Part shown: positions 1 through 64,000 of the stretch, one piece after another
Layout: the number at the start of each line of letters is the position of its first letter
How positions within the stretch are numbered: position 1 is the first letter of the stretch
Origin: Escherichia coli
GTDB lineage: Bacteria > Pseudomonadota > Gammaproteobacteria > Enterobacterales > Enterobacteriaceae
Direction: 5' to 3' (one strand)
DNA: 64,000 nucleotides
Assembly (NCBI RefSeq): GCF_003019035.1
Contig: NZ_CP027447.1
Position numbers and translations under genes: made by a program
Notes under the pieces: generated by a model
Told to the model about the DNA's origin: nothing
Seen by the model: the letters and a program-made list of their open reading frames with translations, nothing else
Databases searched by the model: none

Positions 1-258
1 GGCGTGAAAATGATCCCAGGCGTAAGTTACCAGAAGATCGACGATGACGGGCTGCATGTAGTGATCAACGGCGAACCGCAAATTTTGGCGGTAGATCATG
101 TGGTGATCTGCGCAGGGCAAGAGCCAAACCGCGCATTGGCGCAACCGCTGATTGATAGCGGGAAAACTGTGCATTTAATTGGCGGCTGCGATGTAGCTAT
201 GGAGCTGGACGCACGACGGGCAATTGCCCAAGGAACACGGCTGGCGCTGGAGATTTAA
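1..258 (+). CDS. fadH: 2,4-dienoyl-CoA reductase, C-terminal fragment (gene begins upstream of window)
   Basis: In-frame ORF running to TAA at 256-258; C-terminal sequence recognised as FadH; lies upstream of rlmG as in E. coli. Confidence 0.8.
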   Translation, partial: GVKMIPGVSYQKIDDDGLHVVINGEPQILAVDHVVICAGQEPNRALAQPLIDSGKTVHLIGGCDVAMELDARRAIAQGTRLALEI

Positions 259-269
259 ATTGTGCATTG

Positions 270-366
270 AAGTGCCGGATGCGACGCTTGCCGCGTCTTA
301 TCCGACCTGGGGGTAATGTGCTGAACGTATGCCAGATAAGGCGTTTACGCCTTATCTGGCAGGTAG
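270..366. repeat. REP/BIME-type palindromic repeats (two copies)
   Basis: gccggatgcgacgcttgccgcgtcttatccgacctg and gccagataaggcgtttacgccttatctggca, typical enterobacterial REP sequences in a convergent gene gap. Confidence 0.7.
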
Positions 367-375
367 CTGCCAATC

Positions 376-1512
376 TTACCGACGACGCCCCAGCTTCACT
401 GCTTTCAGCACCACAAATTTATTATTCGTGGCGATGGTGGTGCAGTTGCCGAAAATCTTCTTCAGTTTATGGAAGTAATCCAGGTGACGGTTGGCAACGA
501 TATACAGCTCGCCGTTGATTTTCAGGCAGCGGCGGGCATGGTGGAACATCTCCCAGGCGACGTTATCGGTCAGCGCATGTTGCTGATGAAACGGCGGGTT
601 GCAGAGCACAGCATTAAAGCGGAAAGGCTCCACGCCGGAGAGCGCGTTGTTGATCATAAACTCGCAGCGATCCAACGCCTCTGGCATGTTGGTTTCAACG
701 TTTAACCGGCTGGAAGCAACCGCCATCGGCGATTCATCGACAAACACCACTTTCGCCTGCGGGTTTTTATCAAGCAGCGTCAGGCCAATAACGCCATTAC
801 CGCAGCCGAGATCGACAATCTCACCCTCGAGATTCTCTGGCAGATGTTGCATAAAGAAGCGCGCGCCAATATCCAGCCCGGTGCGGGAGAAGACATTCGC
901 ATGGTTGTGGATAGTCCAGTCAGTGCCTTCCAGCTTCCAGCTAACGGTCTGCGGTGCATCAACCAGCGGCGGCTCGTTGAAAGTGCAGTTAATCAGGCGC
1001 GCTTTCTTCCATGCCAGTGTGGTGGTGGTCGGACCGAGCACTTTTTCGAACAGTTCCAGCGTGGAGGTGTGAATGTCACGGGCTTTAGCACCGGCAATAA
1101 TACGTGTATCCGGCGTGACCACTTTGCGCAGCGCACGCAGTTGTTGTTCCAGCAACGCCAGTGTTTTCGGTACTTTGATCAGTACCACGCCCGGCTGTTG
1201 CGGGTAGTCGGCGGTGCTGTCGAGAAACTTCACGCTCGATTCATCAATCCCGTTGAGGCGTAAATTCTCGCGCGTGGCCAGTTCACTGATGTATGAGTCG
1301 CCAATGCTGTACGGCTTATGTTCCGCCAGCGCACAACTTAACGCACCAAAGGCATCATTCAGGATCAACACCGGGCCGCGGATTTCTGTGTCGTCCAACT
1401 GTTGCAGCAAATATTCATCCGCCGCTTCCCACGCCTGTAGCGGGTTAACGTCATCCGTCGCCGGAAAACGTTGTAGTGTCAGTGAACGGAAACCGTTGTC
1501 TAAGTGGCTCAT
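376..1512 (-). CDS. rlmG: 23S rRNA m2G1835 methyltransferase RlmG
   Basis: 378 aa ORF; SAM-methyltransferase motifs ([16 protein letters not shown]); recognised as RlmG/YgjO. Confidence 0.88.
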
Positions 1513-1596
1513 CGGCCCTCCTGAATGATAAAATTTCGACGTTGCCCCTGAAAAGGGTGCGTGAGTATACCCTTTTTCTCTTTTTCGTGGGCGGTT

Positions 1597-2100
1597 ATGA
1601 GCAATCTTACTTATCTTCAGGGTTATCCCGAGCAGCTACTTTCCCAGGTGCGAACGCTGATTAACGAACAGCGTCTGGGCGATGTGCTGGCAAAACGCTA
1701 TCCGGGAACACACGACTACGCCACCGATAAAGCCCTCTGGCAATATACTCAGGATCTTAAAAATCAGTTTCTGCGCAATGCCCCGCCGATCAATAAAGTG
1801 ATGTATGACAACAAGATCCACGTGCTGAAAAACGCGCTCGGGTTACATACCGCTGTCTCGCGTGTGCAGGGCGGCAAGCTGAAAGCAAAAGCAGAGATCC
1901 GCGTCGCTACCGTGTTTCGCAACGCGCCGGAACCGTTTTTGCGCATGATCGTGGTGCACGAGCTGGCGCACCTGAAGGAGAAAGAGCATAACAAAGCGTT
2001 TTACCAGTTGTGCTGTCATATGGAACCGCAGTACCACCAGCTTGAGTTCGACACCCGGCTGTGGCTAACGCAGTTGTCGCTTGGGCAGGACAAAATCTGA
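1597..2100 (+). CDS. ygjP: metal-dependent hydrolase YgjP (HExxH motif)
   Basis: ORF 1561-2100 trimmed to internal Met (MSNLTYLQG..., 167 aa); [11 protein letters not shown] motif. Confidence 0.8.
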
Positions 2101-2176
2101 AAATGATGTCAGGCGTTATTTTTTCCTCCTTTAGCGCCTAAAATCGACCTCCCCCCTTTCGTTAAGGATAACGACC

Positions 2177-2869
2177 ATGCTGCGCGTATTTGCCCGCCTT
2201 CTTCTCCGTATTTGTTTTTCTCGCCGGACTCTTAAAATTGGCTGTTTATTGTTGCTTATAGCAGGAGCGACCATTTTTATTGCCGATCGCGTTATGGTCA
2301 ACGCCAGCCAACAACTGACCTGGAGCGATGTCAACGCCGTTCCGGCGCGGAACGTGGGTTTATTGCTGGGGGCGAGGCCGGGTAATCGCTACTTTACCCG
2401 ACGTATTGATAGCGCCGCAGCGTTGTACCACGCCGGAAAAGTGAAATGGCTATTGGTGAGCGGCGATAATGGACGTAAAAATTACGATGAAGCGTCAGGA
2501 ATGCAGCAAGCCTTGATCGCTAAAGGCGTACCGGCAAAAGTGATCTTCTGCGACTATGCCGGATTCTCAACGCTTGATTCGGTGGTGCGTGCCAACAAGG
2601 TGTTTAGTGAAAACCATATCACCATTATCTCGCAAGAATTTCATAACCAACGCGCCATCTGGCTGGCAAAACAGTATGGTATCGATGCTATCGGTTTTAA
2701 CGCGCCAGACCTGAATATGAAACACGGTTTATATACTCAACTGCGGGAAAAACTTGCCAGAGTCAGCGCGGTGATTGATGCGAAAATCCTCCATCGCCAG
2801 CCGAAATATCTCGGGCCGTTGGTTATGATTGGGCCGTTTAGTGAGCATGGCTGTCCGGCGAAAGAATAA
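2177..2869 (+). CDS. ygjQ: DUF218 family membrane-associated protein YgjQ
   Basis: 230 aa ORF with N-terminal hydrophobic segment; synteny. Confidence 0.8.
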
Positions 2870-2947
2870 TGCGTATCTGCGCACGTCGAAGATAAAAAAG
2901 GCGTGCTACAGTGACGAGAGAATCCCTTTATGGAGTATCCACGCGTT

Positions 2948-3934
2948 ATGATACGTTTCGCTGTGATTGGTACGAACTGGATCACTCGCCAGTTCGTCGA
3001 GGCCGCCCATGAGAGCGGTAAATACAAGTTAACTGCCGTTTATTCCCGCAGTCTTGAACAGGCCCAGCACTTCGCCAATGATTTTTCTGTCGAGCATCTG
3101 TTTACGTCGCTGGAAGCGATGGCAGAAAGCGATGCCATTGACGCGGTGTATATTGCCAGCCCGAATTCCCTGCACTTTTCCCAGACACAACTTTTCCTTA
3201 GTCACAAAATTCATGTGATTTGCGAGAAGCCACTGGCGTCGAATCTGGCGGAAGTGGATGCCGCCATTGCCTGTGCGCGGGAAAATCAGGTGGTGCTGTT
3301 TGAGGCATTTAAAACCGCCAGCCTGCCGAACTTTCATCTGTTGCGCCAGGCGCTGCCGAAAGTCGGCAAACTGCGTAAAGTCTTTTTTAACTATTGCCAG
3401 TATTCCTCGCGGTATCAACGTTACCTGGATGGTGAGAATCCCAACACCTTTAATCCGGCATTCTCTAACGGTTCAATTATGGATATCGGCTTTTACTGTC
3501 TGGCGTCAGCGGTGGCGTTATTTGGTGAGCCGAAAAGCGTGCAGGCAACCGCCAGTTTGTTGGCAAGCGGCGTAGATGCCCACGGCGTGGTGGTGATGGA
3601 TTACGGTGATTTCAGCGTTACGTTGCAGCACTCAAAAGTGAGCGATTCTGTCCTGGCAAGCGAGATTCAGGGCGAAGCGGGATCGCTGGTGATTGAAAAA
3701 CTGTCTGAATGCCAGAAAGTTTGCTTTGTTCCGCGTGGCAGCCAGATGCAGGATCTCACCCAACCGCAGCATATTAATACCATGCTCTACGAAGCAGAGC
3801 TGTTCGCTACCCTGGTGGATGAGCATCTGGTGGATCATCCAGGGCTGGCGGTCAGTCGCATCACCGCCAAACTGCTGACCGAGATCCGCCGCCAGACTAG
3901 GGTGATTTTTCCGGCAGATAGCGTAAAACTATAA
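2948..3934 (+). CDS. ygjR: Gfo/Idh/MocA-type NAD(P)-dependent oxidoreductase YgjR
   Basis: ORF 2930-3934; Rossmann N-terminus (IRFAVIGTNWI); start placed at MIRF (328 aa); start uncertain by 6 codons. Confidence 0.78.
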   Translation: MIRFAVIGTNWITRQFVEAAHESGKYKLTAVYSRSLEQAQHFANDFSVEHLFTSLEAMAESDAIDAVYIASPNSLHFSQTQLFLSHKIHVICEKPLASNLAEVDAAIACARENQVVLFEAFKTASLPNFHLLRQALPKVGKLRKVFFNYCQYSSRYQRYLDGENPNTFNPAFSNGSIMDIGFYCLASAVALFGEPKSVQATASLLASGVDAHGVVVMDYGDFSVTLQHSKVSDSVLASEIQGEAGSLVIEKLSECQKVCFVPRGSQMQDLTQPQHINTMLYEAELFATLVDEHLVDHPGLAVSRITAKLLTEIRRQTRVIFPADSVKL

Positions 3935-4007
3935 ATTGCCAAAGTAAAACAGTGTAAAAGGTATGTAACAGACCATTGACTGACTGAATGGTCTGTCATA
4001 CTTTGTT

Positions 4008-4217
4008 ACCTGCAAAGGGGAGTAACTTCATTGCCGGTCGATCGTCATTACGATGTGTGAAAAACCACATCCGGTCACCGGGCAACCCGAAAGGAATACG
4101 CAGACGTATTCCTTTTTTGTTGTAAGTGAGACCTTGCCGGAAGGCGAGGTCTATGCATAAAAAGCAGCGGCTGACGTCTTCCGACGTTGGCCGTTTTTTT
4201 ATGTGTAAGGAACTTCT
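4008..4217 (+). promoter_or_regulatory. alx 5' leader: structured RNA element (pH-responsive element / yybP-ykoY-type riboswitch) with an internal terminator-like hairpin plus U-tract at about 4168-4200
   Basis: About 210 nt untranslated leader before alx; hairpin cggctgacgtcttccgacgttggccg followed by ttttttt just upstream of the start codon; alx is known to carry such a leader. Confidence 0.55.
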
Positions 4218-5183
4218 ATGAATACTGTCGGCACGCCGTTGCTATGGGGCGGATTCGCTGTTGTTGTCACCATTATGCTGGCTATCGACCTGTTGTTGCA
4301 GGGGCGTCGTGGGGCACATGCCATGACCATGAAACAGGCTGCGGCCTGGTCGCTGGTCTGGGTGACGCTGTCGTTACTGTTTAACGCCGCTTTCTGGTGG
4401 TATCTGGTGCAAACCGAAGGTCGCGCCGTTGCCGATCCACAGGCACTGGCCTTCCTCACCGGTTATCTGATTGAGAAATCGCTGGCGGTCGATAACGTCT
4501 TTGTCTGGCTGATGTTGTTCAGCTATTTCTCTGTTCCGGCGGCATTACAACGTCGCGTGCTGGTGTATGGCGTGCTCGGGGCGATTGTTCTGCGTACCAT
4601 CATGATCTTCACTGGTAGCTGGCTGATTTCACAGTTCGACTGGATCTTGTATATCTTCGGTGCCTTCCTGCTGTTTACCGGCGTGAAGATGGCGCTCGCC
4701 CATGAAGATGAATCAGGCATTGGCGACAAGCCGCTGGTGCGCTGGCTACGCGGTCATTTACGCATGACCGACACCATCGACAACGAGCATTTCTTTGTGC
4801 GTAAGAATGGTTTGTTGTATGCCACGCCGCTGATGCTGGTGCTGATTCTGGTGGAGTTGAGCGACGTGATTTTCGCCGTGGATAGTATTCCGGCTATCTT
4901 CGCCGTGACCACCGATCCGTTTATTGTGCTGACCTCAAACCTGTTTGCGATCCTCGGCCTGCGTGCGATGTATTTCCTGCTGGCAGGTGTGGCAGAGCGT
5001 TTCTCGATGCTCAAATATGGTCTGGCGGTGATTCTGGTGTTTATCGGTATCAAGATGCTGATTGTCGACTTCTACCATATTCCGATCGCCGTCTCGCTGG
5101 GCGTGGTGTTTGGCATTCTGGTGATGACGTTTATTATCAACGCCTGGGTGAATTATCGGCATGATAAGCAGCGGGTTGGATGA
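4218..5183 (+). CDS. alx: TerC-family inner membrane protein Alx
   Basis: 321 aa multi-pass membrane ORF; recognised sequence; synteny. Confidence 0.88.
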
Positions 5184-5506
5184 TTTTTAATCTGCCCACG
5201 CCGTGTACCCTGTCATCAACATGAGCACCGTTTTCTCCCTCTCCCCAAAAGGGGCGAGGGGACTGACCGAGTACTTTTTTGACGTTGTCATCAGTCTGGA
5301 AGCTGCACGTTGGGCTTTATTTTTATGTCAAACAAATGTAACCATTAAGTTGCAAAATATGACCTCTCTTTAAAATCCAGCATTTTTCGCTTCCCGAAGC
5401 TGTAACTTTCCTTATACTCGACCTTGCAAACACTTTGTTACATCCTGAAAGATGCGTCGACAGAACGCACCAGGGATGTGCGACAACACAATGAAAGGAT
5501 CGAAAA

Positions 5507-6751
5507 ATGACTACGCAACGTTCACCGGGGCTATTCCGGCGTCTGGCTCATGGCAGCCTGGTAAAACAAATCCTGGTCGGCCTTGTTCTGGGGATTCTTC
5601 TGGCATGGATCTCAAAACCCGCGGCGGAAGCTGTTGGTCTGTTAGGTACTTTGTTCGTCGGCGCACTGAAAGCCGTTGCCCCCATCCTGGTGTTGATGCT
5701 GGTAATGGCATCTATTGCTAACCACCAGCACGGGCAGAAAACCAATATCCGCCCTATTTTGTTCCTCTATCTGCTGGGCACCTTCTCTGCTGCTCTGGCC
5801 GCAGTAATCTTCAGTTTTGCCTTCCCTTCTACCCTGCACTTGTCCAGTAGCGCGGGTGATATTTCGCCGCCGTCAGGCATTGTAGAAGTAATGCGCGGGC
5901 TGGTAATGAGCATGGTTTCCAACCCCATTGACGCGCTGCTGAAAGGTAACTATATCGGGATCCTGGTGTGGGCAATTGGCCTCGGTTTCGCACTGCGTCA
6001 CGGTAACGAGACCACCAAAAACCTGGTCAACGATATGTCGAATGCCGTCACCTTTATGGTGAAACTGGTCATTCGCTTCGCACCGATCGGTATTTTTGGT
6101 CTGGTTTCTTCTACCCTGGCAACCACCGGTTTCTCCACACTGTGGGGCTACGCGCAACTGCTGGTCGTGCTGGTTGGCTGTATGCTGCTGGTGGCGCTGG
6201 TGGTTAACCCCTTGCTGGTGTGGTGGAAGATTCGTCGTAACCCGTTCCCGCTGGTGCTGCTGTGCCTGCGCGAAAGCGGCGTGTATGCCTTCTTCACCCG
6301 CAGCTCTGCAGCGAACATTCCGGTGAATATGGCGCTGTGTGAAAAGCTGAATCTGGATCGCGATACCTATTCCGTTTCTATTCCGCTGGGAGCCACCATC
6401 AATATGGCGGGCGCAGCAATCACCATTACCGTGTTGACGCTGGCTGCGGTTAATACGCTGGGTATTCCGGTGGATCTGCCCACAGCGCTGCTGTTGAGCG
6501 TAGTGGCTTCTCTGTGTGCCTGTGGCGCATCCGGCGTGGCGGGGGGGTCTCTGCTGCTGATCCCACTGGCCTGTAATATGTTCGGTATTTCGAACGATAT
6601 CGCCATGCAGGTGGTTGCCGTCGGCTTTATCATCGGCGTATTGCAGGACTCTTGCGAAACCGCGCTGAACTCTTCAACTGACGTGCTGTTCACTGCGGCA
6701 GCTTGCCAGGCGGAAGACGATCGTCTGGCAAATAGCGCCCTGCGTAACTAA
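5507..6751 (+). CDS. sstT: Na+/serine-threonine symporter SstT
   Basis: 414 aa polytopic membrane ORF; recognised as SstT. Confidence 0.9.
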
Positions 6752-6754
6752 TAC

Positions 6755-7306
6755 TTAGCCCCTTTCGTCTACGGCGGAAGGGGTTTTCTCCACTTTAAAC
6801 GGATCAATTCCCCTTCTCTGCATACGCCAGAAACGAATGATATTCAGGCCATTCATTAGCAGAAAACTCCCCTCAATCATCGTGCCGCCTATCGACCCCG
6901 CCCAGAAGTTGTGAATCACCCAGCAACACGTTGAAAACCACATTACGCAGCGCATGGTCAGCCCTTTACAGCGGAACAGCGCCCAGGTACTGACAATCGT
7001 GCCGATTACCGGCAGTAGTTCGACAGGATGATGGAACTTCGCGAGGCCAATTCCGCCAGTCAGCACAATAAAAATCGCCATTACCCATAAGCTGCGCGTG
7101 CGTAAGGTAATCAATGTACGAATGGCATTAAGGATGGCACTGGCACCGGCAGGATAGGTGCCCAGAAGAAAAAAATGTACGCCAATAACGGCGCTATAGA
7201 CCGAAAGCTGCTTTTTGAAGCGACGTTCGTCACGATTGAAAAATGTTGTGATACCAATCAGAAAGGCGATGACACCCACGCCCTGGGCCAGCCAATACGC
7301 GGTCAT
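6755..7306 (-). CDS. ygjV: inner membrane protein YgjV
   Basis: 183 aa hydrophobic ORF; synteny between sstT and uxaA. Confidence 0.8.
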   Translation of the reverse strand: MTAYWLAQGVGVIAFLIGITTFFNRDERRFKKQLSVYSAVIGVHFFLLGTYPAGASAILNAIRTLITLRTRSLWVMAIFIVLTGGIGLAKFHHPVELLPVIGTIVSTWALFRCKGLTMRCVMWFSTCCWVIHNFWAGSIGGTMIEGSFLLMNGLNIIRFWRMQRRGIDPFKVEKTPSAVDERG

Positions 7307-7329
7307 GATAAATCCTTAGCAGGTATGGA

Positions 7330-7368
7330 AAAGCAAACGGCGCTTCACATTATGAAACGCCGTTTTTT
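7330..7368 (-). terminator. intrinsic terminator-like hairpin downstream of uxaA
   Basis: aaacggcg ... cgccgttt stem with flanking T/A runs immediately 3' of the uxaA stop. Confidence 0.45.
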
Positions 7369-7388
7369 ATTAACAACTCATTTCGACT

Positions 7389-8876
7389 TTATAGCGTTAC
7401 GCCGCTTTTGAAGATCGCCAGTTCGCGGAAGTCGTTACGCTCGTTGCAGGTTTGTTTACCATTGGCAAACTCAACGATGGTATCGATAAATTCTTCCAGC
7501 AACTGCGGCATCGCTTTACCGTGGATCAGCTGACCCGCGTCAAAGTCGATCCAGTGTTTTTTCTTCGCCGCCAGTTCACTGTTGGTGGCGATTTTCACCG
7601 TCGGCACAAATCCACCATACGGCGTGCCACGACCAGTACTGAACAGCACCATATGGCAGCCCGCACCCGCCAGGGCGCTGGTCGCTACGGCATCGTTACC
7701 CGGCGCACTTAACAAGTTCAGCCCCGGCGTTTTCAGACGCTCGCCGTAACGCAGCACGTCAACCACGACACTGGTACCCGCTTTCTGGGTACAGCCAAGT
7801 GATTTGTCTTCCAGCGTGGTGATACCGCCCGCTTTGTTCCCCGGTGATGGGTTTTCGTAGATCGGCTGGTCATGGGCAATAAAGTACTGTTTGAAGTCGT
7901 TGACCATGGTGACCAGTTTTTCAAACGTTGCTTCGTCGCGGCAATGGTCCATCAGCAACTGCTCTGCGCCAAACATCTCCGGCACTTCGGTCAGTACGGT
8001 AGTACCACCGTTAGCAATCACGTAGTCAGAGAAACGCCCCAGCATCGGGTTAGCAGTAATACCAGAAAGACCGTCAGAACCACCGCACTCCAGACCAAAC
8101 TTCAGTTCGCTGAGTTTGCCTGGCTCGCGTTTATCGTTGCGCATCACGTTATACAGCTGATGCAAATGCGCGATCCCGGCCTCGATTTCATCATCCTGCT
8201 GTTGGCAGATCATGAAATGAACGCGTTCAGGATCGATATCGCCCAACGTTTCACGGAATGCGGCAACCTGGTTGTTTTCACAGCCCAGACCAATCACCAG
8301 CACTGCACCCGCGTTCGGGTGGCGCACCATGTTTTGCAGCATGGTGCGAGTATTGATGTGATCGTCGCCCAGTTGTGAGCAGCCGTAGGTGTGGCTGAAG
8401 AGGAACACGCCGTCGGTACCTTCAGCGTTGTTGGTCTCTTTCAGGAAACGATTTTGGATCTGCCGCGCGATGCCGTTAACACAACCCACGGTTGGCAGGA
8501 TCCACAGCTCATTACGCACCCCGACATCGCCGTTCGCGCGACGATAGATCTGCACTTCACGATCTGCCGCTTGCGCAGGCAGATCCTGAAAATCAGGTTG
8601 ATAGCGATACTGATCCAGATCGCTCAGATTCGTGCGCGTATTGTGGGCGTGAACGTGTTCCCCCGCCGCAATATCCGCCAATGCATAACCAATCGGCAGG
8701 CCATATTTAATGACGTTGGCCCCTTTTGCGATATCCGTTAACGCAAATTTATGTCCACGAGCAACATCCTGGCGCAGCGTAACAGTCTGGTTATCGACAC
8801 TGACTTCTGTGCCTTCAGCCAAATCCGCTAAAGCAACCGCGACGTTATCCAGCGCATGGATCTTGATGTATTGCAT
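7389..8876 (-). CDS. uxaA: altronate dehydratase UxaA
   Basis: 495 aa ORF; recognised as UxaA; adjacent to uxaC. Confidence 0.9.
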   Translation of the reverse strand: MQYIKIHALDNVAVALADLAEGTEVSVDNQTVTLRQDVARGHKFALTDIAKGANVIKYGLPIGYALADIAAGEHVHAHNTRTNLSDLDQYRYQPDFQDLPAQAADREVQIYRRANGDVGVRNELWILPTVGCVNGIARQIQNRFLKETNNAEGTDGVFLFSHTYGCSQLGDDHINTRTMLQNMVRHPNAGAVLVIGLGCENNQVAAFRETLGDIDPERVHFMICQQQDDEIEAGIAHLHQLYNVMRNDKREPGKLSELKFGLECGGSDGLSGITANPMLGRFSDYVIANGGTTVLTEVPEMFGAEQLLMDHCRDEATFEKLVTMVNDFKQYFIAHDQPIYENPSPGNKAGGITTLEDKSLGCTQKAGTSVVVDVLRYGERLKTPGLNLLSAPGNDAVATSALAGAGCHMVLFSTGRGTPYGGFVPTVKIATNSELAAKKKHWIDFDAGQLIHGKAMPQLLEEFIDTIVEFANGKQTCNERNDFRELAIFKSGVTL

Positions 8877-8890
8877 ATCAACCCCAGACC

Positions 8891-10785
<1,895 letters not shown>

Positions 10786-12084
10786 ATGCGTAAAATTAAA
10801 GGGTTACGTTGGTATATGATCGCACTGGTGACGCTCGGCACCGTGCTTGGTTACCTGACGCGTAACACTGTGGCGGCAGCTGCGCCAACTCTGATGGAAG
10901 AGTTAAACATCTCCACCCAACAGTATTCCTATATCATCGCAGCGTATTCTGCTGCTTATACGGTCATGCAACCGGTAGCGGGTTATGTACTGGATGTGCT
11001 GGGTACGAAAATCGGTTATGCAATGTTTGCTGTACTGTGGGCCGTGTTCTGTGGTGCAACCGCGCTGGCAGGTAGTTGGGGTGGCCTGGCGGTTGCTCGT
11101 GGTGCGGTCGGTGCCGCGGAAGCCGCGATGATTCCGGCGGGTCTGAAAGCCAGCTCCGAATGGTTCCCGGCGAAAGAGCGTTCCATCGCGGTAGGTTACT
11201 TTAACGTAGGTTCTTCGATTGGTGCGATGATTGCGCCGCCGCTGGTGGTATGGGCAATCGTGATGCACAGCTGGCAGATGGCATTTATCATCTCCGGTGC
11301 GTTGAGCTTTATCTGGGCGATGGCATGGCTGATTTTCTACAAGCATCCGCGCGACCAGAAACATCTGACCGATGAAGAACGCGACTACATTATTAATGGT
11401 CAGGAAGCCCAGCACCAGGTTGACACAGCGAAGAAAATGTCCGTTGGTCAGATCCTGCGCAACCGTCAGTTCTGGGGTATCGCGCTGCCGCGCTTTCTGG
11501 CAGAACCGGCATGGGGTACTTTTAACGCGTGGATCCCGCTGTTCATGTTTAAAGTTTACGGCTTTAACCTGAAAGAGATCGCGATGTTTGCCTGGATGCC
11601 GATGCTGTTTGCTGACCTCGGTTGTATCCTCGGTGGTTACCTGCCGCCGCTGTTCCAGCGTTGGTTTGGTGTGAACCTGATCGTTTCCCGTAAGATGGTC
11701 GTAACGCTGGGTGCTGTGCTGATGATTGGCCCGGGTATGATCGGTCTGTTCACCAACCCGTATGTCGCGATTATGCTGCTGTGTATCGGTGGTTTTGCTC
11801 ACCAGGCACTGTCTGGCGCACTGATTACGCTCTCTTCTGACGTGTTCGGTCGTAACGAAGTGGCGACGGCGAACGGTTTAACCGGGATGTCCGCATGGCT
11901 GGCAAGTACGCTCTTTGCTCTGGTGGTTGGTGCACTGGCTGACACCATCGGCTTTAGCCCGCTGTTCGCAGTACTTGCGGTATTCGACCTACTGGGGGCA
12001 CTGGTTATCTGGACGGTATTGCAGAACAAACCGGCGATTGAGGTGGCGCAGGAATCACATAACGATCCCGCACCGCAACATTAA
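10786..12084 (+). CDS. exuT: hexuronate (galacturonate/glucuronate) MFS transporter ExuT
   Basis: ORF 10666-12084 trimmed to MRKIKGLRWYMIALV... (432 aa); MFS topology. Confidence 0.88.
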   Translation: MRKIKGLRWYMIALVTLGTVLGYLTRNTVAAAAPTLMEELNISTQQYSYIIAAYSAAYTVMQPVAGYVLDVLGTKIGYAMFAVLWAVFCGATALAGSWGGLAVARGAVGAAEAAMIPAGLKASSEWFPAKERSIAVGYFNVGSSIGAMIAPPLVVWAIVMHSWQMAFIISGALSFIWAMAWLIFYKHPRDQKHLTDEERDYIINGQEAQHQVDTAKKMSVGQILRNRQFWGIALPRFLAEPAWGTFNAWIPLFMFKVYGFNLKEIAMFAWMPMLFADLGCILGGYLPPLFQRWFGVNLIVSRKMVVTLGAVLMIGPGMIGLFTNPYVAIMLLCIGGFAHQALSGALITLSSDVFGRNEVATANGLTGMSAWLASTLFALVVGALADTIGFSPLFAVLAVFDLLGALVIWTVLQNKPAIEVAQESHNDPAPQH

Positions 12085-12104
12085 GACTTAACGTAAGTTG
12101 TAAT

Positions 12105-12147
12105 GACGAAGCCGCCTGTTCAGGCGGCTTCGTTGTTTAGTTTTTTC
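12105..12147. terminator. bidirectional intrinsic terminator between exuT and the fimbrial adhesin gene
   Basis: gacgaagccgcc tgttca ggcggcttcgt hairpin followed by tgtttagtttttt. Confidence 0.6.
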
Positions 12148-12159
12148 TGGTCTGCGAGG

Positions 12160-13242
12160 TCAATTGATCGTCGGCAATGACGGGGTAAAGATGACCGACA
12201 ATTTACCCATATAATATCCCGCCTGTTTTGCCGTCACGTTAAATTTGTCGACCACCAGCGTCAGCGGAGTGGGAACACACATCACAGCGTAACGGATGCC
12301 TGGAAGCACCACCGGGCGGACATGTTTAAGATTGATGTTGGTCCAGACCATGCTCTCATTGTTGCGCACATCAATTTGCCCACCTGATTCCGGGTCATAC
12401 ATTTTGACACGGTAATCAATACGCTCCCCTTCATCCGTTGAGCTCGCGCCCTGACGATAAATCGAAAACGCACCATTACTGCGTCCTGCCGCCGTTTTTC
12501 CCTCATCTTTTAGCAAAATTTCATAGCTAAGACCGTTACCGTTAAAGCCATCGTACAGGCACATATCCAACATCGTCAGATCTTGCGCGTAGTTGTTGCC
12601 GTTAACGCTGCCTGTTGGATGCAAATCCAGTTGTACGCGTGGCGTGGCGTGGGCGAACTCCGGGAAGAACACGTCGATATGGTTGGGATCGAGGGTGTTC
12701 AGGGTAATATCTGCAAAATAGTCCACTGAAGGGCTATTTGAGTGCAGCTTAACCTGCCCTTTCCAAACGCCGCCAATCGGCAACTTCTTCATTTCTGCCT
12801 GCTCAAGGTAAAGCGTAAGAAACTTCTTATCAGCATAATGTGGGGTTGAATCCCCTGATACGTAGCATTTATACCGATTTGAGTCCCTGAGATCCGTTTG
12901 TGCAACGTATCCTTCACACCCTGGAGCCCCGTCAGTGACATAAGCGTTTTTAAATCCTTTGAGCGTAATCGGCCAACGCATACCACTGCGCTGCTCCGTT
13001 AAATAAATTTGTACTGTCGAGAAATTTCCAGAGTCCGAGCAAGTTTGCTGGCTATTGGGATATGAACATTCATACCACATATACGCGTTATTTCCGGAGG
13101 ACTCTTCCTCGTTCCAGAAGTAATAATCCGCTCTGCCAGCGGCCAAATCATAAGTAATTTCAGCCGTCACATTTGGCGTAGCGTGCCCCCCCGCGACCAT
13201 GCCAAATAAGCATAAAACCATGGCAATTAATCGATTTCTCAT
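12160..13242 (-). CDS. class 5 (CS1/CFA-I-type) fimbrial minor/tip adhesin subunit (CooD/CfaE-like)
   Basis: 360 aa with signal peptide (MRNRLIAMVLCLFGMVAGGHA); last gene of a chaperone-pilin-usher-adhesin operon; size and position match CooD/CfaE. Confidence 0.65.
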   Translation of the reverse strand: MRNRLIAMVLCLFGMVAGGHATPNVTAEITYDLAAGRADYYFWNEEESSGNNAYMWYECSYPNSQQTCSDSGNFSTVQIYLTEQRSGMRWPITLKGFKNAYVTDGAPGCEGYVAQTDLRDSNRYKCYVSGDSTPHYADKKFLTLYLEQAEMKKLPIGGVWKGQVKLHSNSPSVDYFADITLNTLDPNHIDVFFPEFAHATPRVQLDLHPTGSVNGNNYAQDLTMLDMCLYDGFNGNGLSYEILLKDEGKTAAGRSNGAFSIYRQGASSTDEGERIDYRVKMYDPESGGQIDVRNNESMVWTNINLKHVRPVVLPGIRYAVMCVPTPLTLVVDKFNVTAKQAGYYMGKLSVIFTPSLPTIN

Positions 13243-15941
13243 GGTGCAACCTCCCTTTGCGCCGTCTGGACGTTTCCACGTAATTTAGGCTGTTTCAACT
13301 GTGCCTGAACCTGAATAGATTCCGGCAATTGTGAATAACTCACCACGCTACAATTCACATCCCCGCTATAGCGAATGCTGGCGCGTTTCTTCAAAACATT
13401 CAGCGGACATTTCAGGAACTGCTGCCCGGAAAGCAGATACAACTCTTTTTCACCACTGCTAATCTCAAGTGTAAATCCGCCATCTTCAGCCACCAGTAAC
13501 ATGGCGCTATTCAGACCCACCAGCGGGAACTTCTCTACCGATGCGGGTAATAACAAGCGACCAATATAGTTGTAATTAAAACTGGCAGACACTTCGCGAT
13601 AACGTAATTTGCCCGGCAACAGCATTAACTCACGATTTCCCGCACCGTTAATGATGTTGGTTGTTCCTTGCTGGTTACCCTGATTACTGTCGTTAACTTC
13701 AACAAAGCCAGACTGAAATCCAGGATAGGGGAATAACACGCTGTCGCTTTGACCAAGCTGCAATGTTCTGCTGCCAGCCACCCGCGCTTCGAGTTGCAGA
13801 CCCTGACTCTGTTCATCCTGTTCAGAGAAACCTTTCACATCCACCAACACCGCTCCCAGCAAATCATCTGAGCCGCTGGCCCCCAAATTGATGCCATAGC
13901 GACTCACCGCCAGCGTGGAGCTGTATGTCCCGGTGAAGGCCGAGAGATGATCATGGTTCTGGCGATCATAACTGTCTGAGACAGTAGCGTAGACATTTCC
14001 ATATTGGCCATCCCAACGCCCGTTAACCGCGCTGTTTATGGTATCGGTGTTCAAACCGCCGACGGTCACGCCAAGCTCTTTATGGCTGAATGAGTCGTTA
14101 TAAAAGGTATGCGATAACTGCCATGACGTTTGATCGCCATCCTGATCGCTATAACGATAATCAGTAGAAACATTGGTTGAATGGCTGTTGTTATTGCTGT
14201 CCATCGTTGGCGTATCAGATAACGAAAACGACAAGTACAAGCCGTTGTCATCGTTATCGCCACCGTTGTCGTTACGATGGAAAACCCCAAGGGAAGTACT
14301 CAAAATCCAGTCACGCATCACAAAAGCGCGAGAAGCGCTAAGTTGTACGGTCTCGGAAATGCTTTGAGCCGTAGTCTGGCGAAGATAGTTATTTTCAAAG
14401 CTCTGCTGTTTGTCCCAGCGCAAACTATCATCAGTGTTATTTTGTGTGCGGGTATAGCCCAGCATCATATTCCAGCCGACAAAATTCTGTGAAACCGTCG
14501 CGGAAATACTTTCATAACAGCTTAAGGCGTTGTAGCTCTCTCTGTTGTCGGTTGTACAAGCATCACCGTCAGAGTTGGTCCGATAAAAGCCCAACGTCGG
14601 CCATCCCGGATGACTCCAGTTGGCCTGTTGCATATCGCCTTTGCCGCCGTCATCGTTACGGAACACGCTGGCACTGATAGCCAGATTCCCCGCCCCGCCT
14701 AAATCCGCCGTCCAGTTATTACCTAACTCGAAAGCACTTACATCATCGGCATTCGCCAGCCCTGCGTAGAGCTCATATTGCGGATGTAATGGCAGACGAA
14801 CCCCTAGCTGATAAGCTGAACTTTCATCATCAGAAACCTGTGATGTGGTTTTACCTGCCTGCAAGAACCACTGGGCATTTCCGTCTGTCAGACCGCCGGT
14901 TTTGGTAAACGGTACAAGCTCGGTGCGGGTGAGTTGGTTATTTTCATAAACTTTTAACGCCACGCTGTAGCTGCCTGGCGGAAAGGAACTGGTATCAATA
15001 AATTGCGAACCACTATTGAGGTAAAACGATCCCAACAGTTGTTCATTACGATAAGCATCAACACGAGAATTGCGCGAAAGCAGGATCATTACCGGCGTAC
15101 CCTGCTGGCTTTGCGTCTGGTTTAAATAACTGAGTGTCGACCCGATACGCATTCCGTCTATTGCACCGAGTGGCAGGAAGTTAAAAGTAAAGTTTCCACC
15201 TTGCGCATTAAATAATGTGCGGTTGTCCATCCGCCCCGCCTGCACATAATAACGGCGTAAAAAATCATAGCGGTAATAGAGATCGCTGACATCGACATTG
15301 TTGTCGCTGACATCATCTGCATCATAACCGTCGAAATTCCAGTGCGCACCAATATAGCTATTTTCTGTTATTCCCAGTGCGCCATTACCCTGAATTGACA
15401 ACGATTGGTAATCATCCTGAACCAGCACATTAATATCTTGCTGATGTATAAAAGCGTTAACCGTATTTTTGTCTGGATTTAAATACAATGACTTCGAGTT
15501 AAACGCAGAACTCCATTGCGGATTAAGAAATAGCGTTGCTGAACTTTCTTCATCATTGTAGATTATTTCTACTGTCTCAGTATTAAGAAAACCGCATCCT
15601 GAATCAGTACGTACAAAACCACAAGCCAGTTCACCGTGGCGAGCTAAGGGTTGCGATAGTTTTTCTTTCACTGTATGAGCAATTTTTTGGTCGTCAGTGC
15701 TCAATTCAAGTTTGCTGTATAAACTTGATGAATCAAGAAAGGTTACGGTATCAAGATTAACCATAGCATAATATTTACCGAGACTTTTCCCTGCAAAATA
15801 AACCTCGATATACTCCTGCTGTCCCTGAGCAATAACCTCAAAACCAGCGGGAATTTTTGTTAATGTTGCCTTTGCCGGGCTGAGACTCGCCAGGATCAAA
15901 AGAGCCAGTAATTTTTTGTCCATGGCTGTCCTGTAATCCAT
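13239..15941 (-). CDS. class 5 fimbrial outer-membrane usher (CooC/CfaC-like)
   Basis: 900 aa with signal peptide; beta-rich with G/N/D/S/T-rich segments; 4 nt overlap with the downstream adhesin gene; size and operon position match alternate chaperone-usher ushers. Confidence 0.7.
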   Translation of the reverse strand: MDYRTAMDKKLLALLILASLSPAKATLTKIPAGFEVIAQGQQEYIEVYFAGKSLGKYYAMVNLDTVTFLDSSSLYSKLELSTDDQKIAHTVKEKLSQPLARHGELACGFVRTDSGCGFLNTETVEIIYNDEESSATLFLNPQWSSAFNSKSLYLNPDKNTVNAFIHQQDINVLVQDDYQSLSIQGNGALGITENSYIGAHWNFDGYDADDVSDNNVDVSDLYYRYDFLRRYYVQAGRMDNRTLFNAQGGNFTFNFLPLGAIDGMRIGSTLSYLNQTQSQQGTPVMILLSRNSRVDAYRNEQLLGSFYLNSGSQFIDTSSFPPGSYSVALKVYENNQLTRTELVPFTKTGGLTDGNAQWFLQAGKTTSQVSDDESSAYQLGVRLPLHPQYELYAGLANADDVSAFELGNNWTADLGGAGNLAISASVFRNDDGGKGDMQQANWSHPGWPTLGFYRTNSDGDACTTDNRESYNALSCYESISATVSQNFVGWNMMLGYTRTQNNTDDSLRWDKQQSFENNYLRQTTAQSISETVQLSASRAFVMRDWILSTSLGVFHRNDNGGDNDDNGLYLSFSLSDTPTMDSNNNSHSTNVSTDYRYSDQDGDQTSWQLSHTFYNDSFSHKELGVTVGGLNTDTINSAVNGRWDGQYGNVYATVSDSYDRQNHDHLSAFTGTYSSTLAVSRYGINLGASGSDDLLGAVLVDVKGFSEQDEQSQGLQLEARVAGSRTLQLGQSDSVLFPYPGFQSGFVEVNDSNQGNQQGTTNIINGAGNRELMLLPGKLRYREVSASFNYNYIGRLLLPASVEKFPLVGLNSAMLLVAEDGGFTLEISSGEKELYLLSGQQFLKCPLNVLKKRASIRYSGDVNCSVVSYSQLPESIQVQAQLKQPKLRGNVQTAQREVAP

Positions 15942-16013
15942 AATAAATACTAAAATAGTTAAAAGAAGGGAGGACTTGCCTCCCTTTATTGCATGTTAAT
16001 TCTGTTATCCAGA

Positions 16014-16514
16014 TTAGAGAGCCTGGGACAGATAAATGCTAACTACGCCACGGTAGATACCCGTTTCCAGAACACCTTTGGTAGCCTGGGAAAACATCAG
16101 TGGTTTAGCCAGCGAACCGTTAGTTAACGCATCGGAAGCAAAGATTTTCGTTGCGGTAAACGTGGTTGCCGCATCAGCTTTAATCTCTTCACCACCCCAG
16201 GTTACGGTCAGCGGAACAATTTTGCTGGCGTCCAGGCTCTGAACCAGTTGCGCAGGCGAAACTAACTGCATTTTCACGTCTTTGGTCGTGTCATTTGACC
16301 AGATTTTAGTCATTAACTGGTAAGATTGCAGACCCTGACCTGGCAGATATTGCATTTCTACTGCCTTCGGCAGTGCAGTATTATCGGTCTGCGTCATATC
16401 CAGAGCAGCATCAACGTTAGCAGTAACAGTGATATCTTTTTGTACTGCTAATGCAGAACCTGCAACGGAAAACATTGCCGCTACCAGAAGAGATTTTGCG
16501 AATACCTTTTTCAT
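16014..16514 (-). CDS. class 5 fimbrial major pilin subunit (CooA/CfaB-like)
   Basis: 166 aa; signal peptide MKKVFAKSLLVAAMFSVAGSALA; mature region resembles CS1/CFA-I major pilins (ITVTANVD..., C-terminal ...GVVSIYLSQAL). Confidence 0.72.
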   Translation of the reverse strand: MKKVFAKSLLVAAMFSVAGSALAVQKDITVTANVDAALDMTQTDNTALPKAVEMQYLPGQGLQSYQLMTKIWSNDTTKDVKMQLVSPAQLVQSLDASKIVPLTVTWGGEEIKADAATTFTATKIFASDALTNGSLAKPLMFSQATKGVLETGIYRGVVSIYLSQAL

Positions 16515-16543
16515 TACTATTCCTTGGTTTATTACAATGATAA

Positions 16544-17260
16544 TTAATGGACCGCCAGCTCAAACTCGCCATTGTCCTTGGTGATCCAGTTATTATATTT
16601 GACAACGATTTTATCGTAGCCAGATATGCTTTCTAAAACTCTTTCCTGACCAGGGAAAATGTTTTTATTTACGGTCTGTGTTCTGCACTCCGCAGAACCA
16701 CTATTTTTACAATAGGCAATGGTTAATATCTTCAGACGTTGATTGCCATTATTGATTAGCTTTTTATCGGCGTTAATATCTAACTTTGCCACAGGCTGCT
16801 GAGGTGGCACGCTGACAACAATCCCCCAAATTAAGTTAACCGTTAATTGCATGGAGAGATCTTTTTTATTATCTGTTGCATCATCAATGCTGGGTACAGC
16901 TTCAAATTTAACCCGATAGTTTTTTTCTTTTTGCTCAGGTTCCATTGCCACAAAACGCACGGTTTTGCTACTACCGCCAGGCAAAGCAAATTTGGGCGGC
17001 ATTATCACAAGTTGGTTTGCATCGCCTGAAGTTACTTCGATTTCTTTTTCTTGTGGTGTTGATGGATTATCGATACGAAATACGGTTGCCTTTATATATT
17101 GGACTTCATTCGTTTTCGATATTACACGAACACTTCCTTCTCCCTGACTGTTTATAGATACAGACATAGGATATACAGTCATATTAGATTGTGCGAAAAA
17201 TGATGTGCACAGAAGTAAGACAGGCCCGAGCCGTAATAATCGATTAATTTTCGCCACCAT
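16544..17260 (-). CDS. class 5 fimbrial periplasmic chaperone (CooB/CfaA-like)
   Basis: 238 aa with signal peptide; first gene of the operon; size and position match CooB/CfaA. Confidence 0.7.
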   Translation of the reverse strand: MVAKINRLLRLGPVLLLCTSFFAQSNMTVYPMSVSINSQGEGSVRVISKTNEVQYIKATVFRIDNPSTPQEKEIEVTSGDANQLVIMPPKFALPGGSSKTVRFVAMEPEQKEKNYRVKFEAVPSIDDATDNKKDLSMQLTVNLIWGIVVSVPPQQPVAKLDINADKKLINNGNQRLKILTIAYCKNSGSAECRTQTVNKNIFPGQERVLESISGYDKIVVKYNNWITKDNGEFELAVH

Positions 17261-17551
17261 TTAATCAGTTTTACATTATTTCATAAAAAGTTGGCGCATT
17301 AGAAATCATACTATTTTTCAAGTCAACACAAAAAAGCATCTTTAGATAAAATTATTTATTCTCAAAAAAATACAACCTACTGAAAAATATGTTTTTTCAC
17401 AATTCAACATAATCAATTTTAGGAATATATTAATATTCACAACATCAATAAATAATATTATTTCAATCATGCAATTTATATTTTAACAATGGCATACGCA
17501 TGCATAAAGTGGTATGATAACTTTGTCCGCATTCCACTCCTGGAGACGCAT
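17261..17551. promoter_or_regulatory. strongly AT-rich intergenic region: putative fimbrial operon promoter (leftward) and exuR promoter (rightward)
   Basis: About 290 bp of very low GC (runs such as ttatttattctcaaaaaaatacaacc, aatatattaatattcacaacatcaataaataatatt) between divergent genes. Confidence 0.45.
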
Positions 17552-18328
17552 ATGGAAATCACTGAACCACGCCGTTTGTATCAACAACTTGCCGCTGATC
17601 TGAAAGAGCGCATCGAACAGGGCGTCTATCTGGTGGGTGATAAACTGCCTGCCGAACGCTTTATTGCCGATGAAAAAAACGTCAGCCGCACCGTGGTTCG
17701 TGAAGCCATCATCATGCTGGAAGTTGAAGGCTATGTCGAAGTGCGTAAAGGTTCAGGTATTCATGTGGTTTCCAACCAGCCGCGCCATCAGCAATCGGCT
17801 GACAATAATATGGAGTTTGCCAATTACGGTCCGTTTGAGCTACTGCAAGCCCGCCAGCTCATCGAAAGTAATATTGCCGAGTTCGCGGCAACTCAGGTCA
17901 CAAAACAGGACATCATGAAATTGATGGCCATCCAGGAGCAGGCACGCGGCGAACAATGCTTCCGTGATTCCGAGTGGGATTTGCAGTTCCATATTCAGGT
18001 AGCCCTGGCGACGCAGAACTCCGCCCTGGCGGCTATCGTTGAAAAAATGTGGACCCAGCGTAGTCATAACCCGTACTGGAAAAAACTGCACGAACACATT
18101 GATGCCCGTACCGTCGATAACTGGTGTGATGACCACGATCAAATCCTCAAGGCGCTGATTCGCAAAGATCCTCATGCTGCTAAGCTGGCAATGTGGCAGC
18201 ACCTGGAAAACACCAAGATCATGTTATTTAACGAAACCAGCGACGATTTCGAGTTCAATGCCGACCGCTATCTGTTCGCCGAAAACCCGGTGGTGCATCT
18301 CGATACAGCCACCAGCGGCAGTAAATGA
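17552..18328 (+). CDS. exuR: GntR-family hexuronate regulon repressor ExuR
   Basis: ORF 17489-18328 trimmed to [21 protein letters not shown]... (258 aa); GntR-type helix-turn-helix N-terminus. Confidence 0.88.
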
Positions 18329-18672
18329 AATTCCTGTCCGACAGGCGCTACAGTGCGCCTGTTTGTCTCGTCGGTAAGCGAAAAGTATAAAGTGTCAGCC
18401 TGTGTAAATCCTCTCGCCTCCCTCCCCTGCATTCAGCAAAATCAGACTCCACGGACATGTAATTTTGATAACGAACAACGTTGACCTTTGTTACAATTAG
18501 ATTCAATTTGAATTTATGCTTTTGAATGCTTTCTTATCTCACGATTTAACAGGGAATAGTTCAGGCTGTGTTGATGTATCAAACCCGCAGAACATACCAA
18601 GACAGCAATAACATTGCGGTAGTGCATCATTTAAAACCAGCGTGGCGTTAACCGATTCACCAGGAATAATGA

Positions 18673-19335
18673 ATGGAACTTTTGACCCAATTGCTGCAAG
18701 CCCTGTGGGCGCAGGATTTTGAAACCCTGGCCAATCCGTCGATGATTGGCATGTTGTATTTTGTCTTGTTTGTCATTTTGTTCCTTGAAAACGGCTTGCT
18801 TCCGGCGGCCTTTTTACCGGGCGACAGTTTACTGGTACTGGTCGGCGTATTGATTGCGAAAGGCGCGATGGGCTATCCGCAAACGATTCTGCTGCTGACC
18901 GTTGCCGCCAGCCTCGGTTGCTGGGTCAGCTATATTCAGGGGCGATGGCTGGGCAATACCCGCACCGTACAAAACTGGCTATCTCATTTACCCGCGCATT
19001 ATCATCAACGCGCACACCATCTTTTTCATAAACACGGTTTATCGGCGCTGTTAATTGGTCGCTTTATTGCGTTTGTCAGAACACTGCTGCCGACGATTGC
19101 CGGGTTATCAGGGCTGAATAACGCGCGCTTTCAGTTCTTCAACTGGATGAGTGGTCTGCTGTGGGTATTGATCCTGACAACTCTGGGTTACATGCTCGGC
19201 AAAACGCCGGTATTTTTAAAGTACGAGGACCAGCTGATGTCATGCCTGATGCTGCTCCCGGTGGTGCTGCTGGTGTTTGGCCTGGCAGGTTCTCTGGTTG
19301 TGTTATGGAAAAAGAAATATGGAAATCGGGGGTAA
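18673..19335 (+). CDS. yqjA: DedA-family inner membrane protein YqjA
   Basis: 220 aa membrane ORF; recognised DedA-family sequence. Confidence 0.85.
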
Positions 19336-19338
19336 GGG

Positions 19339-19722
19339 ATGCAAATACCTCGCATGTCACTTCGCCAGCTAGCCTGGTCCGGCGCTGTTTTACTTCTGGT
19401 CGGCACGCTGTTGCTGGCCTGGTCCGCGGTTCGCCAGCAAGAGTCTACGCTGGCGATTCGTGCCGTTCATCAAGGGACAACGATGCCAGACGGTTTTTCA
19501 ATCTGGCATCACCTTGACGCTCACGGCATTCCTTTCAAAAGTATCACCCCCAAAAACGACACTCTGTTAATTACCTTTGACTCCAGCGACCAGAGCGCCG
19601 CCGCAAAAGCGGTCCTCGACAGAACATTGCCCCATGGCTACATCATTGCGCAGCAGGACAATAATAGTCAGGCTATGCAGTGGCTAACCCGATTGCGGGA
19701 TAACTCTCATCGCTTCGGATAA
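19339..19722 (+). CDS. mzrA: modulator of EnvZ/OmpR, MzrA
   Basis: 127 aa, single N-terminal transmembrane segment; immediately follows yqjA. Confidence 0.82.
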
Positions 19723-19868
19723 CTTCCTGTTATCCGAAACAGATCACTCACTTTGGTGATTTCACCGTAACTGTCTATGATTAATGGGGCGGTGGTTAAC
19801 ACGACCGCTTCGTTGTCTGGACAATCGTTCCTTTGTAATAGGTCCGAATCACAATGGAAGGTTCAAGA

Positions 19869-20237
19869 ATGAAATACCGCATCGCTTTAGCTGTTTCTCT
19901 CTTTGCTCTTAGTGCCGGTAGTTATGCCACTACCCTGTGTCAGGAAAAGGAGCAAAATATCCTTAAGGAGATCAGCTATGCCGAAAAACACCAAAACCAG
20001 AATCGTATTGACGGTCTGAATAAAGCCCTGAGTGAAGTCCGGGCCAACTGTTCAGATAGCCAACTGCGTGCCGATCATCAGAAGAAAATCGCAAAGCAGA
20101 AAGATGAGGTGGCGGAACGCCAGCAAGATTTAGCCGAGGCGAAGCAAAAAGGCGATGCAGATAAGATTGCCAAACGCGAACGGAAACTGGCAGAAGCGCA
20201 GGAAGAGCTGAAAAAGCTGGAAGCGCGCGACTACTAA
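19869..20237 (+). CDS. yqjC: DUF1090 periplasmic protein YqjC
   Basis: ORF 19854-20237 trimmed to MKYRIALAVSLFALSAGSYA (signal peptide); charged coiled-coil-like remainder. Confidence 0.8.
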   Translation: MKYRIALAVSLFALSAGSYATTLCQEKEQNILKEISYAEKHQNQNRIDGLNKALSEVRANCSDSQLRADHQKKIAKQKDEVAERQQDLAEAKQKGDADKIAKRERKLAEAQEELKKLEARDY

Positions 20238-20274
20238 CTCACAATAGTCACTACTTACTCACCTGGAGAAAACT

Positions 20275-20580
20275 ATGTCGAAAGAACACACTACGGAACA
20301 TCTGCGTGCTGAGTTGAAATCCCTTTCCGATACGCTGGAAGAGGTGCTTAGCTCATCTGGCGAGAAGTCGAAAGAAGAGTTGAGTAAGATTCGTAGCAAA
20401 GCGGAGCAGGCACTGAAACAGAGCCGTTATCGCCTGGGTGAAACCGGTGATGCCATCGCCAAACAAACCCGTGTCGCGGCGGCGCGTGCCGATGAGTATG
20501 TGCGTGAAAATCCGTGGACCGGCGTGGGCATTGGCGCTGCAATCGGTGTAGTGCTCGGCGTTCTGCTGTCGCGTCGTTAA
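20275..20580 (+). CDS. yqjD: ribosome-associated membrane-anchored protein YqjD (ElaB/YgaM family)
   Basis: 101 aa with C-terminal transmembrane segment (GVGIGAAIGVVLGVLLSRR). Confidence 0.82.
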   Translation: MSKEHTTEHLRAELKSLSDTLEEVLSSSGEKSKEELSKIRSKAEQALKQSRYRLGETGDAIAKQTRVAAARADEYVRENPWTGVGIGAAIGVVLGVLLSRR

Positions 20581-20582
20581 TT

Positions 20583-20987
20583 ATGGCGGACACTCATCAC
20601 GCGCAAGGGCCCGGTAAAAGCGTTCTGGGCATCGGGCAGCGAATTGTTTCCATCATGGTTGAAATGGTGGAAACACGTCTGCGGCTGGCGGTGGTGGAGC
20701 TGGAAGAGGAAAAAGCGAATCTCTTTCAACTTTTACTGATGCTGGGCCTGACGATGCTTTTCGCTGCATTTGGTCTTATGAGCCTGATGGTGCTAATTAT
20801 TTGGGCGGTTGATCCGCAATATCGCCTGAATGCGATGATTGCCACCACCGTGGTGTTGCTGCTACTGGCACTGATTGGCGGTATCTGGACGTTACGTAAA
20901 TCGCGTAAATCCACCTTGCTGCGCCATACACGCCATGAGCTGGCAAACGATCGGCAGCTGCTCGAGGAGGAGTCCCGTGAGCAGTAA
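20583..20987 (+). CDS. yqjE: inner membrane protein YqjE
   Basis: ORF 20514-20987 trimmed to MADTHHAQGPG... (134 aa); two hydrophobic segments. Confidence 0.75.
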   Translation: MADTHHAQGPGKSVLGIGQRIVSIMVEMVETRLRLAVVELEEEKANLFQLLLMLGLTMLFAAFGLMSLMVLIIWAVDPQYRLNAMIATTVVLLLLALIGGIWTLRKSRKSTLLRHTRHELANDRQLLEEESREQ

Positions 20988-21276
20988 AGTCGAACGTGAA
21001 CGACGTAAGGCGCAACTGCTTAGCCAGATCCAGCAACAACGGCTGGATCTTTCCGCCACTCGTCGTGAATGGCTGGAGGCAACAGGCGCTTACGATCGTC
21101 GCTGGAATATGCTGTTGAGTCTGCGCTCCTGGGCGCTGGTTGGCAGTAGCGTGATGGCTATCTGGACGATTCGCCATCCTAATATGCTGGTCCGCTGGGC
21201 CAGACGCGGTTTTGGTGTATGGAGCGCCTGGCGTCTGGTGAAAACAACCCTCAAGCAACAACAGCTTCGCGGTTAA
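20977..21276 (+). CDS. yqjK: small protein YqjK (GTG start, overlaps yqjE 3' end)
   Basis: In-frame GTG at 20977 giving VSSKVERERRKAQLL... (99 aa); the ATG-initiated ORF 20875-21276 would overlap yqjE extensively. Confidence 0.6.
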   Translation: MSSKVERERRKAQLLSQIQQQRLDLSATRREWLEATGAYDRRWNMLLSLRSWALVGSSVMAIWTIRHPNMLVRWARRGFGVWSAWRLVKTTLKQQQLRG

Positions 21277-21462
21277 CTTCCTCTCTGGCCGGAGAAATTC
21301 CGGCCTTATCCCTCAAATTTTTTGAAAATATTTGACAGTTTTCCTTGCTAACAATCACGCTTCGCCACGTTTATGATTCTCTCCATCGACAGCAACGACG
21401 CTAATAGCGCGCCCTTGCACAAAAAAACAATCAGCAGCCTGAGCGGCGCAGTGGAGAGTATG

Positions 21463-21855
21463 ATGAAAAAATTAGAAGATGTTGGTGTACTGGTAGCGCG
21501 TATTTTAATGCCGATTCTGTTTATTACCGCAGGCTGGGGAAAAATTACTGGCTACGCGGGTACCCAACAATATATGGAAGCAATGGGCGTCCCCGGCTTT
21601 ATGCTGCCGCTGGTGATTCTGCTTGAGTTTGGTGGTGGTCTGGCAATCCTGTTCGGTTTCCTGACACGTACCACAGCCCTGTTTACTGCGGGCTTTACGC
21701 TGCTGACGGCATTTTTATTTCACAGCAACTTTGCTGAAGGCGTCAACTCGCTGATGTTCATGAAAAACCTGACTATTTCTGGCGGATTCCTGCTGCTGGC
21801 AATTACCGGTCCAGGCGCATTCAGCATCGACCGCCTGCTGAATAAAAAGTGGTAA
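21463..21855 (+). CDS. yqjF: DoxX-family inner membrane protein YqjF
   Basis: ORF 21373-21855 trimmed to MKKLEDVGVLVARILMP... (130 aa). Confidence 0.8.
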   Translation: MKKLEDVGVLVARILMPILFITAGWGKITGYAGTQQYMEAMGVPGFMLPLVILLEFGGGLAILFGFLTRTTALFTAGFTLLTAFLFHSNFAEGVNSLMFMKNLTISGGFLLLAITGPGAFSIDRLLNKKW

Positions 21856-21894
21856 GCACGCGCTATACTTAACAATAAAAAACGAGGAGGAACA

Positions 21895-22060
21895 CTCCTC
21901 GTTTCAGATTGTTGACAAAGTGCGCGTTGTTCATGCCGGATGCGGCGTGAACGCCTTATCCGGCCTACAAAAACATGCAAATTCAATACATTGCAGAAAC
22001 CTCGTAGGCCTGATAAGCATAGCGCATCAGGCAGTTTTGCGTTTGCCATCAGTCTCAAAC
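21895..22060. repeat. REP/BIME module flanked by short hairpins
   Basis: gccggatgcggcgtgaacgccttatccggcctac ... gtaggcctgataagcatagcgcatcaggca; flanking hairpins cgaggaggaacactcctcg and cgaggagaaacgctcctcg. Confidence 0.7.
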
Positions 22061-22102
22061 GAGGAGAAACGCTCCTCGTTTTTGCTATTGGAGGAGAGAA
22101 AA

Positions 22103-23089
22103 ATGGGTCAACTGATTGACGGCGTCTGGCATGACACCTGGTACGATACCAAATCCACCGGCGGTAAATTTCAACGTTCAGCTTCCGCATTTCGTAACTG
22201 GCTCACTGCCGATGGCGCGCCAGGCCCCACTGGCAAAGGCGGTTTTATCGCAGAGAAAGATCGTTATCATCTCTATGTTTCACTCGCCTGCCCGTGGGCG
22301 CACCGCACGCTGATCATGCGTAAACTCAAAGGACTGGAACCGTTTATTTCCGTTTCCGTAGTGAACCCGCTGATGCTGGAAAACGGCTGGACCTTTGATG
22401 ACAGTTTTCCGGGAGCAACCGGAGACACGCTCTATCAACATGAATTTCTGTATCAGCTTTATCTCCACGCCGATCCACACTACAGCGGACGAGTTACTGT
22501 TCCCGTACTGTGGGACAAAAAGAACCACACCATCGTCAGCAACGAATCAGCAGAAATCATCCGCATGTTCAATACCGCGTTTGATGCGCTGGGTGCGAAA
22601 GCGGGAGATTACTACCCACCAGCTCTGCAACCGAAAATTGACGAACTTAACGGCTGGATTTACGACACCGTTAACAATGGCGTGTATAAAGCCGGTTTTG
22701 CCACCAGCCAGCAAGCCTACGACGAGGCGGTGGCGAAAGTGTTTGAATCGCTGGCGCGACTGGAACAGATTTTAGGTCAGCACCGTTACCTGACCGGCAA
22801 CCAGCTAACCGAAGCCGATATTCGCCTGTGGACCACGCTGGTGCGTTTTGATCCAGTGTATGTGACCCACTTCAAGTGTGATAAGCACCGCATCAGCGAT
22901 TACCTGAATCTGTATGGCTTCCTGCGCGATATCTACCAGATGCCGGGAATTGCCGAAACAGTCAATTTCGATCACATCCGTAATCATTACTTCCGCAGCC
23001 ATAAGACCATCAACCCTACGGGGATTATTTCAATTGGTCCGTGGCAGGATCTCGATGAACCGCATGGACGAGATGTTCGCTTCGGTTAA
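22103..23089 (+). CDS. yqjG: glutathionyl-hydroquinone reductase YqjG (Xi-class GST)
   Basis: ORF 21920-23089 trimmed to MGQLIDGVWHDTWYD... (328 aa); the long upstream extension overlaps the REP module so was rejected; CPWAHR motif. Confidence 0.85.
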   Translation: MGQLIDGVWHDTWYDTKSTGGKFQRSASAFRNWLTADGAPGPTGKGGFIAEKDRYHLYVSLACPWAHRTLIMRKLKGLEPFISVSVVNPLMLENGWTFDDSFPGATGDTLYQHEFLYQLYLHADPHYSGRVTVPVLWDKKNHTIVSNESAEIIRMFNTAFDALGAKAGDYYPPALQPKIDELNGWIYDTVNNGVYKAGFATSQQAYDEAVAKVFESLARLEQILGQHRYLTGNQLTEADIRLWTTLVRFDPVYVTHFKCDKHRISDYLNLYGFLRDIYQMPGIAETVNFDHIRNHYFRSHKTINPTGIISIGPWQDLDEPHGRDVRFG

Positions 23090-23124
23090 AAAAAGGCACC
23101 TTACGAGGTGCCTCTGATAATTAG

Positions 23125-23255
23125 CTAAGTGCGTGTTGTTCATGTCGGATGCGGCGTAAACGCCTTATCAAACCTACAAAACATTTATATTCAATATGTT
23201 GCAATGACCGCGCAGGCCAGATAAGCGTAGCGCATCTGGCAATTTTGCGCTTGCC
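23125..23255. repeat. REP/BIME module (second copy of the module upstream of yqjG)
   Basis: gttgttcatgtcggatgcggcgtaaacgccttatcaaacctacaaaacatttatattcaatatgttgcaatg ... ggccagataagcgtagcgcatctggca, near-identical in organisation to 21895-22060. Confidence 0.65.
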
Positions 23256-23371
23256 CCTATCCTTCACAGCGCCTTATTAATTCATAGAGATAATATTTAC
23301 TGCCATTTCATTCACGTCTATTCTTAATTTGCTGCTTTAAAAACAAGTGATTGAGCAAAATTGAGGCAAAA

Positions 23372-23737
23372 ATGGACTGGTATCTGAAAGTACTAAAAAA
23401 TTATGTCGGTTTCCGGGGTCGTGCGCGGCGCAAAGAGTACTGGATGTTTATTCTGGTCAACATCATCTTTACGTTCGTGCTGGGGCTACTGGATAAAATG
23501 TTAGGCTGGCAACGTGCCGGTGGCGAAGGCATCCTGACGACAATCTACGGTATTCTGGTGTTTTTACCATGGTGGGCAGTTCAGTTCCGCCGCCTGCACG
23601 ACACCGACCGCTCGGCGTGGTGGGCACTGCTGTTCTTAATCCCGTTTATCGGCTGGCTTATTATCATCGTCTTTAACTGTCAGGCGGGTACGCCAGGCGA
23701 AAACCGCTTTGGACCAGATCCGAAACTGGAACAGTAA
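23372..23737 (+). CDS. yhaH: DUF805-family inner membrane protein (YhaH/YhaI family)
   Basis: ORF 23351-23737 trimmed to MDWYLKVLKNYVGF... (121 aa); DUF805-like hydrophobic architecture; assignment to yhaH rather than its paralog yhaI is tentative. Confidence 0.7.
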   Translation: MDWYLKVLKNYVGFRGRARRKEYWMFILVNIIFTFVLGLLDKMLGWQRAGGEGILTTIYGILVFLPWWAVQFRRLHDTDRSAWWALLFLIPFIGWLIIIVFNCQAGTPGENRFGPDPKLEQ

Positions 23738-23773
23738 TAATAATTAAGCACCTTGTAAAAGGTGCTTAATCGA

Positions 23774-24670
23774 TTATTTTCCGCTAAAAAGTTTGGGAAT
23801 TTCCCGCAGACACCAGGATTTCGCTTCCCCCATACTGTCACGACGCCAGGCCATAATAATATCGATCTCGCTGGTCGATTCCGGGCTGACGACACGCAAC
23901 CGCCCTTCCGCAATATCTTTTTCGACCATCGGATACGGCATCGTCGCCACGCCAAGCCCCGCCAGTAATGCCTGACGTTTATCTTCAATCGTGCTCACCG
24001 TTAAGCGCGGCTGTTTGTCCAGCAGCTGTACGGTCAACACCGGGCGCTCACGAGCGGTATCCGCCACCGCAATTCCACGATATTTCACGCGCGTCACTTC
24101 AGATAACGGTTCCGGCTCCTGATGAATCGGGTGATCAGGCGCGGCAACATAGACGTTCATTAAGGTATAGAGTTTGCGCGAGTTGATCTCCGACGAGGAG
24201 CGAAAATGCATATCCGGCGCGATAACAATATCCGCCCGCCCCTGCTCCAGCCGTTCCCACGCCCCTGCCAGCACTTCGGTGATGATTGCCAGTTGGGTAT
24301 TGGCTTTTACCGCCAGTTTGTCGATTAACGGGAAAAAGGCAGGTGTCGGTACCAGCGCTTCGGTCACAATGGTGAGATGCGTTTCCCAACCGCGCGCGAG
24401 AGCTTCCGCATCGGTAGTCAGTTTATCTGCGGCTTCCAGCAAAACGCGCCCTCGCTCCAGCAACATCCTCCCGACATTGGTGAATTTGGTGCGATGGCCC
24501 GAGCGGTCAAACAGCACCACATCCAGCTCTTCTTCCAATTTTTGCATGGTGTAGCTAAGTGCGGAAGGCACGCGTCCCAGCTCATCCGCCGCCGCCGCAA
24601 AACTGCCCCGGCGATCGATCGCATCCATAACCCGTAGTGCTTCCAGCGTTAATGCCCTTTCTTTGGCCAT
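23774..24670 (-). CDS. yhaJ: LysR-family transcriptional regulator YhaJ
   Basis: 298 aa; N-terminal helix-turn-helix (LTLEALRVMDAIDRRGSFAAAADELGRVPSALSYTMQKLEEEL); divergent from yhaK. Confidence 0.85.
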   Translation of the reverse strand: MAKERALTLEALRVMDAIDRRGSFAAAADELGRVPSALSYTMQKLEEELDVVLFDRSGHRTKFTNVGRMLLERGRVLLEAADKLTTDAEALARGWETHLTIVTEALVPTPAFFPLIDKLAVKANTQLAIITEVLAGAWERLEQGRADIVIAPDMHFRSSSEINSRKLYTLMNVYVAAPDHPIHQEPEPLSEVTRVKYRGIAVADTARERPVLTVQLLDKQPRLTVSTIEDKRQALLAGLGVATMPYPMVEKDIAEGRLRVVSPESTSEIDIIMAWRRDSMGEAKSWCLREIPKLFSGK

Positions 24671-24774
24671 TTCGTTCTCATTCAGGAAATTTGAACATAC
24701 CGGGCAGAATATCTGGCTAACAATGTAGCGTCCAGCCCCTTACCATAAAAGGAAGTAAAGAGAGGTCAAGAATT

Positions 24775-25476
24775 ATGATTACTACCCGAACTGCCAGGCA
24801 GTGTGGACAAGCAGACTACGGATGGTTGCAGGCCCGGTATACTTTTTCCTTTGGACACTACTTCGACCCGAAATTGTTAGGCTATGCCTCCCTGCGCGTG
24901 CTTAACCAGGAAGTGCTGGCCCCAGGTGCCGCCTTTCAGCCGCGAACCTATCCCAAAGTCGATATTTTAAATGTGATTCTGGATGGAGAAGCTGAGTATC
25001 GCGACAGCGAAGGCAATCATGTTCAGGCCAGCGCCGGTGAGGTGTTGCTGCTCTCTACCCAGCCGGGTGTCAGCTATAGCGAACACAATCTCAGCAAAGA
25101 CAAATCGTTAACGCGAATGCAACTTTGGCTGGATGCCTGCCCACAACGAGAGAATCCGCTGATTCAAAAACTGGCGCTTAATATGAGCAAGCAGCAATTA
25201 ATCGCCTCGCCAGAAGGTGGGATGGGAAGCCTGCAATTGCGCCAGCAAGTGTGGCTGCACCATATCGTGCTCGACAAAGGCGAAAGTGCGAATTTCCAGT
25301 TGCATGGGCCACGCGCGTATTTGCAATCGATTCACGGGAAATTTCATGCGCTTACGCATCATGAAGAGAAAGCGGCGCTGACCTGCGGTGATGGGGCGTT
25401 TATTCGTGACGAGGCTAACATTACGCTGGTTGCCGATTCCCCACTGCGCGCTTTGCTGATAGATTTGCCTGTCTAG
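24775..25476 (+). CDS. yhaK: pirin-like bicupin protein YhaK
   Basis: 233 aa; recognised sequence; synteny. Confidence 0.85.
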   Translation: MITTRTARQCGQADYGWLQARYTFSFGHYFDPKLLGYASLRVLNQEVLAPGAAFQPRTYPKVDILNVILDGEAEYRDSEGNHVQASAGEVLLLSTQPGVSYSEHNLSKDKSLTRMQLWLDACPQRENPLIQKLALNMSKQQLIASPEGGMGSLQLRQQVWLHHIVLDKGESANFQLHGPRAYLQSIHGKFHALTHHEEKAALTCGDGAFIRDEANITLVADSPLRALLIDLPV

Positions 25477-25498
25477 TTGTTTTTACAGGGAGATGATG

Positions 25499-25663
25499 AT
25501 GAGTAAAAAATCGGCCAAAAAGCGTCAGCCAGTGAAGCCCGTGGTGGCGAAAGAACCTTCTCGCACCGCCAAAAATTTTGGCTATGAAGAGATGTTGAGC
25601 GAGCTGGAAGCCATCGTCGCGGATGCTGAAACGCGTTTAGCCGAGGATGAAGCTACCGCGTAA
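25499..25663 (+). CDS. yhaL: small protein YhaL (54 aa)
   Basis: Short ORF below the track cutoff: MSKKSAKKRQPVKPVVAKEPSRTAKNFGYEEMLSELEAIVADAETRLAEDEATA; three in-frame ATGs at 25493-25501, start ambiguous. Confidence 0.6.
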   Translation: MSKKSAKKRQPVKPVVAKEPSRTAKNFGYEEMLSELEAIVADAETRLAEDEATA

Positions 25664-25669
25664 AGACAA

Positions 25670-25704
25670 GTGCCGGATGTGGCGTAAACGCCTTATCCGG
25701 CACG
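25670..25704. repeat. REP element
   Basis: gccggatgtggcgtaaacgccttatccggca. Confidence 0.65.
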
Positions 25705-25722
25705 ATACCCAAAACCTGGCGT

Positions 25723-27033
25723 TTATCTGGCCTTGCTCGCCATAATCTCGATAATCTGCCGATCCGTTTGCTGCATCGAATGGCTTGCTAACGCACACAG
25801 GTTGGCAATCGACTGCTCAACATCATGCGCCACAATCCCTTCATTGCCGGTCACTGCGGTATCATCCAGCGCCATTAACACCGCTTTCCACGCAGCCGAA
25901 GCACTGGTCGAAACCTTCATCGCGCAGCTGTTCGACGCTCCATCGCAAATCATGCCGCTGACATCGCCGATCATACTGCTGATCGCCATCGAAATGGTTT
26001 CATAACGCCCATCCACCAGCCATGCCATCCCGGCGGCGGCCCCCATTGCTGCGGTCGTTGCGGCACAAAGCGCAGACAAACGCGGTAACTGGTTATGGAT
26101 GTAAATCGCGCTCAAATGCGAAAGCATCAGCGCACGCGCCAGCCGTTCATCATCGGCCCCGAAGTGTTCTGCTACCACCACCACAGGCATTGTTGCGGTG
26201 ATCCCCTGGTTACCCGAGCCGGAGTTACTCATTGCCGGAAGCGTAGCGCCGCCCATACGCGCATCGGATGCCGCGCTGGTACGAATCACAATGGATGAAG
26301 AGAGATCTTTCGCCAGCAAGCCGCGCGCGCACTGTTTTTCCAGCGTCGCGCCAATATGCAGCCCCCAGTTACCGCTCAAGCCTTCCTGCGATAACGCGCA
26401 ATTTAACTTCGCGGAATCGAGAATAAAGCGGATCGCCGCAAACGGGACTTCATTGACGAACTTCAGGATCTCAGCCAGCGTCGTCCTGGAAAGCACCGTC
26501 AGCGGCGACTCTTGCTCGCCCTCTGTCACACACGCCTGCTGGGTAAACACCACACCATTGTGCGTCTCAATATGCACAATGTTGGTATGCCCGCCGACGA
26601 TGGTGACACACGCCCACTTCTCACCGTTCCAGACTTTGGCGCGTGAGAAGAGGATTTCATCGCAAGGTTCCTGGATCTTAACTGAGACTTTCCCCGCCGC
26701 CAGCAGTGCTTTGGCATCGGCAATTGCCTGCGCAGTTGCGTCTTTCAGCACTTCCAGCCCGGCGTTAGCATTTCCACCTAACGCCCCAAGCGCCGCCGCA
26801 ATCGGCAGCCCCACCATTCCCGTGCCGGGAACGGTGACGCCCAGACCGTTCTTCATCAGATTTGGCGAAACCCAGGCTTCTACACGTTCAACCGGACCTT
26901 CCAGTTCTGCCGCAGCAACCGCCGCCGCCAGCGCCAGTGAAATCGGTTCAGTACATCCCAGCGCCGGTTTTACTTCCTCCTGAACGGCGAGGATGTAACG
27001 CTGCCATAACGGATTTAAAGTCGAATCAAACAT
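25723..27033 (-). CDS. cyuA: L-cysteine desulfidase CyuA (YhaM)
   Basis: 436 aa ORF; recognised as YhaM/CyuA (UPF0597); forms an operon with cyuP. Confidence 0.85.
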
Positions 27034-27060
27034 ATTAAAAACCTTAAAATTTCAGGTAAA

Positions 27061-28392
27061 TCAAGAAAATGCCAGGAACGGAGAAACACAAAGCAACAAA
27101 CCAGTGACGATAATCAGGTACAGAGACATCCCTTTGTATTTGTGCAATGCCGGTACTTTGTAAACCAGCCACGCCGGGATCAGGCACCCTACCATGCCGA
27201 AAATCGGGCTACAGATAGAGGTGAAGCTCAACACCGGTGCGTTCAGTACGATGGCGCTCCAGGCCAGCAAAATGGCGAAAATCATGATGCCGCGCTGAAC
27301 GAGATTTTCGTTAATCTTCTCGGCAGGCATCTTGCGACGCAGGATGTTCATTACGATCCCTTGCGTTGCTTCGCGAAAGCCTAAATAGACGCCAAAAAAC
27401 GCGGTCATTACTGCAAAGATATTGAGAATGACGCTGACCACTTTCACCCACGCTGCGCCGTCACCGCTAATAAACTGCGCCGCAATTGCCAGCGCGGAAA
27501 TATTCTGCTCGTAGGCTTTTACCGCTTCGTCATGTCCCATCGCCAGCGTGAACGACACGGCGTAGAAAAAGACGGTGACAAACAAAATACCAAAAGCGAT
27601 ATTCATTGCCCGCAATGCTTTATGCCGCGCCACTTCAATCGATTTTTCCCGCGAGCGATAAGAGATCACCATCGGGCTTAACGTCTGGATAAACAGAATC
27701 GACGTCAGGGTAAACGGCAGCGTAATAATGGCGTTTTTCACCAGCAGCCCCAGCGGCGGTAGCGAACCGACGTTATACAGATGCCACATTCCCACCATCG
27801 ACACGCCCAGCGCCGCGACCACCAGCAGCTTGGTCAGCACCATGCCGGTCGAAATTTTGAATAACAATTTCTCGCCGCGTGAAGAGATCGCCACCAGAAT
27901 GCAAATCAGTACCAGACCATAAAAGGGACTGTCTGACAGCAACCCTTCCGTCACGCCGAAGGTATGCAGGTAGGAAGCACTATCGTTGGTGATGGCGGTG
28001 GAATAGACGAACATCCAAATCACCAGCATTACGAAATAGAGTGCACCTAACAGGATGCCCCAGTTTTTACCTAAATAACCGCTAATGACGCTCGGGTAAT
28101 CTTTACATTCTGGTGATTCTGCCAGCGTATTAATAAACAACCGCTGAAACAGATACATTGCCGGGTAACCAATCACCGATGAGAGCAAAAATACCCACAA
28201 CCCCATCAAACCGACCTGCACCGGGAGAAAAACAATCCCCGCGCCAATCGCCATCCCGATACTCATAATCACCCAGCCGGTGTCAGTACTGTCGAATTTG
28301 ATCGCTTCTCGCCACTCGCTCTCACTCATTCCAGCACGACCCGCCGGGGTCGAAGCGTCTGCAATGACGCCTTTATTCGATGCAATTTCCAT
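27061..28392 (-). CDS. cyuP: cysteine (serine-family) transporter CyuP (YhaO)
   Basis: 443 aa polytopic membrane ORF; upstream of cyuA. Confidence 0.85.
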   Translation of the reverse strand: MEIASNKGVIADASTPAGRAGMSESEWREAIKFDSTDTGWVIMSIGMAIGAGIVFLPVQVGLMGLWVFLLSSVIGYPAMYLFQRLFINTLAESPECKDYPSVISGYLGKNWGILLGALYFVMLVIWMFVYSTAITNDSASYLHTFGVTEGLLSDSPFYGLVLICILVAISSRGEKLLFKISTGMVLTKLLVVAALGVSMVGMWHLYNVGSLPPLGLLVKNAIITLPFTLTSILFIQTLSPMVISYRSREKSIEVARHKALRAMNIAFGILFVTVFFYAVSFTLAMGHDEAVKAYEQNISALAIAAQFISGDGAAWVKVVSVILNIFAVMTAFFGVYLGFREATQGIVMNILRRKMPAEKINENLVQRGIMIFAILLAWSAIVLNAPVLSFTSICSPIFGMVGCLIPAWLVYKVPALHKYKGMSLYLIIVTGLLLCVSPFLAFS

Positions 28393-28611
28393 AATTTCTC
28401 GCTCAATATTTTGTAGGGCTTATTATTTTTTTCCGAGCCGCATCAAGGCGATATGCGGTCTACGTTTTTGCAGGCGAGTTATTAGAATAAAGAAATGATA
28501 CGCGCGAGGTCAGAGAAAATCTTCACAATCAAGACTTTGAAATAACGGAGATGGATAAGAATTTTCTACTAAATTAATCGCAAGAGAATATTCATTCTCT
28601 ATTTGCGGCAG

Positions 28612-28642
28612 ATCACAAAAAAAAGGTGCACATTTGTGCACC
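28612..28642 (-). terminator. intrinsic terminator downstream of tdcG
   Basis: On the minus strand, hairpin gggtgcacaaatgtgcacc followed by tttttttt. Confidence 0.65.
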
Positions 28643-28666
28643 CAAGGATGAAAGCTGACAGCAATG

Positions 28667-30031
28667 TCAGCCACAGACCACTTTAATAGCCAGTCCTCCG
28701 CGTGATGTTTCGCGGTATTTATCGTTCATATCTTTGCCGGTTTCATACATCGTCTCGATCACTTTATCGAGTGAAACACGCGGTGCCGAGGTGCGGCGCA
28801 TCGCCATCCGCGCGGCGTTTACTGCTTTCACGGCATTAATGGCATTACGTTCAATGCACGGGATTTGTACCTGTCCGGCAACCGGATCGCAGGTCAGCCC
28901 AAGGTTATGCTCCATCGCGATTTCCGCCGCATTGCACACCTGCGCCGGACTGCCGCCCAGTAGTTCAGTTAACCCTGCCGCCGCCATTGAACAGGCCACG
29001 CCAATCTCCCCCTGACAGCCGACTTCCGCGCCAGAGATGGAGGCGTTCATTTTATACAGCGCGCCAATAGCCCCCGCAGCCAGAAAATAGCGGGCAATTG
29101 ACCGCTCGTTTACCGGACGACGGAACTTATCGTAATAAGCCAGCACTGCCGGAATAATGCCGCACGCACCGTTAGTCGGTGCCGTTACCACGCGCCCGCC
29201 AGCTGCGTTTTCTTCACTAACCGCCAGCGCGTACATGTTGATCCAGTCGATGACATTCATCGGATCGTTAGAGATGTTATCGCTGGAAACCAGCTGACGA
29301 CGCAGCGCTACGGCACGGCGCGGCACATTGAGCGGACCAGGCAGCACGCCTTCAGTGTTCATCCCGCGTTCAATACCGTCATGCATCACTTGCCAGATAC
29401 GGGCAAACCCGGCATCAATTTCCGCTTTACTGCGCAGCGCCAGCTCGTTGTGCATCATCAGGCCAGAAATAGACAGGCCGTTGTAATCACACATTTTCAG
29501 CAGTTCACCTGCTGAGTGGAAATCGTAAGGTACGGACGTTTCGACATCGTGCGACAGGCCGAAGTGTTCTTCTTCGACAATAAACCCGCCGCCGACAGAG
29601 TAATAGGTTTTGCTTAATAGATCTTCCTGTCCCTTCCAGGCAGTGATCCGCATTCCGTTCTCATGGCGAGGCAACATTTCGGGATGGAAGATAATGTTCT
29701 TTGCTACAGGAAAATCAACAATATGCGCGCCAGAAGCCACCGGCAACCGCCCGCTGCGCGTCACTAACTCTATAAATGCAGGGATCTCATCAATGACAAC
29801 ATCCTGCGGACTGTTTCCTGCCAGTCCCATGATGATGGCGACATCCGTGGCATGGCCTTTGCCCGTCAGTGACAACGACCCGTACAGATCGACCACAATA
29901 TGGCTCGTCGCGGTTAATAAGCCGCTACTTTCCAGCCGATCAATAAAACTTTTTCCGGCATTCATTGGCCCCACTGTATGCGAACTGGAGGGACCAATCC
30001 CAATTTTGAAAATATCGAATGCACTAATCAT
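28667..30031 (-). CDS. tdcG: L-serine dehydratase TdcG
   Basis: ORF 28667-30037 trimmed to [23 protein letters not shown]... (454 aa). Confidence 0.88.
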
Positions 30032-30102
30032 ATCCACACCCTCGGATTGCCGTTCAGTAAAGTGGAGCGGAACGACCTTGCGACCGTCCCGCTCACGAGG
30101 CC

Positions 30103-30492
30103 TTACGCACTACGTACTGCGATGGCTTCAATTTCCAACTTCACATCTTTCGGCAAACGCGCGACCTGCACACAGCTCCGGGTCGGGTAGGTCGCCTGAT
30201 GTTCATCGAAGAACTGCTTATAGACTTCATTGATGGTGGCAAAATCATTCAGATCGGTGATGAACACGGTCATCTTGATGATATCGCCCACACTCAGCCC
30301 GGCAGCAACCACGATCGCTTTGACGTTTTCGAGGCTTAAACGCGCCTGATCTTGCACATCAGCCGGGATCTCACCGGTCTGTGGGCAAACCGGAATTTGC
30401 CCGGAGGTGAAGACCATGCTGCCTAAATCAACGCCCTGAACATAAGGGCCGATTGCGCCTGGGGCACGTTGCGTTTCGATAATCTTTTTCAT
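30103..30492 (-). CDS. tdcF: RidA-family enamine/imine deaminase TdcF
   Basis: ORF trimmed to MKKIIETQRAPGAIGPYVQG... (129 aa). Confidence 0.88.
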   Translation of the reverse strand: MKKIIETQRAPGAIGPYVQGVDLGSMVFTSGQIPVCPQTGEIPADVQDQARLSLENVKAIVVAAGLSVGDIIKMTVFITDLNDFATINEVYKQFFDEHQATYPTRSCVQVARLPKDVKLEIEAIAVRSA

Positions 30493-30505
30493 ACATCCTC
30501 CGGCG

Positions 30506-32800
30506 TCAGAGCGCCTGGGTAAAGGTACGTGAAATAACATCCTGTTGCTGTTCACGGGTCAGTGCGTTAAAGCGCACGGCGTAGCCAGAGACACGGATTG
30601 TCAGGTTAGGATATTTTTCCGGGTGCTCGATGGCATCCAGCAGCATTTCCCGATTCATTACGTTGACGTTGAGGTGTTGACCGCCTTCGACATCCGCTTC
30701 GTGGTGGAAATACCCATCCAGCAGGCCGACAAGGTTCGTTTTACGTATCGGATCTTCTTTGCCCAGCGCCGCAGGGACGATGGAGAAGGTGTACGAGATC
30801 CCGTCTTTGGCGTAGGTGAACGGCAGTTTCGCCACCGACGTCAATGAGGCCACGGCGCCTTTGCGATCACGACCGTGCATCGGGTTAGCGCCCGGCGCGA
30901 ACGGTGTTCCGGCGCGGCGACCGTCCGGCGTGTTCCCGGTTTTCTGACCGTACACCACGTTAGAGGTGATAGTCAGAATCGATTGGGTCGGCACAGCATT
31001 GCGATAGGTTGGCAAAGCTTTAATTTTCTTCATAAAGCGTTCAACCAGATCGCAGGCAATGCTGTCTACGCGCTCGTCGTTGTTGCCATACTGCGGATAT
31101 TCGCCGTCAATCTCGAAATCCACCGCCAGGCCGTTTTCATCACGGATTGGTTTCACACGAGCATATTTGATGGCAGACAGGGAGTCCGTTGCCACCGACA
31201 GGCCCGCGATGCCGCACGCCATGGTGCGATAGACATCACGATCATGTAGCGCCATCAGCGAAGCTTCGTAGCTGTACTTGTCGTGCATGTAGTGAATGAT
31301 ATTCAGCGCGCTGATGTACTGTACCGCCAGCCAGTCCATGAAGTGGTCGAGGCTATCCATCACTTTGTCGTAGTCCAGCACGTCATCCATCAACGGAGCC
31401 GTTTTCGGGCCAACCTGAATCTTCAGCTTCTCGTCCATTCCGCCGTTGATTGCGTACAGTAGCGTTTTCGCCAGGTTAGCGCGTGCACCAAAGAACTGCA
31501 TTTGCTTACCAATCACCATTGGGCTGACGCAACAGGCAATCGCGTAATCGTCGCTATTGAAGTCAGTACGCATCAGATCGTCGTTTTCATACTGCAAAGA
31601 GGATGTGACGATAGACACCTGCGCGGCATATTTTTTGAAGGCAATCGGCAAGGCTTCCGACCACAGAATGGTCAGGTTAGGTTCCGGTGCAGGCCCCATA
31701 GTGTGCAGGGTGTGCAAATAGCGGAAGGAGTTTTTGGTCACCAGGGTTCGACCGTCCAGCCCCATCCCGCCGATCACTTCCGTCGCCCAGATCGGGTCGC
31801 CGGAGAACAGCGAATCAAATTCCGGCGTACGCAAGAAGCGCACCATACGGATCTTCATGATGAAGTGGTCGATCAGTTCCTGTGCCTGCTGCTCATTGAG
31901 TACGCCTGCTTTAAAGTCGCGCTCAATGTAGATATCGAGGAACGATGCCGTGCGCCCCAGCGACATCGCGCCGCCATTTTGCGATTTCACTGCCGCCAGG
32001 TAAGCGAAGTAGAGCCACTGCACCGCTTCCTGTGCATTCTGCGCCGGACGGGAGATGTCAAAACCGTATTTCGCCGCCATTTCTTGAATCTGCAACAGCG
32101 CACGACGATGTTCCGCCAGCTCCTCACGCAGACGGATCGTAGCTTCGAGATCTTCGCCTTTTTCCAGACGGGACTGGAGATCGGCAAACTGCAGTTCGCG
32201 TTCACGTACCAGATAACTGATGCCGTACAGCGCCACGCGGCGGTAGTCACCGATGATACGCCCACGACCATAACCATCTGGTAAACCGGTCAGTACACCA
32301 GATTTACGGCAGCGCAGCATATCCGGTGAGTAAACATCAAATACGCCCTGGTTATGGGTTTTACGCAGATCGGTAAAGATGTATTCAAATTCGCTATCCA
32401 TTTCACGACCATACGCGTGGAATGAACTTCTAATCATATTAATGCCGCCGAACGGATGCAGCGCACGCTTTAATGGCGCATCCGTTTGCAGACCCACTAT
32501 TTTTTCCAGCGGCTGGTCAATATATCCTGCATCATGAGCGGTAATTGTGGTGGCAATATTGGTATCGAAATCCAATGGCGCGTGAGTCGCATTTTCGATA
32601 CGGATGCCTTCCATGACTTTTTCCCACAATTCCGTGGTGGCAGGCGTCGCTTCGGCGAGAAAAGATTCATCGCCTTCATACGGTGTATAGTTATGTTGAA
32701 TAAAATCGCGGACATTAATTTCGTTTTTCCAGTCCGTACCTTTAAAGCCAAGCCATGCGTCGGCGTACAGCTTATCGCTGGTATCAATATCTACCTTCAT
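30506..32800 (-). CDS. tdcE: 2-ketobutyrate/pyruvate formate-lyase TdcE (glycyl radical enzyme)
   Basis: 764 aa; glycyl-radical C-terminal motif (...[19 protein letters not shown]). Confidence 0.9.
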
Positions 32801-32833
32801 GAAAAATAATCTCTCTACAATACTTCAACTAAA

Positions 32834-34042
32834 TTATGCAAATTCTGCGGGCGCGTTAACTTTGCCTAAATGAATGGCATCCAAAGCAATCATTTTTTCT
32901 TCGTTAGTCGGAATAACGGCGCAAATGACACGCGCATTTTCACTGGAAACAATTCGCTCTCCACAGGAGTTAGAGCGATTATTCATTTCTGTATCAATCT
33001 CTACGCCTAATACAGCCAAATGTTCCATGACCAGACGACGAATTAAACTTGAATTCTCTCCTATTCCGCCGGTGAATATAATTCCATCCAGGCGACGTAA
33101 TGAAGCTGCGTGTCCGGCAATATGACGGGCAATTCGGTGAACAAAGGTTTTAATTGCCAGTTGCGCGCGTTCGTGACCTTCATGCCAGGCTTTTTCCAGA
33201 ACACGTAAATCCGAAGAAAGACCGGAAATACCTAATAATCCCGACTCTTTATTCACTACGCGTTCCAGGTCACCCAGGCTCTGGTTGGTTTGGCTGGCGA
33301 CCCAGGACATCGCACCAAAGTCGACATCGCCACTGCGGGTACCCATCATCAAGCCTTCCAGCGGCGTCATTCCCATTGAGGTATCAACACTCTGACCGTT
33401 GCGAACTGCGCAGATTGACGCGCCATTGCCAAGATGCGCCACAACCAGGCCGGAGTCATCTTCCGCCAGATTCAGCAAAGAATGTGCGCGCTGGGAAACA
33501 TAGCGGTGCGACGTGCCGTGGAAACCATAACGACGTACACCTAACTCTTCATAATATTTCCACGGCAGGCCGTATAAATAAGCTTCCGGAGCCATCGTCT
33601 GGTGGAAACTGGTATCAAATACCGCCACCTGAGTTACGCCCGGAAATAATTGCTGCGCCGATTCAATACCGCTTAAATTGGCGTAATTATGCAGGGGTGC
33701 CAGTGGAGAAACGCGACGGATATTATCAATGACTTCATCGGTAATAATGGCGGACTCGGTAAAAATACTGCCGCCGTGAGCGATGCGGTGGCCAATTAAG
33801 GCCACACTGTCATTTAAATTCCGTTTTTCCAGTTCAAATGCAATTGCCTTCAATGCACCTTCGTAGCTGTGGTGAGCCAGCGGTGCTGGCTCTCCCCCAT
33901 TTACGGATAAGAATGCATTTTCCGAGTTAATACCGTCGGCAATACCTGACATTAATACTTCACAGTCGCTGGCATCGAGTACGGAAAACTTAATCGAAGA
34001 CGAACCACAGTTAATAACCAAAACAACCGGAAATTCATTCAT
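32834..34042 (-). CDS. tdcD: propionate/acetate kinase TdcD
   Basis: ORF trimmed to [21 protein letters not shown]... (402 aa); acetate-kinase family N-terminus. Confidence 0.88.
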
Positions 34043-34067
34043 CTCTTTTCTCATCCTGAGTTACGGA

Positions 34068-35402
<1,335 letters not shown>

Positions 35403-35420
35403 CTATCCTCAACGAATTAA

Positions 35421-36410
35421 TTAAGCGTCAACGAAACCGGTGATTTGAGAGACGCGAGAAAGATCGATATTGCCGCCGGAAATAATACTGACGGTTTTTC
35501 TGTTTTGAATATATTGGTCTAATTTACCGCTTAATAATGCAGCACATGCCAGAGCGCCTGCGCCTTCGGTGACGACTTTATTGCGCTGAATTAAGGCAAT
35601 CATACTGTTTCTGATTTCGTCTTCGCTGACCAGCACGATGTCATCGACTAATTCACGAACGATTTCGTAAGTTAAATTACCCGGGCGGGAGACATCACAA
35701 CCATCCGCCAGGGTGCCGGTAGTTCGGTGCGTGGTTATTTCTCCGGAGTGGAAAGAAGCCGCCATGCCGTGAACGTTTTCAGACTGTACGCCAATAACAC
35801 GAATGGTCGGGTTAATAGATTTAATTGCCACCGCAATACCAGCAATTAAACCGCCACCACCAATTGGCACAATCACGTTATCGACATCATAGAGATCTTC
35901 CATAATTTCCAGACCAATCGTTCCCTGACCGGCAATCACTTTCGGATCATCGTAAGGTGGGATAAAAATACGGCCTTCCATTTCGACAATTTCGCTCACT
36001 TTAGCGATAGTGTCGTTGAAGTTATCACCATGCAGAACGACTTCTGCGGAGTAGTCGCACGTTGCCGCTACTTTGGATTTTGGTGCACCTTTTGGCATCA
36101 CCACTTTACCGTCGATGCCCAGCATCGCGCAGGAGAGCGAAACCCCTTGCGCATGGTTGCCCGCAGAGCAGGCCACTACACCTTTACGTTTTTCCGCATC
36201 GGTCAGTGAACTTAATTTATTAAATGCGCCACGAATTTTAAATGAACCGGTACGCTGCATGTTTTCGAATTTGAGGAATATTTCACCTTTGCAACGTTCA
36301 CTAAAATAGTTGGAGCGAGGCATGCCTGTTTTATAAATTCGCCCAGCCAGTCGTTGTTTTGCTTCAATGATGTCATCAATAGCAACCGGGAGATCGTATG
36401 TAATATGCAT
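35421..36410 (-). CDS. tdcB: catabolic threonine dehydratase TdcB (PLP-dependent)
   Basis: 329 aa; PLP lysine motif region (SFKIRGA). Confidence 0.9.
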
Positions 36411-36508
36411 TATAAAACCTCTTAGCCTGAATTAAATATGTAGGTAACTGTAACCGACACCTGCAAAACAGACAGGTGGATTATTTATGTTTAAATAAAA
36501 ACAAATAA

Positions 36509-37447
36509 CTAACCAACTTCAATTAATTGCCTTCGTCTACACCCATTATAAGATGAATACTCTTTGGCTAATTCCACCAAAACCGATGCTGCTTTTTTAA
36601 TACGATAATTTTTCGACCATACCGCGGCATATTGTGCCACAGGTAATGTTTCTTCAACCGGAATAGTAATAAATTGATTAGAACCAAAAGGTGATGTCAT
36701 ATCACATGGAATTACAGTTAAGAAATCAGCATTGAGAACAAGATTATAAATTGTCACGACTGAGTCGGTTTTAACGATGTTTTCAATACTGATGCCATTT
36801 CTTTGTAACGTAGTAAGTAGCTCGCTGTAGTACCCCATATTGGTTTGTGGCAACACCCACTGTTCGTTCTTCAACGACTCCAGCGTGGTGGTGCCGGTGC
36901 ATGTTCGGGACTTACTGGCTACCAGCACAAACTCGGACTCGAACAGCGGCTCAACATGTAAATCCTGAAGCTTCATTTCTGCGCTTAACGTACCAATCGC
37001 AAAATCAAGTCGACCGTCGCGGATTGCCGGTAAGAACGAAGACAGTTGCGCTTCATACATAGAAACCTGCGCTTTCGGGAACACCTCTTTGAACTTGTTG
37101 ATCATCCCTGACATAAAAGTAAAACCAATCAATGAAGGAAAACCAAATGAGACTTCCACCACCGCCTCAGAAGACATACCGCTTATCTCATTAACCATAT
37201 TTTTCATTTCACGGGTAATGGATTCGGAACGAGAGAGTAACAATTGACCGGCAGGTGTTAATGTTACACCGGTATTTTTCCGCACCACTAATTCCACACC
37301 AAAATAATCTTCAATATCGTTAATGATTTTACTGACGGCCGGTTGAGTTAACCCTAATTCTTTTGCAGCCGAGCCGATAGAACCACTTCTAATGACTTCC
37401 TGAAAGACTACCAGGTGCTGCGTTTTCGGAAGAAGAATAGTGCTCAT
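36509..37447 (-). CDS. tdcA: LysR-family activator of the tdc operon, TdcA
   Basis: 312 aa; N-terminal helix-turn-helix; first gene of the tdc operon. Confidence 0.88.
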   Translation of the reverse strand: MSTILLPKTQHLVVFQEVIRSGSIGSAAKELGLTQPAVSKIINDIEDYFGVELVVRKNTGVTLTPAGQLLLSRSESITREMKNMVNEISGMSSEAVVEVSFGFPSLIGFTFMSGMINKFKEVFPKAQVSMYEAQLSSFLPAIRDGRLDFAIGTLSAEMKLQDLHVEPLFESEFVLVASKSRTCTGTTTLESLKNEQWVLPQTNMGYYSELLTTLQRNGISIENIVKTDSVVTIYNLVLNADFLTVIPCDMTSPFGSNQFITIPVEETLPVAQYAAVWSKNYRIKKAASVLVELAKEYSSYNGCRRRQLIEVG

Positions 37448-37761
37448 AACGACCTACGTTAATTACCTCATTGACGGCATGAAGTGTATCAAAATGAAAT
37501 GAACAGGATATGTGCGACCACTCACAAATTAACTTTCAATACTTTCCAGGGTAACTTCACGTCAATTAAATACCTTTAAATATCAATAAGTTAAAGTATA
37601 AAAATCAGCATAAACCCTGATTTTTGTCAAAAAAAATGACGGGGATAACCATATTTTATGGCGATAACATCATTCGTTATGTGGTTAATACAAAAAAGGG
37701 GCTGAGACCATATTTCAAGCAATTACCGGATAATTACCAGGCAAAATTTGAGTTAAATTTA

Positions 37762-37980
37762 ATGAGCAAGTTCTCAAATTTTATTATAAATAAACCATTT
37801 TCAGCGATAAATAATGCGGCACGTCACATTTTTTCACGCTATTTGTTGGAGAACAAACATTTATTTTATCAATATTTTAAAATTTCGAATACAGGTATTG
37901 ATCATCTCGAACAATTGATTAACGTCAACTTTCTCCCTCATGACAGGACGTCATTTTGTGAATGCAATCGTTTTCCATAA
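37762..37980 (+). CDS. tdcR: small tdc operon regulatory protein TdcR
   Basis: ORF 37624-37980 (118 aa) trimmed to MSKFSNFIINKPF... (72 aa); divergent from tdcA; start uncertain. Confidence 0.55.
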   Translation: MSKFSNFIINKPFSAINNAARHIFSRYLLENKHLFYQYFKISNTGIDHLEQLINVNFLPHDRTSFCECNRFP

Positions 37981-38235
37981 ATTCTTCTCCCCTCATAGGT
38001 GACGAATAGCATTTTGTGTTGAGGATCACAAAACGAATAATTGCTGGTCGCCGCGATAAGGTCAGCCAAAGACAACAAGGGGAATTTTCACAGAGCTTTT
38101 GATCGGCGTAGGCCACAGAATGTTGCTTCGTTTACTGTAATGCCGGGTAAATGAGCGTTTTTTGATAGTGCGAAAGTGCCGTGCGAGGAAAATAAGCATC
38201 TATTATTGTTTGTCATGATGACAAGGCAGGCATCA

Positions 38236-38775
38236 ATGAAAGGCTTCCCAATTGCACATATTTTTCACCCTTCAATCCCGCCAATGCACGCAGTGGTTAA
38301 CAATCACAACAGAAATATTGATTATTGGACGGTAAAAAGAAAGTTTGCAGAAATTGTCTCCACCAATGACGTTAATAAAATATACAGTATAAGTAATGAA
38401 CTGCGGAGAGTATTATCTGCAATTACTGCATTGAATTTCTATCAAGGCGATGTTCCTTCTGTCATGATTCGAATCCAACCGGAAAATATGAGTCCATTCA
38501 TCATAGATATTTCTACAGGAGAACATGACGATTATATCATACAAACATTAGATGTAGGCACTTTTGCACCTTTTGGCGAACAATGTACTTGCTCAGCCGT
38601 CAATAAAAAAGAGCTGGAGTGTATTAAGGAAACGATTTCTAAGTATTGTGCAAAATTCACCCGAAAAGAAGCCATCTTACCCCCCCCTACGTATTTTAAT
38701 AAAACATCCATTCCTTCAGATTGTTGGCAAATTCTCTTTTTTTCACCCGATCATTTTAATAATGATTTTTATTGA
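38236..38775 (+). CDS. yhaB: uncharacterized protein YhaB
   Basis: ORF 38176-38775 trimmed to MKGFPIAHIF... (179 aa); low-GC gene; start uncertain. Confidence 0.6.
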   Translation: MKGFPIAHIFHPSIPPMHAVVNNHNRNIDYWTVKRKFAEIVSTNDVNKIYSISNELRRVLSAITALNFYQGDVPSVMIRIQPENMSPFIIDISTGEHDDYIIQTLDVGTFAPFGEQCTCSAVNKKELECIKETISKYCAKFTRKEAILPPPTYFNKTSIPSDCWQILFFSPDHFNNDFY

Positions 38776-38796
38776 TTATTTATAAAGGATAAAATA

Positions 38797-39984
38797 ATGT
38801 CCCCTGTTTCATCAATTGGTAATGATATTAGTAGTGATTTAGCCCGTCGAAAAATGAATGACCTTCCTGAAAGCCCCATAGGAAATAACCTCGAAGCACT
38901 AGCACCAGGCATAGAAAAACTAAAACAGACCTCTGTTCAAATGGTCACTTTACTTAACGCGTTACAACCAGGAGGGAAATGTGTTATCACTGGTGATTTT
39001 CAAAAAGAATTAGCGTACTTACAAAATGTAATTCTTTATAATGACTCCTCTCTTCGTCTGGATTTTTTTGATTATAACGCCCGAATTATTCAACGATCAG
39101 ACAATACCTGTGAACTTACAATTAATGAACCGTTAAAAAACCAGGAAATATCCACAGGCAATATCAATGTTAATTGCCCATTGAAAGACATTTACAATGA
39201 AATCAGGAGGTTGAACGTAATCTTTAGTTGTGGGAGTGGAGGTATAGTTGATCTATCCTCTCTGGACTTACGGAATGTCGATTTAGAACTTTATGATTTT
39301 ACAGATAAACATATGGCCAATACAATTTTAAATCCTTTTAAATTGGATGACACAGATTTTACTAATGCCAACATGTTTCAGGTAAATTTCGTTAGTTCAA
39401 AACAAAACGCCACAATCTCATGGGATTATTTACTAAAAATAACGCCTGTTATAACAAGCATTAACGATATGTATTCTGAAGAAAAAATTAAGCTTGTCGA
39501 AAGTTGTTTAAATGCGCTTGGAGATATTACCGAAGAACAATTAAAAATCATGAGACTTGCAATTATAGAATCTATACCAAGAGCAACTCTAACAGATCAA
39601 TTAGAAAATGAATTAACAAAAGAAATATATAAAAGCTCATCGAAAATTAACAATTACTTGAACAGAATTAAATTACCAGAGATGAAAGGATTCTCATCAA
39701 AAAAAATAGATTATTACATCGATATAATCATTAAAGATTATGAAAGCGTCAAAGAAAATGCTTATCTTATCGATCCAAAAATTAATTACAATACAGATTT
39801 AAACATAGAGGATTCTAGCTCAGAGGAATTCCTTTCAGATAATACACTAGAGAAAGACGAAAATTCTCCTGACAATTGCTTTGAGGTCGTAAAATATAAC
39901 ACATATGAAGCTTATAACTCAGAGAAGCAATATTTTACCAGAGAGGACTATACGTATGATTACGACCTTTTAAATGCAATATAG
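38797..39984 (+). CDS. yhaC: uncharacterized protein YhaC
   Basis: 395 aa; low-GC, N/K/I/D-rich; Ser-rich N-terminus; repeat-like central segment. Confidence 0.7.
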   Translation: MSPVSSIGNDISSDLARRKMNDLPESPIGNNLEALAPGIEKLKQTSVQMVTLLNALQPGGKCVITGDFQKELAYLQNVILYNDSSLRLDFFDYNARIIQRSDNTCELTINEPLKNQEISTGNINVNCPLKDIYNEIRRLNVIFSCGSGGIVDLSSLDLRNVDLELYDFTDKHMANTILNPFKLDDTDFTNANMFQVNFVSSKQNATISWDYLLKITPVITSINDMYSEEKIKLVESCLNALGDITEEQLKIMRLAIIESIPRATLTDQLENELTKEIYKSSSKINNYLNRIKLPEMKGFSSKKIDYYIDIIIKDYESVKENAYLIDPKINYNTDLNIEDSSSEEFLSDNTLEKDENSPDNCFEVVKYNTYEAYNSEKQYFTREDYTYDYDLLNAI

Positions 39985-40050
39985 ACTTAATAATTTCTTA
40001 CAAAGTCTATTATTAATACCGTAGATATTTATTCATCTTACACTATGCTC

Positions 40051-40082
40051 CAAAAGCAAAAACCCGCCGAAGCGGGTTTTTA
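40051..40082. terminator. bidirectional intrinsic terminator shared by rnpB (minus) and yhaC (plus)
   Basis: aaaaacccgccgaagcgggttttt hairpin with flanking T/A runs on both strands. Confidence 0.75.
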
Positions 40083-40090
40083 CGTAAAAC

Positions 40091-40467
<377 letters not shown>

Positions 40468-40503
40468 GGCGCGCAGTATAGAGGGTTTGCGCGCCCTTGT
40501 CAC
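40468..40503 (-). promoter_or_regulatory. rnpB promoter (-35 GTGACA, 17 bp spacer, -10 TATACT) embedded in the 3' end of garK
   Basis: On the minus strand, TATACT at 40475-40480 and GTGACA at 40498-40503 at canonical spacing from the M1 RNA 5' end at 40467. Confidence 0.6.
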
Positions 40504-41645
40504 CCCGCGTTGCGCATTCCAATCGCCAGTGTCGCGGCGATATTACGTGAAGCACGGTAAATATTGTCATAAGCCCCGCGGAATGCTTCGTCCAACGTAC
40601 CAATACTGGTCAATACGCTGAAGACCGCATCAATGCCATGCTGATGTACAACGCCAACATCATTGGTCAGGCTACCCGCAATGCCAATCACCGGTTTATG
40701 GTACTTTTTCGCCACGTTTGCGACGCCAATCGGAACCTTGCCGTGTATACTCTGGCTGTCAATACGCCCTTCACCGGTGATCACCAGCGTACAATCGTGA
40801 ATATGTTCCTCCAGATTCAGCGCCGTCGTGACGATTTCAATACCGCTTTTCAGTTCCGCACCAAGAAACGCCATCAGCGCCGCGCCCATACCGCCCGCAG
40901 CTCCTGCGCCGGGGACATCTTTCACATCAACATGCAGCGCTTTTTTAATGACATCGGCATAGTGAGAGAGGTTATTGTCCAGCTCGACAATCATCGCTTC
41001 ACTGGCTCCCTTTTGTGGGCCAAAGATGCGCGATGCGCCGTTATCGCCCACCAGCGGATTGGTGACATCACAAGCGACGCGAATGACGCAATCTTTTAAG
41101 CGCGGATCGAGGCCGGAAATATCAATATCATTCAGAGTATTAAGACTACCGCCGCCAAAACCAATTTCATTGCCGTTGGCGTCGCATAATTTCGCCCCCA
41201 GCGCCTGTACCATGCCTGCACCGCCATCATTTGTAGCGCTACCGCCAATGCCGATAATAATGTTTGTCGCGCCGCTCTCCAGCGCCTGCAGAATTAACTC
41301 GCCTGTGCCGCGTGAAGTGGTCACGAGTGGATCACGTTTTTCCGCAGGTACCAGCTCCAGCCCACTGGCCGCCGCCATTTCAATAAACGCGGTTTTGCCA
41401 TCGCCGGAGATCCCCCAACTGGCATTCACCTTCTCGCCCAGCGGCCCTGTAACCCAGGCGTGACGTTCGGAACCCTGGGTGGCTGCAATCATCGCTTCCA
41501 CCGTTCCTTCGCCACCGTCGGCAACAGGAACAGAAACGTACTGTGCATCAGGAAAAATTTCCCGAAATCCTTTTTCTATCGCCTGCGCAACCTCGCTGGC
41601 AGATAAACTTTCTTTATAAGAGTCTGGGGCGATTACGATTTTCAT
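40500..41645 (-). CDS. garK: glycerate 2-kinase GarK
   Basis: ORF 40500-41726 trimmed to MKIVIAPDSYKESLSA... (381 aa). Confidence 0.88.
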   Translation of the reverse strand: MKIVIAPDSYKESLSASEVAQAIEKGFREIFPDAQYVSVPVADGGEGTVEAMIAATQGSERHAWVTGPLGEKVNASWGISGDGKTAFIEMAAASGLELVPAEKRDPLVTTSRGTGELILQALESGATNIIIGIGGSATNDGGAGMVQALGAKLCDANGNEIGFGGGSLNTLNDIDISGLDPRLKDCVIRVACDVTNPLVGDNGASRIFGPQKGASEAMIVELDNNLSHYADVIKKALHVDVKDVPGAGAAGGMGAALMAFLGAELKSGIEIVTTALNLEEHIHDCTLVITGEGRIDSQSIHGKVPIGVANVAKKYHKPVIGIAGSLTNDVGVVHQHGIDAVFSVLTSIGTLDEAFRGAYDNIYRASRNIAATLAIGMRNAG

Positions 41646-41741
41646 ACCTATGCCTGTTACCACATGACGCCGGAGGGCGTTTCTCTTATTCGGCCTGGAT
41701 TCCAGGCCCGGATTGCAATACGCCATCCGGGCACGACGTCA

Positions 41742-42626
41742 TTAACGAGTAACTTCGACTTTCGCCAGTTTTTCGTAGTAGCACGCCAGGGCGCTATGAT
41801 CTGCCGTTCCTAAACCATCTGCTCGCAGTGCCTGCATCATCTCCATAACCGCAGCTGTGAGCGGCAGTTGCGCGCCGACGCCGTGGGAAGTATCCAGCGC
41901 ATTTGCCAGATCCTTAATATGCAGATCAATACGGAAGCCCGGCTTGAAGTTGCGGTCCATCACCATCGGCGCTTTGGCATCCAGCACGGTACTGCCCGCC
42001 AGTCCACCGCGAATTGCCTGATACACCAAATCCGGGTTAACGCCCGCTTTGGTTGCCAGCGTTAACGCTTCTGACATCGCGGCAATATTCAGCGCCACAA
42101 TGACCTGATTCGCCAGTTTGGTAACGTTACCTGCACCAATTTCCCCGGTATGCACCACGGAACCCGCCATTGCTTTCATCAAATCATAGTATTTGTCGAA
42201 AATAGCCTTGTCGCCGCCCACCATCACTGACAGCGTACCGTCGATAGCTTTCGGTTCACCGCCGCTCACCGGAGCATCCAGCATATCAATGCCTTTCGCT
42301 TTCAGCGCTTCGCTGATTTCACGGCTTGCCAGCGGTGCGATAGAACTCATATCGATCAATACCGTACCAGGCTTCGCGCCTTCAATAATCCCATTCTCAC
42401 CCAGCGCCACCTCTTTCACATGAGGGGAGTTTGGCAGCATGGTTATGATGACGTCGCACTGTTCAGCGATCGCTTTAGCCGTAGAGGCTGTTTCTGCACC
42501 TGCAGCAATCACGTCAGCAATAGCTTCTGGGTTACGGTCAGCAACCACCAGCGAGTAACCTGCTTTCAGAAGGTTTTTACTCATTGGTTTACCCATAATC
42601 CCCAGGCCAATAAAACCAACTTTCAT
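41742..42626 (-). CDS. garR: tartronate semialdehyde (2-hydroxy-3-oxopropionate) reductase GarR
   Basis: ORF trimmed to MKVGFIGLGIMGKPM... (294 aa); NAD-binding GxGxxG. Confidence 0.88.
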   Translation of the reverse strand: MKVGFIGLGIMGKPMSKNLLKAGYSLVVADRNPEAIADVIAAGAETASTAKAIAEQCDVIITMLPNSPHVKEVALGENGIIEGAKPGTVLIDMSSIAPLASREISEALKAKGIDMLDAPVSGGEPKAIDGTLSVMVGGDKAIFDKYYDLMKAMAGSVVHTGEIGAGNVTKLANQVIVALNIAAMSEALTLATKAGVNPDLVYQAIRGGLAGSTVLDAKAPMVMDRNFKPGFRIDLHIKDLANALDTSHGVGAQLPLTAAVMEMMQALRADGLGTADHSALACYYEKLAKVEVTR

Positions 42627-42661
42627 AGTCATATCAATCATCTCTCTTGTTGCGGTGGTGG

Positions 42662-43432
42662 TTATTTTTTAAAGGTATCAGCCAGTTTCTGAGTGGCAGA
42701 GCGGAAGACGCCGAGATCGCTGCCGACAGCCACAAACGTCGCCCCCCATTCCAGATAACGACGCGCATCGGCTTCGACCGGTGCGAGGATACCGCTGGGT
42801 TTGCCGTGCGCACTGGCACGGTTAAAAATATGCTGAATTGCTTTTTGTACATCCGGGTGCGAGGCATTGCCGAGATGGCCTAATGCCGCAGCCAGATCGC
42901 TGGGGCCGACGAAGATACCGTCTACGCCTTCGGTAGCGGCAATGGCATCGACGTTATCTACGCCCTGCTGACTTTCTATCTGGACCAGAATGGTGATGTT
43001 CTTGTTCGACTGAGCGAAATAATCCGCCACGGTGCCAAACATATTGGCGCGGTGAGAAACGGAGACGCCGCGAATGCCTTCCGGTGGGTAACGGGTTGAT
43101 GCCACCGCCTGCTCTGCTTCCTCTTTTGTTTCTACAAAAGGAATCAAGAAGTTATAGAAACCGATATCCAGAAGACGCTTTATAATTACCGGCTCGTTGG
43201 TCGGCACTCGCACTACTGGCGCGCTGGCGCTGCCTTTCAGGGCCATTAACTGCGGAATAAACGTGGAGATATCGTTTGGCGCATGTTCGCCATCCAGCAC
43301 CAGCCAGTCAAACCCAGCCAAACCAAGAACTTCAGTGCTAATCGGGTTAGAGAGTGCTGACCAGCAACCAATTTGTACCTGTTTCGCAGCCAGTGCGGCT
43401 TTGAATTTATTCGGGAAAACATCGTTATTCAT
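42662..43432 (-). CDS. garL: 5-keto-4-deoxy-D-glucarate aldolase GarL
   Basis: 256 aa; recognised HpcH/HpaI-type aldolase. Confidence 0.88.
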
Positions 43433-43447
43433 CGCTTATACCTTTGC

Positions 43448-44782
43448 TTATTTCTGCAATTCCATACGTTTAATGTCGCCAACTACGAAGAGGTAGCAGA
43501 CCATCGCCATCAGCGCTGAACATCCCACGAAAACCAGTGCTGCATTGAAGGAGTGCAGTTCACTTACCAGGTAGCCAATCACCAGTGGAGTGACAATGGA
43601 GGCAACATTGCCAAAGACGTTAAAGACGCCGCCGCAGAGGCCAACAATCTCTTTCGGCGCGGTGTCAGAAATCACTGGCCAGCCCAACGCACCAAATCCT
43701 TTGCCAAAGAAAGCCAGCGCCATCAGCATGACCACCAGCGTGGTGTTGTTGGTGTAGTTACATAAGATGATGGTGGAAGCCAGCAACATTCCCAGCACAA
43801 TCGGTAGCTTACGTGCCAGGGTCAGGGATAAACCGCGTTTGATCAGATAATCCGAGAAGACACCTCCCAGCACGCCGCCCGCAAAGCCACACAGTGCCGG
43901 AATCGAGGCGACCAGACCCACTTTCAGAATCGACATGCCTTTTTCCTGCACCAGATAAATTGGGAACCAGGTGAGGAAGAACCAGGTGATGGTGTTGATA
44001 AAATATTGTCCGAAAAATACGCCCAGCATCATGCGGTTAGAGAGCAATTGCTTGATGTAATGCAGTTTGGGACCGCTTGCTGCCGCACTGCCCGGCTTTT
44101 TGTGGTCCATATCGACCACCGCGCCATTTTCTGAGATAAACTTCAGCTCTTCCGCAGACATACGTGGGTGATCTGTCGGGTTATGAATCAACTTGATCCA
44201 CAGCGCCGTCAGCACAAAACCAATCACCCCCATAACGGTGAAGACGTGCTCCCAGCCCCAGGCGAAAGTCAGCCAGCCAAGCAGCGGCGAAAAGAGCGCC
44301 AGCGAGAAATATTGCGCCGAGTTAAAGATGGCGGAGGCAGTACCACGTTCTTTTGTCGGAAACCAGGCGGCGACAATACGGGCGTTCGCCGGGAATGATG
44401 GCGCTTCCGAGAACCCCAGCATAAAGCGCATAAAGAACATGGAGATCCCTGCCCAGGCCAGCGGGAACATATCAACAAAGCCTTGCAGGAAGGTGAACAG
44501 CGACCAGAAAAAGAGGCTGTAGGTGTAAACTTTTTTCGAGCCAAACTTATCAAGCAGCCAGCCGCCGGGAATTTGCATCAGCAGGTAGGCCCAGCCAAAA
44601 GCGGAGAAGATGTAACCCATCGAAACCGCACTTAACTGCAACTCTTTTGCCACTTCGGTACCAGCAATAGACAGCGTTGCACGATCGGCGTAGTTAACGG
44701 CGGTAACAATAAAAATAATCAGTAATATTAAATAGCGGGTATGCACGCCTTTCTTTTTTACGTCAACGGTGTCCAGAATCAT
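43448..44782 (-). CDS. garP: galactarate/glucarate MFS transporter GarP
   Basis: 444 aa MFS membrane ORF; first gene of garPLRK. Confidence 0.88.
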   Translation of the reverse strand: MILDTVDVKKKGVHTRYLILLIIFIVTAVNYADRATLSIAGTEVAKELQLSAVSMGYIFSAFGWAYLLMQIPGGWLLDKFGSKKVYTYSLFFWSLFTFLQGFVDMFPLAWAGISMFFMRFMLGFSEAPSFPANARIVAAWFPTKERGTASAIFNSAQYFSLALFSPLLGWLTFAWGWEHVFTVMGVIGFVLTALWIKLIHNPTDHPRMSAEELKFISENGAVVDMDHKKPGSAAASGPKLHYIKQLLSNRMMLGVFFGQYFINTITWFFLTWFPIYLVQEKGMSILKVGLVASIPALCGFAGGVLGGVFSDYLIKRGLSLTLARKLPIVLGMLLASTIILCNYTNNTTLVVMLMALAFFGKGFGALGWPVISDTAPKEIVGLCGGVFNVFGNVASIVTPLVIGYLVSELHSFNAALVFVGCSALMAMVCYLFVVGDIKRMELQK

Positions 44783-45156
44783 TTTATTTACCTCGGGTAC
44801 TTATGCTGATTTTTATTATTATGGGGAAGGTGTTATTTATGAGTTTTATTTATGCCGTTACGGCAATGAACTCGGGAATTAGTATAAGCAGCGCGAGAAT
44901 AATAATCATTGTGCAAATGCTAATTTAATTAATACTATTTAAATATTATTTTGAGCATATGCACATAAGGTTGCGCGCTAAAGCACAGATTTGCGCTTTA
45001 CCTTGCCGGACGGCACTGCAATCCCTGAAATGATTGACATTGATCACATTTCTGCGTTTAAACTCCTGACATTCTTATTTCACCCAATGAAGTCATTTAT
45101 TTTTAAATGAGACCAGGTCCTCATTTTAATAACCCCTGGCTGGAGAATATTGCACA

Positions 45157-46728
45157 ATGGCCAACATCGAAATCAGACAAGAAACGCCAACTGCGTTTTA
45201 TATAAAAGTTCACGACACAGATAATGTGGCAATTATTGTTAATGATAATGGCCTGAAAGCAGGAACGCGTTTTCCGGATGGGCTGGAATTAATTGAACAT
45301 ATTCCCCAGGGGCATAAAGTCGCATTGCTGGACATTCCAGCTAATGGTGAAATTATTCGTTATGGCGAAGTGATTGGTTACGCCGTGCGCGCAATCCCAC
45401 GCGGAAGCTGGATCGACGAATCAATGGTTGTACTACCGGAAGCGCCGCCGTTACACACGCTGCCACTGGCAACCAAAGTCCCGGAACCCTTACCGCCGCT
45501 GGAAGGATACACCTTTGAGGGCTATCGCAATGCCGATGGCAGCGTGGGCACTAAAAACCTGCTCGGCATCACCACCAGCGTCCACTGTGTAGCAGGCGTG
45601 GTGGACTATGTAGTAAAAATCATTGAACGCGATCTGCTACCGAAATACCCGAACGTCGATGGCGTGGTGGGGCTGAATCATTTGTACGGCTGTGGCGTGG
45701 CGATTAACGCACCGGCGGCAGTTGTGCCTATTCGTACCATCCACAATATTTCGCTGAACCCTAACTTTGGCGGCGAAGTAATGGTGATTGGTCTGGGTTG
45801 TGAAAAGTTGCAGCCTGAGCGCCTGCTGACTGGAACGGATGATGTGCAAGCTATTCCAGTAGAAAGCGCCAGCATTGTCAGTTTGCAGGATGAAAAGCAT
45901 GTCGGCTTTCAGTCCATGGTCGAGGATATTTTGCAGGTCGCCGAACGCCATTTGCACAAACTGAATCGACGGCAGCGAGAAACCTGTCCGGCTTCAGAAC
46001 TGGTTGTCGGCATGCAGTGCGGTGGCAGCGATGCGTTTTCTGGCGTAACGGCAAACCCGGCGGTTGGGTATGCGTCTGATCTACTGGTGCGCTGCGGCGC
46101 AACGGTGATGTTTTCAGAAGTCACGGAAGTGCGTGACGCGATCCATCTGCTGACACCACGCGCAGTGAACGAAGAGGTCGGCAAACGGCTGCTGGAGGAG
46201 ATGGAGTGGTACGATAACTATCTCAATATGGGAAAAACCGACCGCAGCGCCAACCCTTCGCCGGGCAACAAGAAAGGCGGTCTGGCAAATGTGGTGGAGA
46301 AAGCGCTCGGCTCCATTGCTAAATCGGGTAAAAGCGCAATTGTTGAAGTGCTGTCGCCTGGTCAACGCCCGGCTAAACGCGGATTAATTTACGCCGCGAC
46401 GCCAGCCAGCGATTTTGTCTGTGGCACGCAACAGGTGGCTTCGGGTATCACCGTGCAAGTGTTTACGACCGGTCGCGGTACGCCGTACGGCCTGATGGCG
46501 GTACCCGTCATTAAAATGGCAACCCGCACCGAGCTGGCGAACCGCTGGTTTGATTTAATGGATATTAATGCGGGCACCATCGCTACCGGCGAAGAAACTA
46601 TTGAAGAGGTGGGCTGGAAGTTGTTCCACTTTATTCTCGACGTCGCCAGCGGGAAGAAGAAAACCTTCTCAGATCAATGGGGACTGCATAACCAGCTGGC
46701 GGTGTTTAACCCGGCACCGGTGACCTGA
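45157..46728 (+). CDS. garD: galactarate dehydratase GarD
   Basis: 523 aa; related to altronate dehydratase (SAF/UxaA family); divergent from garP. Confidence 0.88.
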
Positions 46729-46876
46729 TTTCTTTTGGAACGTCCCTCGCAAAACATGGCCTTAGTGCCATGTTTTTATTGTTTAAAGTCCCCACGTCCA
46801 TTAATAATGCATTTGCATTACCTTAGTTCAAGCTTATAATTTGAGCAGAAAACAGGCTGTAAAAGGACAGTGAATC

Positions 46877-47212
46877 ATGCCCGCTAATGCTCGCTCTCAC
46901 GCTGTACTGACCACTGAATCAAAGGTCACGATACGCGGACAAACAACTATCCCCGCGCCAGTGCGTGAGGCCTTAAAACTGAAGCCAGGCCTGGACAGCA
47001 TTCATTACGAAATTCTGCCTGGTGGGCAAGTATTTATGTGCCGACTGGGAGATGAACAGGAGGATCATACTATGAATGCATTTTTGCGTTTTCTGGATGC
47101 AGATATCCAGAACAACCCGCAAAAAACTCGTCCATTCAACATTCAACAAGGAAAGAAACTTGTCGCTGGCATGGACGTCAACATTGATGATGAGATTGGC
47201 GACGACGAATAA
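46877..47212 (+). CDS. prlF: antitoxin PrlF (SohA), AbrB/SpoVT-type
   Basis: 111 aa; acidic C-terminal tail (DDEIGDDE); stop overlaps the yhaV start. Confidence 0.88.
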   Translation: MPANARSHAVLTTESKVTIRGQTTIPAPVREALKLKPGLDSIHYEILPGGQVFMCRLGDEQEDHTMNAFLRFLDADIQNNPQKTRPFNIQQGKKLVAGMDVNIDDEIGDDE

Positions 47213-47676
47213 TGGATTTTCCACAAAGGGTTAATGGTTGGGCGCTATATGCTCATCCCTGTTTCCAGGAAACCTACGACGCTTTAGTTGCCGAAGTCGA
47301 GACATTAAAGGGAAAAGATCCTGAAAATTATCAGAGAAAAGCCGCCACAAAGTTATTGGCGGTAGTCCATAAAGTGATTGAGGAGCATATCACGGTCAAT
47401 CCATCATCACCGGCATTCCGTCATGGCAAGTCGTTAGGCTCTGGGAAAAATAAAGACTGGTCACGGGTAAAATTTGGTGCTGGTCGTTATCGTCTCTTCT
47501 TTCGTTATAGTGAAAAAGAGAAAGTCATCATTCTGGGATGGATGAACGATGAAAACACTCTGCGCACCTACGGTAAAAAAACAGATGCCTATACCGTATT
47601 CAGCAAAATGTTAAAAAGAGGACATCCTCCTGCCGACTGGGAAACCCTCACCCGAGAGACAGAAGAAACCCATTGA
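47212..47676 (+). CDS. yhaV: ribonuclease toxin YhaV (RelE/ParE superfamily)
   Basis: 154 aa; ATG overlaps the prlF stop (ATGA-type overlap at 47212). Confidence 0.88.
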   Translation: MDFPQRVNGWALYAHPCFQETYDALVAEVETLKGKDPENYQRKAATKLLAVVHKVIEEHITVNPSSPAFRHGKSLGSGKNKDWSRVKFGAGRYRLFFRYSEKEKVIILGWMNDENTLRTYGKKTDAYTVFSKMLKRGHPPADWETLTRETEETH

Positions 47677-47730
47677 TGGTGTTCACAATGCCCGCCGAAC
47701 GCATTCGTGTTGACCAGCGGGCACCCTTTC

Positions 47731-48540
47731 TCACTCCCCGACCAGAATCACTTCAACCCCAGCCTTTCGCAGGCCTTCCAGACTATCCGCAGGAATGCCT
47801 TCATCAACAATGATCATGTCGATACGTTGAGTATCAATGATCTTATGTAAACTGGAACGATTGAACTTACTGGAATCGGTGACCACGATGATCCGTTCCG
47901 CAACTTCGCACATCCGACGGTTTAAACGGGCTTCATCTTCATTATGCGTGCTGACGCCGCGCTCCAGATCGATCGCATCTACACCAAGAAACAGCATATC
48001 GAAGTGGTAATTTTGCAGCGATTGCTCAGCCTGATCACCGTAAAAAGATTGCGACTGACGGCGCAAATGCCCTCCGGTCATCAGCAGCTCAACGCCTTCC
48101 GCTTCCAGCAACGCATTAGCCACGTTCATACCGTTGGTCATCGCAATTACGTCGGTGTGCTTGCGCATCAGACGAGCAATCTCAAAAGTGGTGGTCCCGG
48201 AATCGAGGATCACCCGATGACCTGGCTGAATCAACTCAACGGCAGCTTTCGCAACGCTGCGTTTCATTGCGGTGTTCAGCGCGCTTTTATCTTCCACTGA
48301 TGGCTCGACTGACGGCGTCGTGCTATCGCAGATCAACGCGCCGCCATAGGCACGCACAGCGATCCCCTGCTTTTCCAGAAACGCCAGATCGTTGCGGATC
48401 GTCACAGTAGATACGCCATACAATGCCGACAGATCGTTAACCTGCACACTTCCTTGCTGGCGCAGGCGTTGAATGATCTGCTCTCGTCGCTCACTGGTGC
48501 CTGTCACTCGCTTCTCGCCTGAAGCGTCGGTATTACTCAT
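47731..48540 (-). CDS. agaR: DeoR-family repressor of the aga regulon, AgaR
   Basis: 269 aa; DeoR-type N-terminal helix-turn-helix and sugar-binding C-terminus. Confidence 0.88.
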
Positions 48541-48788
48541 AGTAAGTCCTTTCGTAAAACTTTCGTTTCATTTCGTTTTGCCTATTAACGCCTTTCTATT
48601 AAGCAAATGCAAGCCCACCTTACCCATTGGCGCAAGCTACTCTCGTTTCAGTGGCTTTCATTATGTTTCTTTTGTGAATCAGATCAGAAAACTATTATCT
48701 TTCGTTTTATTTTTATCTCACCATGGCGCAGTATCAACTGAAACAAAACGAAAGATTAATATCGCAGTAATCTGAACTGGAGAGGAAA
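48541..48788. promoter_or_regulatory. agaR / kbaZ divergent promoter region with repeated CTTTCGTTT-type motifs (AgaR-operator-like)
   Basis: Repeats ctttcgtaaaactttcgtttcatttcgtttt, tctttcgttttat and aaacaaaacgaaag in the intergenic region. Confidence 0.5.
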
Positions 48789-50069
48789 GTGAAACATCTG
48801 ACAGAAATGGTGAGACAGCACAAAGAGGGCAAAACAAATGGGATTTATGCCGTTTGTTCCGCACATCCGCTGGTGCTGGAAGCTGCAATCCGCTACGCCA
48901 GTGCAAACCAAACGCCGTTACTGATTGAAGCAACCTCCAATCAGGTGGACCAGTTCGGCGGTTATACCGGAATGACGCCCGCCGATTTTCGCGGCTTTGT
49001 TTGTCAGCTCGCCGACTCGTTGAATTTCCCACAGGATGCGTTGATTCTGGGTGGCGACCATCTGGGGCCAAACCGCTGGCAAAACCTGCCTGCCGCTCAG
49101 GCAATGGCCAATGCCGATGATTTGATTAAAAGCTACGTGGCGGCAGGATTCAAAAAAATTCACCTTGATTGCAGCATGTCCTGTCAGGACGATCCGATTC
49201 CCTTAACTGATGACATCGTGGCCGAACGCGCCGCTCGTCTGGCGAAAGTGGCGGAAGAAACCTGCCGTGAACATTTTGGCGCGGCCGATCTGGAGTATGT
49301 CATTGGTACCGAAGTGCCGGTGCCTGGCGGCGCGCATGAAACCTTAAGCGAGCTGGCGGTCACCACGCCGGATGCCGCCCGCGCCACACTGGAAGCCCAT
49401 CGCCACGCCTTTGAAAAGCAGGGCCTGAATGCCATCTGGCCACGCATTATTGCCCTGGTGGTTCAACCCGGCGTCGAATTCGATCACACCAACGTTATTG
49501 ATTATCAGCCAGCTAAAGCGACCGCCTTAAGCCAGATGGTCGAAAACTACGAAACGCTGATTTTCGAAGCGCACTCAACCGATTACCAAACGCCGCAATC
49601 GTTGCGCCAGCTGGTGATTGACCACTTTGCCATTCTGAAAGTTGGCCCGGCGCTGACCTTCGCCCTGCGTGAAGCTCTGTTCTCTCTGGCGGCGATTGAA
49701 GAAGAACTGGTACCAGCAAAAGCCTGTTCTGGTCTGCGTCAGGTGCTGGAAAACGTGATGCTCGACCGCCCGGAATACTGGCAAAGCCACTACCACGGTG
49801 ACGGCAACGCGCGTCGTCTGGCGCGTGGTTATAGCTACTCGGATCGCGTGCGCTATTACTGGCCGGACAGCCAGATTGATGACGCTTTCGCTCATCTGGT
49901 TCGTAATCTGGCGGATTCACCAATTCCGCTACCGCTCATCAGCCAGTATTTGCCGCTGCAATACGTGAAAGTTCGCTCCGGCGAGCTGCAGCCAACACCA
50001 CGGGAACTCATTATCAACCATATTCAGGACATCCTGGCGCAGTACCACACAGCCTGTGAAGGCCAATAA
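48789..50069 (+). CDS. kbaZ: tagatose-bisphosphate aldolase non-catalytic subunit KbaZ (AgaZ)
   Basis: 426 aa; recognised sequence. Confidence 0.88.
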
Positions 50070-50091
50070 GCAAAACAAAGAGGAACACGCT

Positions 50092-50565
50092 ATGCCAAAT
50101 ATTGTTTTAAGCCGGATTGATGAGCGTTTGATTCACGGTCAGGTCGGCGTTCAGTGGGTCGGATTTGCGGGGGCAAATCTGGTGCTGGTAGCCAACGATG
50201 AGGTTGCCGAAGATCCGGTACAACAAAACCTGATGGAAATGGTACTGGCAGAAGGGATCGCCGTACGTTTCTGGACGCTGCAAAAAGTCATCGACAACAT
50301 TCATCGCGCCGCCGATCGACAGAAAATCCTGCTGGTTTGTAAAACACCTGCCGATTTCCTGACGCTGGTAAAAGGTGGCGTTCCGGTGAATCGCATTAAC
50401 GTTGGCAATATGCACTACGCCAATGGCAAGCAACAAATCGCCAAAACGGTTTCTGTGGATGCGGGTGATATCGCAGCATTTAACGACCTGAAAGCCGCTG
50501 GGGTGGAATGCTTCGTTCAGGGCGTCCCGACAGAGCCTGCAGTGGACCTCTTTAAATTACTTTGA
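50092..50565 (+). CDS. agaV: PTS N-acetylgalactosamine-specific IIB component AgaV
   Basis: ORF trimmed to MPNIVLSRIDERLIHGQVG... (157 aa); mannose-family IIB. Confidence 0.85.
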   Translation: MPNIVLSRIDERLIHGQVGVQWVGFAGANLVLVANDEVAEDPVQQNLMEMVLAEGIAVRFWTLQKVIDNIHRAADRQKILLVCKTPADFLTLVKGGVPVNRINVGNMHYANGKQQIAKTVSVDAGDIAAFNDLKAAGVECFVQGVPTEPAVDLFKLL

Positions 50566-50575
50566 GGGATTCATC

Positions 50576-51355
50576 ATGGAAATCAGTCTGTTGCAGGCAT
50601 TCGCGTTGGGCATTATCGCCTTTATCGCTGGCCTGGATATGTTTAACGGCCTAACCCATATGCACCGCCCGGTGGTCCTCGGCCCGTTGGTCGGGCTGGT
50701 ACTTGGCGATCTGCATACCGGTATTTTAACCGGCGGTACGCTGGAACTGGTGTGGATGGGGCTGGCCCCGCTGGCGGGCGCACAGCCGCCTAACGTGATT
50801 ATCGGTACTATCGTCGGCACGGCGTTTGCCATTACTACTGGCGTGAAACCCGATGTCGCGGTCGGTGTCGCCGTACCTTTCGCTGTCGCAGTACAGATGG
50901 GGATTACCTTCCTGTTCTCGGTGATGTCCGGCGTGATGTCCCGATGCGACCGGATGGCGGAGAACGCCGATACTCGCGGCATTGAACGCGTGAACTATCT
51001 GGCACTGCTGGCACTCGGCACTTTCTATTTTCTCTGCGCTTTCCTGCCTATCTACTTCGGCGCGGAACATGCAAAAACCATCATTGATGTCCTGCCGCAA
51101 CGATTAATCGACGGCCTCGGCGTCGCGGGCGGCATCATGCCAGCAATCGGTTTTGCCGTGTTGCTGAAAATCATGATGAAAAACGTCTACATCCCCTACT
51201 TCATCCTGGGCTTTGTTGCCGCAGCCTGGCTCAAGTTACCGGTGTTGGCTATTGCTGCCGCTGCGCTGGCGATGGCGCTGATCGACCTGCTGCGTAAATC
51301 TCCTGAACCGACTCAACCTGCGGCACAGAAAGAGGAATTTGAAGATGGCATCTAA
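50576..51355 (+). CDS. agaW: PTS N-acetylgalactosamine-specific IIC component AgaW (full length)
   Basis: 259 aa mannose-family IIC; intact here, whereas K-12 retains only a truncated remnant as I recall. Confidence 0.8.
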   Translation: MEISLLQAFALGIIAFIAGLDMFNGLTHMHRPVVLGPLVGLVLGDLHTGILTGGTLELVWMGLAPLAGAQPPNVIIGTIVGTAFAITTGVKPDVAVGVAVPFAVAVQMGITFLFSVMSGVMSRCDRMAENADTRGIERVNYLALLALGTFYFLCAFLPIYFGAEHAKTIIDVLPQRLIDGLGVAGGIMPAIGFAVLLKIMMKNVYIPYFILGFVAAAWLKLPVLAIAAAALAMALIDLLRKSPEPTQPAAQKEEFEDGI

Positions 51356-52223
51356 TCAAACCACCCTGCCGAACGTCAGCGAAAATGAAGAAACACTGCT
51401 GACTGGCGTCAATGAAAACGTGTATGAAGATCAGAGCATTGGCGCGGAGCTGACGAAAAAAGATATCAACCGCGTCGCCTGGCGTTCCATGTTGTTACAG
51501 GCTTCTTTCAACTACGAACGTATGCAGGCTTCCGGCTGGCTGTACGGCCTGCTGCCAGCACTGAAAAAGATCCACACTAATAAACGCGACCTGGCGCGCG
51601 CTATGAAGGGGCATATGGGTTTCTTCAATACCCATCCGTTTCTGGTGACGTTTGTTATCGGCATTATCCTTGCGATGGAGCGTTCTAAGCAGGACGTTAA
51701 CAGTATTCAGAGCACCAAAATTGCCGTCGGTGCGCCGCTCGGCGGGATTGGCGATGCGATGTTCTGGCTAACGCTACTGCCGATTTGTGGCGGGATAGGT
51801 GCAAGCCTCGCGCTACAAGGCTCTATTCTTGGCGCTGTCGTCTTTATTGTGCTGTTCAACGTGGTGCACCTGGGGCTGCGTTTTGGTCTGGCGCATTATG
51901 CTTACCGCATGGGCGTGGCGGCGATTCCACTCATTAAAGCAAATACCAAAAAAGTCGGCCATGCTGCGTCTATCGTTGGGATGACGGTAATCGGCGCGCT
52001 GGTGGCAACCTATGTTCGTTTAAGCACCACGCTGGAAATCACAGCGGGCGACGCAGTGGTTAAGTTACAGGCTGATGTTATCGACAAACTGATGCCTGCC
52101 TTCTTACCACTGGTCTACACCCTGACCATGTTCTGGCTGGTACGCCGCGGCTGGAGTCCGCTGCGCCTGATTGCAGTTACCGTGGTTCTCGGCATCGTCG
52201 GTAAATTCTGCCATTTCCTTTAA
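51339..52223 (+). CDS. agaE: PTS N-acetylgalactosamine-specific IID component AgaE
   Basis: 294 aa mannose-family IID; start may be a few codons downstream. Confidence 0.8.
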   Translation: MKMASNQTTLPNVSENEETLLTGVNENVYEDQSIGAELTKKDINRVAWRSMLLQASFNYERMQASGWLYGLLPALKKIHTNKRDLARAMKGHMGFFNTHPFLVTFVIGIILAMERSKQDVNSIQSTKIAVGAPLGGIGDAMFWLTLLPICGGIGASLALQGSILGAVVFIVLFNVVHLGLRFGLAHYAYRMGVAAIPLIKANTKKVGHAASIVGMTVIGALVATYVRLSTTLEITAGDAVVKLQADVIDKLMPAFLPLVYTLTMFWLVRRGWSPLRLIAVTVVLGIVGKFCHFL

Positions 52224-52240
52224 ATACAATGAGGTATTAG

Positions 52241-52675
52241 ATGTTAAGTATTATTTTGACAGGGCATGGCGGGTTTGCCAGCGGCATGGAAAAAGCAATG
52301 AAGCAAATCCTCGGCGAGCAATCGCAGTTTATTGCCATCGATTTTCCCGAAACCTCAAGCACCGCGCTGCTTACATCGCAGCTTGAAGAGGCCATCGTCC
52401 AACTGGATTGTGAAGACGGCATTGTTTTTCTGACGGATTTGCTGGGCGGCACGCCGTTTCGCGTAGCTTCAACGCTGGCGATGCAAAAACCGGGCTGTGA
52501 AGTGATCACCGGCACAAATTTGCAACTATTACTGGAAATGGTGCTGGAGCGCGAAGGGTTAAGCGGTGAAGAGTTCCGTGTGCAGGCGCTGGAGTGTGGA
52601 CACCGTGGGCTGACCAGTCTGGTGGACGAACTTGGTCGCTGCCATGAGGAATGTCCGGTCGAGGAAGGAATATGA
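52241..52675 (+). CDS. agaF: PTS mannose-family IIA component AgaF
   Basis: 144 aa; N-terminal MLSIILTGHGGFA IIA-type motif. Confidence 0.8.
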   Translation: MLSIILTGHGGFASGMEKAMKQILGEQSQFIAIDFPETSSTALLTSQLEEAIVQLDCEDGIVFLTDLLGGTPFRVASTLAMQKPGCEVITGTNLQLLLEMVLEREGLSGEEFRVQALECGHRGLTSLVDELGRCHEECPVEEGI

Positions 52676-53805
52676 CACACGTTCTGCGCGCCAGAAGGCT
52701 GCTGACCGAAGAGGGATGGCTCGATGACCATCAGTTGCGTATTGCTGACGGTGTAATCGCAGCAATCGAACCGATTCCAGTGGGCGTGACTGAACGCGAT
52801 GCGGAACTGCTCTGCCCCGCTTACATCGACACCCATGTACACGGTGGTGCGGGCGTTGATGTAATGGATGACGCGCCGGATGCGCTCGACAAGCTGGCAA
52901 TGCACAAGGCACGCGAAGGTGTCGGCAGTTGGTTACCGACCACCGTAACCGCGCCGCTTAATACCATTCATGCGGCGCTGAAACGTATTGCTCTACGCTG
53001 CCAGCGTGGCGGACCTGGTGCGCAAGCGCTGGGGAGTTATCTCGAAGGACCGTACTTCACGCCGCAGAATAAAGGCGCGCATCCGCCGGAGCTGTTTCGC
53101 GAGCTGGAAATTGCCGAGCTGGATCAATTGATTGCCGTTTCTCAGCACACCTTGCGCGTGGTAGCGCTGGCACCAGAAAAAGAAGGGGCATTGCAGGCCA
53201 TCCGCCATCTTAAACAGCAAAACGTACGGGTGATGCTGGGGCATAGCGCGGCGACCTGGCAACAAACCCGTGCCGCGTTTGACGCTGGTGCCGACGGCCT
53301 GGTGCATTGCTATAACGGGATGACAGGTTTACATCACCGCGAACCGGGAATGGTTGGCGCGGGATTAACGAACAAGCGCGCCTGGCTGGAACTGATAGCC
53401 GATGGTCATCATGTACATCCGGCGGCGATGTCGCTGTGTTGTTGCTGTGCGAAAGAGAGAATCGTGCTGATCACCGACGCGATGCAGGCAGCCGGGATGC
53501 CGGATGGTCGCTATACGTTATGTGGTGAAGAAGTGCAGATGCACGATGGCGTTGTCCGTACCGCGTCCGGTGGGCTGGCGGGCAGTACGCTGTCTGTCGA
53601 TGCGGCAGTGCGCAACATGGTCGAGTTGACGGGCGTAACGCCTGCGGAAGCCATCCATATGGCATCGCTGCATCCGGCGCGTATGCTGGGTGTTGATGGT
53701 GTTCTGGGATCGCTTAAACCGGGCAAACGCGCCAGCGTCGTTGCGCTGGATAGCGGGCTGCATGTGCAACAAATCTGGATTCAGGGTCAATTAGCTTCGT
53801 TTTGA
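52672..53805 (+). CDS. agaA: N-acetylgalactosamine-6-phosphate deacetylase AgaA (full length)
   Basis: ORF trimmed to MTHVLRARRLL... (377 aa); start overlaps the agaF stop; NagA-like amidohydrolase. Confidence 0.82.
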   Translation: MTHVLRARRLLTEEGWLDDHQLRIADGVIAAIEPIPVGVTERDAELLCPAYIDTHVHGGAGVDVMDDAPDALDKLAMHKAREGVGSWLPTTVTAPLNTIHAALKRIALRCQRGGPGAQALGSYLEGPYFTPQNKGAHPPELFRELEIAELDQLIAVSQHTLRVVALAPEKEGALQAIRHLKQQNVRVMLGHSAATWQQTRAAFDAGADGLVHCYNGMTGLHHREPGMVGAGLTNKRAWLELIADGHHVHPAAMSLCCCCAKERIVLITDAMQAAGMPDGRYTLCGEEVQMHDGVVRTASGGLAGSTLSVDAAVRNMVELTGVTPAEAIHMASLHPARMLGVDGVLGSLKPGKRASVVALDSGLHVQQIWIQGQLASF

Positions 53806-53874
53806 TGGTTTGCTCCTTTATTGGGCCTTCACTTCCCCCGTAAGGCCTTTCTTTTTCTTTCGTTGTGCTCTGTG

Positions 53875-53940
53875 CAGGGTGTCGGATGCGACGCTGACGC
53901 GTCTTCTTCGACCTACGGTACGCCGCATCCGGCAATCGGT
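53875..53940. repeat. REP-like palindromic repeats
   Basis: gtcggatgcgacgctgacgcgtcttcttcgacc ... acggtacgccgcatccggca. Confidence 0.6.
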
Positions 53941-53989
53941 GAACATAGCGACGTTATCACGCAATCCTTTAATCTTCCCTTGTCTTTTC

Positions 53990-54154
53990 TTTCAATGATC
54001 ACAAATTTCGTTTTATTTCTTTTTTCTCCATTGAACTTTCAGTTTCTTTTCTATAGATTTTAATCAACGAAAGACATCACCAAGTGAAATGAAACGAAAG
54101 GTAAGCGAAAGCGACAACGCCCGACGTCAAGTTCATCAGACTAAGGATTGAGTT
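53990..54154 (+). promoter_or_regulatory. agaS promoter region with AgaR-operator-like repeats
   Basis: AT-rich region with ctttcagtttctttt, gaaatgaaacgaaag and gcgaaagcg motifs similar to those at agaR/kbaZ. Confidence 0.45.
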
Positions 54155-55309
54155 ATGCCAGAAAATTACACCCCTGCTGCTGCCGCAACCGGTACATGGA
54201 CTGAAGAAGAGATCCGCCATCAGCCTCGCGCATGGATCCGTTCACTCACCAACATCGACGCGCTACGTTCCGCGCTCAATAACTTCCTTGAACCGTTACT
54301 GCGCAAAGAGAATCTGCGGGTAATCCTGACCGGAGCCGGAACCTCGGCATTTATCGGTGACATCATCGCGCCGTGGCTCGCCAGCCATACCGGTAAAAAC
54401 TTCAGCGCCGTACCGACCACCGATCTGGTCACTAATCCGATGGACTACCTGAATCCAGCTCATCCGCTACTGTTGATCTCCTTCGGTCGATCCGGCAACA
54501 GCCCGGAAAGCGTCGCCGCCGTGGAACTGGCGAATCAGTTTGTACCGGAATGCTATCACCTGCCGATCACCTGCAACGAAGCGGGCGCTCTTTACCAAAA
54601 CGCGATCAACAGCGACAACGCGTTTGCCCTGCTGATGCCCGCAGAAACGCACGATCGCGGCTTTGCGATGACCAGCAGCATTACCACCATGATGGCCAGC
54701 TGCCTCGCGGTTTTCGCACCTGAGACGATCAACAGCCAGAGCTTCTGCGACGTGGCGGATCGTTGCCAGGCGATCCTGACCTCACTGGGCGATTTCAGCG
54801 CAGGTGTGTTTGGTTACGCACCGTGGAAACGGATCGTTTATCTCGGCAGCGGTGGCTTACAGGGCGCAGCACGCGAGTCGGCGCTGAAAGTACTGGAACT
54901 GACGGCGGGTAAACTGGCGGCCTTTTATGATTCCCCGACCGGATTCCGTCATGGCCCGAAATCGCTGGTCGATAACGAAACGCTGGTGGTGGTGTTTGTC
55001 TCCAGCCACCCTTACACCCGTCAGTATGATCTTGATCTGCTGGCAGAACTCCGCCGCGATAACCAGGCATTGCGCGTAATCGCCATCGCCGCGGAAAGCA
55101 ACGACGTTATTACCGCCGGTCCACATATCATCCTGCCGCCGTCCCGTCACTTTATCGACGTTGAGCAGGCATTTTGCTTCCTGATGTACGCCCAGACATT
55201 TGCACTGATGCAGTCGCTGCACATGGGTAATACGCCGGATACCCCATCAGCCAGTGGCACCGTTAACCGCGTGGTGCAAGGCGTAATCATTCATCCGTGG
55301 CAGGCATAA
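54155..55309 (+). CDS. agaS: SIS-domain galactosamine-6-phosphate deaminase/isomerase AgaS
   Basis: 384 aa; recognised sequence. Confidence 0.88.
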   Translation: MPENYTPAAAATGTWTEEEIRHQPRAWIRSLTNIDALRSALNNFLEPLLRKENLRVILTGAGTSAFIGDIIAPWLASHTGKNFSAVPTTDLVTNPMDYLNPAHPLLLISFGRSGNSPESVAAVELANQFVPECYHLPITCNEAGALYQNAINSDNAFALLMPAETHDRGFAMTSSITTMMASCLAVFAPETINSQSFCDVADRCQAILTSLGDFSAGVFGYAPWKRIVYLGSGGLQGAARESALKVLELTAGKLAAFYDSPTGFRHGPKSLVDNETLVVVFVSSHPYTRQYDLDLLAELRRDNQALRVIAIAAESNDVITAGPHIILPPSRHFIDVEQAFCFLMYAQTFALMQSLHMGNTPDTPSASGTVNRVVQGVIIHPWQA

Positions 55310-56182
<873 letters not shown>

Positions 56183-56348
56183 TCATTAGTTTTTTATGAT
56201 TTATCCCAATGTACTTCCCGATTAATATCGGGAAGTGCCTTAATGGAAAAGGAGATGACTAAACCTTAATAAATACATCAGTACAATATCGCAACAATAA
56301 TATATTTAAAAAAATTATATTATTCAACTTTATGGTGAGGATTACACA

Positions 56349-56825
56349 ATGAGCAGTCCAAATATTCTCTTAACCCGTATTGATAACCGTCTGGTTCACG
56401 GTCAGGTTGGCGTGACCTGGACATCCACCATCGGTGCGAATCTGTTGGTAGTCGTGGATGATGTTGTCGCTAACGATGATATTCAACAGAAATTAATGGG
56501 TATTACCGCAGAAACCTACGGCTTTGGCATTCGTTTCTTTACTATCGAAAAAACCATTAACGTCATCGGCAAAGCTGCACCGCATCAGAAGATCTTCCTG
56601 ATTTGCCGTACGCCACAAACGGTACGTAAATTGGTAGAAGGTGGTATTGACCTGAAAGATGTCAACGTCGGCAATATGCATTTCTCGGAAGGGAAAAAGC
56701 AAATCAGCAGTAAAGTTTATGTCGATGACCAGGATCTCACGGACTTACATTTTATTAAACAACGTGGCGTGAATGTTTTCATTCAGGACGTCCCTGGCGA
56801 TCAAAAAGAACAAATCCCTGACTAA
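56349..56825 (+). CDS. agaB: PTS galactosamine-specific IIB component AgaB
   Basis: 158 aa; paralogous to agaV (ILLTRIDNRLVHGQVGV). Confidence 0.88.
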   Translation: MSSPNILLTRIDNRLVHGQVGVTWTSTIGANLLVVVDDVVANDDIQQKLMGITAETYGFGIRFFTIEKTINVIGKAAPHQKIFLICRTPQTVRKLVEGGIDLKDVNVGNMHFSEGKKQISSKVYVDDQDLTDLHFIKQRGVNVFIQDVPGDQKEQIPD

Positions 56826-56863
56826 ATCTAAAATCGCCTTAATATTGGTTTGAGGTAATAAAA

Positions 56864-57667
56864 ATGCATGAAATAACCCTACTCCAGGGATTATCCCTGG
56901 CGGCGTTAGTTTTCTTTCTGGGGATTGATTTTTGGCTGGAAGCCTTATTTTTATTCCGCCCGATAATCGTTTGTACCCTTACAGGTGCTATTCTCGGTGA
57001 TATTCAGACTGGCTTAATTACCGGTGGCCTGACAGAGTTGGCTTTCGCCGGATTAACCCCTGCAGGTGGTGTTCAGCCGCCCAACCCGATTATGGCGGGT
57101 CTGATGACCACCGTCATTGCATGGTCTACGGGCGTTGATGCCAAAACGGCAATTGGTCTTGGCCTGCCGTTTAGTTTGTTAATGCAGTACGTCATTCTGT
57201 TCTTCTATTCCGCTTTCTCATTATTTATGACCAAAGCCGATAAATGCGCAAAAGAGGCGGATACGGCAGCATTTTCCCGACTTAACTGGACAACGATGCT
57301 CATCGTCGCTTCAGCGTATGCGGTGATTGCTTTCCTCTGTACTTACCTGGCACAAGGGGCGATGCAGGCGCTGGTGAAAGCGATGCCCGCCTGGCTGACC
57401 CACGGCTTTGAAGTGGCTGGCGGTATTCTGCCTGCCGTTGGTTTTGGCTTGCTGCTGCGCGTGATGTTCAAAGCGCAATATATCCCTTACCTGATCGCCG
57501 GTTTCCTGTTCGTTTGCTACATCCAGGTCAGCAACCTGTTGCCGGTTGCCGTGCTGGGCGCAGGCTTTGCGGTGTATGAGTTTTTCAATGCGAAATCCCG
57601 GCAGCAAGCGCAACCGCAGCCCGTTGCCAGTAAAAATGAAGAAGAGGACTACAGCAATGGGATCTGA
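56864..57667 (+). CDS. agaC: PTS galactosamine-specific IIC component AgaC
   Basis: 267 aa; paralogous to agaW. Confidence 0.88.
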   Translation: MHEITLLQGLSLAALVFFLGIDFWLEALFLFRPIIVCTLTGAILGDIQTGLITGGLTELAFAGLTPAGGVQPPNPIMAGLMTTVIAWSTGVDAKTAIGLGLPFSLLMQYVILFFYSAFSLFMTKADKCAKEADTAAFSRLNWTTMLIVASAYAVIAFLCTYLAQGAMQALVKAMPAWLTHGFEVAGGILPAVGFGLLLRVMFKAQYIPYLIAGFLFVCYIQVSNLLPVAVLGAGFAVYEFFNAKSRQQAQPQPVASKNEEEDYSNGI

Positions 57668-58448
57668 AATCAGTAAAAAAGATATCACCCGTCTGGGCTT
57701 TCGTTCGTCACTGCTACAAGCAAGCTTTAACTACGAAAGGATGCAGGCGGGCGGTTTTACCTGGGCGATGTTGCCGATCCTGAAAAAGATTTATAAGGAC
57801 GACAAACCGGGCCTAAGCGCGGCGATGAAAGATAACCTCGAATTTATTAATACCCACCCGAATCTGGTCGGATTTCTGATGGGGTTATTAATTTCGATGG
57901 AAGAAAAAGGAGAAAACCGCGACACCATTAAAGGCCTCAAAGTGGCACTGTTTGGCCCAATCGCCGGGATTGGCGATGCGATTTTCTGGTTTACCTTATT
58001 GCCGATTATGGCGGGAATTTGCTCATCATTTGCCAGCCAGGGAAACTTGCTGGGGCCGATTCTATTTTTCGCCGTTTACCTGCTTATCTTCTTCCTGCGC
58101 GTCGGCTGGACCCACGTCGGTTATTCAGTCGGCGTGAAGGCGATCGATAAAGTGCGAAAGAACTCGCAGATGATTGCTCGTTCGGCAACCATCCTCGGGA
58201 TCACGGTAATCGGCGGGCTGATCGCTTCGTATGTGCATATTAACGTGGTGACATCGTTTGCCATCGACAGTACCCACAGCGTCGCACTGCAGCAGGATTT
58301 CTTCGATAAAGTCTTCCCGAACATTTTACCGATGGCCTACACCCTGCTGATGTATTACTTCCTGCGGGTGAAAAAAGCGCATCCGGTGCTGTTAATCGGC
58401 GTGACTTTTGTGCTCTCTATTGTTTGTTCCGCATTCGGCATTTTGTAA
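57657..58448 (+). CDS. agaD: PTS galactosamine-specific IID component AgaD
   Basis: ORF 57546-58448 trimmed to MGSEISKKDITRLGFRSS... (263 aa); 11 nt overlap with agaC. Confidence 0.85.
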   Translation: MGSEISKKDITRLGFRSSLLQASFNYERMQAGGFTWAMLPILKKIYKDDKPGLSAAMKDNLEFINTHPNLVGFLMGLLISMEEKGENRDTIKGLKVALFGPIAGIGDAIFWFTLLPIMAGICSSFASQGNLLGPILFFAVYLLIFFLRVGWTHVGYSVGVKAIDKVRKNSQMIARSATILGITVIGGLIASYVHINVVTSFAIDSTHSVALQQDFFDKVFPNILPMAYTLLMYYFLRVKKAHPVLLIGVTFVLSIVCSAFGIL

Positions 58449-59216
58449 ATGGAACGAGGCACTGCGTCTGGCGGTGCCTCTTTACTTAAGGAATTTCATC
58501 CTGTGCAAACCCTTCAACAAGTTGAAAACTATACGGCGTTAAGTGAACGTGCCAGCGAATATTTATTGGCCGTGATCCGTAGTAAACCGGATGCCGTGAT
58601 TTGCCTGGCGACCGGAGCCACGCCATTACTGACGTATCATTATCTGGTAGAAAAAATCCACCAGCAGCAGGTTGATGTCAGCCAGCTCACCTTCGTGAAG
58701 CTCGACGAATGGGTGGATCTGCCATTAACAATGCCTGGCACCTGCGAAACTTTCCTACAACAGCATATCGTGCAGCCGCTGGGGCTGCGTGAAGACCAGC
58801 TCATCAGCTTTCGCTCTGAAGAGATAAATGAGACAGAGTGCGAACGGGTAACGAACCTGATTGCGCGCAAAGGCGGTCTGGATTTATGCGTTCTCGGATT
58901 GGGGAAAAACGGTCATCTTGGGCTGAACGAACCGGGAGAAAGCCTGCAACCGGCCTGCCATATCAGTCAACTTGATGCCAGAACACAGCAACATGAGATG
59001 TTAAAAACCGCGGGCCGTCCCGTGACTCGTGGGATCACCTTAGGCCTGAAGGATATTCTCAATACCCGCGAAGTTTTGCTACTGGTGACTGGCGAAGGAA
59101 AGCAGGATGCGACAGAACGTTTTCTCACGGCTAAAGTCTCTACCGCTATCCCGGCTTCGTTTTTATGGCTGCATAACCATTTCACATGCGTGATTGATGA
59201 AATGTGTCGTCGTTAA
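58449..59216 (+). CDS. agaI: putative galactosamine-6-phosphate deaminase/isomerase AgaI (NagB family)
   Basis: 255 aa; ATG immediately follows the agaD stop; NagB/glucosamine-6-P deaminase-like. Confidence 0.82.
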   Translation: MERGTASGGASLLKEFHPVQTLQQVENYTALSERASEYLLAVIRSKPDAVICLATGATPLLTYHYLVEKIHQQQVDVSQLTFVKLDEWVDLPLTMPGTCETFLQQHIVQPLGLREDQLISFRSEEINETECERVTNLIARKGGLDLCVLGLGKNGHLGLNEPGESLQPACHISQLDARTQQHEMLKTAGRPVTRGITLGLKDILNTREVLLLVTGEGKQDATERFLTAKVSTAIPASFLWLHNHFTCVIDEMCRR

Positions 59217-59265
59217 CTCGCCTAGTAAAGGCGTTGTAGCGCTATTCCTGCTGCAACGCCTGTAA

Positions 59266-60129
59266 TCACTCTCCCTGCTGCTCCAGTGCATACTTATACA
59301 GCGCATTTTTCTTCACGCCGTGAATTTCTGCTGCCAGCGCCGCCGCTTTTTTCAGTGGCAGTTCTGCCTGCAACAGCGCCAGCGTGCGCAGGGCATCGGC
59401 GGGTAAGTCTTCTTCCTGTGCTTTATGGCCTTCGACAATCAGTACCATTTCGCCTTTGCGACGGTTTTCATCTTCTTTGACCCACGCCAGCAGCTCGCCA
59501 ACGGGCGCGCCGTGAATGGTTTCCCAGGTTTTGGTCAGCTCACGCGCCAGAACGACGTAGCGGGATTCGCCTAATACCGCAACGATATCTTCCAGGCTAT
59601 CTAACAGACGGTGGGTAGATTCATAAAAAATCAGCGTGCGCGGCTCCGCTTCAATGGCTTTTAGCGCATCACGGCGGCCTTTTGATTTGGCAGGTAAAAA
59701 GCCTTCATAACAAAAACGATCGGATGGTAAACCCGCGGCGCTTAACGCAGTGATAGCAGCACACGGCCCGGGTAGCGGCACCACGCGAATCCCCGCTTCA
59801 CGGCAGGTACGCACCAGATGGTAGCCAGGATCGTTAATTAGCGGCGTTCCGGCATCGGAAACCAGCGCAATGTTTTGCCCCTCTTGCAGCTTCGCCAGCA
59901 GCGTTTCGGCTTTTTGTTGTTCGTTATGGTCGTGCAGCGCAAACAACCGAGCATTAATCCCAAAATGTTGCAGCAATAAACCGGTGTGACGCGTATCCTC
60001 GGCGGCAATCAGATCAACGGCCTGTAATACCTCCAACGCACGCTGGGTGATATCCGCCAGATTGCCGATTGGCGTCGGTACAATGTAAAGCTGGCCCTGA
60101 GAATTATCCGCCGATTGGTGTTGTTTCAT
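59266..60129 (-). CDS. rsmI: 16S rRNA C1402 2'-O-methyltransferase RsmI
   Basis: 287 aa; recognised sequence; divergent from lpoA. Confidence 0.88.
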
Positions 60130-60193
60130 TGTGTCGTCCGTATTGCCGATTTAATATTGAGCATTGCGTAAAAAAAATATCACTGGATACATT

Positions 60194-62230
60194 ATGGTAC
60201 CCTCAACATTTTCTCGTTTGAAAGCCGCGCGTTGTCTGCCTGTTGTTCTGGCAGCCCTGATTTTCGCCGGTTGTGGCACCCATACTCCCGATCAGTCCAC
60301 TGCTTATATGCAGGGCACGGCGCAGGCTGATTCTGCCTTTTACCTGCAACAGATGCAGCAAAGTTCTGATGATACCAGGATCAACTGGCAATTACTCGCC
60401 ATTCGTGCACTGGTGAAAGAAGGTAAAACCGGACAGGCGGTGGAGTTGTTTAACCAACTACCGCAAGAACTGAACGATTCTCAGCGTCGCGAGAAAACAC
60501 TGCTGGCGGCAGAGATTAAACTGGCGCAGAAAGATTTTGCTGGCGCGCAAAACTTGCTGGCGAAAATCACACCTGCAGATTTAGAACAAAACCAGCAAGC
60601 GCGTTACTGGCAGGCAAAAATCGATGCCAGCCAGGGGCGTCCTTCCATTGATTTACTGCGCGCGTTAATTGCTCAGGAACCGCTGCTCGGCGCGAAAGAA
60701 AAGCAGCAGAATATTGACGCCACCTGGCAGGCGCTCTCCTCCATGACTCAGGAACAGGCGAATACGCTGGTGATCAATGCCGACGAAAATATTCTGCAAG
60801 GCTGGTTGGATCTGCAGCGCATCTGGTTTGATAACCGTAACGATCCCGACATGATGAAAGCCGGGATCGCCGACTGGCAGAAACGTTATCCGAACAACCC
60901 GGGCGCGAAAATGCTGCCAACGCAGTTGGTTAACGTAAAAGCGTTTAAACCCGCATCGACCAACAAAATCGCCCTGCTGTTGCCACTGAATGGCCAGGCA
61001 GCGGTATTTGGTCGCACTATTCAGCAAGGCTTTGAAGCGGCGAAAAATATCGGCACTCAGCCAGTGGCGGCCCAGGTAGCTGCCGCACCTGCCGCAGACG
61101 TAGCAGAACAACCTCAGCCGCAAACCGTGGATGGCGTTGCCAGCCCGGCACAAGCCTCGGTTAGCGATCTGACCGGTGAACAACCTGCGGCCCAGCCGGT
61201 GCCTGTAAGCGCCCCGGCGGCAACCACCGCAGCGGTAAGCGCACCCGCGAATCCATCCGCAGAGCTGAAAATCTACGATACATCATCACAACCACTTAGC
61301 CAGATCCTCAACCAGGTTCAACAGGATGGCGCGAGTATTGTGGTCGGTCCGTTGCTGAAAAATAACGTTGAAGAGTTGCTGAAGAGCAACACCCCGCTGA
61401 ACGTGCTGGCACTGAACCAGCCGGAGAACATCGAAAACCGCGTCAATATTTGTTACTTCGCGCTTTCACCGGAAGACGAAGCGCGCGATGCAGCGCGTCA
61501 TATTCGTGACCAGGGTAAACAAGCGCCGCTGGTGCTGATCCCACGCAGTTCATTGGGCGATCGCGTAGCCAATGCGTTTGCGCAAGAGTGGCAGAAACTG
61601 GGTGGCGGCACCGTTCTGCAACAAAAATTTGGTTCCACCAGCGAATTACGCGCAGGTGTTAACGGCGGTTCGGGTATTGCTTTAACGGGTAGCCCGATTA
61701 CTCCCAGAGCGACAACCGACTCCGGCATGACGACCAACAATCCAACGCTGCAAACCACGCCAACCGATGACCAGTTCACCAATAATGGCGGCCGTGTCGA
61801 TGCGGTGTACATTGTGGCAACGCCGGGCGAAATCGCTTTTATCAAACCGATGATCGCCATGCGTAACGGTAGCCAGAGCGGTGCAACGCTGTACGCAAGC
61901 TCCCGAAGCGCACAAGGCACCGCGGGTCCGGATTTCCGTCTGGAAATGGAAGGTTTGCAATATAGCGAAATCCCGATGCTGGCGGGCGGTAATCTGCCAT
62001 TAATGCAGCAGGCGCTCAGCGCGGTGAACAACGATTATTCGCTGGCTCGCATGTATGCGATGGGCGTTGATGCCTGGTCGTTGGCAAATCATTTCTCACA
62101 AATGCGCCAGGTTCAGGGTTTCGAAATCAACGGTAATACCGGAAGTCTGACGGCTAACCCGGATTGCGTGATTAACAGGAAGTTATCATGGCTACAGTAC
62201 CAACAAGGTCAGGTAGTCCCCGCCAGTTAA
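60194..62230 (+). CDS. lpoA: outer membrane lipoprotein activator of PBP1A, LpoA
   Basis: ORF trimmed to [27 protein letters not shown]... (678 aa, lipobox LIFAGC); A/P/Q-rich linker. Confidence 0.88.
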
Positions 62231-62583
62231 CCACCAAACAGACCGGCGATGCGTGGGAAGCACAAGCGCGTCGCTGGCTGGAAGGCAAAGGACTGCGGTT
62301 TATCGCCGCTAACGTGAACGAGCGTGGCGGCGAGATCGATCTGATAATGCGTGAAGGCAGGACCACCGTTTTTGTCGAGGTGCGTTACCGCCGCTCTGCG
62401 CTTTATGGCGGCGCGGCAGCCAGTGTGACCCGCAGCAAACAACACAAATTATTACAGACTGCCCGCTTGTGGCTCGCGCGTCATAATGGGAGTTTTGATA
62501 CTGTGGATTGCCGGTTCGATGTGGTAGCCTTCACCGGGAATGAGGTTGAGTGGATTAAGGATGCCTTTAATGACCACTCATAA
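62188..62583 (+). CDS. yraN: UPF0102 family protein YraN
   Basis: 131 aa; overlaps the lpoA 3' end; synteny. Confidence 0.82.
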
Positions 62584-62602
62584 TTAAGGTTTAAGGATTA
62601 GC

Positions 62603-63193
62603 GTGCAAGAAAGAATTAAAGCTTGCTTCACTGAAAGCATTCAAACTCAAATTGCGGCGGCAGAGGCGCTTCCGGATGCCATCTCGCGTGCAGCTATGAC
62701 GCTGGTTCAGTCTCTGCTCAATGGCAACAAAATCCTCTGTTGTGGTAATGGAACTTCCGCTGCCAATGCACAGCATTTTGCTGCCAGCATGATCAACCGT
62801 TTCGAAACGGAGCGGCCCAGCTTACCTGCCATTGCACTAAATACTGATAATGTTGTCTTAACGGCGATTGCCAACGATCGCTTACATGATGAAGTGTATG
62901 CAAAACAGGTGCGGGCGCTGGGTCATGCGGGAGATGTATTGTTAGCCATTTCCACCCGTGGCAACAGCCGCGATATTGTAAAAGCGGTAGAAGCTGCCGT
63001 TACGCGTGATATGACCATTGTGGCATTAACCGGCTATGACGGCGGTGAACTTGCAGGTTTGTTAGGGCCACAGGATGTGGAGATCCGCATTCCTTCGCAT
63101 CGTAGTGCTCGCATTCAGGAGATGCATATGCTGACGGTAAATTGCCTGTGCGATCTGATCGATAACACGCTTTTCCCTCACCAGGATGTTTAA
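62603..63193 (+). CDS. diaA: DnaA initiator-associating protein DiaA (SIS domain)
   Basis: 196 aa; recognised sequence. Confidence 0.9.
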
Positions 63194-63202
63194 GGAGAAT
63201 AC

Positions 63203-63778
63203 ATGAAGGCATTATCGCCAATCGCAGTCCTTCTTTCCGCGCTGCTGTTGCAAGGTTGTGTTGCCGCTGCCGTAGTGGGTACCGCTGCTGTGGGTACCAA
63301 AGCCGCAACGGACCCACGCAGTGTCGGCACCCAGGTGGACGATGGTACCCTGGAAGTGCGCGTAAACAGCGCATTGTCGAAAGACGAACAGATTAAGAAA
63401 GAAACCCGTATTAATGTCACGGCGTATCAGGGCAAAGTGCTGTTGGTTGGGCAGTCACCAAACGCTGAACTTTCGGCTCGCGCTAAACAAATTGCGATGG
63501 GCGTAGACGGTGCCAACGAAGTGTATAACGAGATTCGTCAGGGCCAGCCGATTGGTCTGGGCGAAGCGTCTAACGATACGTGGATCACCACCAAAGTGCG
63601 TTCGCAGCTGTTAACCAGCGACCTGGTGAAATCGTCCAACGTGAAAGTGACCACCGAAAACGGTGAAGTGTTCCTGATGGGGCTGGTGACTGAACGTGAA
63701 GCGAAAGCGGCGGCAGATATTGCCAGCCGGGTGAGCGGCGTAAAGCGTGTAACTACGGCGTTTACGTTTATTAAATAG
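63203..63778 (+). CDS. dolP: BON-domain outer membrane lipoprotein DolP (YraP)
   Basis: 191 aa; lipoprotein signal (LLLQGC); two BON-like halves. Confidence 0.88.
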   Translation: MKALSPIAVLLSALLLQGCVAAAVVGTAAVGTKAATDPRSVGTQVDDGTLEVRVNSALSKDEQIKKETRINVTAYQGKVLLVGQSPNAELSARAKQIAMGVDGANEVYNEIRQGQPIGLGEASNDTWITTKVRSQLLTSDLVKSSNVKVTTENGEVFLMGLVTEREAKAAADIASRVSGVKRVTTAFTFIK

Positions 63779-63789
63779 CTGCCCTTGTA

Positions 63790-63880
63790 ATGCCTGATGC
63801 GACGCTTGCAGCGTCTTATCAGGCCTACAACGATGCAAACCGTAGGTCGGATAAGGCGTTTACGCCGCATCCGACATGTT
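63790..63880. repeat. REP/BIME pair
   Basis: gcctgatgcgacgcttgcagcgtcttatcaggcctac and gtaggtcggataaggcgtttacgccgcatccgacatg. Confidence 0.7.
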
Positions 63881-63890
63881 TTCCCTCAAA

Positions 63891-64000
63891 TCAAGCCAAC
63901 AGCGCCAACCCGCCGACAATCACACCAGACACTGCCACCATCGCCCCTGTCAGCCATAAGGCTTTCGCCGGGAACGCTTTGCGCAGCATAATCAGTGACG
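63891..64000 (-). CDS. yraQ: permease YraQ, C-terminal fragment (gene continues beyond window end)
   Basis: Minus-strand frame gives ...SLIMLRKAFPAKALWLTGAMVAVSGVIVGGLALLA-stop, a hydrophobic membrane C-terminus; position convergent with dolP. Confidence 0.5.
   Translation of the reverse strand, partial: SLIMLRKAFPAKALWLTGAMVAVSGVIVGGLALLA

Follow-up and report, generated by a model that had tools for sequence, protein, structure and literature searches.

The alx leader of an Escherichia coli genome as a three-way-junction variant of the yybP-ykoY Mn2+ riboswitch

Positions 4011-4217 of the stretch of E. coli DNA analysed here (64,000 nt, referred to as the window) are, with a probability that we put at about 0.96, the 5' untranslated leader of alx and the published alx riboswitch, also called PRE or SraF. 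We hold with the same confidence that this leader combines a yybP-ykoY Mn2+ aptamer of variant, three-way-junction form (4012-4137) with an overlapping expression platform (4129-4217). Earlier work on the alx leader treats it both as PRE/SraF and as a Mn2+ riboswitch of the yybP-ykoY family (PMC9472077, PMC12153347, PMC12934788); it is already known and intensively studied, and we claim no discovery. We equate the leader with the published riboswitch because the window comes from E. coli, departs from the K-12 sequence at 2 of 286 nt, and carries a region found in 5419 of 5426 genomes. Covariation across Enterobacterales provides independent support for the helices of the OFF state (P5 and P6) and of the ON state (P5/P6), which had been proposed from chemical probing.

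Position and identity of the alx leader

In the list of open reading frames for the window, a gap of 283 nt separates the ygjR stop at 3934 from the alx ATG at 4218. The protein encoded from 4218 matches the TerC family of Pfam (PF03741, E = 1.3e-53), and RefSeq names its product "Mn(2+) exporter Alx" or "TerC family membrane protein Alx"; a Mn2+-homeostasis or transporter gene of the kind expected downstream of a yybP-ykoY element is therefore in place. A match to positions 3935-4220 (286 nt) exists in 5419 of the 5426 complete E. coli genomes, in many of them at 100% identity, and the annotated feature that it covers is alx. K-12 MG1655 and Nissle 1917 both have the order ygjQ-ygjR-alx-sstT, and the RefSeq records of these two strains annotate no feature between ygjR and alx. 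Compared with K-12 MG1655, 284 of the 286 nt are identical. The two substitutions lie at 3983 (A here, G in K-12), in the promoter spacer, and at 4065 (C here, A in K-12), in the capping loop of P3.2, and neither touches a named functional residue.

The features of the locus are as follows.

2930-3934: ygjR open reading frame (ORF list)
3976-4004, plus strand: probable alx promoter, with −35 TTGACT at 3976-3981, a 17-bp spacer and −10 TACTTT at 3999-4004 (reading of the sequence)
4011, plus strand: +1 in the numbering that the literature uses for alx/PRE (window position = 4010 + published number; 15 named residues fit only here)
4012-4028, plus strand: 5' half of the aptamer right leg, with the 5' strands of P1.1 (4012-4018), L1 (4019-4024) and P1.2 (4025-4028)
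4029-4033, plus strand: L2 "capping loop", C19-G23, which stands in for helix P2 of canonical members and leaves a three-way junction
4034-4081, plus strand: P3.1/L3/P3.2 hairpin, PRE "hairpin A" (minimum free energy (MFE) fold, covariation, RNAalifold)
4082-4123, plus strand: P4 hairpin (PRE "hairpin B"), at once an aptamer helix and an intrinsic terminator, with U-tract UUUUUU at 4113-4118 (terminator scan, folding, covariation)
4124-4137, plus strand: 3' half of the aptamer right leg, with the 3' strands of P1.2 (AAGU, 4124-4127), L1 (GAGA, 4128-4131) and P1.1 (CCUUGC, 4132-4137)
4129-4152, plus strand: P5, PRE "hairpin C", of the OFF conformer, AGACCUUGCC-GGAA-GGCGAGGUCU, which captures the P1.1/L1 3' strand (MFE fold)
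4139-4182, plus strand: P5/P6, PRE "hairpin C/D", the alternative helix of the ON state, anti-terminator and anti-sequestrator
4152-4154, plus strand: RNA polymerase "pause 1" cluster, published as 142-144 (coordinates converted from PMC9472077)
4187, 4193 and 4194, plus strand: further pauses, published as 177, 183 and 184 (coordinates converted from PMC9472077)
4166-4200, plus strand: P6 (PRE "hairpin D"), which serves as intrinsic terminator in the OFF conformer, its U-tract lying at 4194-4200 (terminator scan, folding, covariation)
4207-4220, plus strand: ribosome-binding region, with Shine-Dalgarno AAGGA at 4207-4211 and the alx AUG at 4218-4220 (MFE structure)
4218-5183, plus strand: coding sequence of the regulated gene, alx, for a TerC-family Mn2+ exporter of 321 aa (ORF list, Pfam, RefSeq)

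The leader coincides with the published E. coli element in position and in every residue named in the literature. With +1 at 4011, the sequence fits A11, U35, A37 and A137 (PMC12153347), C36, C58, C73 and A74 (PMC9472077), and U17, U18, C19, A20, G23, A114 and A115 (PMC12934788), and the leader measures ~207 nt from +1 to the alx ATG. In the two nomenclatures, PRE hairpins A, B, S, C, D and C/D correspond to P3, P4, P1, P5, P6 and P5/P6, respectively. The initial annotation had let the leader begin at 4008, ~3 nt before the published +1, and correctly ended it before the ATG at 4218. Its assignment of the sequence to the alx leader and the yybP-ykoY Mn2+ family is borne out by the gene order, the 284 of 286 nt that agree with K-12, the L1/L3 core and the literature.

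The same annotation had called this region a structured non-coding leader with a G-rich segment, a description upheld by the 283-nt gap, by the presence of aaggggagtaac at 4015-4026, and by the predicted stability of the fold. The sequence from 4011 to 4235 folds with −95.1 kcal/mol, compared with −62.2 ± 5.0 kcal/mol for dinucleotide shuffles (z = −6.63), and none of 200 shuffles folded as well. In a 600-nt region the terminator scan called two sites, where shuffles gave 0.7 ± 0.7. Hairpin D at 4166-4195 has 13 pairs, 7 of them G-C, with a UUCC loop and a T-run that extends to 4200, and hairpin B at 4089-4116 lies inside the aptamer and is followed by Ts to 4118. The initial annotation had noticed the element at 4166-4200 and missed the one at 4089-4118. 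In published numbering the two hairpin-plus-T-run elements span +156 to +190 and +79 to +108, so that the sequence holds both terminators of PRE (~+108 and ~+190), and the published termination sites coincide with the ends of both U-tracts. In vitro, 43-46% of complexes were found to terminate at site B (~108 nt) and 10-13% at site D (~190 nt) (PMC9472077). The ~190-nt product of site D, which ends near 4200, matches SraF in size.

Aptamer architecture and its relation to the yybP-ykoY family

A scan for the Alx protein in one genome per species found 80 loci across Enterobacterales, spanning Escherichia, Klebsiella, Enterobacter, Pantoea, Erwinia, Serratia and Yersinia, from which 72 non-redundant alx leaders were aligned. 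Three structures, based on how the E. coli leader folds and on the family architecture, were drawn up and their pairs counted on this alignment. Four segments proved invariant or nearly so, namely GCAAAGGGGAGTAACTT, CGTCA..ACG, GTAAGTGAGACCTTGCC and CGGCT...GCCGTTTT, with the sequence between them varying in length and composition; the invariant blocks across Enterobacterales amount to 17 and 18 nt. Helices P3, P4, P6 and the alternative P5/P6 helix are backed by compensatory substitutions. For the aptamer (P1.1, P1.2, P3.1, P3.2 and P4), 93.5% of the alignment cells can pair, compared with 31-42% in slid controls, and 26 pairs have changed on both sides, a number that none of 500 shuffles reached. 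The secondary structure is thus conserved in other alx leaders, as the initial annotation had implied that it should be. RNAalifold, run without a supplied structure, recovered P3.1, P3.2, the base of P4, P5 and P6, with 15 covarying pairs.

The aptamer's right leg is nearly constant in sequence. The 5' strand of L1 reads GGAGUA, with A11 at 4021, and the 5' strand of P1.2 reads ACUU; in GCAAAGGGGAGTAACTT, which covers this half of the leg, the sole varying base is the A at window position 4014, in 1 of the 72 leaders. This 5' half aligns with the L1 region of the E. coli mntP riboswitch and with the RF00080 consensus UGGGGAGUAGC. The L1 internal loop that characterises the yybP-ykoY family is present, formed by GGGGAGTA at 4017-4024 and GAGACC at 4128-4133 between P1.1 and P1.2, and both of its strands are invariant in the 72 orthologues and align with the corresponding mntP strands and the RF00080 consensus. 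On the 3' side, GTAAGTGAGACCTTGCC is identical in 72 of 72 leaders. P1.1 and P1.2 can pair in 99.8% and 100% of cells, respectively, but neither helix varies and covariation is uninformative for both. The 3' strand of P1.1 (4132-4137) is that of a switch helix, with either 4012-4018 (as P1.1) or P5 (4129-4152) as alternative partners, so that it is common to the aptamer and to a mutually exclusive structure of the platform.

The gap from P1.2 to P3.1 measures only 5 nt (4029-4033), too few for a P2 hairpin, and the junction is three-way, rather than the canonical four-way junction of P1, P2, P3 and P4. The L2 loop that occupies this gap has been seen in the structure PDB 9JGM, and a role for it in pH sensing has been proposed (PMC12934788). 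Its first residue, C19, is replaced by G or U in 13 of the 72 orthologues, with Pantoea and Pluralibacter among the genera that carry such variants. In the P3 leg, the one-sided 7-nt loop L3 (UCAUUAC, 4045-4051) lies between two covarying helices: P3.1, where 6 of 10 pairs have changed on both sides and 98.9% of cells pair, and P3.2, where 5 of 6 pairs have done so and 91.7% of cells pair. This is the internal loop with a conserved adenosine expected in the P3 leg of a yybP-ykoY aptamer, it resembles GUCAACAUAC of mntP, and CGTCA..ACG in this region shows no variation in the 72 leaders. The adenosine A37 (4047) of L3 coordinates Mn2+ (PMC12153347, PMC12934788). P4 alone folds with −19.4 kcal/mol, and its base covaries (AAC/GUU, GUC/GAC and AUC/GGU among the 72 leaders), with the distal part variable in length and sequence. 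Several species have insertions resembling repetitive extragenic (REP) elements within P4 or in the stretch from P6 to the ribosome-binding site.

The closest point of reference is the leader of mntP, the canonical four-way-junction member in E. coli (RF00080, "Manganese"). The two leaders have in common the L1 core of GGGGAGUA on the 5' side and GAGACC on the 3' side, an L3 with a CAU..AC motif and a conserved adenosine, and a P1.1 switch helix whose 3' strand also serves the expression platform. Both also bind Mn2+ and exert translational ON control over a Mn2+ exporter (PMC12153347). Unlike mntP, alx lacks P2 and has a three-way junction with the 5-nt L2 loop, its L3 reads UCAUUAC where that of mntP reads ACAUAC, and its long P4 is itself a terminator, with a second one in the platform. 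These features agree with a published description of the alx aptamer, in which P2 is replaced by the short L2 loop, P4 is a terminator and L3 is divergent (PMC12153347). A strong response to alkaline pH is likewise found in alx and absent from mntP (PMC10197570, PMC12934788).

The transcriptional yybP-ykoY riboswitches of Firmicutes offer a second comparison. In those of L. lactis and B. subtilis, a P1.1 helix stabilised by Mn2+ blocks a downstream intrinsic terminator. The P6 terminator of alx is likewise blocked in the bound state, by the P5/P6 helix, but it is reached through the intermediate hairpin P5, whereas the Firmicutes terminators compete directly with P1.1. A published description of the family also backs this comparison (PMC12153347). 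The output of alx differs as well in being mainly translational, its alkaline induction being ~68-fold in translational fusions and 1.5-fold in transcriptional ones (PMC10197570). Despite the three-way junction, alx has been counted as a family member on account of the common metal-binding core and the crystal structure 9JGM (PMC12934788). Taking the four-way junction as typical and not as defining, we regard alx as an atypical yybP-ykoY member.

A covariance-model search, which the initial annotation had named as a check, did not recover the element. Rfam 15 cmscan gave no match to RF00080 at E ≤ 1 over 3000-6000, nor at E ≤ 10 with lax filters over 3930-4260 (331 nt), and at gathering score only RNase P RNA and ES036 were matched in the whole 64-kb window; the alx leader thus falls outside the family as delimited by the 45-bit gathering threshold. 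However, the K-12 mntP leader, used as a control, scored 41.6 bits (E = 5.6e-10), itself under that threshold, and the alx leader of Kosakonia, which has a short P4, reached 13.1 bits (E = 0.081) with the match correctly placed. Because the control is sub-threshold and the Kosakonia leader is matched weakly in the right place, RF00080 is insensitive to the alx-type subclass, and the negative scan does not mean that the element is absent. The K-12 record, which is not annotated by PGAP, holds no riboswitch feature upstream of mntP. A negative Rfam or PGAP result accordingly does not rule out a riboswitch, and since both E. coli Mn2+ riboswitches score under the RF00080 gathering threshold and alx goes undetected, three-way-junction aptamers of the alx type are probably under-annotated across Enterobacterales. 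Other Rfam families gave weak matches (STnc370, STnc240, miRNAs and a snoRNA, at 12-20 bits against gathering scores of 35-72, E = 0.27-9.8); we discarded these as chance matches to the P4, P5 and P6 hairpins, with E-values expected for a search of 4227 families.

We built a covariance model (R1) from the aptamer alignment of the alx leaders. R1 found a single site in the 64-kb window, at 4010-4138 with 119.7 bits, a result of which only the uniqueness is informative, the window sequence being in the training set. The model also recovered aptamers that insertions have shifted further upstream in five other species. Against the mntP leader it gave no match with default filters and 6.1 bits (E = 0.16) with filters off, which is too weak to serve as a test of homology; the alignment nevertheless sets GGGGAGUA and GAGACC of alx exactly on the L1 strands of mntP.

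Alternative helices of the expression platform

Downstream of the aptamer, the leader can adopt two mutually exclusive arrangements. In the OFF arrangement P5 and P6 fold as separate hairpins (−17.7 and −19.2 kcal/mol alone, respectively). P5 can pair in 91.7% of cells across the 72 leaders and has an almost invariant 6-bp core with changes on one side only, the lack of compensatory changes being due to its 5' strand, which is fixed by the aptamer. P6 can pair in 95.6% of cells, with three compensatory pairs, and its CGGCT...GCCGTTTT segment is at least 90% conserved. In the ON arrangement, 4139-4146 and 4148-4151 pair with 4175-4182 and 4169-4172, respectively, leaving A137 (4147) bulged. This P5/P6 helix can pair in 96.8% of cells, compared with 37-65% in slid controls, and has three compensatory pairs; for example, GGAA/UUCC becomes GAAA/UUUC in 11 sequences and GAAU/AUUC in 2. 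The behaviour of A137 and the P5/P6 helix have both been described (PMC12153347).

The MFE structure, an OFF fold, also places the ribosome-binding region in a long-range interaction, in which 4212-4217 pair with the L1 5' strand (4018-4023) and 4207-4209 with 4026-4028. Pairing of the ribosome-binding site with a disrupted P1.1/L1 has been reported (PMC12153347). Among the orthologues this pairing is possible in only 70-75% of cells, shows no compensatory changes and lies where the alignment is poor. By nearest-neighbour folding the OFF fold is the more stable by ~15 kcal/mol, and enforcing the aptamer (P1.1 and P1.2) leaves the mean pairing probability of the Shine-Dalgarno sequence at 0.56 against 0.55 and frees only the AUG, but such folding is no stand-in for ligand-stabilised tertiary docking or co-transcriptional folding. 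Because the model misses both, we set these energies aside as evidence in either direction.

The terminators of the orthologues were assessed by simple counts of T-runs, because the scripted rule undercounts: it called P6 in only 28 of the 72 leaders although a hairpin and T-run are visible in all, since it demands perfect stems and the stems consume the T-tract. By this crude count, a T-run of at least four follows P4 in only 15 of 72 orthologues; Kosakonia, Klebsiella and Serratia are among those with a P4 that has no U-tract. The P6 hairpin and its U-tract are present in essentially all 72.

Proposed regulatory mechanism and the probable promoter region

These structures, together with published work, suggest how the leader would operate; for Mn2+ binding, pH dependence and termination we infer the steps from published experiments. 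When Mn2+ is absent, P5 would capture the 3' strand of P1.1/L1 and the terminator P6 would form, with some transcripts ending at ~+190; in the transcripts that read through, the freed 5' strand of L1 would mask the Shine-Dalgarno sequence and AUG and turn translation off. Mn2+ bound between L1 and L3, at A37 (4047), would dock the two legs and keep P1.1 closed. With P1.1 held, the 3' strand of P5 would pair with the 5' strand of P6, which would preclude P6, free the ribosome-binding site and allow Alx to be made. An alkaline cytoplasm would raise Mn2+ and sensitise the aptamer, partly through the L2 loop (4029-4033), to give the large alkaline induction, and the P4 terminator (~+108) within the aptamer would lower basal read-through.

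Several published results bear on these steps. Mn2+ induces alx translational fusions, and control is lost on deletion of PRE (PMC10197570). Probing has revealed Mn2+-dependent changes and the folding of P5, P6 and P5/P6, with P5 and P6 forming without Mn2+ and the P5/P6 helix forming when Mn2+ holds P1.1; Mn2+ binding is a prerequisite for the pH response (PMC12153347), which the A37U mutation abolishes (PMC12153347; summarised in PMC12934788). The three-way-junction crystal structure 9JGM, docking followed by smFRET, and mutants of L2 have been reported for the aptamer, and a C19·A114+ interaction has been hypothesised to sense pH (PMC12934788).

The P4 terminator (site B, ~+108) could be a lineage-restricted addition in Escherichia and a few relatives and not an integral part of the riboswitch, a suggestion that we make tentatively and rate slightly below even odds. 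If so, premature termination within the aptamer would be a recent evolutionary addition, one that either sets the level of basal read-through or yields an RNA of ~108 nt.

The original model of PRE explains the pH response without a metal: alkaline pH would lengthen RNA polymerase pausing at two sites and so give the active fold (hairpins S and C/D) time to form. This model, summarised in PMC9472077 and attributed there to Nechooshtan et al. 2009, draws on real elements, since the pause cluster at 142-144 is seen both in vitro and by NET-seq (PMC9472077) and the alternative helices that it invokes covary in the 72 leaders. However, pause lifetimes at the remapped sites were shortened or unchanged at pH 8.5 (PMC9472077), the A37U result ties the pH response to Mn2+ binding (summarised in PMC12934788), and a sensor working by pausing only would leave the invariant L1/L3 metal-binding core of 72 species unexplained. 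Pausing as the sole mechanism is largely refuted, and we consider a ligand-free sensor improbable. The initial annotation was right to call the leader pH-responsive, with the qualification that the response needs Mn2+ binding, and its statement that the leader acts by pausing reproduces the 2009 model.

Very unlikely, in our judgement, is the possibility that the locus primarily makes a trans-acting small RNA, SraF of ~190 or ~108 nt, with an incidental link to alx. A small RNA of that name was found here in a screen (PMC9472077), the leader contains two efficient-looking intrinsic terminators, and orthologous leaders have kept P6 with its U-tract almost without exception. Yet the element always lies immediately upstream of alx in more than 70 species, its 3' part holds the alx ribosome-binding site and covarying anti-terminator pairings, and alx is deregulated in cis when PRE is deleted (PMC10197570). 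In vitro, termination at site D involves only 10-13% of complexes (PMC9472077), and the cited literature on the alx leader reports no trans target of SraF. The absence of an Rfam family match and of RefSeq annotation between ygjR and alx might also be read to mean that there is no riboswitch, and that the structures are the ygjR terminator region plus hairpins arising by chance. The z of −6.6, the invariant blocks of 17 and 18 nt, and the extensive compensatory covariation contradict this reading, as does the large experimental literature on the leader; a separate covarying hairpin at 3954-4009 is a better fit for a ygjR terminator. Conservation and covariation have already refuted the chance-hairpin explanation, which retains a negligible probability next to that of a Mn2+ riboswitch controlling alx.

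Upstream of +1, the segment 3976-4004 is a probable alx promoter, predicted from its sequence; an extended −10 (TGtCATACT, 3994-4002) is an alternative to the −10 listed above. TTGAC and a cat-a-t/c-tttgtt block keep a constant spacing to the aptamer in most of the 72 orthologous leaders. A consensus promoter scan made no call at 3976-4004, because the −10 matches the consensus at only 3 of 6 positions. We do not regard the 45-aa open reading frame at 3988-4125 as a leader peptide, since its ATG precedes the inferred +1 (4011) and the invariant RNA motifs that it overlaps are conserved in a pattern that appears structural.

Between the end of ygjR and +1, the sequence can fold into a long hairpin (3954-4009, −23 kcal/mol, z = −3.98), whose upper stem, ACAGACCATT-N9-AATGGTCTGT at 3968-3996, brackets the alx −35. 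Its arms show compensatory changes across genera, including wobble (G·U) pairs that are valid on the plus strand only. Because of these compensatory arms and strand-specific G·U-type pairs, we favour an RNA hairpin over a transcription-factor operator as the explanation for the inverted repeat around the −35. The hairpin may be a ygjR terminator that overlaps the alx promoter, with the −35 in its loop and the −10 in its U-tract, in which case ygjR read-through and alx initiation could be coupled.

Terminators, insertions and aptamer integrity in orthologous alx leaders

The terminator within aptamer helix P4 (site B; 4089-4118) is not a general feature of orthologous alx leaders. By a crude criterion, a run of at least four T residues follows P4 in only 15 of the 72 leaders (drawn from loci L004-L083); these are mostly from Escherichia, with some from Citrobacter, Pseudocitrobacter, Lelliottia, and Raoultella. 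P4 itself is very short in many species. Unlike site B, the platform terminator P6 is near-universal among these leaders, again from a crude count.

Two leaders seem to be without an intact aptamer. Scored with R1, a covariance model built from the alx aptamers of these orthologues, the Rouxiella aceris (L078) and Atlantibacter sp. RC6 (L026) loci reach 8.5 and 20.9 bits, respectively, over the 300 nt lying 5′ of alx. The R. aceris leader keeps a P6-like terminator, GGCTAATGTCTTTTGACGTTAGCCGTTTTTTT, and Rouxiella may have lost the riboswitch and retained the attenuator.

The alx leaders of several species contain extra segments of 60-170 nt, insertions that by eye look like repetitive extragenic (REP/ERIC-like) elements. 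The aptamer is still detected by R1 in the insertion-bearing leaders, at 59-101 bits.

Insertions in orthologous alx leaders (coordinates on the locus)
L006 (E. albertii), ~1221-1345: insertion that duplicates hairpin B
L015 (Siccibacter) and L035 (E. pulveris): insertions within P4
L025 (Phytobacter) and L047 (Erwinia persicina): insertions between P6 and the RBS
L025 (Phytobacter): additional 60-nt insert in the loop of aptamer helix P3.2

Natural variation at C19

A 2026 preprint proposed that aptamer residue C19 forms a pH-sensitive C19·A114+ wobble. At this position (window 4029; column 20 of A1, the alignment of the 72 leaders), G is found in 11 of 72 orthologues and U in two, the variants belonging to Pantoea and Pluralibacter-like groups, while A114 is invariant in all 72. 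Natural orthologues with G or U at C19 could serve to test the pH-sensing hypothesis.

The hairpin between ygjR and alx

A long hairpin at 3954-4009 (-23 kcal/mol, z = -3.98) separates the ygjR stop codon from the alx +1 site.

Upper stem of the hairpin
3968-3977 / 3987-3996: perfect 10-bp stem enclosing the predicted alx -35 hexamer

The T-rich predicted -10 region of alx forms the 3′ flank of the hairpin. Between genera, the arms of the 3968-3996 stem show compensatory changes (GACC/GGTC, GGCC/GGCC, GGAC/GTCC, GGGC/GCCC, and GAAC/GTTC), and the G·U-type pairs seen in this comparison are valid on the + strand only. At least eight of the ten upper-stem pairs are retained in about half of the leaders (30/63). 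The hairpin is probably the intrinsic terminator of ygjR, overlapping the alx promoter.

Riboswitch annotation and occurrence in E. coli

At gathering score, Rfam 15 misses both E. coli Mn2+ riboswitches: the K-12 mntP leader (L003, 962-1058), at 41.6 bits, falls short of the 45-bit threshold, and the alx aptamer (4010-4138) has no match. The RefSeq records examined carry no annotation for either riboswitch. Therefore, three-way-junction aptamers of the alx type are probably under-annotated. Across the whole window, Rfam gave no matches at gathering score beyond two other RNAs.

Rfam matches in the window
40091-40467, - strand: RNase P RNA class A, 318.6 bits
21971-22011, + strand: ES036/CssrF sRNA, 38.4 bits, just over the 37.6 threshold

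Among the E. coli genomes searched, 7 of 5426 have no match to the alx leader; one of the 5420 matches in this collection lies on a plasmid and not on the chromosome.

Follow-up and report, generated by a model that had tools for sequence, protein, structure and literature searches.

The CS1-like (eafABCD) chaperone-usher locus between exuT and exuR of Escherichia coli and its variable adhesive tip

Which fimbrial system occupies the space between the hexuronate genes exuT and exuR in some E. coli chromosomes, and how did it come to be there? The window analyzed here, a stretch of 64,000 nucleotides of E. coli DNA, contains four co-directional minus-strand open reading frames (ORFs) that fill positions 12160-17260 between these two core genes, in the place given by a preliminary description made from the letters alone. 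The ORF list holds no plus-strand ORF of at least 80 aa inside the block. In K-12 (NCM3722), where that description had expected the genes to be missing, the exuT-exuR spacer is just 129 bp long and none of the four (0/4) is present. The four genes very probably constitute an intact alternate (class 5 / alpha) chaperone-usher operon, the chromosomal CS1-like / eafABCD locus of Escherichia. The genes and protein domains are:

10786-12084, plus strand: core gene flanking the operon on the left, hexuronate transporter exuT (annotated in RefSeq for SCU-301, a near-identical strain)
12160-13242, minus strand: 360-aa member of the CfaE/CblD family, tip adhesin / assembly initiator (Pfam CblD, PDB CfaE, AF2 model)
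12163-12684, minus strand: C-terminal pilin domain of the adhesin, about residues 187-360
12685-13179, minus strand: N-terminal adhesin domain of the adhesin, about residues 22-186
13239-15923, minus strand: outer-membrane usher, 894 aa, or 900 aa for the ORF reaching to 15941 (Pfam, NCBIfam, CfaC comparison)
16014-16514, minus strand: major pilin, CS1/CfaB type, 166 aa (Pfam Fimbrial_CS1, PDB, CfaB comparison)
16544-17260, minus strand: periplasmic chaperone, CfaA type, 238 aa (PDB and CfaA comparison, Pfam)
17552-18328, plus strand: exuR, GntR-family hexuronate regulator, right flank, core gene (RefSeq annotation)

The exuT ORF in the ORF list reaches further upstream than the RefSeq-annotated start. 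For the usher, RefSeq uses the second ATG, at 15923 (894 aa), a choice supported by the AGGA that stands 7 nt upstream of it. The usher stop and the adhesin start share 4 nt (ATGA, 13239-13242).

Had the four proteins shown no similarity to alternate chaperone-usher components, the operon would have to be reinterpreted; all four fall in the alternate families. The chaperone is 36% identical to CfaA (E 2e-39), matches 4ncd (8e-34) and CfaA (2e-31) in a PDB sequence search, and carries Pfam PapD_N (1e-7). The pilin was said to resemble CS1/CFA-I major subunits, and it does: it hits Pfam Fimbrial_CS1 (1.4e-23), retrieves CfaB (4e-22) as well as CS17 and CS1 subunits from the PDB, and is 41% identical to CfaB, with VQKDITVTA opposite VEKNITVTA. 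Its mature N-terminus VQKDITVTANVD aligns to VEKNITVTASVD of CfaB, which is the CfaB donor strand. The mature CfaB chain in the PDB starts opposite pilin residue 24 and the mature CfaA chain opposite chaperone residue 25; both window proteins would thus carry signal peptides. The usher has the Pfam domains Usher_TcfC (6.4e-60), TcfC E-set (2.5e-20) and CooC_C (2.4e-5) and aligns to CfaC end to end (29% identity over 900 columns, E 5e-103); a PDB sequence search gave no match for it, and it was therefore assigned from Pfam and CfaC. The adhesin matches Pfam CblD (1.9e-94) and CfaE in the PDB (7e-24). Its AlphaFold model (AF2; pLDDT 91.8, pTM 0.86) superposes in Foldseek on the CfaE crystal structure 2hb0 over about 360 columns and both domains (TM 0.75-0.76, E 8e-25), the two-domain adhesin-plus-pilin fold that the preliminary description had proposed to look for. 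Clusters of truncated, 210-aa adhesins also exist.

The order chaperone, major pilin, usher and tip adhesin, together with the protein sizes, reproduces the family layout: the plasmid-borne CFA/I operon of ETEC H10407 (cfaABCE, plasmid p948) encodes proteins of 238/170/868/360 aa, against 238/166/894/360 aa here. All four proteins are homologous between the two operons, the pilin donor strand is conserved and the adhesin has the same two-domain fold. Gene order, an alpha-clade usher, a CS1/CfaB pilin, a two-domain CfaE/CooD/CblD minor subunit and a CfaA/CooB chaperone place the operon in class 5 / alpha. By homology with CFA/I, Sec would export all four proteins and the CfaA-like chaperone would cap pilin and adhesin subunits in the periplasm. 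The CfaE-like two-domain protein would prime assembly at the TcfC/CfaC-like usher and end up at the tip, and hundreds of CfaB-like pilins would polymerise by donor-strand exchange via the conserved N-terminal strand.

The preliminary description left open whether this is a described fimbrial type. It is: the locus is already known as CS1-like / eafABCD and is annotated in RefSeq. In strain SE11, the CS1-like fimbrial operon is ECSE_3375-3378 (Oshima 2008, PMC2608844), and in E. coli W, eafABCD was placed between exuT and exuR (Archer 2011, PMC3032704). Wurpel 2013, as quoted in PMC6033998 and PMC4552563, counts the CS1-like locus among 38 chaperone-usher types; the locus has been described as typical of phylogroup B1 (PMC4552563). 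As an alpha-type four-gene cluster between exuT and exuR, on the chromosome, the window operon belongs to this type: it shares the site, the four genes and the alpha-type usher, and differs in its minority allele class and in a rare variant of the adhesin domain. The E. coli W cluster was said to have no tip adhesin (PMC3032704); the fourth gene is a tip adhesin, contrary to that report, and the literature is not unanimous on this point.

Other named systems are more distant. NCBIfam gives its best models as those of Salmonella Typhi Tcf (tcfABCD) for usher, chaperone and adhesin, and as CblA of the Burkholderia cenocepacia cable pilus (cblBACD) for the pilin, and the Pfam TcfC E-set and Usher_TcfC domains are common to these systems and the window operon. 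All NCBIfam scores nevertheless stay below the equivalog cut-offs: 134 bits against 500 for TcfA, 117 against 225 for CblA, 94 against 384 for TcfB, 543 against 1428 for TcfC and 105 against 589 for TcfD, whose model spans adhesin residues 130-351 only. The scores of the best models thus reach 18-52% of the cut-offs. Genus and chromosomal location differ as well, and the window adhesin domain is unrelated to TcfD at the sequence level. Nearest outside Escherichia is an unnamed alpha-type operon of Klebsiella, Kluyvera, Enterobacter, Buttiauxella and Pseudocitrobacter with the same four-gene order, an 898-aa TcfC-type usher and adhesins 40-46% identical to that of the window; it sits between lysA-lysR and an Asp/Glu racemase gene rather than between exuT and exuR.

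Several noncoding elements accompany the genes:

12102-12137, no strand assigned: G+C-rich hairpin, the native intrinsic terminator of exuT, also 22 nt downstream of the convergent adhesin gene (z -4.3 and -4.4 on the two strands)
15966-15986, minus strand: candidate mRNA stabiliser or partial terminator in the pilin-usher gap, a hairpin ending in a U-rich tail (z only -1.45, at about -16 kcal/mol)
17261-17505, no strand assigned: AT-rich upstream region, part of the insert (alignable among alleles)
17486-17457, minus strand: promoter-like hexamers (consensus match only)
17506-17551, plus strand: exuR-proximal control region kept from the ancestral spacer, whose sequence from AAAGTGGTAT onward is homologous to the spacers of K-12, E. 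fergusonii, Salmonella and Enterobacter
17507-17522: ExuR-box-like element, resembling the box in the uxaC-exuT control region (10538-10553)

A bidirectional terminator had been proposed on the exuT side. The hairpin is real, but a good T-run is present on the plus strand alone, so that the proposal is right only in part; the element serves exuT as its native terminator, and its core is kept in K-12, ST131, O157 and O145, all of which lack the operon. In the pilin-usher hairpin, the stem is kept and the loop varies in eight alleles, E. albertii included, with one-sided changes only; as a candidate element, it would set pilin excess or act as an attenuator. The 291 bp from chaperone to exuR (17261-17551) have a G+C content of 25.8%, bearing out the very AT-rich stretch of about 290 bp reported earlier. 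Positions 17261-17505 presumably hold the operon promoter and are likely an H-NS target. Given a promoter region of 26% G+C, expression is probably conditional and H-NS-repressed. The promoter and terminator calls come from consensus matching, with matches about as frequent as chance would give, and the ExuR-box pattern is likewise counted in the window at chance level. No Rfam family match was obtained inside the locus. The upstream region contains neither GATC sites nor long homopolymer tracts, and we rejected a phase-variation switch. One imperfect inverted repeat of 20 nt (17341-17360 / 17447-17466) falls in AT-rich sequence, has no recombinase in its vicinity and probably arose by chance. 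We also rejected the idea that the insertion destroyed the exuR operator, the box of the filled haplotype being as close to the uxaC-exuT box as that of K-12.

The block had been called the clearest accessory content of the window. It is accessory with respect to K-12 but is no strain-private islet: 1916 of 5426 complete E. coli genomes (35%) carry the locus, at 1919 places that are all chromosomal. The one high-identity PLSDB "plasmid" examined, 353 kb long and with a 95% usher match, has the uxaA-uxaC-exuT...exuR-yqj genes and is therefore a mislabelled chromosome, so we discarded plasmid carriage. A scan of genome contigs with exact 8-residue peptide words, which under-samples distant relatives, returned only four loci; the E. 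albertii operon surfaced through protein search alone. The window allele class is in the minority, with five genomes at 99% identity or more and 167 at 95-99%, against 1683 at 80-90%. Across the operon, the common class (e.g. O104:H4, locus L003) is 85% identical to the window in DNA; the encoded usher and pilin are 95% and 96% identical, the chaperone 84% and the adhesin 78%. Across Escherichia species, the alleles show deep divergence and a mosaic structure. Between allele classes, omega is 0.03-0.12 for chaperone, pilin and usher at dS of 0.4-1.4, showing strong purifying selection on the structural and assembly genes.

These values bear on whether the operon does anything at present. It could be a silent relic, intact by inertia, never assembled and without current function: the window holds no activator gene, the extreme AT-richness of the upstream region recalls cryptic fimbrial operons of E. 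coli that H-NS silences, the operon has suffered IS1 insertion or deletion in some genomes (H11; AR_0069), truncated adhesin clusters occur besides, and a literature search found no pilus, haemagglutination, adhesion or other functional study of the locus. We consider this improbable. Such low omega at dS up to 1.4 means that very long divergence has left the reading frames intact, 1890 of the 1916 carriers keep at least 80% of the locus, and transcripts of it have been detected in STEC (PMC6033998). Local hypervariability of the adhesin domain on a conserved scaffold, described below, would also be difficult to account for unless selection acted on a functional protein that is exposed.

How the operon reached its site is the second part of the question. 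The exuT gene directly adjoins exuR in E. fergusonii, Salmonella salamae and Enterobacter kobei, which makes the operon an insertion, as the preliminary description had supposed from K-12. E. albertii and three divergent (cryptic) Escherichia lineages have it at the same site, so the insertion is old. The insert begins just past the exuT terminator (12138-12159) and ends just before the ExuR-box-like element (~17505). Insertion would have occurred in an Escherichia ancestor, between the exuT terminator and the exuR operator/promoter, and filled and empty haplotypes would both have persisted, shuffled by homologous recombination. The reverse, an operon ancestral at this site and deleted from K-12-like strains with no insertion at all, could draw on the same occurrence in E. 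albertii and the cryptic lineages and on the lack of any mark of insertion: IS, integrase and tRNA are all absent, and the junctions show neither direct nor inverted repeats. Individual lineages certainly do lose the operon, since both states occur within phylogroup B2 with exuR 99.7% identical. As an account of the locus, deletion is quite improbable all the same: the exuR-proximal spacer (~50 bp) of the three outgroups is almost base for base that of K-12, the filled haplotype being the diverged one, and the nearest non-Escherichia homologues (Klebsiella, Kluyvera) lie at another locus, beside lysA-lysR. The G+C content of the operon genes (39.6-48.2%) is moreover below that of exuT and uxaC (53.6-54.3%), a comparison with core flanks that the preliminary description had suggested. 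The operon is thus an old presence/absence polymorphism.

What sets the operon apart is its tip. Among 20 Escherichia variants of the adhesin, mean identity is 56% in the N domain against 91% in the C-terminal pilin domain (range 84-100%), and the N domains form 16 groups when clustered at 80% identity. Chaperone, pilin and usher of the window are 99-100% identical to those of strain 142, but the adhesin is just 79% identical: the N domain is swapped independently of the backbone. The window variant is rare: among the 5426 complete E. coli genomes, only 4 have it at 95% identity or above. In CfaE, the receptor pocket is built around Arg181 with R67, H140 and R182 and is conserved in the ETEC class 5 colonisation factors CFA/I, CS1, CS2, CS4, CS14, CS17 and CS19 (PMC7573445). 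HMMER, BLASTP and an 82-sequence MAFFT alignment all place R67, R181 and R182 of CfaE opposite gaps, both in the window adhesin and in four further alleles from Escherichia, a result read from sequence alignments of loop regions and not from superposed coordinates. As the N domain diversifies and has no Arg67/Arg181 pocket, the receptor is probably other than that of ETEC adhesins and allele-specific.

It is almost certainly wrong to read the operon as a variant or orthologue of a colonisation factor described in pathogens (CS1, CFA/I, another ETEC class 5 pilus, Tcf or the cable pilus) that would mark its strain as a pathogen: its best NCBIfam models are TcfA, TcfC, TcfD and CblA and its best solved structures are CFA/I components, but the scores are far under the cut-offs, identity to CfaA/B/C/E is just 36/41/29/28%, the context is chromosomal and core rather than an ETEC plasmid, no Rns/CfaD-type (AraC-type) activator gene adjoins the operon or occurs in the window, the Arg181 pocket is missing from the alignments, and the closest strain was isolated from the rectal swab of a student in good health. 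Judged by sequence, then, the window operon has no orthologue in CFA/I, CS1, Tcf or Cbl.

Commensal and pathogenic E. coli commonly carry the CS1-like / eafABCD operon, a functionally uncharacterised adhesin locus that has served as a typing marker for fimbrial repertoires. For studies of expression and binding, it matters that the fourth gene is a genuine CfaE-like tip adhesin whose binding domain comes in many swapped variants; these two points leave the class of the system as already understood, and the only unusual feature of the operon is its very variable adhesive tip. We tentatively raise the possibility, without holding it to be probable, that this tip is a hypervariable receptor-binding cassette on a conserved commensal class 5 pilus, with at least 16 N-domain types reassorted across backbones and Escherichia species, all lacking the ETEC Arg pocket. 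If true and undescribed, such a cassette would offer a natural repertoire of specificities for hosts or glycans, or of variants that escape immunity or phages, comparable to the PapG or FimH classes but on a class 5 pilus of commensal E. coli.

Four co-directional genes occupy the minus strand between exuT and exuR, at the place reported in the preliminary description (ORF listing of the window, with flanks from the RefSeq annotation of strain SCU-301):

10786-12084, exuT, flank
12160-13242, minus strand, ORF, tip adhesin, 360 aa
13239-15941, minus strand, ORF, usher, 900 aa (RefSeq start at the second ATG, 15923, 894 aa)
16014-16514, minus strand, ORF, major pilin, 166 aa
16544-17260, minus strand, ORF, chaperone, 238 aa
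17552-18328, exuR, flank

The RefSeq annotation of SCU-301 already names all four operon genes correctly. An AGGA motif lies 7 nt 5' of the second usher ATG, and the usher gene ends in an ATGA overlap with the start of the adhesin gene. The ORF listing contains no plus-strand ORF of at least 80 aa within the block. The genes are poorer in G+C (chaperone 39.6%, pilin 46.5%, usher 46.6%, adhesin 48.2%) than nearby core genes (exuT 54.3%, uxaC 53.6%), and the region upstream of the operon, noted earlier as very AT-rich over about 290 bp on the exuR side, spans 291 bp with 25.8% G+C.

The proposed class 5 (CS1/CFA-I-like) identity was borne out for all four proteins by Pfam, PDB and comparison with cfaABCE of ETEC H10407. 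The usher carries the Pfam domains Usher_TcfC (6e-60), TcfC E-set and CooC_C and aligns end to end with CfaC (29% identity, E 5e-103). The pilin belongs to the Fimbrial_CS1 family, is 41% identical to CfaB and matches the solved CfaB, CS17 and CS1 subunits in the PDB; its predicted mature N-terminus, VQKDITVTANVD, aligns with VEKNITVTASVD, the donor strand of CfaB. The chaperone shares 36% identity with CfaA. The adhesin matches Pfam CblD (1.9e-94) and, in the PDB, CfaE, and its AlphaFold model (76 homologues as input; pLDDT 91.8, pTM 0.86) superposes on the CfaE crystal structure across both domains (TM 0.75), in agreement with the expected two-domain adhesin-plus-pilin fold. These family matches and the adhesin model, together with cfaABCE protein sizes almost exactly those of the window operon, establish it as a class 5, or alpha, chaperone-usher system on every structural criterion. 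Archer et al. described the cluster as having no tip adhesin (PMC3032704), a statement contradicted by the CblD match and CfaE-like model of the fourth gene product.

A named pathogen fimbria is rejected: the best NCBIfam matches, the TcfA/B/C/D and CblA equivalog models, reach only 18-52% of their curated cut-offs, and identity to the CFA/I proteins is 28-41%. The receptor pocket of CfaE consists of R67, H140, R181 and R182, with R181 conserved in ETEC class 5 adhesins (PMC7573445). At the level of sequence alignment, R67, R181 and R182 are opposite gaps in the window adhesin and four other Escherichia alleles, in three independent alignments.

Of 5426 complete E. coli genomes, 1916 contain operon DNA, in every case on the chromosome, and 1890 of these carriers cover at least 80% of it. 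K-12, ST131, O157 and O145 lack the operon and have in common a nearly identical 129-bp exuT-exuR spacer. Since both the hairpin of the exuT terminator (12102-12137) and the final ~46 bp 5' of exuR (from 17506) are retained in carriers, the accessory segment measures ~5.35 kb, starting at 12138-12159 and ending near 17505. No mobile-element features were seen at the junctions. In E. fergusonii, Salmonella enterica subsp. salamae and Enterobacter kobei exuT directly adjoins exuR, and over the exuR-proximal ~50 bp the K-12 spacer is almost identical to those of E. fergusonii, Salmonella and Enterobacter. In all alleles with the operon this stretch is distinct, diverged by several substitutions and small indels (window 17506-17551 against compared loci L002, L024, L025 and L026), so that the insertion goes together with another exuR leader/promoter haplotype. 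The same site is filled in E. albertii and three divergent Escherichia lineages, whereas the nearest relatives outside the genus, in Klebsiella and Kluyvera (adhesins 40-46% identical), lie at another locus, beside lysA-lysR. With empty outgroups, diverged carriers and relatives located elsewhere, the operon is an insertion, ancient and genus-level, that persists as a presence/absence polymorphism.

Several database entries and degraded loci deserve mention. A 5741-base metagenome-assembled "Lachnospiraceae" contig (SFGN01000125.1) is mis-binned E. coli exuR-operon-exuT (DNA identity 96.9% for the usher, 99.3% for exuR). An unnamed E. coli plasmid in PLSDB (NZ_MG591698.1, 353,691 bases) has the chromosomal order uxaA-uxaC-exuT-operon-exuR-yqjA...yqjF and looks like a chromosome mislabelled as a plasmid. 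In AR_0069 a deletion joins exuT and the pilin gene, both truncated, in strain C21 an IS1 insertion is associated with a split chaperone gene, and clusters of truncated 210-aa adhesins exist, Shigella boydii among them.

Alleles at this single site differ widely: among complete E. coli genomes, 172 belong to the window allele class (at least 95% identity), while identity to the window is about 91% in the F11/MS15236 class and about 85% in the common class, which numbers 1683 genomes. Between classes dS is 0.4-1.4 and omega 0.03-0.12 for chaperone, pilin and usher; function in these genes has been preserved across a divergence comparable in depth to that separating Escherichia species. Relationships are mosaic: at the chaperone gene the window shares 88% identity with E. 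albertii and only 80% with the common E. coli allele, the chaperone of O104:H4 shows 95% identity to that of lineage E69, and MS15236 matches E. albertii at 92.5% in the pilin domain of the adhesin.

Across 20 Escherichia adhesin variants, mean identity is 56% (minimum 43%) in the N-terminal domain (residues 40-150) and 91% in the pilin domain; grouped at an identity of at least 80%, the N domains fall into 16 sets. Strain 142 is 99-100% identical to the window in chaperone, pilin and usher but only 79% in the adhesin; the N domain is therefore swapped as a whole. Few genomes carry the window's N-domain DNA (at least 99% identity in 1 genome, 95-99% in 3, 60-80% in 1795).

Neither next to the operon nor elsewhere in the 64-kb window is there an AraC-type activator, and promoter-like hexamers in the extremely AT-rich upstream region are consensus matches only. 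The pilin-usher intergenic region contains a hairpin and U-rich tail (15966-15986), kept in 8/8 alleles examined, with a variable loop; to judge by other fimbrial operons, it could raise the pilin-to-usher ratio, although the statistics are weak. As an ExuR-box-like element beside exuR is kept in carriers, we do not claim altered exuR control by the insertion. An imperfect 20-nt inverted repeat (17341-17360/17447-17466; 85% complementary, 86 nt apart) overlaps a promoter-like site in the AT-rich upstream region; with no recombinase nearby, it probably arose by chance in DNA of such composition.

The closest match to the window is SCU-301, from a rectal swab of a healthy student, with 3 SNPs over the first 60 kb; register is lost from 60177 on through an indel between rsmI and lpoA. 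The sole operon difference, at 12755, is non-synonymous (adhesin residue 163 is Q in the window and L in SCU-301) and sits inside the otherwise conserved motif GGVWKGQVKL. At 58449-60129 agaI is followed directly by rsmI, and yraHIJK, the fimbrial operon found at this position in K-12, is missing; the strain thus lacks one K-12 fimbrial operon yet has the exuT-exuR one. According to the table of Oshima et al., CFT073, UTI89 and 536 have no yra (PMC2608844). The aga/gam N-acetylgalactosamine/galactosamine cluster (~46600-59200: kbaZ, agaVWEF, agaA/nagA, agaS, kbaY, agaBCD, agaI) is annotated as complete in near-identical SCU-301. K-12 has a deletion in this cluster. Rfam gives a clear rnpB match (40091-40467, minus strand) and a borderline one to the ES036 (CssrF) sRNA (21971-22011, plus strand; 38.4 bits, gathering score 37.6).

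The operon seen in the preliminary description is real and was correctly interpreted, and the locus is already known: named, annotated and widespread. It was reported as the "CS1-like fimbrial operon" ECSE_3375-3378 of commensal SE11, conserved in E24377A, HS, ATCC 8739, 536 and SMS-3-5 and missing from MG1655, O157 Sakai, CFT073 and UTI89 (Oshima et al., 2008; PMC2608844). In E. coli W, Archer et al. (2011) placed the locus, as eafABCD, between exuT and exuR (PMC3032704). Later papers count "CS1-like" as one of the fimbrial types defined by Wurpel et al. (2013). CS1-like fimbriae are described as typical of phylogroup B1 (PMC4552563), serve as a PCR marker among UTI isolates (PMC8249706) and have reported transcripts in STEC (PMC6033998). 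The literature searches turned up no functional study of the exuT-exuR operon and none that shows what its pilus binds. The remaining novelty lies in the hypervariable, reassorted adhesin domain and in the trans-species mosaicism of the locus.

Follow-up and report, generated by a model that had tools for sequence, protein, structure and literature searches.

What controls the fimbrial operon that lies between exuT and exuR in this Escherichia coli genome, and does it depend, as the CS1 and CFA/I operons do, on an AraC-family activator encoded elsewhere? The question centers on a 291-bp spacer that extends exactly from the start codon of the periplasmic chaperone gene on the minus strand to the start codon of exuR on the plus strand (Table 1). 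On balance, this spacer is probably a two-part control region in which the promoters of the fimbrial operon, eaf, and of exuR stand back to back. Overall, it looks like an ordinary fimbrial promoter, belonging to an uncharacterised operon of a known accessory islet and placed beside an autoregulated repressor gene. The analysis shows the anatomy of the locus, its composition, its pattern of conservation and how eaf and rns are distributed in the population; the activity of the promoters and the binding of H-NS and ExuR are inferred.

Composition and gene content of the islet

The spacer has a GC content of 25.8%, compared with 50.3% for the window, the 64,000-nucleotide stretch of DNA analysed here. 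Within the spacer, GC is 19-21% over 17261-17480 but reaches 44% over the 50 bp nearest exuR; the chaperone gene itself stands at 39.6%. Of the 63,710 sliding windows of 291 bp, 50 fall below the spacer, and the lowest-GC stretch of that length in the 64 kb (17234-17524) overlaps it, so that a preliminary description of this DNA as a very AT-rich control region is confirmed. The same description found no cognate regulator in the window, in agreement with the PGAP annotation of E. coli SCU-301, a genome 100% identical to the window over 12000-17700 (5.7 kb compared): AraC-family genes are absent, and the regulators annotated across the window are ExuR, YhaJ, TdcA, TdcR and AgaR only. The islet consists of four structural or assembly genes and nothing else. 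No conserved small ORF was found in the spacer (a 42-residue ORF at 17342-17470 was dropped as not conserved), an Rfam scan of the spacer gave no match, and the chaperone start codon is not preceded by an obvious Shine-Dalgarno sequence.

Table 1. Features of the eaf-exuR locus, with positions counted from the first base of the window
Feature	Position	Strand	Basis or remark
exuT	ends 12084	+	PGAP
DNA missing from empty-site (K-12-type) genomes, approximate extent	12157..17501	.	haplotype comparison
CfaE/CblD-family tip adhesin/initiator gene	12160..13242	-	PGAP, Pfam CblD
TcfC/CooC-type usher gene	13239..15923	-	PGAP start; open frame extends to 15941
CS1-type major fimbrial subunit gene	16014..16514	-	PGAP, Pfam Fimbrial_CS1
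eaf periplasmic chaperone gene, first of operon	16544..17260	-	PGAP, Pfam PapD_N
Divergent intergenic control region, eaf chaperone gene / exuR	17261..17551	.	291 bp, GC 25.8%
Invariant block AAAAAGTT (plus-strand letters), at predicted eaf transcript start	17285..17292	-	conservation
Predicted -10 of eaf promoter, TCTAAT	17298..17303	-	17-bp spacing to -35; invariant columns
Invariant run ATTAGA (plus-strand letters)	17298..17303		conservation
Invariant run AAGTCAA (plus-strand letters)	17320..17326		conservation
Predicted -35 of eaf promoter, TTGACT	17321..17326	-	invariant in six distinct haplotypes
Single exact Rns/AggR-type motif ATAATTTTATC	17345..17355	-	chance-level, misplaced, not conserved
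Invariant block TACTGAAA, candidate regulator site	17378..17385	.	conservation; ~-87 to -94 from predicted eaf start
Invariant blocks TTTTAGGAAT (17417-17426) and ATTCACAA (17435-17442), candidate operator	17417..17442	.	conservation
Further invariant runs (at least 6 bases)	17474..17481, 17525..17536		conservation
Invariant run CAATGGCATAC	17487..17497		holds predicted exuR -35
Predicted -35 of exuR promoter, ATGGCA	17489..17494	+	within the invariant block 17487-17497
Invariant run AAAGTGGTATGATAACTT	17506..17523		conservation
Putative 19-bp ExuR-type operator AAAGTGGTATGATAACTTT, overlapping exuR -10	17506..17524	.	likeness to exu-region sites
Predicted extended -10 of exuR promoter, TGGTATGAT	17510..17518	+	K-12 haplotype: TGGTATAAC at equivalent place
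Invariant run GGAGACGCATATG	17542 onward		conservation
exuR coding sequence, GntR-family hexuronate repressor	17552..18328	+	PGAP

The four genes are all intact and place the operon in the alpha/class-5 (alternate chaperone-usher) fimbriae, both by their order (chaperone, major subunit, usher, tip adhesin) and by class-specific Pfam families (PapD_N, 3.5e-8; Fimbrial_CS1, 1.2e-23; Usher_TcfC, 3.7e-60, together with TcfC and CooC_C; CblD, 1.5e-94). The chaperone is 36.8% identical to CfaA. The operon itself is already known. It was termed 'CS1-like' in the genome paper of strain SE11, which also lists it in E24377A, HS, ATCC 8739, 536 and SMS-3-5 (Oshima 2008, PMC2608844), and was named eafABCD, in the exuT-exuR position, in that of E. 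coli W (Archer 2011, PMC3032704); for the 'CS1-like' fimbrial type, PMC6033998 cites Wurpel 2013 as the source. The common exuT-exuR position, the four genes and the 100% identity to SCU-301 identify the operon of the window with these. The searchable literature yielded no published promoter or regulation study of eaf, and no start-site, ChIP or hns derepression data for the locus. The analysis predicts a promoter at 17298-17326, candidate operator blocks and independence from Rns.

Among 5426 complete E. coli genomes, 1904 (35%) carry the operon at exuT-exuR, a genome being counted as a carrier when the locus covers 80% or more of the 5.7-kb query; the remaining genomes show the exuT and exuR ends only. 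With 5 genomes at ≥99% identity, the window's allele is a rare one, and the commonest carrier class among the 30 genomes listed is ∼85% identical to it, as exemplified by WP5-S17 (85.5%). A search of genome contigs with the eaf usher returned Escherichia matches only. The eaf-bearing state is old, because three other Escherichia lineages have the operon at the identical site.

Conserved elements and predicted promoters

Eight eaf-bearing haplotypes were aligned: the window, BH100, a near-identical MAG-binned contig, WP5-S17, 30COLEC and representatives of three other Escherichia lineages, in which the core genes on either side of the locus show 91-95% identity to the window. The eight are not independent samples, and invariant columns were scored over the six distinct haplotypes. 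The spacer falls into two parts. In its AT-rich part, identity to the window is 68-74% in the five haplotypes outside the allele group of the window and 95% in BH100; in the 75 bp adjoining exuR it is 89-100%. Invariant columns accordingly make up 51% of 17261-17476 versus 85% of 17477-17551.

The left 215 bp (17261-17476, ∼80% AT) would drive eafABCD from a sigma-70 promoter on the minus strand, TTGACT-17-TCTAAT, with a predicted start site at ∼17291. This is the best-scoring minus-strand sigma-70 match in all eight haplotypes, always at 224-226 nt from the exuR ATG. In the Escherichia sp. MOD1 haplotype the -35 reads TTGACA at equal distance from the exuR ATG, and the most divergent haplotype presents TTGACA-17-TTTAAT in the matching position. 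The hexamer columns are invariant at 12 of 12 positions versus 6 of 17 in the spacer between them, against a background of 51% (P ∼3e-4), and the -35, which matches 5 of its 6 consensus positions, is conserved. The total score is 10/12. It is conservation that carries the promoter call, because matches of this quality are common in DNA this AT-rich: 44% of dinucleotide shuffles reach 10/12, and the match in a single sequence is not significant. The hexamer spacing is constant at 17 bp, and the distance between the eaf and exuR promoters is fixed within 1 bp.

Three short invariant blocks located 85-150 bp upstream of the eaf start are probable regulator sites. The two more distal ones, TTTTAGGAAT and ATTCACAA, span ∼-126 to -151 from the eaf start and enclose an inverted repeat, GAAT-N8-ATTC (17423-17438). 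Most of 17378-17385 and 17417-17442 is preserved in the divergent MOD1 haplotype too. Compared with the patterns of CRP, IHF, RcsAB, CpxR and LysR-type regulators, the invariant blocks gave nothing convincing.

The right 75 bp are predicted to contain the exuR promoter. Its sequence, ATGGCA-18-TATGAT, has a TG-extended -10 and recurs in each of the eight haplotypes at 33 nt from the ATG. The preliminary description reasoned that the spacer must also hold this promoter, and the conserved promoter and operator block at 17487-17551 bears this out. As expected of an ExuR-regulated promoter, a palindrome resembling the other exu operators overlaps the core promoter, at the -10 TGGTATGAT. This 19-bp element, AAAGTGGTATGATAACTTT, is invariant in the eight haplotypes. 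It shares 17 of 19 positions with the palindrome that precedes uxaC (10356-10374), read as its reverse complement, and 15 of 19 with the one that precedes exuT (10537-10555). It is a putative ExuR-type operator, the uxaC-exuT comparison sites being taken as operators from their position and palindromic form. Because the -10 sits inside it, exuR presumably stays autoregulated, and such an arrangement is what one would expect of an autoregulated exuR. An ExuR/UxuR consensus, AAATTGGTATACCAATTT, found no match within 3 mismatches and was replaced by the comparison with the uxaC-exuT palindromes. Close to the eaf promoter, two possible additional ExuR-type sites, the half-site AAAGTTGG (17288-17295) and a 13/19 match in the eaf promoter spacer, were rejected as chance matches that are lost in the commonest allele class.

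In genomes of the empty-site (K-12) type, the exuT-exuR spacer is 129 bp long, and the window becomes alignable with it again only from 17502 onward (GCA-AAAGTGGTAT...). The ∼50 bp shared before the exuR ATG are ∼70% identical between the two types. The K-12 type keeps the TG-extended -10 (TGGTATAAC), a ribosome-binding site and a weaker version of the operator (15/19), the one found here being nearer to a perfect palindrome. Upstream of ∼-20, the exuR promoter adjoins the exuT terminator in K-12 and AT-rich fimbrial control DNA here. The exuR upstream context thus differs between carriers and non-carriers of eaf, as the preliminary description had supposed, with homology to K-12 ending ∼50 bp before the ATG. 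Set beside the ExuR-controlled promoters in general (uxaCA, exuT and exuR), the promoter of the window shares the 19-bp palindrome, here overlapping the exuR -10, but has 215 bp of AT-rich DNA from the fimbrial control region as its neighbour in place of the exuT terminator. For K-12, a gSELEX study lists a constitutive RpoD promoter between exuT and exuR but assigns other hexamers to it (PMC3946193), so any exact placement of the K-12 exuR promoter is provisional.

Activation and silencing of the eaf operon

The ETEC class-5 promoters (CS1 coo, CFA/I cfa) share with eaf the fimbrial class, the gene order, AT-rich upstream DNA and the lack of a linked regulator. Strict dependence of eaf on an Rns/CfaD/AggR-type activator encoded elsewhere would follow this model, and some carriers, such as ETEC E24377A, indeed have both eaf and rns; the distribution of sites and genes nevertheless makes such dependence very unlikely. 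In published AggR/Rns sites (WWWWWWWTATC), an invariant TATC closes a run of A/T bases, and the site precedes the -10 by 21-23 bp (PMC6392122). At class-5b promoters, Rns protects one region next to the -35 and another at ∼-109, and the cores of these footprints match TATTTTTTTATC at 67% of positions or more (PMC2579436). The operon strand of the spacer holds one exact W7TATC (17355..17345) and another with two mismatches, counts that are equalled in simulated sequences of the same composition (P = 0.35 and 0.64). The exact site is centred at ∼-59.5, which is neither adjacent to the -35 nor at -109, lies 41 bp from the -10 instead of the required 21-23 bp, and has its TATC replaced by TAAC in 4 of 8 haplotypes, including WP5-S17 as the example of the commonest class. 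A T6 tract abutting the -35 does match TATTTTTTTATC at 8-9 of 12 positions, but the loose criterion (at least 8/12) is non-discriminating, with 22 matches in the spacer. Between -77 and -140, no 12-mer reaches 9/12, or 8/12 with a TATC end, in any haplotype. In the cfaA promoter, the positive control, the same scan recovers GTTTTTTTATC exactly 21 bp upstream of the TATTAT -10.

The two core promoters differ: cfaA combines its well-placed site with a poor -35 (best total 8/12), while eaf has a conserved, near-consensus -35 (total 10/12) and no well-placed, conserved TATC site, and so departs from the weak core promoter of the Rns-dependent class. The eaf spacer is also lower in GC than the cfaA upstream region (25.8% versus 34.7%). 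Unlike the ETEC CS1 and CFA/I systems, eaf is chromosomal, present in 35% of E. coli and mostly found in genomes that lack an rns-like gene. A search for rns-type DNA, which also detects cfaD, csvR, aggR and genes like them, was positive in 212 of 5426 genomes, in every case on plasmids and never on a chromosome; none is in the window. Since 212 genomes stand against 1904 carriers, at least ∼89% of eaf carriers have no such gene. More distant relatives of eaf have other neighbours: a tcf-like plasmid cluster of Salmonella has an Lrp/AsnC-family neighbour gene, and a plasmid relative in Pantoea adjoins genes for a winged-helix protein and a LuxR-type protein. Because relatives adjoin other regulator types, membership of the fimbrial class does not imply an AraC partner. 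For ETEC H10407 a CfaD regulon has been published, but it is uninformative here, as that strain has an empty exuT-exuR site. As a general mechanism, dependence on Rns is not supported; accessory activation could still operate in the few strains with both, such as E24377A.

As the core promoter is near consensus, RNA polymerase most likely needs no activator for its recruitment at eaf, and control is therefore to be expected through silencing and anti-silencing. Most likely, H-NS-type silencing would act on the AT-rich tract and on the AT-rich start of the chaperone gene to keep expression of the operon low, and chromosomal factors or conditions would relieve it instead of plasmid-borne Rns, CfaD or AggR. 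Composition makes H-NS silencing plausible: the spacer is ∼80% AT over more than 200 bp and far more AT-rich than the window (19-21% versus 50.3% GC), as expected of a promoter of the xenogeneic, H-NS-silenced type, and tracts of this composition and length are reportedly near-universally H-NS-bound in ChIP studies of E. coli and Salmonella. Motifs of the type TCGWTWAATT are reportedly bound by H-NS with high affinity (Lang et al. 2007); exact copies occur at 17240-17249 (TCGATTAATT, in the chaperone gene) and at 13225-13234, with three in the whole 64 kb, which are small numbers, and the copy at 17240-17249 is lost in the commonest allele class. The ten A/T tracts of at least 4 bases in the spacer show no 10-11 bp autocorrelation, so that intrinsic curvature is not evident. 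Phased A-tract curvature is not obligatory for H-NS binding. The cryptic chaperone-usher operons of K-12, which are reported to be silenced by H-NS (Korea et al. 2010), are similar to eaf in being chromosomal, in having an AT-rich promoter region and no dedicated activator, and in their little or no reported laboratory expression; they are of the gamma/pi class and have experimental hns data, whereas for eaf silencing is inferred.

It is unlikely, though less so than dependence on Rns, that the eaf promoter is simply active, giving modest constitutive expression, and that its AT-richness is a legacy of foreign or fast-evolving DNA. The conserved near-consensus core promoter, the four intact genes, the retention of the operon in 35% of genomes and the lack of A-tract phasing would fit such activity, as would RNA-seq of STEC, in which usher and major subunit transcripts were detected, with higher read counts in HUS-associated isolates (PMC6033998). 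These transcripts exclude complete silence in all strains. Against simple activity stand the near-universal H-NS occupancy reported for comparable tracts, the exact H-NS-type motifs near the chaperone start codon and within the operon, few as they are, and the fact that the closest studied relatives are H-NS-repressed: Rns/CfaD-activated promoters are AT-rich and H-NS-silenced (PMC5554520; PMC9820224). Phase-variable control, through a fim-like invertible promoter segment or pap-like Dam/Lrp methylation, is close to excluded, even though phase variation is frequent among fimbrial operons (PMC9820224) and the spacer has several A/T homopolymers, one of which differs (A7/A8) between near-identical haplotypes. 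The spacer has zero GATC sites, its inverted repeats are only short, imperfect and AT-rich, as chance predicts, a recombinase gene is absent from both islet and window, and the promoter spacing is constant at 17 bp. A dedicated chromosomal regulator is a better prospect, if still a tentative one. Such a protein, present Escherichia-wide, would bind TTTCAGTA and GAAT-N8-ATTC with its flanks and act as the main switch; as activator or anti-silencer, it is compatible with H-NS silencing. That 17378-17385 and 17417-17442 are invariant in six haplotypes, when about half of the remaining positions vary among them, points to it, as does the constant eaf-exuR promoter distance, whereas the blocks are only 8-10 bp long, lie in low-complexity DNA, match no known factor convincingly among the patterns compared, and come from eight haplotypes that are not independent.

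Consequences for carriers

The fixed distance between the two promoters, together with the three invariant blocks between them, raises a further reading, which we regard as improbable: a single nucleoprotein complex over both promoters, composed of H-NS and an Escherichia-wide factor on GAAT-N8-ATTC and TTTCAGTA, would couple eaf to exuR. If this were true, fimbrial expression and the ExuR set-point would be mechanically coupled in carriers, adhesin production would be linked to the sensing of sugar acids in the gut, and exuR would be regulated in a way unlike that of K-12-type strains. The existence of two natural exuR upstream haplotypes, one with the exuT terminator and one with AT-rich fimbrial DNA, could in itself make hexuronate regulation strain-dependent. 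For the fimbriae, the present analysis corrects the assumption that each CS1-class operon needs an AraC partner, and it addresses the previously undescribed regulation of an operon that about one third of sequenced E. coli carry, including commensals, STEC and ETEC.

Gene content of the eaf operon

The E. coli W genome paper describes the tip adhesin gene as absent from eaf (PMC3032704). In the window, the fourth gene of this CS1-like fimbrial operon (12160-13242, minus strand) matches the Pfam family CblD with an E-value of 1.5e-94, and PGAP names its product a CfaE/CblD family pilus tip adhesin. On the CFA/I plasmid p504838_88, the cfa operon is closely followed on its downstream side by a gene of the ANR family (AraC negative regulators; L015, 12121-12315). 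No ANR-family counterpart is annotated near eaf.

H-NS-type motifs and the exuT-exuR context

Exact matches to TCGWTWAATT, an H-NS high-affinity motif type, number only three across the 64 kb, and are listed below together with the very AT-rich stretches other than the chaperone-exuR spacer.

Exact TCGWTWAATT matches and other very AT-rich stretches in the window
Feature	Coordinates	Strand	Location	GC
TCGWTWAATT match	7483-7492	+	outside eaf operon	
TCGWTWAATT match	13225-13234	-	inside eaf operon	
TCGWTWAATT match	17240-17249	+	inside eaf operon	
AT-rich stretch	37525-37815		tdcR-tdcA intergenic region	28.5%
AT-rich stretch	39524-39814		within YhaC-family gene	25%

The reading frame of exuR contains an in-frame ATG at 17489 that would add 21 codons upstream with no intervening stop (17489-17551). 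PGAP places the start at 17552, preceded by a GGAG ribosome-binding site, and the K-12 haplotype lacks the 21-codon extension. On the other flank, the open frame containing exuT runs 40 codons beyond the PGAP start at 10786 on its upstream side (10666-10785), so that exuT is overstated in the mechanical ORF list. The exuT-exuR spacer of K-12-type genomes, which lack the islet, carries a perfect 7-bp inverted repeat, TGCGAGT-N8-ACTCGCA (L002, 1640-1665), located exactly where the alignment of eaf-bearing and empty haplotypes ends.

Distribution and divergence of eaf alleles

The islet also occurs on a 5.7-kb contig, SFGN01000125.1, assigned to a 'Lachnospiraceae bacterium' metagenome-assembled genome. 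Its usher shares 98% protein identity with that of the window, and its placement in Lachnospiraceae is almost certainly a binning error. In the chicken isolate E. coli C21 (NZ_CP052877.1), the chaperone gene is split by an IS1A element, an example of natural eaf inactivation.

Comparison of the operon (12160-17260) with six further loci (L005-L007 and L009-L011) reveals extensive allelic variation. Within E. coli, nucleotide identity is only 77-83% for the adhesin gene and 80-84% for the chaperone gene, whereas the flanking core genes exuT and exuR are 96-98% identical, making the eaf genes far more divergent than their surroundings. Since eaf alleles diverge inside the species E. coli as strongly as they do across Escherichia lineages, the sequence comparison suggests allelic diversification or recombination at eaf.

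What the first reader, a model, noticed from the sequence alone, without database searches (positions are those of the whole stretch)
19869..21276. yqjC-yqjD-yqjE-yqjK: compact cluster of small envelope proteins with an overlapping GTG-initiated last gene
Four small genes are tightly spaced: a signal-peptide protein, an ElaB-family membrane-anchored ribosome-associated protein, a two-transmembrane protein, and a 99 aa protein that appears to start at a GTG overlapping the yqjE stop by 11 nt. The ATG-initiated frame of the last gene would overlap yqjE by over 100 nt. The cluster is functionally under-characterised.
Basis: partly seen in the sequence, partly recalled or inferred. Interest (0 to 1): 0.2.

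Follow-up and report, generated by a model that had tools for sequence, protein, structure and literature searches.

The report
Known E. coli yqjCDEK stress operon
This is the already-annotated E. coli yqjC-yqjD-yqjE-yqjK operon, and comparison with about 90 related genomes shows that the last gene does start at the GTG that overlaps the end of yqjE, so the finding is correct but ordinary.

Summary
The window is E. coli chromosome.

yqjK starts at GTG 20977 and overlaps yqjE by 11 nt.
- A strong Shine-Dalgarno (GAGGAGGAG, -11.8 kcal/mol) precedes the GTG. The upstream ATG and TTG have none.
- In 80 other Enterobacteriaceae species the homologous codon is always a start codon: GTG 51, ATG 27, TTG 3 of 81 loci counting the window.
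- In 65 of 81 loci an in-frame stop lies within 41 nt upstream.
- Substitution patterns switch from the yqjE frame to the yqjK frame at the GTG.

One detail was wrong. The upstream ATG (20935) would overlap yqjE by 53 nt, not over 100. The 113-nt figure belongs to a TTG at 20875.

The 11-nt overlap is an Escherichia/Citrobacter variant of a conserved stop-start overlap, most often 4-nt GTGA/ATGA. Distant homologues keep a tight DUF883-YqjE-YqjK triad without yqjC. This fits translational coupling of membrane partners of the ribosome-hibernation factor YqjD.

The sigma-S promoters, the CsrA sites and the synteny are already published. Fused AlphaFold2 models gave no support for a complex.

Verdict: already known, low interest.

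The parts
19774..19787 (+). Sigma-S-type extended -10 element (TCTATGATTAA, 19774-19784) and the yqjC / yqjCDEK transcription start at 19787
   Evidence: PMC10746276 maps the TSS to an A at -82 from the yqjC ATG. 19869-82 = 19787. Alignment to K-12 shows K-12 has A there and this strain has G. The assignment of the -10 element is my reading of the sequence.
19854..19858 (+). CsrA binding site BS1 (AUGGA), overlapping the yqjC Shine-Dalgarno. The non-functional GGA1 lies at 19819-19821.
   Evidence: PMC10746276 describes an A(-15)G change, AUGGA to GUGGA, and places GGA1 34 nt upstream of GGA2. Both map exactly onto the window sequence.
19869..20237 (+). yqjC, 122 aa, DUF1090, with a signal-peptide-like N-terminus (MKYRIALAVSLFALSAGSYA)
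   Evidence: (PF06476, E 1.5e-34). Present in 81/81 enterobacterial loci but in none of 8 distant loci.
20170..20174 (+). Internal sigma-S-dependent transcription start for yqjDEK (CCAAA), inside the yqjC coding sequence
   Evidence: PMC10746276 places the TSS between -105 and -101 of the yqjD ATG, at 'CCA' followed by 'AA'. This maps to 20170-20174 in the sequence.
20201..20267 (+). CsrA sites BS2 (GGA 20201-20203), BS3 (GGA 20219-20221) and BS4 (GGA 20265-20267, overlapping the yqjD Shine-Dalgarno)
   Evidence: PMC10746276 puts BS2/BS3 between -50 and -80, lying 61 and 43 nt from BS4. The window spacings are exactly 61 and 43 nt.
20275..20580 (+). yqjD, 101 aa, DUF883 N-terminal domain plus a C-terminal glycine-zipper membrane anchor (residues 80-100)
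   Evidence: 92.5 bits to the ElaB equivalog, below its 139-bit cut-off, so a paralogue. The N-terminus MSKEHTTEHLR was seen by N-terminomics with Ribo-RET/INRI support (PMC13245402 supplement).
20583..20987 (+). yqjE, 134 aa, with two hydrophobic helices (about 45-78 and 80-105). It starts 2 nt after the yqjD stop.
   Evidence: PF07332, 75.8 bits; AF2 TM hairpin pLDDT 81-90. The N-terminus MADTHHAQGPGK... was seen by N-terminomics. The D-E gap is 1-2 nt in 81/81 loci.
20964..20972 (+). Shine-Dalgarno of yqjK (GAGGAGGAG), encoded by the Glu codons of the YqjE C-terminal tail
   Evidence: anti-SD duplex -11.8 kcal/mol, against +1.9 for ATG 20935 and -1.5 for TTG 20875. A GGAGG-like motif is kept in most of the 81 loci.
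20977..21276 (+). yqjK, 99 aa, GTG start, Pfam YqjK. It is very basic (19 K+R against 6 D+E) and is predicted as two long helices.
   Evidence: (PF13997, 87.5 bits).
20977..20987 (+). 11-nt yqjE/yqjK overlap (GTGAGCAGTAA), running from the yqjK start codon to the yqjE stop codon
   Evidence: This overlap length occurs in 11 of 81 loci. Elsewhere the junction is 4 nt (49 loci), 1 nt (13), 8 nt (4) or a 2-nt gap (4).
21287..21310 (+). GC-rich hairpin (GGCCGGA-GAAAT-TCCGGCC, 21287-21305) and the operon's RNA 3' end at about 21310
   Evidence: 7-bp stem. Term-seq places a 3' end at K-12 3250409, 33 nt after the yqjK stop, classed as the primary 3' end of yqjK, with Rho score 2.10 ('Yes') and intrinsic-terminator score 2.13, below 3 (PMC7815308 supplement 3). 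The consensus scan called no intrinsic terminator here.

Best explanation
The region is the known E. coli yqjCDEK operon. It is transcribed from a sigma-S promoter upstream of yqjC and from a second sigma-S promoter inside yqjC. CsrA represses it at the yqjC and yqjD leaders, and transcripts end at a hairpin about 30 nt after yqjK. yqjK is a real 99-codon gene that initiates at GTG 20977. Its Shine-Dalgarno (GAGGAGGAG) is written into the acidic C-terminal codons of yqjE, and its start codon lies 8 nt before the yqjE stop. Ribosomes finishing yqjE are therefore released on top of the yqjK initiation site. Likewise, ribosomes finishing yqjD stop 2 nt before the yqjE ATG. The most likely mechanism is translational coupling, which ties YqjD, YqjE and YqjK synthesis together. 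The conserved unit is the DUF883-YqjE-YqjK triad. yqjC is an Enterobacteriaceae-specific addition. YqjD tethers and blocks ribosomes at the inner membrane in stationary phase. I infer that YqjE and YqjK are its membrane partners or modulators.

What is shown: gene identities, the start codon, the conservation of the overlaps, and the synteny. What comes from the literature: the promoters, the CsrA sites and YqjD function. What is inferred: coupling (about 0.7) and a physical or functional D-E-K partnership (about 0.35-0.4).
For: - Identity: 100% match to an E. coli chromosome, with PGAP and K-12 coordinates identical to the finding.
- Ribosome-binding site: SD duplex -11.8 kcal/mol at the GTG, against +1.9 and -1.5 at the upstream ATG and TTG.
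- Start codon: in 81 loci the homologous codon is GTG 51, ATG 27, TTG 3. An in-frame stop lies within 41 nt upstream in 65/81 and within 12 nt in 56/81. The -42 ATG exists in only 9 loci.
- Close relatives: Escherichia sp. MOD1-EC7003 has a TAG at -36, Escherichia sp. E1V33 has ACG at -42, and E. albertii has ATG at the start position.
- Substitution pattern: upstream of the GTG, variable sites fall 14/7/31 on yqjE codon positions 1/2/3. Downstream they fall 8/6/27 on yqjK positions 1/2/3.
- Protein family: 51 YqjK homologues down to 24% identity have collinear N-termini.
- Junction conservation: the E-K junction is an overlap of 1-11 nt or a 2-nt gap in 81/81 enterobacterial loci, and the D-E gap is 1-2 nt in 81/81.
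- Distant loci: 8 loci keep D-E-K with overlaps of 8, 4 or 1 nt or a 2-nt gap, and none has yqjC.
- Published regulatory features map base-for-base onto the window. The Term-seq 3' end falls after the hairpin.
- The synteny of yqjE/yqjK with DUF883 and the function of YqjD are published.
Against: - No direct experimental mapping of the yqjK start could be retrieved. N-terminomics lists YqjD and YqjE but not YqjK in the part of the supplement that is held. My inference is that the tryptic N-terminal peptide MSSK is too short to detect.
- Coupling is inferred from geometry only. The strong SD could support independent initiation, and PMC10746276 mentions predicted TSSs upstream of yqjE and yqjK.
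- A hairpin that buries the GTG exists in E. coli but is not conserved across 78 junction sequences. Mean z is -0.26, and the start codon is unpaired with probability 0.50 against 0.49 in shuffles.
- Fused AlphaFold2 models gave no confident complex: pTM 0.31 for E-K and 0.24 for D(TM)-E-K.
- The only published statement of E-K interaction rests on a TM-dimer prediction server (reference 68 of PMC10746276).
Confidence: 0.9

Rival explanations
1. yqjK starts at the upstream in-frame ATG (20935) and gives a 113-aa protein that overlaps yqjE by 53 nt.
For: ATG is the commonest start codon. A minority of database entries are called this way: P0002 (113 aa, 8 member sequences) and P0014 from E. fergusonii.
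Against: There is no SD (+1.9 kcal/mol). The ATG is present in only 9 of 81 loci, and 65 of 81 loci have an in-frame stop between that position and the real start. Close Escherichia relatives carry a TAG at -36 or an ACG at -42. Variable sites upstream of the GTG concentrate on yqjK-frame position 2, which is yqjE position 3 (31 of 52). Family N-termini are collinear with the 99-aa form. The 99-aa clusters hold hundreds of member sequences (P0003 866, P0005 308).
Confidence: 0.02
2. yqjK uses the longest ORF and starts at TTG 20875, giving 133 aa and a 113-nt overlap. This is the 'over 100 nt' alternative that the first reader had in mind.
For: It is the first start codon after the in-frame TGA at 20872.
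Against: The SD is very weak (-1.5 kcal/mol) and TTG is a rare start. The frame is closed by stops in most species. The translated extension is not conserved even within the Escherichia/Citrobacter clade.
Confidence: 0.005
3. The GTG start is right, but yqjK is translated independently. Ribosomes would load de novo on its strong SD, possibly on shorter transcripts from internal promoters, and the overlap would be only a by-product of genome compaction.
For: The SD is strong and well spaced. PMC10746276 cites global TSS mapping that predicts starts upstream of yqjE and yqjK. No conserved RBS-masking structure was found. The overlap length varies from a 2-nt gap to 11 nt.
Against: The stop and start lie within a few nucleotides of each other in all 81 enterobacterial and 8 distant loci, despite 25-45% protein identity in the distant ones. 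yqjE itself has almost no SD and sits 1-2 nt after the yqjD stop in 81/81 loci. That is hard to explain without reinitiation.
Confidence: 0.25
4. yqjE is a phage-type holin, as its RefSeq product name says, and the cluster is a cryptic lysis or toxin module.
For: The Pfam PF07332 'Phage_holin_3_6' match scores 75.8 bits against a 28.4-bit cut-off. YqjE overproduction arrests growth and raises persistence (PMC4738310).
Against: YqjD, YqjE and YqjK match none of 38,880 PHROG phage families. A tblastn search of 50,697 phage records finds only a 1.9-kb unannotated fragment and a mis-filed Salmonella contig. No endolysin or phage gene is adjacent in any of about 90 loci. The gene is core to E. coli (5422/5426 genomes) and always sits between a DUF883 gene and yqjK.
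Confidence: 0.03

Closest known systems
E. coli K-12 MG1655 yqjC-yqjD-yqjE-yqjK (b3097-b3100)
   Same: Same genes, order, lengths, GTG start and 11-nt overlap. The same sigma-S promoters and CsrA sites map base-for-base.
   Different: Only strain-level SNPs. The yqjC TSS base is G here and A in K-12. The terminator hairpin loop is GAAAT here, where K-12 reads GCCAT in the Term-seq flank.
Pseudomonas aeruginosa PA3040-PA3042 operon (PMC11302039)
   Same: A DUF883/YqjD-like gene, a YqjE-like gene and a small third gene lie less than 15 bp apart. Expression is high in stationary phase and responds to envelope stress.
   Different: It has no yqjC. The paper finds 'no recognized domains' in PA3042, and I could not test whether it is a YqjK homologue (the listing did not reach Pseudomonas). 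Overexpression of PA3040 or PA3041 is not growth-inhibitory, unlike E. coli YqjD and YqjE.
ElaB and YgaM, the E. coli paralogues of YqjD (DUF883 C-tail-anchored ribosome-hibernation factors)
   Same: The same two-domain architecture, DUF883 plus a glycine-zipper anchor. YqjD scores 92.5 bits on the ElaB model.
   Different: The score is below the ElaB equivalog cut-off of 139 bits, so YqjD is a paralogue. According to bioRxiv 10.1101/2024.08.16.608256, YqjD is the archetype that keeps the yqjE/yqjK neighbours, and ElaB/YgaM arose by later duplications. I did not examine the elaB and ygaM loci here.
Translationally coupled overlapping cistrons of the ATGA / TAATG type, such as trpE-trpD and trpB-trpA (textbook knowledge)
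   Same: A same-strand stop-start overlap of a few nucleotides, with the downstream gene's SD inside the upstream coding sequence. The commonest form in the yqjE-yqjK family is exactly GTGA/ATGA (49/81 loci).
   Different: In E. coli the overlap is 11 nt and the start is GTG. Whether YqjK synthesis depends on yqjE translation has not been tested.

Membership tests
E. coli yqjCDEK operon (b3097-b3100) | Same gene order, coordinates and products as the curated K-12 and RefSeq annotation | tested here: met
   The match to an E. coli chromosome is 100% identical, and the annotated CDS boundaries equal the finding's coordinates.
E. coli yqjCDEK operon (b3097-b3100) | Published regulatory elements present: sigma-S TSSs at -82 of yqjC and -101 to -105 of yqjD, and CsrA sites BS1-BS4 | tested here: met
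   The sequence motifs and their spacings (34, 43 and 61 nt) map exactly. Their activity in this strain was not tested.
DUF883 / YqjD-ElaB-YgaM C-tail-anchored ribosome-hibernation factors (for yqjD) | N-terminal DUF883 domain (PF05957) | tested here: met
   49.5 bits against a 25.4-bit cut-off.
DUF883 / YqjD-ElaB-YgaM C-tail-anchored ribosome-hibernation factors (for yqjD) | C-terminal glycine-zipper transmembrane anchor (PF19029) at the extreme C-terminus | tested here: met
   57 bits against a 27-bit cut-off; a hydrophobic segment at residues 80-100 of 101.
DUF883 / YqjD-ElaB-YgaM C-tail-anchored ribosome-hibernation factors (for yqjD) | Binds ribosomes and inhibits translation | not testable with these tools
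   Reported for the K-12 protein in bioRxiv 10.1101/2024.08.16.608256.
Pfam YqjK (PF13997) (for yqjK) | Profile match above the gathering score over the whole domain | tested here: met
   87.5 bits against 28.1, covering profile positions 1-73 of 73.
Pfam YqjK (PF13997) (for yqjK) | Encoded immediately downstream of a Phage_holin_3_6 (YqjE-like) gene and a DUF883 gene | tested here: met
   81/81 enterobacterial loci and 8/8 distant loci where the upstream sequence is available.
Phage holins (holin superfamily III, Pfam PF07332 'Holin-X') (for yqjE) | Profile match to PF07332 | tested here: met
   75.8 bits against 28.4.
Phage holins (holin superfamily III, Pfam PF07332 'Holin-X') (for yqjE) | Occurs in phage or prophage genomes, in a lysis cassette next to an endolysin | tested here: not met
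   No PHROG match. No genuine phage record among 50,697. The neighbours are always DUF883 and yqjK.
Phage holins (holin superfamily III, Pfam PF07332 'Holin-X') (for yqjE) | Forms membrane lesions that release endolysin | not testable with these tools
   Only growth arrest on overproduction is reported (PMC4738310).
Translationally coupled overlapping gene pair (yqjE-yqjK) | Same-strand stop-start overlap or near-abutment, conserved among orthologues | tested here: met
   all 89 loci have an overlap of 1-11 nt or a 2-nt gap.
Translationally coupled overlapping gene pair (yqjE-yqjK) | Downstream translation depends on translation of the upstream cistron | not testable with these tools
   This needs nonsense-polarity or reporter experiments. 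An RBS-masking hairpin exists in E. coli but is not conserved.
DUF1090 periplasmic proteins (for yqjC) | PF06476 match plus an N-terminal Sec-type signal peptide | tested here: met
   118.8 bits against 24.4. The n-h-c pattern MKYR / IALAVSLFALSAG / SYA was read from the sequence. No dedicated signal-peptide predictor was available.

The most novel reading that the evidence does not exclude
YqjD, YqjE and YqjK form an ancient three-gene membrane module. The 2-TM protein YqjE and the very basic helical-hairpin protein YqjK would be obligate partners that insert, oligomerise or gate the tail-anchored ribosome-hibernation factor YqjD. The conserved stop-start overlaps would exist to fix their stoichiometry. 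My evidence does not exclude this: the synteny and junction geometry are conserved down to about 25% identity. It does not support it either, because the fused AlphaFold2 models were non-committal.
Probability: 0.35. Interest if true: 0.45.

Novelty: already known. Interest (0 to 1): 0.1.

Why it matters
It matters little beyond annotation hygiene. The analysis gives a firm comparative basis for the curated GTG start of yqjK. It shows that the 113-aa and longer gene calls scattered through the databases are over-extensions. It also shows that 'phage holin family protein' is a misleading name for YqjE. The conserved DUF883-YqjE-YqjK coupling points to YqjE and YqjK as the obvious next targets for understanding how the YqjD hibernation factor is controlled, but that lead is already in the literature.

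Tried and rejected
1. A conserved RBS-masking hairpin as the coupling mechanism. E. coli folds GCUGCUCG/UGAGCAGU around the GTG (z -2.1, and -3.5 on a 65-nt window). Across 78 distinct junctions, however, mean z is -0.26 and start-codon accessibility equals that of shuffles. I rejected it as a family feature.

2. AlphaFold2 on linker-fused, genome-paired alignments. YqjE-GS25-YqjK gave pLDDT 66.6 and pTM 0.31. YqjD(C-terminal 42 aa)-YqjE-YqjK gave pLDDT 59.4 and pTM 0.24. Neither shows a confident assembly. The test is inconclusive because the MSA is shallow, this is a monomer model used as a workaround, and no PAE is returned.

3. Linking PA3042 to YqjK. The profile search with a 51-sequence alignment listed only enterobacterial hits in its top 120. 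This remains untested.

4. Experimental start-site data. yqjK is absent from the held supplements of PMC13245402 and PMC9825163. No supplements are held for the Ribo-RET preprint or for PMC7043885. PMC4006352 is not held.

5. A frameshift-generated YqjE-YqjK fusion through the 105-nt open yqjK frame. I rejected this because in most species the frame is closed 3-9 nt upstream of the start.

6. The first alignment was too diverse for the genome scan (error). A narrower one was used instead.

7. The holin reading was rejected.
Full report
**What is there.** The window is E. coli chromosome. A 2-kb query around the finding is 100% identical to strain SCU-301 and is present in 5422 of 5426 complete E. 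coli genomes. PGAP annotation of that record, shifted into window coordinates, gives:
- yqjC 19869-20237
- yqjD 20275-20580
- yqjE 20583-20987
- yqjK 20977-21276

The curated K-12 MG1655 record has the same four genes, b3097-b3100. Its yqjK is at 3250077-3250376 and overlaps yqjE (3249683-3250087) by 11 nt. The ORF list and the raw sequence agree. The yqjK start is a GTG at 20977 and the yqjE stop is a TAA at 20985-20987. The intergenic distances are 37 nt (C-D) and 2 nt (D-E).

All four products match Pfam families far above the gathering scores: DUF1090, DUF883 plus DUF883_C, Phage_holin_3_6 and YqjK. Hydropathy shows one C-terminal anchor in YqjD and two strongly hydrophobic segments in YqjE. 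YqjK has only a weakly hydrophobic centre and is very basic, with 19 K+R against 6 D+E.

**The one error in the observation.** The nearest upstream in-frame ATG is at 20935 and would overlap yqjE by 53 nt. The 'over 100 nt' alternative is the TTG at 20875 (113-nt overlap), which follows an in-frame TGA at 20872.

**Which start does yqjK use?** Five independent lines agree on GTG 20977.

1. Ribosome-binding site. GAGGAGGAG at 20964-20972 pairs with the 16S 3' end at -11.8 kcal/mol, and its AGGAGG core sits about 6 nt from the GTG. The ATG and TTG alternatives score +1.9 and -1.5.

2. Orthologues. One genome per species was scanned and 80 Enterobacteriaceae loci of 68-95% protein identity were fetched. 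Counting the window, the codon homologous to the GTG is GTG in 51 loci, ATG in 27 and TTG in 3. An in-frame stop lies within 41 nt upstream in 65 of 81 loci and within 12 nt in 56. The -42 ATG exists in only 9 loci.

3. Close relatives. Within the clade that shares the 11-nt overlap, Escherichia sp. MOD1-EC7003 has a TAG at -36. Escherichia sp. E1V33 has ACG instead of the -42 ATG. E. albertii has an ATG at the start position itself.

4. Substitution pattern in that clade. In the 105 nt upstream of the GTG, variable sites fall 14/7/31 on yqjE codon positions 1/2/3, so 31 of 52 land on yqjK-frame position 2. From +12 to +120 they fall 8/6/27 on yqjK positions 1/2/3. Purifying selection in the yqjK frame therefore begins at the GTG.

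5. Family-wide comparison. A full scan of 1.84 billion representatives found 132 relatives. In an alignment of 51 of them, down to 24% identity, the N-termini are collinear within a few residues.

Database gene calls of 113 aa or more are a small minority next to the 99-aa clusters. P0002 holds 8 member sequences, against 866 and 308 for P0003 and P0005. Some long calls are stop-codon read-through artefacts such as P0001.

I found no direct experimental mapping. An N-terminomics supplement confirms the annotated N-termini of YqjD and YqjE but does not list YqjK in the part that is held. My inference is that the tryptic N-terminal peptide MSSK is too short to be seen.

**The overlap in context.** The 11-nt overlap is a lineage variant. 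It occurs in 11 of 81 loci, in Escherichia, the Citrobacter amalonaticus/sedlakii group and Intestinirhabdus. The commonest junction is the 4-nt GTGA/ATGA overlap (49 loci), followed by the 1-nt TAATG form (13), an 8-nt overlap (4) and a 2-nt gap (4).

The two classes put yqjE in different frames relative to yqjK. The 11- and 8-nt overlaps have one frame offset, and the 4- and 1-nt overlaps have the other (my arithmetic). The YqjE C-terminus also differs, for example ...LEEESREQ against ...LEDDQS. This points to a small frame-changing indel at the 3' end of yqjE (my inference). It also explains why an open upstream yqjK frame exists mainly in the 11- and 8-nt-overlap loci.

yqjE always starts with ATG, 1-2 nt after the yqjD stop, in 81 of 81 loci.

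Eight distant loci with YqjK at about 25-45% identity keep the same three genes. The upstream gene has the YqjD hallmark C-terminus...YVRENPW..GIGAA.G..LG.LL.RR. Their E-K junctions are 8, 4 or 1 nt of overlap or a 2-nt gap, their D-E distances run from -1 to 9 nt, and none has yqjC.

One of these loci (L087) reads DedA - DUF883 - YqjE - YqjK - DoxX - LysR - pirin. This is the E. coli order without mzrA and yqjC. The conserved unit is therefore D-E-K, and yqjC is an enterobacterial addition. This synteny has already been reported (bioRxiv 10.1101/2024.08.16.608256).

**Mechanism.** The best-supported reading is translational coupling. Each downstream start lies within a few nucleotides of the upstream stop across large evolutionary distances. 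The yqjK Shine-Dalgarno is built from the acidic C-terminal codons of yqjE.

I tested whether coupling works through a conserved hairpin that masks the start. E. coli does fold such a hairpin (z -2.1). Across 78 distinct junction sequences, however, there is no excess structure (mean z -0.26) and the start codon is no less accessible than in shuffles. The hairpin is therefore not a family feature. Termination-reinitiation at the overlap is the more general candidate. Independent initiation on the strong SD remains a live rival at about 0.25.

**Function.** Everything specific here comes from the literature.
- The operon has sigma-S promoters at -82 of yqjC and at -101 to -105 of yqjD.
- CsrA binds BS1-BS4 (PMC10746276). 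I mapped these sites to window 19787, 20170-20174, 19854-19858, 20201-20203, 20219-20221 and 20265-20267, with spacings that match the paper exactly.
- YqjD tethers the 50S subunit to the membrane and blocks the exit tunnel.
- YqjE overproduction arrests growth (PMC4738310).
- A Term-seq 3' end lies 33 nt after the yqjK stop, just past a 7-bp GC hairpin. It has a significant Rho score and a sub-threshold intrinsic-terminator score.

YqjC, YqjE and YqjK have no known function. The only published claim that YqjE and YqjK interact cites a TM-dimer prediction server. My two AlphaFold2 attempts on linker-fused, genome-paired alignments gave pTM 0.31 and 0.24, which is no support either way. In those models YqjE has a confident TM hairpin, and YqjK forms two long helices that break at the conserved R-x-P.

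**The 'phage holin' name for YqjE.** The Pfam match is real. But YqjD, YqjE and YqjK hit no PHROG family. Among 50,697 phage records, only a 1.9-kb unannotated fragment and a mis-filed Salmonella contig match YqjE. The genomic context is never a lysis cassette. YqjE is therefore a member of the Pfam family but fails the context feature of functional holins.

**Verdict.** Everything of substance is already annotated or published, so the finding is already known and of low interest. The residual open question is what YqjE and YqjK do for YqjD. It is real, but this finding does not open it.

Noticed in passing
window 12160-17260 (- strand): A four-gene CS1-type chaperone-usher fimbrial operon sits between exuT and exuR in this strain. 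Its genes encode a periplasmic chaperone, a CS1-type major subunit, a TcfC-like usher and a CfaE/CblD tip adhesin. From memory, K-12 has exuT and exuR adjacent, so this looks like a strain-variable island.
   Followed up: no
window 18568-18651 (+ strand): PGAP annotates an 84-nt (27-aa) 'hypothetical protein' CDS just upstream of yqjA (WP_212734101.1). It may be a small protein or a leader peptide.
   Followed up: no
window 21971-22011 (+ strand): An Rfam match to ES036 (CssrF) sRNA lies in the yqjF-yqjG intergenic region. It scores barely above the gathering score (38.4 against 37.6 bits). It could be a repeat-element look-alike.
   Followed up: no
window 19787: The base that corresponds to the mapped yqjC transcription start is G in this strain, where K-12 has the published A. 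A second leader SNP lies at 19803, G here and T in K-12.
   Followed up: partly
window 20957-20985: An E. coli-specific hairpin (GCUGCUCG / UGAGCAGU) buries the yqjK GTG and leaves part of the SD in the loop. It is significant against shuffles in E. coli but not conserved across Enterobacteriaceae.
   Followed up: yes
yqjE 3' end, window about 20960-20987, compared with loci L006-L081: yqjE sits in a different frame relative to yqjK in different lineages. The 11- and 8-nt overlaps have one offset and the 4- and 1-nt overlaps have the other. The YqjE C-termini also differ (...LEEESREQ against ...LEDDQS/...LEDDKP). This implies a small frame-changing indel at the gene junction.
   Followed up: partly
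proteins P0004, P0023, P0056, P0067, P0282 (database homologues of YqjK): Some Shigella and Salmonella YqjK entries carry a 10-11-aa tandem duplication, such as LDLSASRREW repeated twice. Several UniRef entries name YqjK homologues 'Cell division protein FtsH', which looks like a propagated misannotation.
   Followed up: no
locus L087 (NCBI GCA_037996785.1), 250-3894: A distant relative has the order DedA(VTT) - DUF883 - YqjE - YqjK - DoxX - LysR - pirin. This mirrors E. coli yqjA ... yqjDEK - yqjF ... yhaJ - yhaK but lacks mzrA and yqjC, which suggests that those two genes were inserted in Enterobacteriaceae.
   Followed up: partly
window 21287-21305: The stem of the operon's terminator hairpin is identical to K-12, but the loop differs: GAAAT here and GCCAT in the K-12 Term-seq flank.
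   Followed up: no
window 40091-40467 (- strand) and 46877-47676: rnpB (RNase P RNA, Rfam 318.6 bits) and the prlF-yhaV toxin-antitoxin pair are present as expected for this chromosomal region.
   Followed up: no

What the first reader, a model, noticed from the sequence alone, without database searches (positions are those of the whole stretch)
21856..23260. yqjG bracketed by two copies of a composite REP/BIME module, each beside a short hairpin
A roughly 130-170 bp module (REP, spacer ...ctacaaaaacat...attcaata..., inverted REP) occurs upstream of yqjG (21895-22060) and again downstream (23125-23255). Hairpins of related sequence (cgaggaggaacactcctcg, cgaggagaaacgctcctcg, aggcaccttacgaggtgcct) sit beside them. 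The long ORF-track extension of yqjG (389 aa) reads through the upstream module and is probably an artefact. Repeat-bracketed genes can reflect mRNA stabilisation or past recombination.
Basis: seen in the sequence. Interest (0 to 1): 0.3.

Follow-up and report, generated by a model that had tools for sequence, protein, structure and literature searches.

The report
BIME-1 insertions that duplicate terminator hairpins
The two repeats around yqjG are ordinary E. coli BIME-1 elements that inserted separately, but the younger one copied the neighbouring terminator hairpin onto both of its ends, a footprint also seen at many other BIME-1 sites and a clue to how these elements, whose spread is unexplained, get into DNA.

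Summary
Two about 150-nt modules (21905-22056 and 23114-23255) flank yqjG and are about 82% identical. Both are canonical BIME-1 (RIP/RIB) elements: Y REP, L linker with an IHF-like core, Z1 REP.

They are not copies of each other. The upstream one is 93% identical over its full length to the fepA-entD BIME-1. The downstream copy is in 5406 of 5426 E. coli genomes and across Escherichia. The upstream copy is in only 88 of 5426. The bracketing of yqjG looks coincidental.

The two "related hairpins" upstream are a 25-nt direct duplication (23/25) of the yqjF terminator hairpin. Genomes without the element, and 58 of 80 other Enterobacteriaceae, have one hairpin.

The same footprint (filled = empty + BIME-1 + second hairpin copy) holds at four further loci. 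In a sample of 29 BIME-1 loci, 10 have the same hairpin on both sides. The repeat always equals the whole stem-loop (18-27 nt). E. albertii carries a BIME-1-like element in the opposite orientation at the same hairpin, with the same duplication.

I infer structure-directed insertion at extruded terminator palindromes. I found no description of this in the accessible literature, but key 1990s papers were not readable.

The parts
21463..21855 (+). yqjF (DoxX family) coding sequence, RefSeq-length start
   Evidence: The ORF ends at 21855. RefSeq yqjF is 393 nt in Eco-15, K-12 J53 and MG1655.
21880..21904 (.). Left copy of the duplicated yqjF terminator hairpin (AAACGAGGAGGAACACTCCTCGTTT). It keeps the upstream A-run, so it still scores as a terminator only on the minus strand.
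   Evidence: Direct-repeat family D4, 23/25 identical to 22057-22081. 10-bp stem, 5-nt loop. Terminator scan. Empty-site alleles have a single copy.
21905..22056 (+). Upstream BIME-1 element (152 nt), a strain-polymorphic insertion
   Evidence: Absent from K-12 and Eco-15. Present in 88 of 5426 E. coli genomes. 92.9-93.5% identical over its full length to the fepA-entD BIME-1. Folds as a long imperfect hairpin as ssDNA (-30.5 kcal/mol, z -3.8).
21935..21968 (+). Y-type palindromic unit (REP) in iREP orientation, ending in CTAC
   Evidence: Read from the sequence. Inverted repeat I10. Y/Z1 naming follows Ton-Hoang 2012 and my recollection of the consensus sequences.
21969..22003 (+). L linker with an IHF-like core ATTCAATACATTG at 21981-21993 (12/13 match to WATCAANNNNTTR)
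   Evidence: [quoted passage not shown] Rfam RF02751 ES036 matches 21971-22011 at 38.4 bits, gathering score 37.6.
22004..22032 (+). Z1-type palindromic unit (REP orientation, begins with GTAG)
   Evidence: Read from the sequence. Inverted repeat I7 pairs 21955-21968 with 22004-22017.
22057..22083 (+). Right copy of the duplicated yqjF terminator hairpin plus its T-run (AAACGAGGAGAAACGCTCCTCGTTTTT). It is the only plus-strand terminator-like site between yqjF and yqjG.
   Evidence: Its context up to the yqjG ribosome-binding site is identical to the empty allele.
22103..23089 (+). yqjG (glutathionyl-hydroquinone reductase), 328 aa, true start ATG at 22103
   Evidence: Translation was accepted only in this frame. 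RefSeq length is 987 nt.
23094..23113 (.). yqjG terminator-like hairpin (AGGCACCTTACGAGGTGCCT), separated from its T-rich tail by the downstream BIME-1
   Evidence: Read from the sequence. In Citrobacter, Salmonella and Klebsiella the hairpin is followed directly by TTATTAATT.
23114..23255 (+). Downstream BIME-1 (Y 23144-23177, L 23178-23211 with IHF-like core 23189-23201, Z1 23212-23240 with GTAG decayed to GCAG). It is old, fixed and diverging, and its right terminus has been lost in this strain.
   Evidence: Present in 5406 of 5426 E. coli genomes at 88-100% identity. Present in four other Escherichia lineages: whole in E. albertii, E69 and E1V33, truncated in MOD1-EC7003. Absent from Citrobacter, Salmonella and Klebsiella.
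23256..23273 (.). 18-nt segment of uncertain origin between the downstream BIME-1 and the point where outgroup homology resumes (TTATTAATTCA at 23274). It may be a decayed second copy of the yqjG hairpin.
   Evidence: Its length (18-20 nt across Escherichia lineages) equals the hairpin length. Sequence similarity to the hairpin is weak: p about 0.02 in E. albertii and E69, not significant in K-12 and the window.
23372..23737 (+). yhaH (DUF805 inner-membrane protein), the downstream neighbour

Best explanation
yqjG is flanked by two separate insertions of BIME-1. This is the known E. coli element made of a Y REP, an L linker with an IHF site and a Z1 REP, also called RIP or RIB; it is a REPIN-type non-autonomous element.

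Each insertion sits at the 3' foot of the intrinsic-terminator hairpin of the gene upstream of it: yqjF's terminator for the upstream copy, yqjG's for the downstream copy. The downstream insertion is old, shared across Escherichia, fixed in E. coli and decaying. The upstream one is young and lineage-restricted. The bracketing of yqjG is a coincidence of two hits on adjacent terminators, not a functional or mobile unit.

The informative part is the insertion footprint. The occupied upstream site equals the empty site plus the 152-nt element plus a second, direct copy of the entire terminator stem-loop. The same footprint holds at other BIME-1 loci. The duplicated segment is always the whole palindrome, to within 0-2 nt in eight of the nine measured loci. 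Its length therefore follows the target's structure (18-27 nt) and not a fixed stagger.

Inferred mechanism, not shown. The terminator palindrome is extruded as a hairpin or cruciform. One strand break is made at the foot of the stem on each strand. The element is joined between the breaks, and fill-in copies the hairpin onto both sides. The enzyme is presumably TnpA_REP (RAYT), a nuclease that acts on single-stranded DNA, perhaps with host repair.

Consequences, also inferred. Both neighbours keep a hairpin in its original context. Here the left copy keeps the minus-strand T-run, and the right copy keeps the plus-strand T-run and the spacing to the yqjG ribosome-binding site. An IHF site and two REP stem-loops are added to the yqjF 3' region. 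The long direct repeats around a palindromic element should favour precise loss.
For: Identity as BIME-1. The architecture was read from the sequence and fits the published definition (PMC3333891; PMC1187871). The upstream element is 92.9-93.5% identical over 100% of its 153 nt to the fepA-entD element.

Separate origins. The two modules are about 82% identical to each other and share no exact run longer than 12 nt. The upstream copy is in 88 of 5426 genomes, the downstream copy in 5406 of 5426.

Ancestral single hairpin. K-12 and Eco-15 have one hairpin. So do Citrobacter, Salmonella, Klebsiella and Enterobacter. The yqjF-yqjG spacer is 60-79 nt in 58 of 80 Enterobacteriaceae species.

Duplication. 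21880-21904 and 22057-22081 are 23/25 identical and abut both element ends.

Generality. Five filled/empty pairs show filled = empty + element + second hairpin copy:
- yqjF-yqjG
- ysgA-metE
- pitA-uspB
- rlmC-artJ
- rutG-ymdF

Among 29 distinct BIME-1 loci, 9 have boundary-abutting flanking repeats scoring 12 or more, against a maximum of 10.5 in 812 cross-locus control pairs. 20 of 29 abut a GC-rich hairpin on at least one side and 10 of 29 on both, against 0 of 58 in distal control segments. The repeats equal the full stem-loop, with 0-2 nt overhang in eight of nine loci and an ambiguous A-run in the ninth (c14). The element between them is 151-154 nt in eight of nine loci and 144 nt in c14.

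Orientation independence and repeated targeting. E. albertii has a BIME-1-like element in reverse orientation at the same hairpin, with the same duplication.

Split terminator. The terminator scan finds the left copy only on the minus strand and the right copy only on the plus strand.
Against: The mechanism is inferred from footprints only. No enzyme, intermediate or strand polarity was observed.

HUH/Y1 transposases of the IS200/IS605 type, to which TnpA_REP is related, insert without target duplications. The published BIME models involve single-stranded circles integrating at REP-bearing targets. A duplication is therefore not what the favoured enzyme predicts.

9 of 29 BIME-1 loci, including fepA-entD, have no adjacent hairpin.

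The downstream yqjG copy shows only a weak trace of a second hairpin copy.

Within E. coli, empty alleles could be secondary precise losses rather than sites that were never occupied.

The 29-locus sample came from a linker-pattern scan of metagenome contigs. It is biased towards well-conserved, probably younger copies and includes non-coli relatives.

The window's element is 148/152 identical to the one in Escherichia sp. E1V33, although the flanking genes are only 90-94% identical. This is unexplained.
Confidence: 0.75

Rival explanations
1. The two modules are a local duplication or composite element. One copy gave rise to the other, or the pair once mobilised or still recombines around yqjG.
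For: Same orientation, 1209 nt apart, about 82% identical over about 144 nt. They are the only two full modules in the 64-kb window.
Against: The upstream copy is much closer (93%, full length) to the fepA-entD element than to its neighbour. Frequencies differ greatly: 88 versus 5406 of 5426 genomes. The longest shared exact run is 12 nt, below what RecA-dependent recombination is known to need. yqjG is syntenic across 80 Enterobacteriaceae species, with or without the elements. The upstream copy has its own locus-specific target duplication.
Confidence: 0.03
2. Within E. coli the filled state at yqjF-yqjG is ancestral. The about 98% of genomes with a single hairpin lost the element by precise excision between the 25-nt direct repeats. 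The window then shows retention, not a recent gain.
For: Escherichia sp. E1V33 has the same element at the same site and orientation, 148/152 identical. E. albertii and strain E69 also have an occupied site. [quoted passage not shown] Direct repeats flanking a palindrome are a classic substrate for slippage, as in Tn10 and Tn5 precise excision (established knowledge).
Against: Genera outside Escherichia and Escherichia sp. MOD1-EC7003 have a single hairpin, so an insertion that created the duplication must have occurred at some point. The E. albertii and E69 element is in the opposite orientation, so it is a different event. The filled E. coli alleles listed (top 60 rows) are 99.6-100% identical over 261 nt, and only 58 genomes share the window's haplotype at 99% or more, which fits one young lineage.
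Confidence: 0.25
3. The hairpin duplication arises from replication or repair, not from a transposase. A fork or nascent strand stalls at the terminator hairpin, switches template to a BIME-1 elsewhere, copies it, returns upstream of the hairpin and re-copies the hairpin.
For: The duplication is delimited by the secondary structure, not by a fixed stagger. Hairpins and quasi-palindromes are known template-switch hotspots (established knowledge). HUH transposition normally gives no duplication. The BIME dissemination pathway is stated to be unresolved (PMC8266576).
Against: The inserted element has sharply defined, conserved termini (CAGATTG...CAGTCTC) and a near-constant length (151-154 nt at eight of nine loci, 144 nt at c14) at unrelated loci. 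This is more typical of defined end cleavage than of microhomology-guided switching. No microhomology between element ends and the different hairpins is evident. Both element 3' termini carry the C^T dinucleotide at which TnpA_REP cleaves.
Confidence: 0.2
4. The flanking hairpins belong to the mobile element, or were selected separately as terminators on both sides. They are not a target duplication.
For: In P. fluorescens, REP doublets are flanked by conserved A and T runs, interpreted there as co-option for termination (PMC3337134). Hairpins are frequent next to BIME-1.
Against: The hairpin sequence differs at every locus and matches the single hairpin of that locus's empty allele. Loop orientation shows the repeats are direct, not inverted. 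Cross-locus flank pairings never reach the observed scores.
Confidence: 0.02

Closest known systems
BIME-1, also called RIP or RIB (Gilson/Bachellier/Hofnung; Boccard & Prentki 1993; Oppenheim 1993)
   Same: One Y and one Z1 palindromic unit in inverted orientation, separated by the conserved long L linker with an IHF-type core. Single copy, about 140-150 bp, extragenic, at the 3' end of a transcription unit, present or absent among strains. Both modules fit, and the upstream one is 93% identical to the fepA-entD copy.
   Different: Nothing differs in architecture. What is added is the whole-hairpin direct duplication at the insertion site. I did not find it described in the papers I could read.
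REPINs mobilised by RAYT / TnpA_REP (Bertels & Rainey 2011; Nunvar 2010; Ton-Hoang 2012; Corneloup 2021)
   Same: A REP doublet that folds into a long hairpin, with GTAG/CTAC tags. Non-autonomous, vertically inherited, very low mobility. The dissemination mechanism is explicitly unresolved.
   Different: Published models propose a single-stranded circle integrating at a target that already carries a REP or BIME, and mention no target duplication. Here the targets are unrelated terminator palindromes, and the insertion leaves a duplication of 18-27 nt.
MITEs (terminal inverted repeats plus target-site duplication)
   Same: Short, non-coding, with imperfect terminal inverted repeats (by eye about 11 of 15 positions match between the left end and the reverse complement of the right end). 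Flanked by direct repeats of target sequence. Can fold into a long stem-loop.
   Different: MITE duplications have a fixed short length set by the transposase (2-10 bp). Here the length varies (18-27 nt) and equals the target stem-loop.
IS200/IS605 family (IS608, ISDra2) single-strand transposition
   Same: TnpA_REP is the closest relative of their Y1 HUH transposase. Hairpin recognition, action on single-stranded DNA and a 5'-phosphotyrosine intermediate are shared.
   Different: These elements insert 3' of a specific tetra- or pentanucleotide and make no target duplication. BIME-1 sites show a structure-sized duplication and no evident sequence motif in the target.
REPs "inserted within small palindromes" in other phyla (Di Nocera et al. 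2013)
   Same: GTAG or CGTC REP dimers are regularly associated with flanking palindromic sequence in Thermomicrobium roseum, Halothiobacillus neapolitanus and Anabaena variabilis.
   Different: There the REP lies between the two arms of one palindrome of a repeated consensus. Here two complete copies of a locus-specific hairpin flank the element as direct repeats.
Bacterial class C group II introns, which insert after intrinsic terminators (from memory: Robart, Seo & Zimmerly 2007)
   Same: A mobile element that uses the terminator stem-loop as its target landmark, which keeps insertions out of genes.
   Different: A retroelement with a ribozyme and reverse transcriptase, and no duplication of the hairpin. 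This rests on recollection and was not tested here.

Membership tests
BIME-1 (RIP/RIB) | One Y and one Z1 palindromic unit in opposite orientation | tested here: met
   Upstream: Y 21935-21968 (ends CTAC), Z1 22004-22032 (starts GTAG). Downstream: Y 23144-23177, Z1 23212-23240. Read. Definition from PMC3333891 and PMC1187871. The assignment of Y and Z1 types rests on my recollection of the consensus sequences.
BIME-1 (RIP/RIB) | Long conserved L linker carrying an IHF-type site | tested here: met
   35-nt and 34-nt linkers. ATTCAATACATTG (21981-21993) and ATTCAATATGTTG (23189-23201) each match WATCAANNNNTTR at 12 of 13 positions. All 60 family alleles sampled carry the same 12/13 core, though the scan pattern required it.
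BIME-1 (RIP/RIB) | Occurs as a single unit (not tandemly amplified), about 140-150 bp, extragenic | tested here: met
   152 nt and about 142 nt, each single, in the yqjF-yqjG and yqjG-yhaH spacers.
BIME-1 (RIP/RIB) | Full-length similarity to other family members, including the outer arms beyond the REPs | tested here: met
   92.9-93.5% over 100% of 153 nt to the fepA-entD copy. 84 further copies were recovered from metagenome contigs.
BIME-1 (RIP/RIB) | Binds IHF | not testable with these tools
   Only the sequence core could be checked.
REPIN / RAYT system | REP doublet able to fold into one long hairpin | tested here: met
   In the ssDNA fold of 21904-22056 the two halves pair, with the linker as loop: -30.5 kcal/mol, z -3.8, 0 of 200 shuffles as stable.
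REPIN / RAYT system | A cognate tnpA_REP (RAYT) gene in the same genome | not tested
   No such gene was looked for in the window or in the SCU-301 genome.
MITE | Target-site duplication of fixed length characteristic of the family | tested here: not met
   Flanking repeats are 18, 20, 20, 20, 23, 23-27, 22-24, 24 and 25 nt at nine loci, and they track the stem-loop size.
Composite element or segmental duplication around yqjG | The two flanking copies are each other's closest relatives and move or vary together | tested here: not met
   82% to each other versus 93% to a distant locus. 88 versus 5406 of 5426 genomes.
Intrinsic (Rho-independent) terminator, for the hairpins | GC-rich stem-loop immediately followed by a T-run on the transcribed strand | tested here: met
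   22057-22081 plus its T-run scores on the plus strand. 21879-21905 scores only on the minus strand. The yqjG hairpin 23094-23113 has lost its plus-strand T-rich tail to the far side of the BIME-1. Termination activity itself was not tested.

The most novel reading that the evidence does not exclude
BIME-1 (REPIN) integration is directed by structure. It targets extruded intrinsic-terminator palindromes in either orientation. It is resolved with a direct duplication of the entire stem-loop, so the length of the target duplication is set by the target's own secondary structure (18-27 nt).

This would be a new kind of insertion footprint for an element thought to be moved by an HUH/Y1 enzyme, a class that normally leaves none. 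It would explain three things:
- why BIME-1 elements sit at the 3' ends of transcription units;
- why insertions are tolerated, since both neighbours keep a hairpin;
- why BIME-1 is so often simply present or absent between strains, since long direct repeats around a palindrome allow scarless loss.
Probability: 0.4. Interest if true: 0.75.

Novelty: new member of a known kind. Interest (0 to 1): 0.55.

Why it matters
As first described, the finding is routine. BIME-1 elements have been known since the early 1990s, and having two near one gene has no special meaning.

What could matter is the insertion footprint that the young upstream copy preserves. How REP, BIME and REPIN elements spread has been open since their discovery. 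A 2021 paper from the laboratory that characterised TnpA_REP still calls it unresolved (PMC8266576).

A reproducible signature turns that question into testable predictions. The signature is a terminator hairpin as target, breaks at both feet of the stem, either orientation, and the whole hairpin duplicated. The predictions concern target choice, the strand breaks needed and the role of TnpA_REP relative to host repair.

There is also a practical point for annotation. Duplicated terminators around BIME-1 elements, and "sRNA" families such as Rfam ES036 that match the BIME-1 linker, can be misread as independent features.

Tried and rejected
1. MG1655 RefSeq annotation. I hoped for RIP/REP repeat_region features around yqjG. 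None are listed in the copy held, so there is no independent annotation of the downstream element.

2. Rfam. There is no REP or BIME family as such. ES036 (CssrF) hits the linker just above threshold, and naRNA4 gives sub-threshold hits on REPs. This is useful only as a caution.

3. Key primary papers (Bachellier 1997 Genetics; Boccard & Prentki 1993 EMBO J) are not held. I could not check whether the flanking hairpin repeats were already noted there.

4. Six literature searches and eleven papers read gave no description of terminator duplication at BIME-1 or REPIN sites.

5. Locus c01 (L111) has the most perfect 23-nt duplication. Its flanks do not match E. coli, so no empty allele could be found.

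6. The fruA-downstream and katE-chbG loci are filled in 1194 and 1931 genomes. The other alleles differ by larger rearrangements, so there are no clean empty sites.

7. I tested whether the 18 nt right of the downstream BIME-1 is a decayed hairpin copy. The result is inconclusive: p about 0.02 in two lineages and not significant in K-12 and the window.

8. A sigma-70 promoter created by the TTGACA in the BIME-1 left arm: no promoter-like site was called there.

9. Recombination between the two modules as a route to yqjG loss: rejected, because the longest identical run is 12 nt.
Full report
**What is there.** The window is E. coli. The 2.5 kb around the finding is 100% identical to strain SCU-301. 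The gene order is yqjF, yqjG, yhaH, then yhaJ on the other strand.

Two modules flank yqjG. They are 21905-22056 (152 nt) and 23114-23255. They align at about 82% identity with one indel. They are the only full-length copies in the 64-kb window.

The 389-aa ORF is an artefact of the ORF track. yqjG starts at ATG 22103 and has 328 aa, the RefSeq length.

**What the modules are.** Each consists of three parts:
- a Y-type REP ending in CTAC;
- a 34-35-nt linker with an IHF-type core, ATTCAATAnnTTG, which matches WATCAANNNNTTR at 12 of 13 positions;
- a Z1-type REP. The upstream one begins with GTAG; in the downstream one this has decayed to GCAG.

This is the published definition of BIME-1: y plus z1, single copy, long L linker with an IHF site, about 140 bp (PMC3333891; PMC1187871). 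As single-stranded DNA the element folds into one long imperfect hairpin, so it is a REPIN in the later terminology.

**The two copies are not a pair.** In genomes that lack the upstream module, the best match to it covers 100% of its 153 nt at 92.9-93.5% identity. That match lies between fepA and entD. This is far closer than the 82% identity to its neighbour.

The longest identical run between the two copies is 12 nt.

Their histories also differ:
- The downstream copy is in 5406 of 5426 complete E. coli genomes at 88-100% identity. It is also in four other Escherichia lineages (whole in E. albertii, E69 and E1V33, truncated in MOD1-EC7003). It is absent from Citrobacter, Salmonella and Klebsiella.
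- The upstream copy is in only 88 of 5426 genomes, including SMS-3-5.

yqjG keeps its position across 80 Enterobacteriaceae species. I conclude that the bracketing is a coincidence of two separate insertions.

**The hairpins.** The third hairpin (23094-23113) is yqjG's own terminator-like stem-loop and is unrelated in sequence to the other two.

The two upstream hairpins are a 25-nt direct repeat, 23/25 identical. They abut the two ends of the element exactly.

K-12 and Eco-15 lack 177 nt here and have a single hairpin directly upstream of the yqjG ribosome-binding site. So do Citrobacter, Salmonella, Klebsiella and Enterobacter. The spacer is 60-79 nt in 58 of 80 species.

The occupied allele therefore equals the empty allele plus the 152-nt element plus a second copy of the whole yqjF terminator stem-loop.

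**Is this general?** A scan of metagenome contigs with a linker pattern returned 120 loci. These held 84 BIME-1 copies with usable flanks, which reduce, together with the two window copies, to 29 distinct loci.
- Nine loci have flanking direct repeats scoring 12 or more that abut both element boundaries. The maximum among 812 cross-locus control pairings is 10.5.
- Twenty of 29 abut a GC-rich hairpin on at least one side, and ten on both. In distal control segments the figure is 0 of 58.
- In the nine clear cases the repeat is the complete stem-loop, including A:T extensions of the stem. Overhangs are 0-2 nt in eight loci and ambiguous in the ninth (c14, an A-run). Repeat lengths run from 18 to 27 nt. 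The element between the repeats is 151-154 nt in eight loci and 144 nt in c14. It typically begins CAGATTG and ends CAGTCTC, with variants at some loci.

Four further filled/empty comparisons show the same arithmetic:

| Locus | Filled in |
|---|---|
| ysgA-metE | 0 of 5426 E. coli; filled only in a related Escherichia-like contig |
| pitA-uspB | 1940 of 5426 |
| rlmC-artJ | 3192 of 5426 |
| rutG-ymdF | 1734 of 5426 |

**Same hairpin, hit twice.** E. albertii has an element of the same length at the yqjF-yqjG hairpin, flanked by the same two hairpin copies. It aligns end to end with BIME-1 only when reverse-complemented. It has a variant Y REP and a diverged linker.

This is a separate insertion in the opposite orientation. 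The genome labelled "E. coli E69", which is only about 93% identical to the window, carries a truncated derivative of it.

**Mechanism (inferred).** The duplicated segment is delimited by base-pairing potential, not by a fixed distance. Insertion also works in both orientations.

The simplest geometry is that the palindrome is extruded, one break is made at the foot of the stem on each strand, the element is joined between the breaks, and fill-in copies the hairpin to both sides.

TnpA_REP is the obvious candidate for the breaks. It acts only on single-stranded DNA, needs a REP nearby and cuts at C^T over long distances. Both 3' termini of BIME-1 read ...TC^T(C/G) directly before the duplicated hairpin.

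Against this, its IS200/IS605 relatives leave no duplication, and the published BIME models do not predict one. A role for host fill-in or repair, or a template-switch route at a hairpin-stalled fork, remains open. I put about 0.4 on the two-foot-break model and about 0.2 on template switching.

**Consequences at this locus (inferred).** The terminator scan calls the left hairpin copy only on the minus strand, because it kept the A-run. It calls the right copy only on the plus strand, because it kept the T-run. The sequence from the right copy to the yqjG start codon is unchanged from the empty allele.

yqjF transcripts probably now run through the weakened left copy and the BIME-1, and end at the right copy. 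They would then carry two REP stem-loops. The literature links REPs to stabilisation of upstream mRNA and attenuation of downstream transcription.

The RNA of 21870-22100 can also fold into one very stable structure in which the two hairpin copies pair with each other (-96.5 kcal/mol, z -9.5).

At the downstream site the yqjG hairpin has been separated from its T-rich tail (TTATTAATT), which now lies beyond the element. The 18-20 nt between the element and that tail have the right length for a decayed second hairpin copy, but the sequence evidence is weak.

Direct repeats of 18-27 nt around a palindromic element should favour precise loss, as with Tn5 and Tn10 excision (established knowledge). 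This fits the presence/absence behaviour of BIME-1 reported among natural isolates.

**Novelty and caveats.** The elements themselves are known. The upstream copy is a new, strain-restricted member.

I found no description of whole-hairpin duplication in the REP, BIME and REPIN papers I could read. The nearest remark is that some REP families in other phyla lie "within small palindromes". The 1990s primary papers were not available, so prior description cannot be excluded.

Other limits:
- The locus sample is biased towards conserved linkers.
- Nine of 29 loci have no adjacent hairpin.
- Empty alleles within E. coli may be secondary losses.
- The near-identity of the window's element to that of Escherichia sp. 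E1V33 (148/152, against 90-94% for flanking genes) is unexplained.

Noticed in passing
window 23737-23774, compared with L004 7912-8268: The window lacks yhaI. yhaH is followed directly by yhaJ, whereas K-12 MG1655 has yhaI between them. Eco-15 also lacks it.
   Followed up: partly
window 21971-22011; also 21929-21965, 23138-23174, 25658-25702: Rfam family RF02751 "ES036 (CssrF) sRNA" matches the BIME-1 L linker just above its gathering score (38.4 versus 37.6 bits). naRNA4 (RF02564) gives sub-threshold hits on Y REPs. These "sRNA" families overlap multi-copy repeat sequence.
   Followed up: no
L007 3748-4000 (E. albertii) and L005 (genome labelled E. coli E69): E. albertii carries a BIME-1-like element in the opposite orientation at the yqjF-yqjG hairpin, with the same hairpin duplication. 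E69 has a truncated derivative that lacks the left hairpin and left REP. E69 is only about 93% identical to the window's genes, so it is probably not E. coli in the strict sense.
   Followed up: yes
L006 3750-4000 (Escherichia sp. E1V33): The same BIME-1 at the same site and orientation as in the window, 148/152 identical, although flanking genes are only 90-94% identical. Shared ancestry with losses, a transferred patch, or a repeat insertion of the same master copy cannot be told apart.
   Followed up: partly
window 22060-22098: The yqjF terminator stem (CGAGGAG / CTCCTCG) resembles a Shine-Dalgarno sequence and its complement. It lies just upstream of the yqjG Shine-Dalgarno GGAGGAGAG, so the 3' arm could alternatively pair with the yqjG ribosome-binding site. 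The stem is conserved across Enterobacteriaceae.
   Followed up: no
L008 about 4985-5120 (Escherichia sp. MOD1-EC7003): The downstream BIME-1 is cut off after the Y REP by a deletion that also removed yhaH. The sequence runs straight into the end of yhaJ.
   Followed up: no
L071, L077 (Superficieibacter) and L048 (Enterobacter sp. ENT03), upstream of position 4001: Other genera carry their own GTAG/CTAC-tagged REP pairs in the yqjF-yqjG spacer, so this spacer is repeatedly colonised. In these cases the ancestral hairpin is not obviously retained.
   Followed up: no
window 273-361, 25671-25705, 63790-63878: Other REP elements in the window: a REP pair near 273-361, a single Y REP just after a small ORF, and a Z2+Y pair resembling BIME-2. 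None has the L linker.
   Followed up: partly
window 21373-21462: The ORF track also over-extends yqjF: 160 aa from ATG 21373, whereas RefSeq yqjF is 130 aa, corresponding to 21463-21855.
   Followed up: partly
L003 1501-1653 (K-12 BW2952, fepA-entD): The BIME-1 closest to the window's upstream copy fills almost the whole fepA-entD spacer (8 nt after the fepA stop codon, 13 nt before the entD start codon) and has no flanking hairpin. Not all BIME-1 sites fit the terminator-target pattern.
   Followed up: partly
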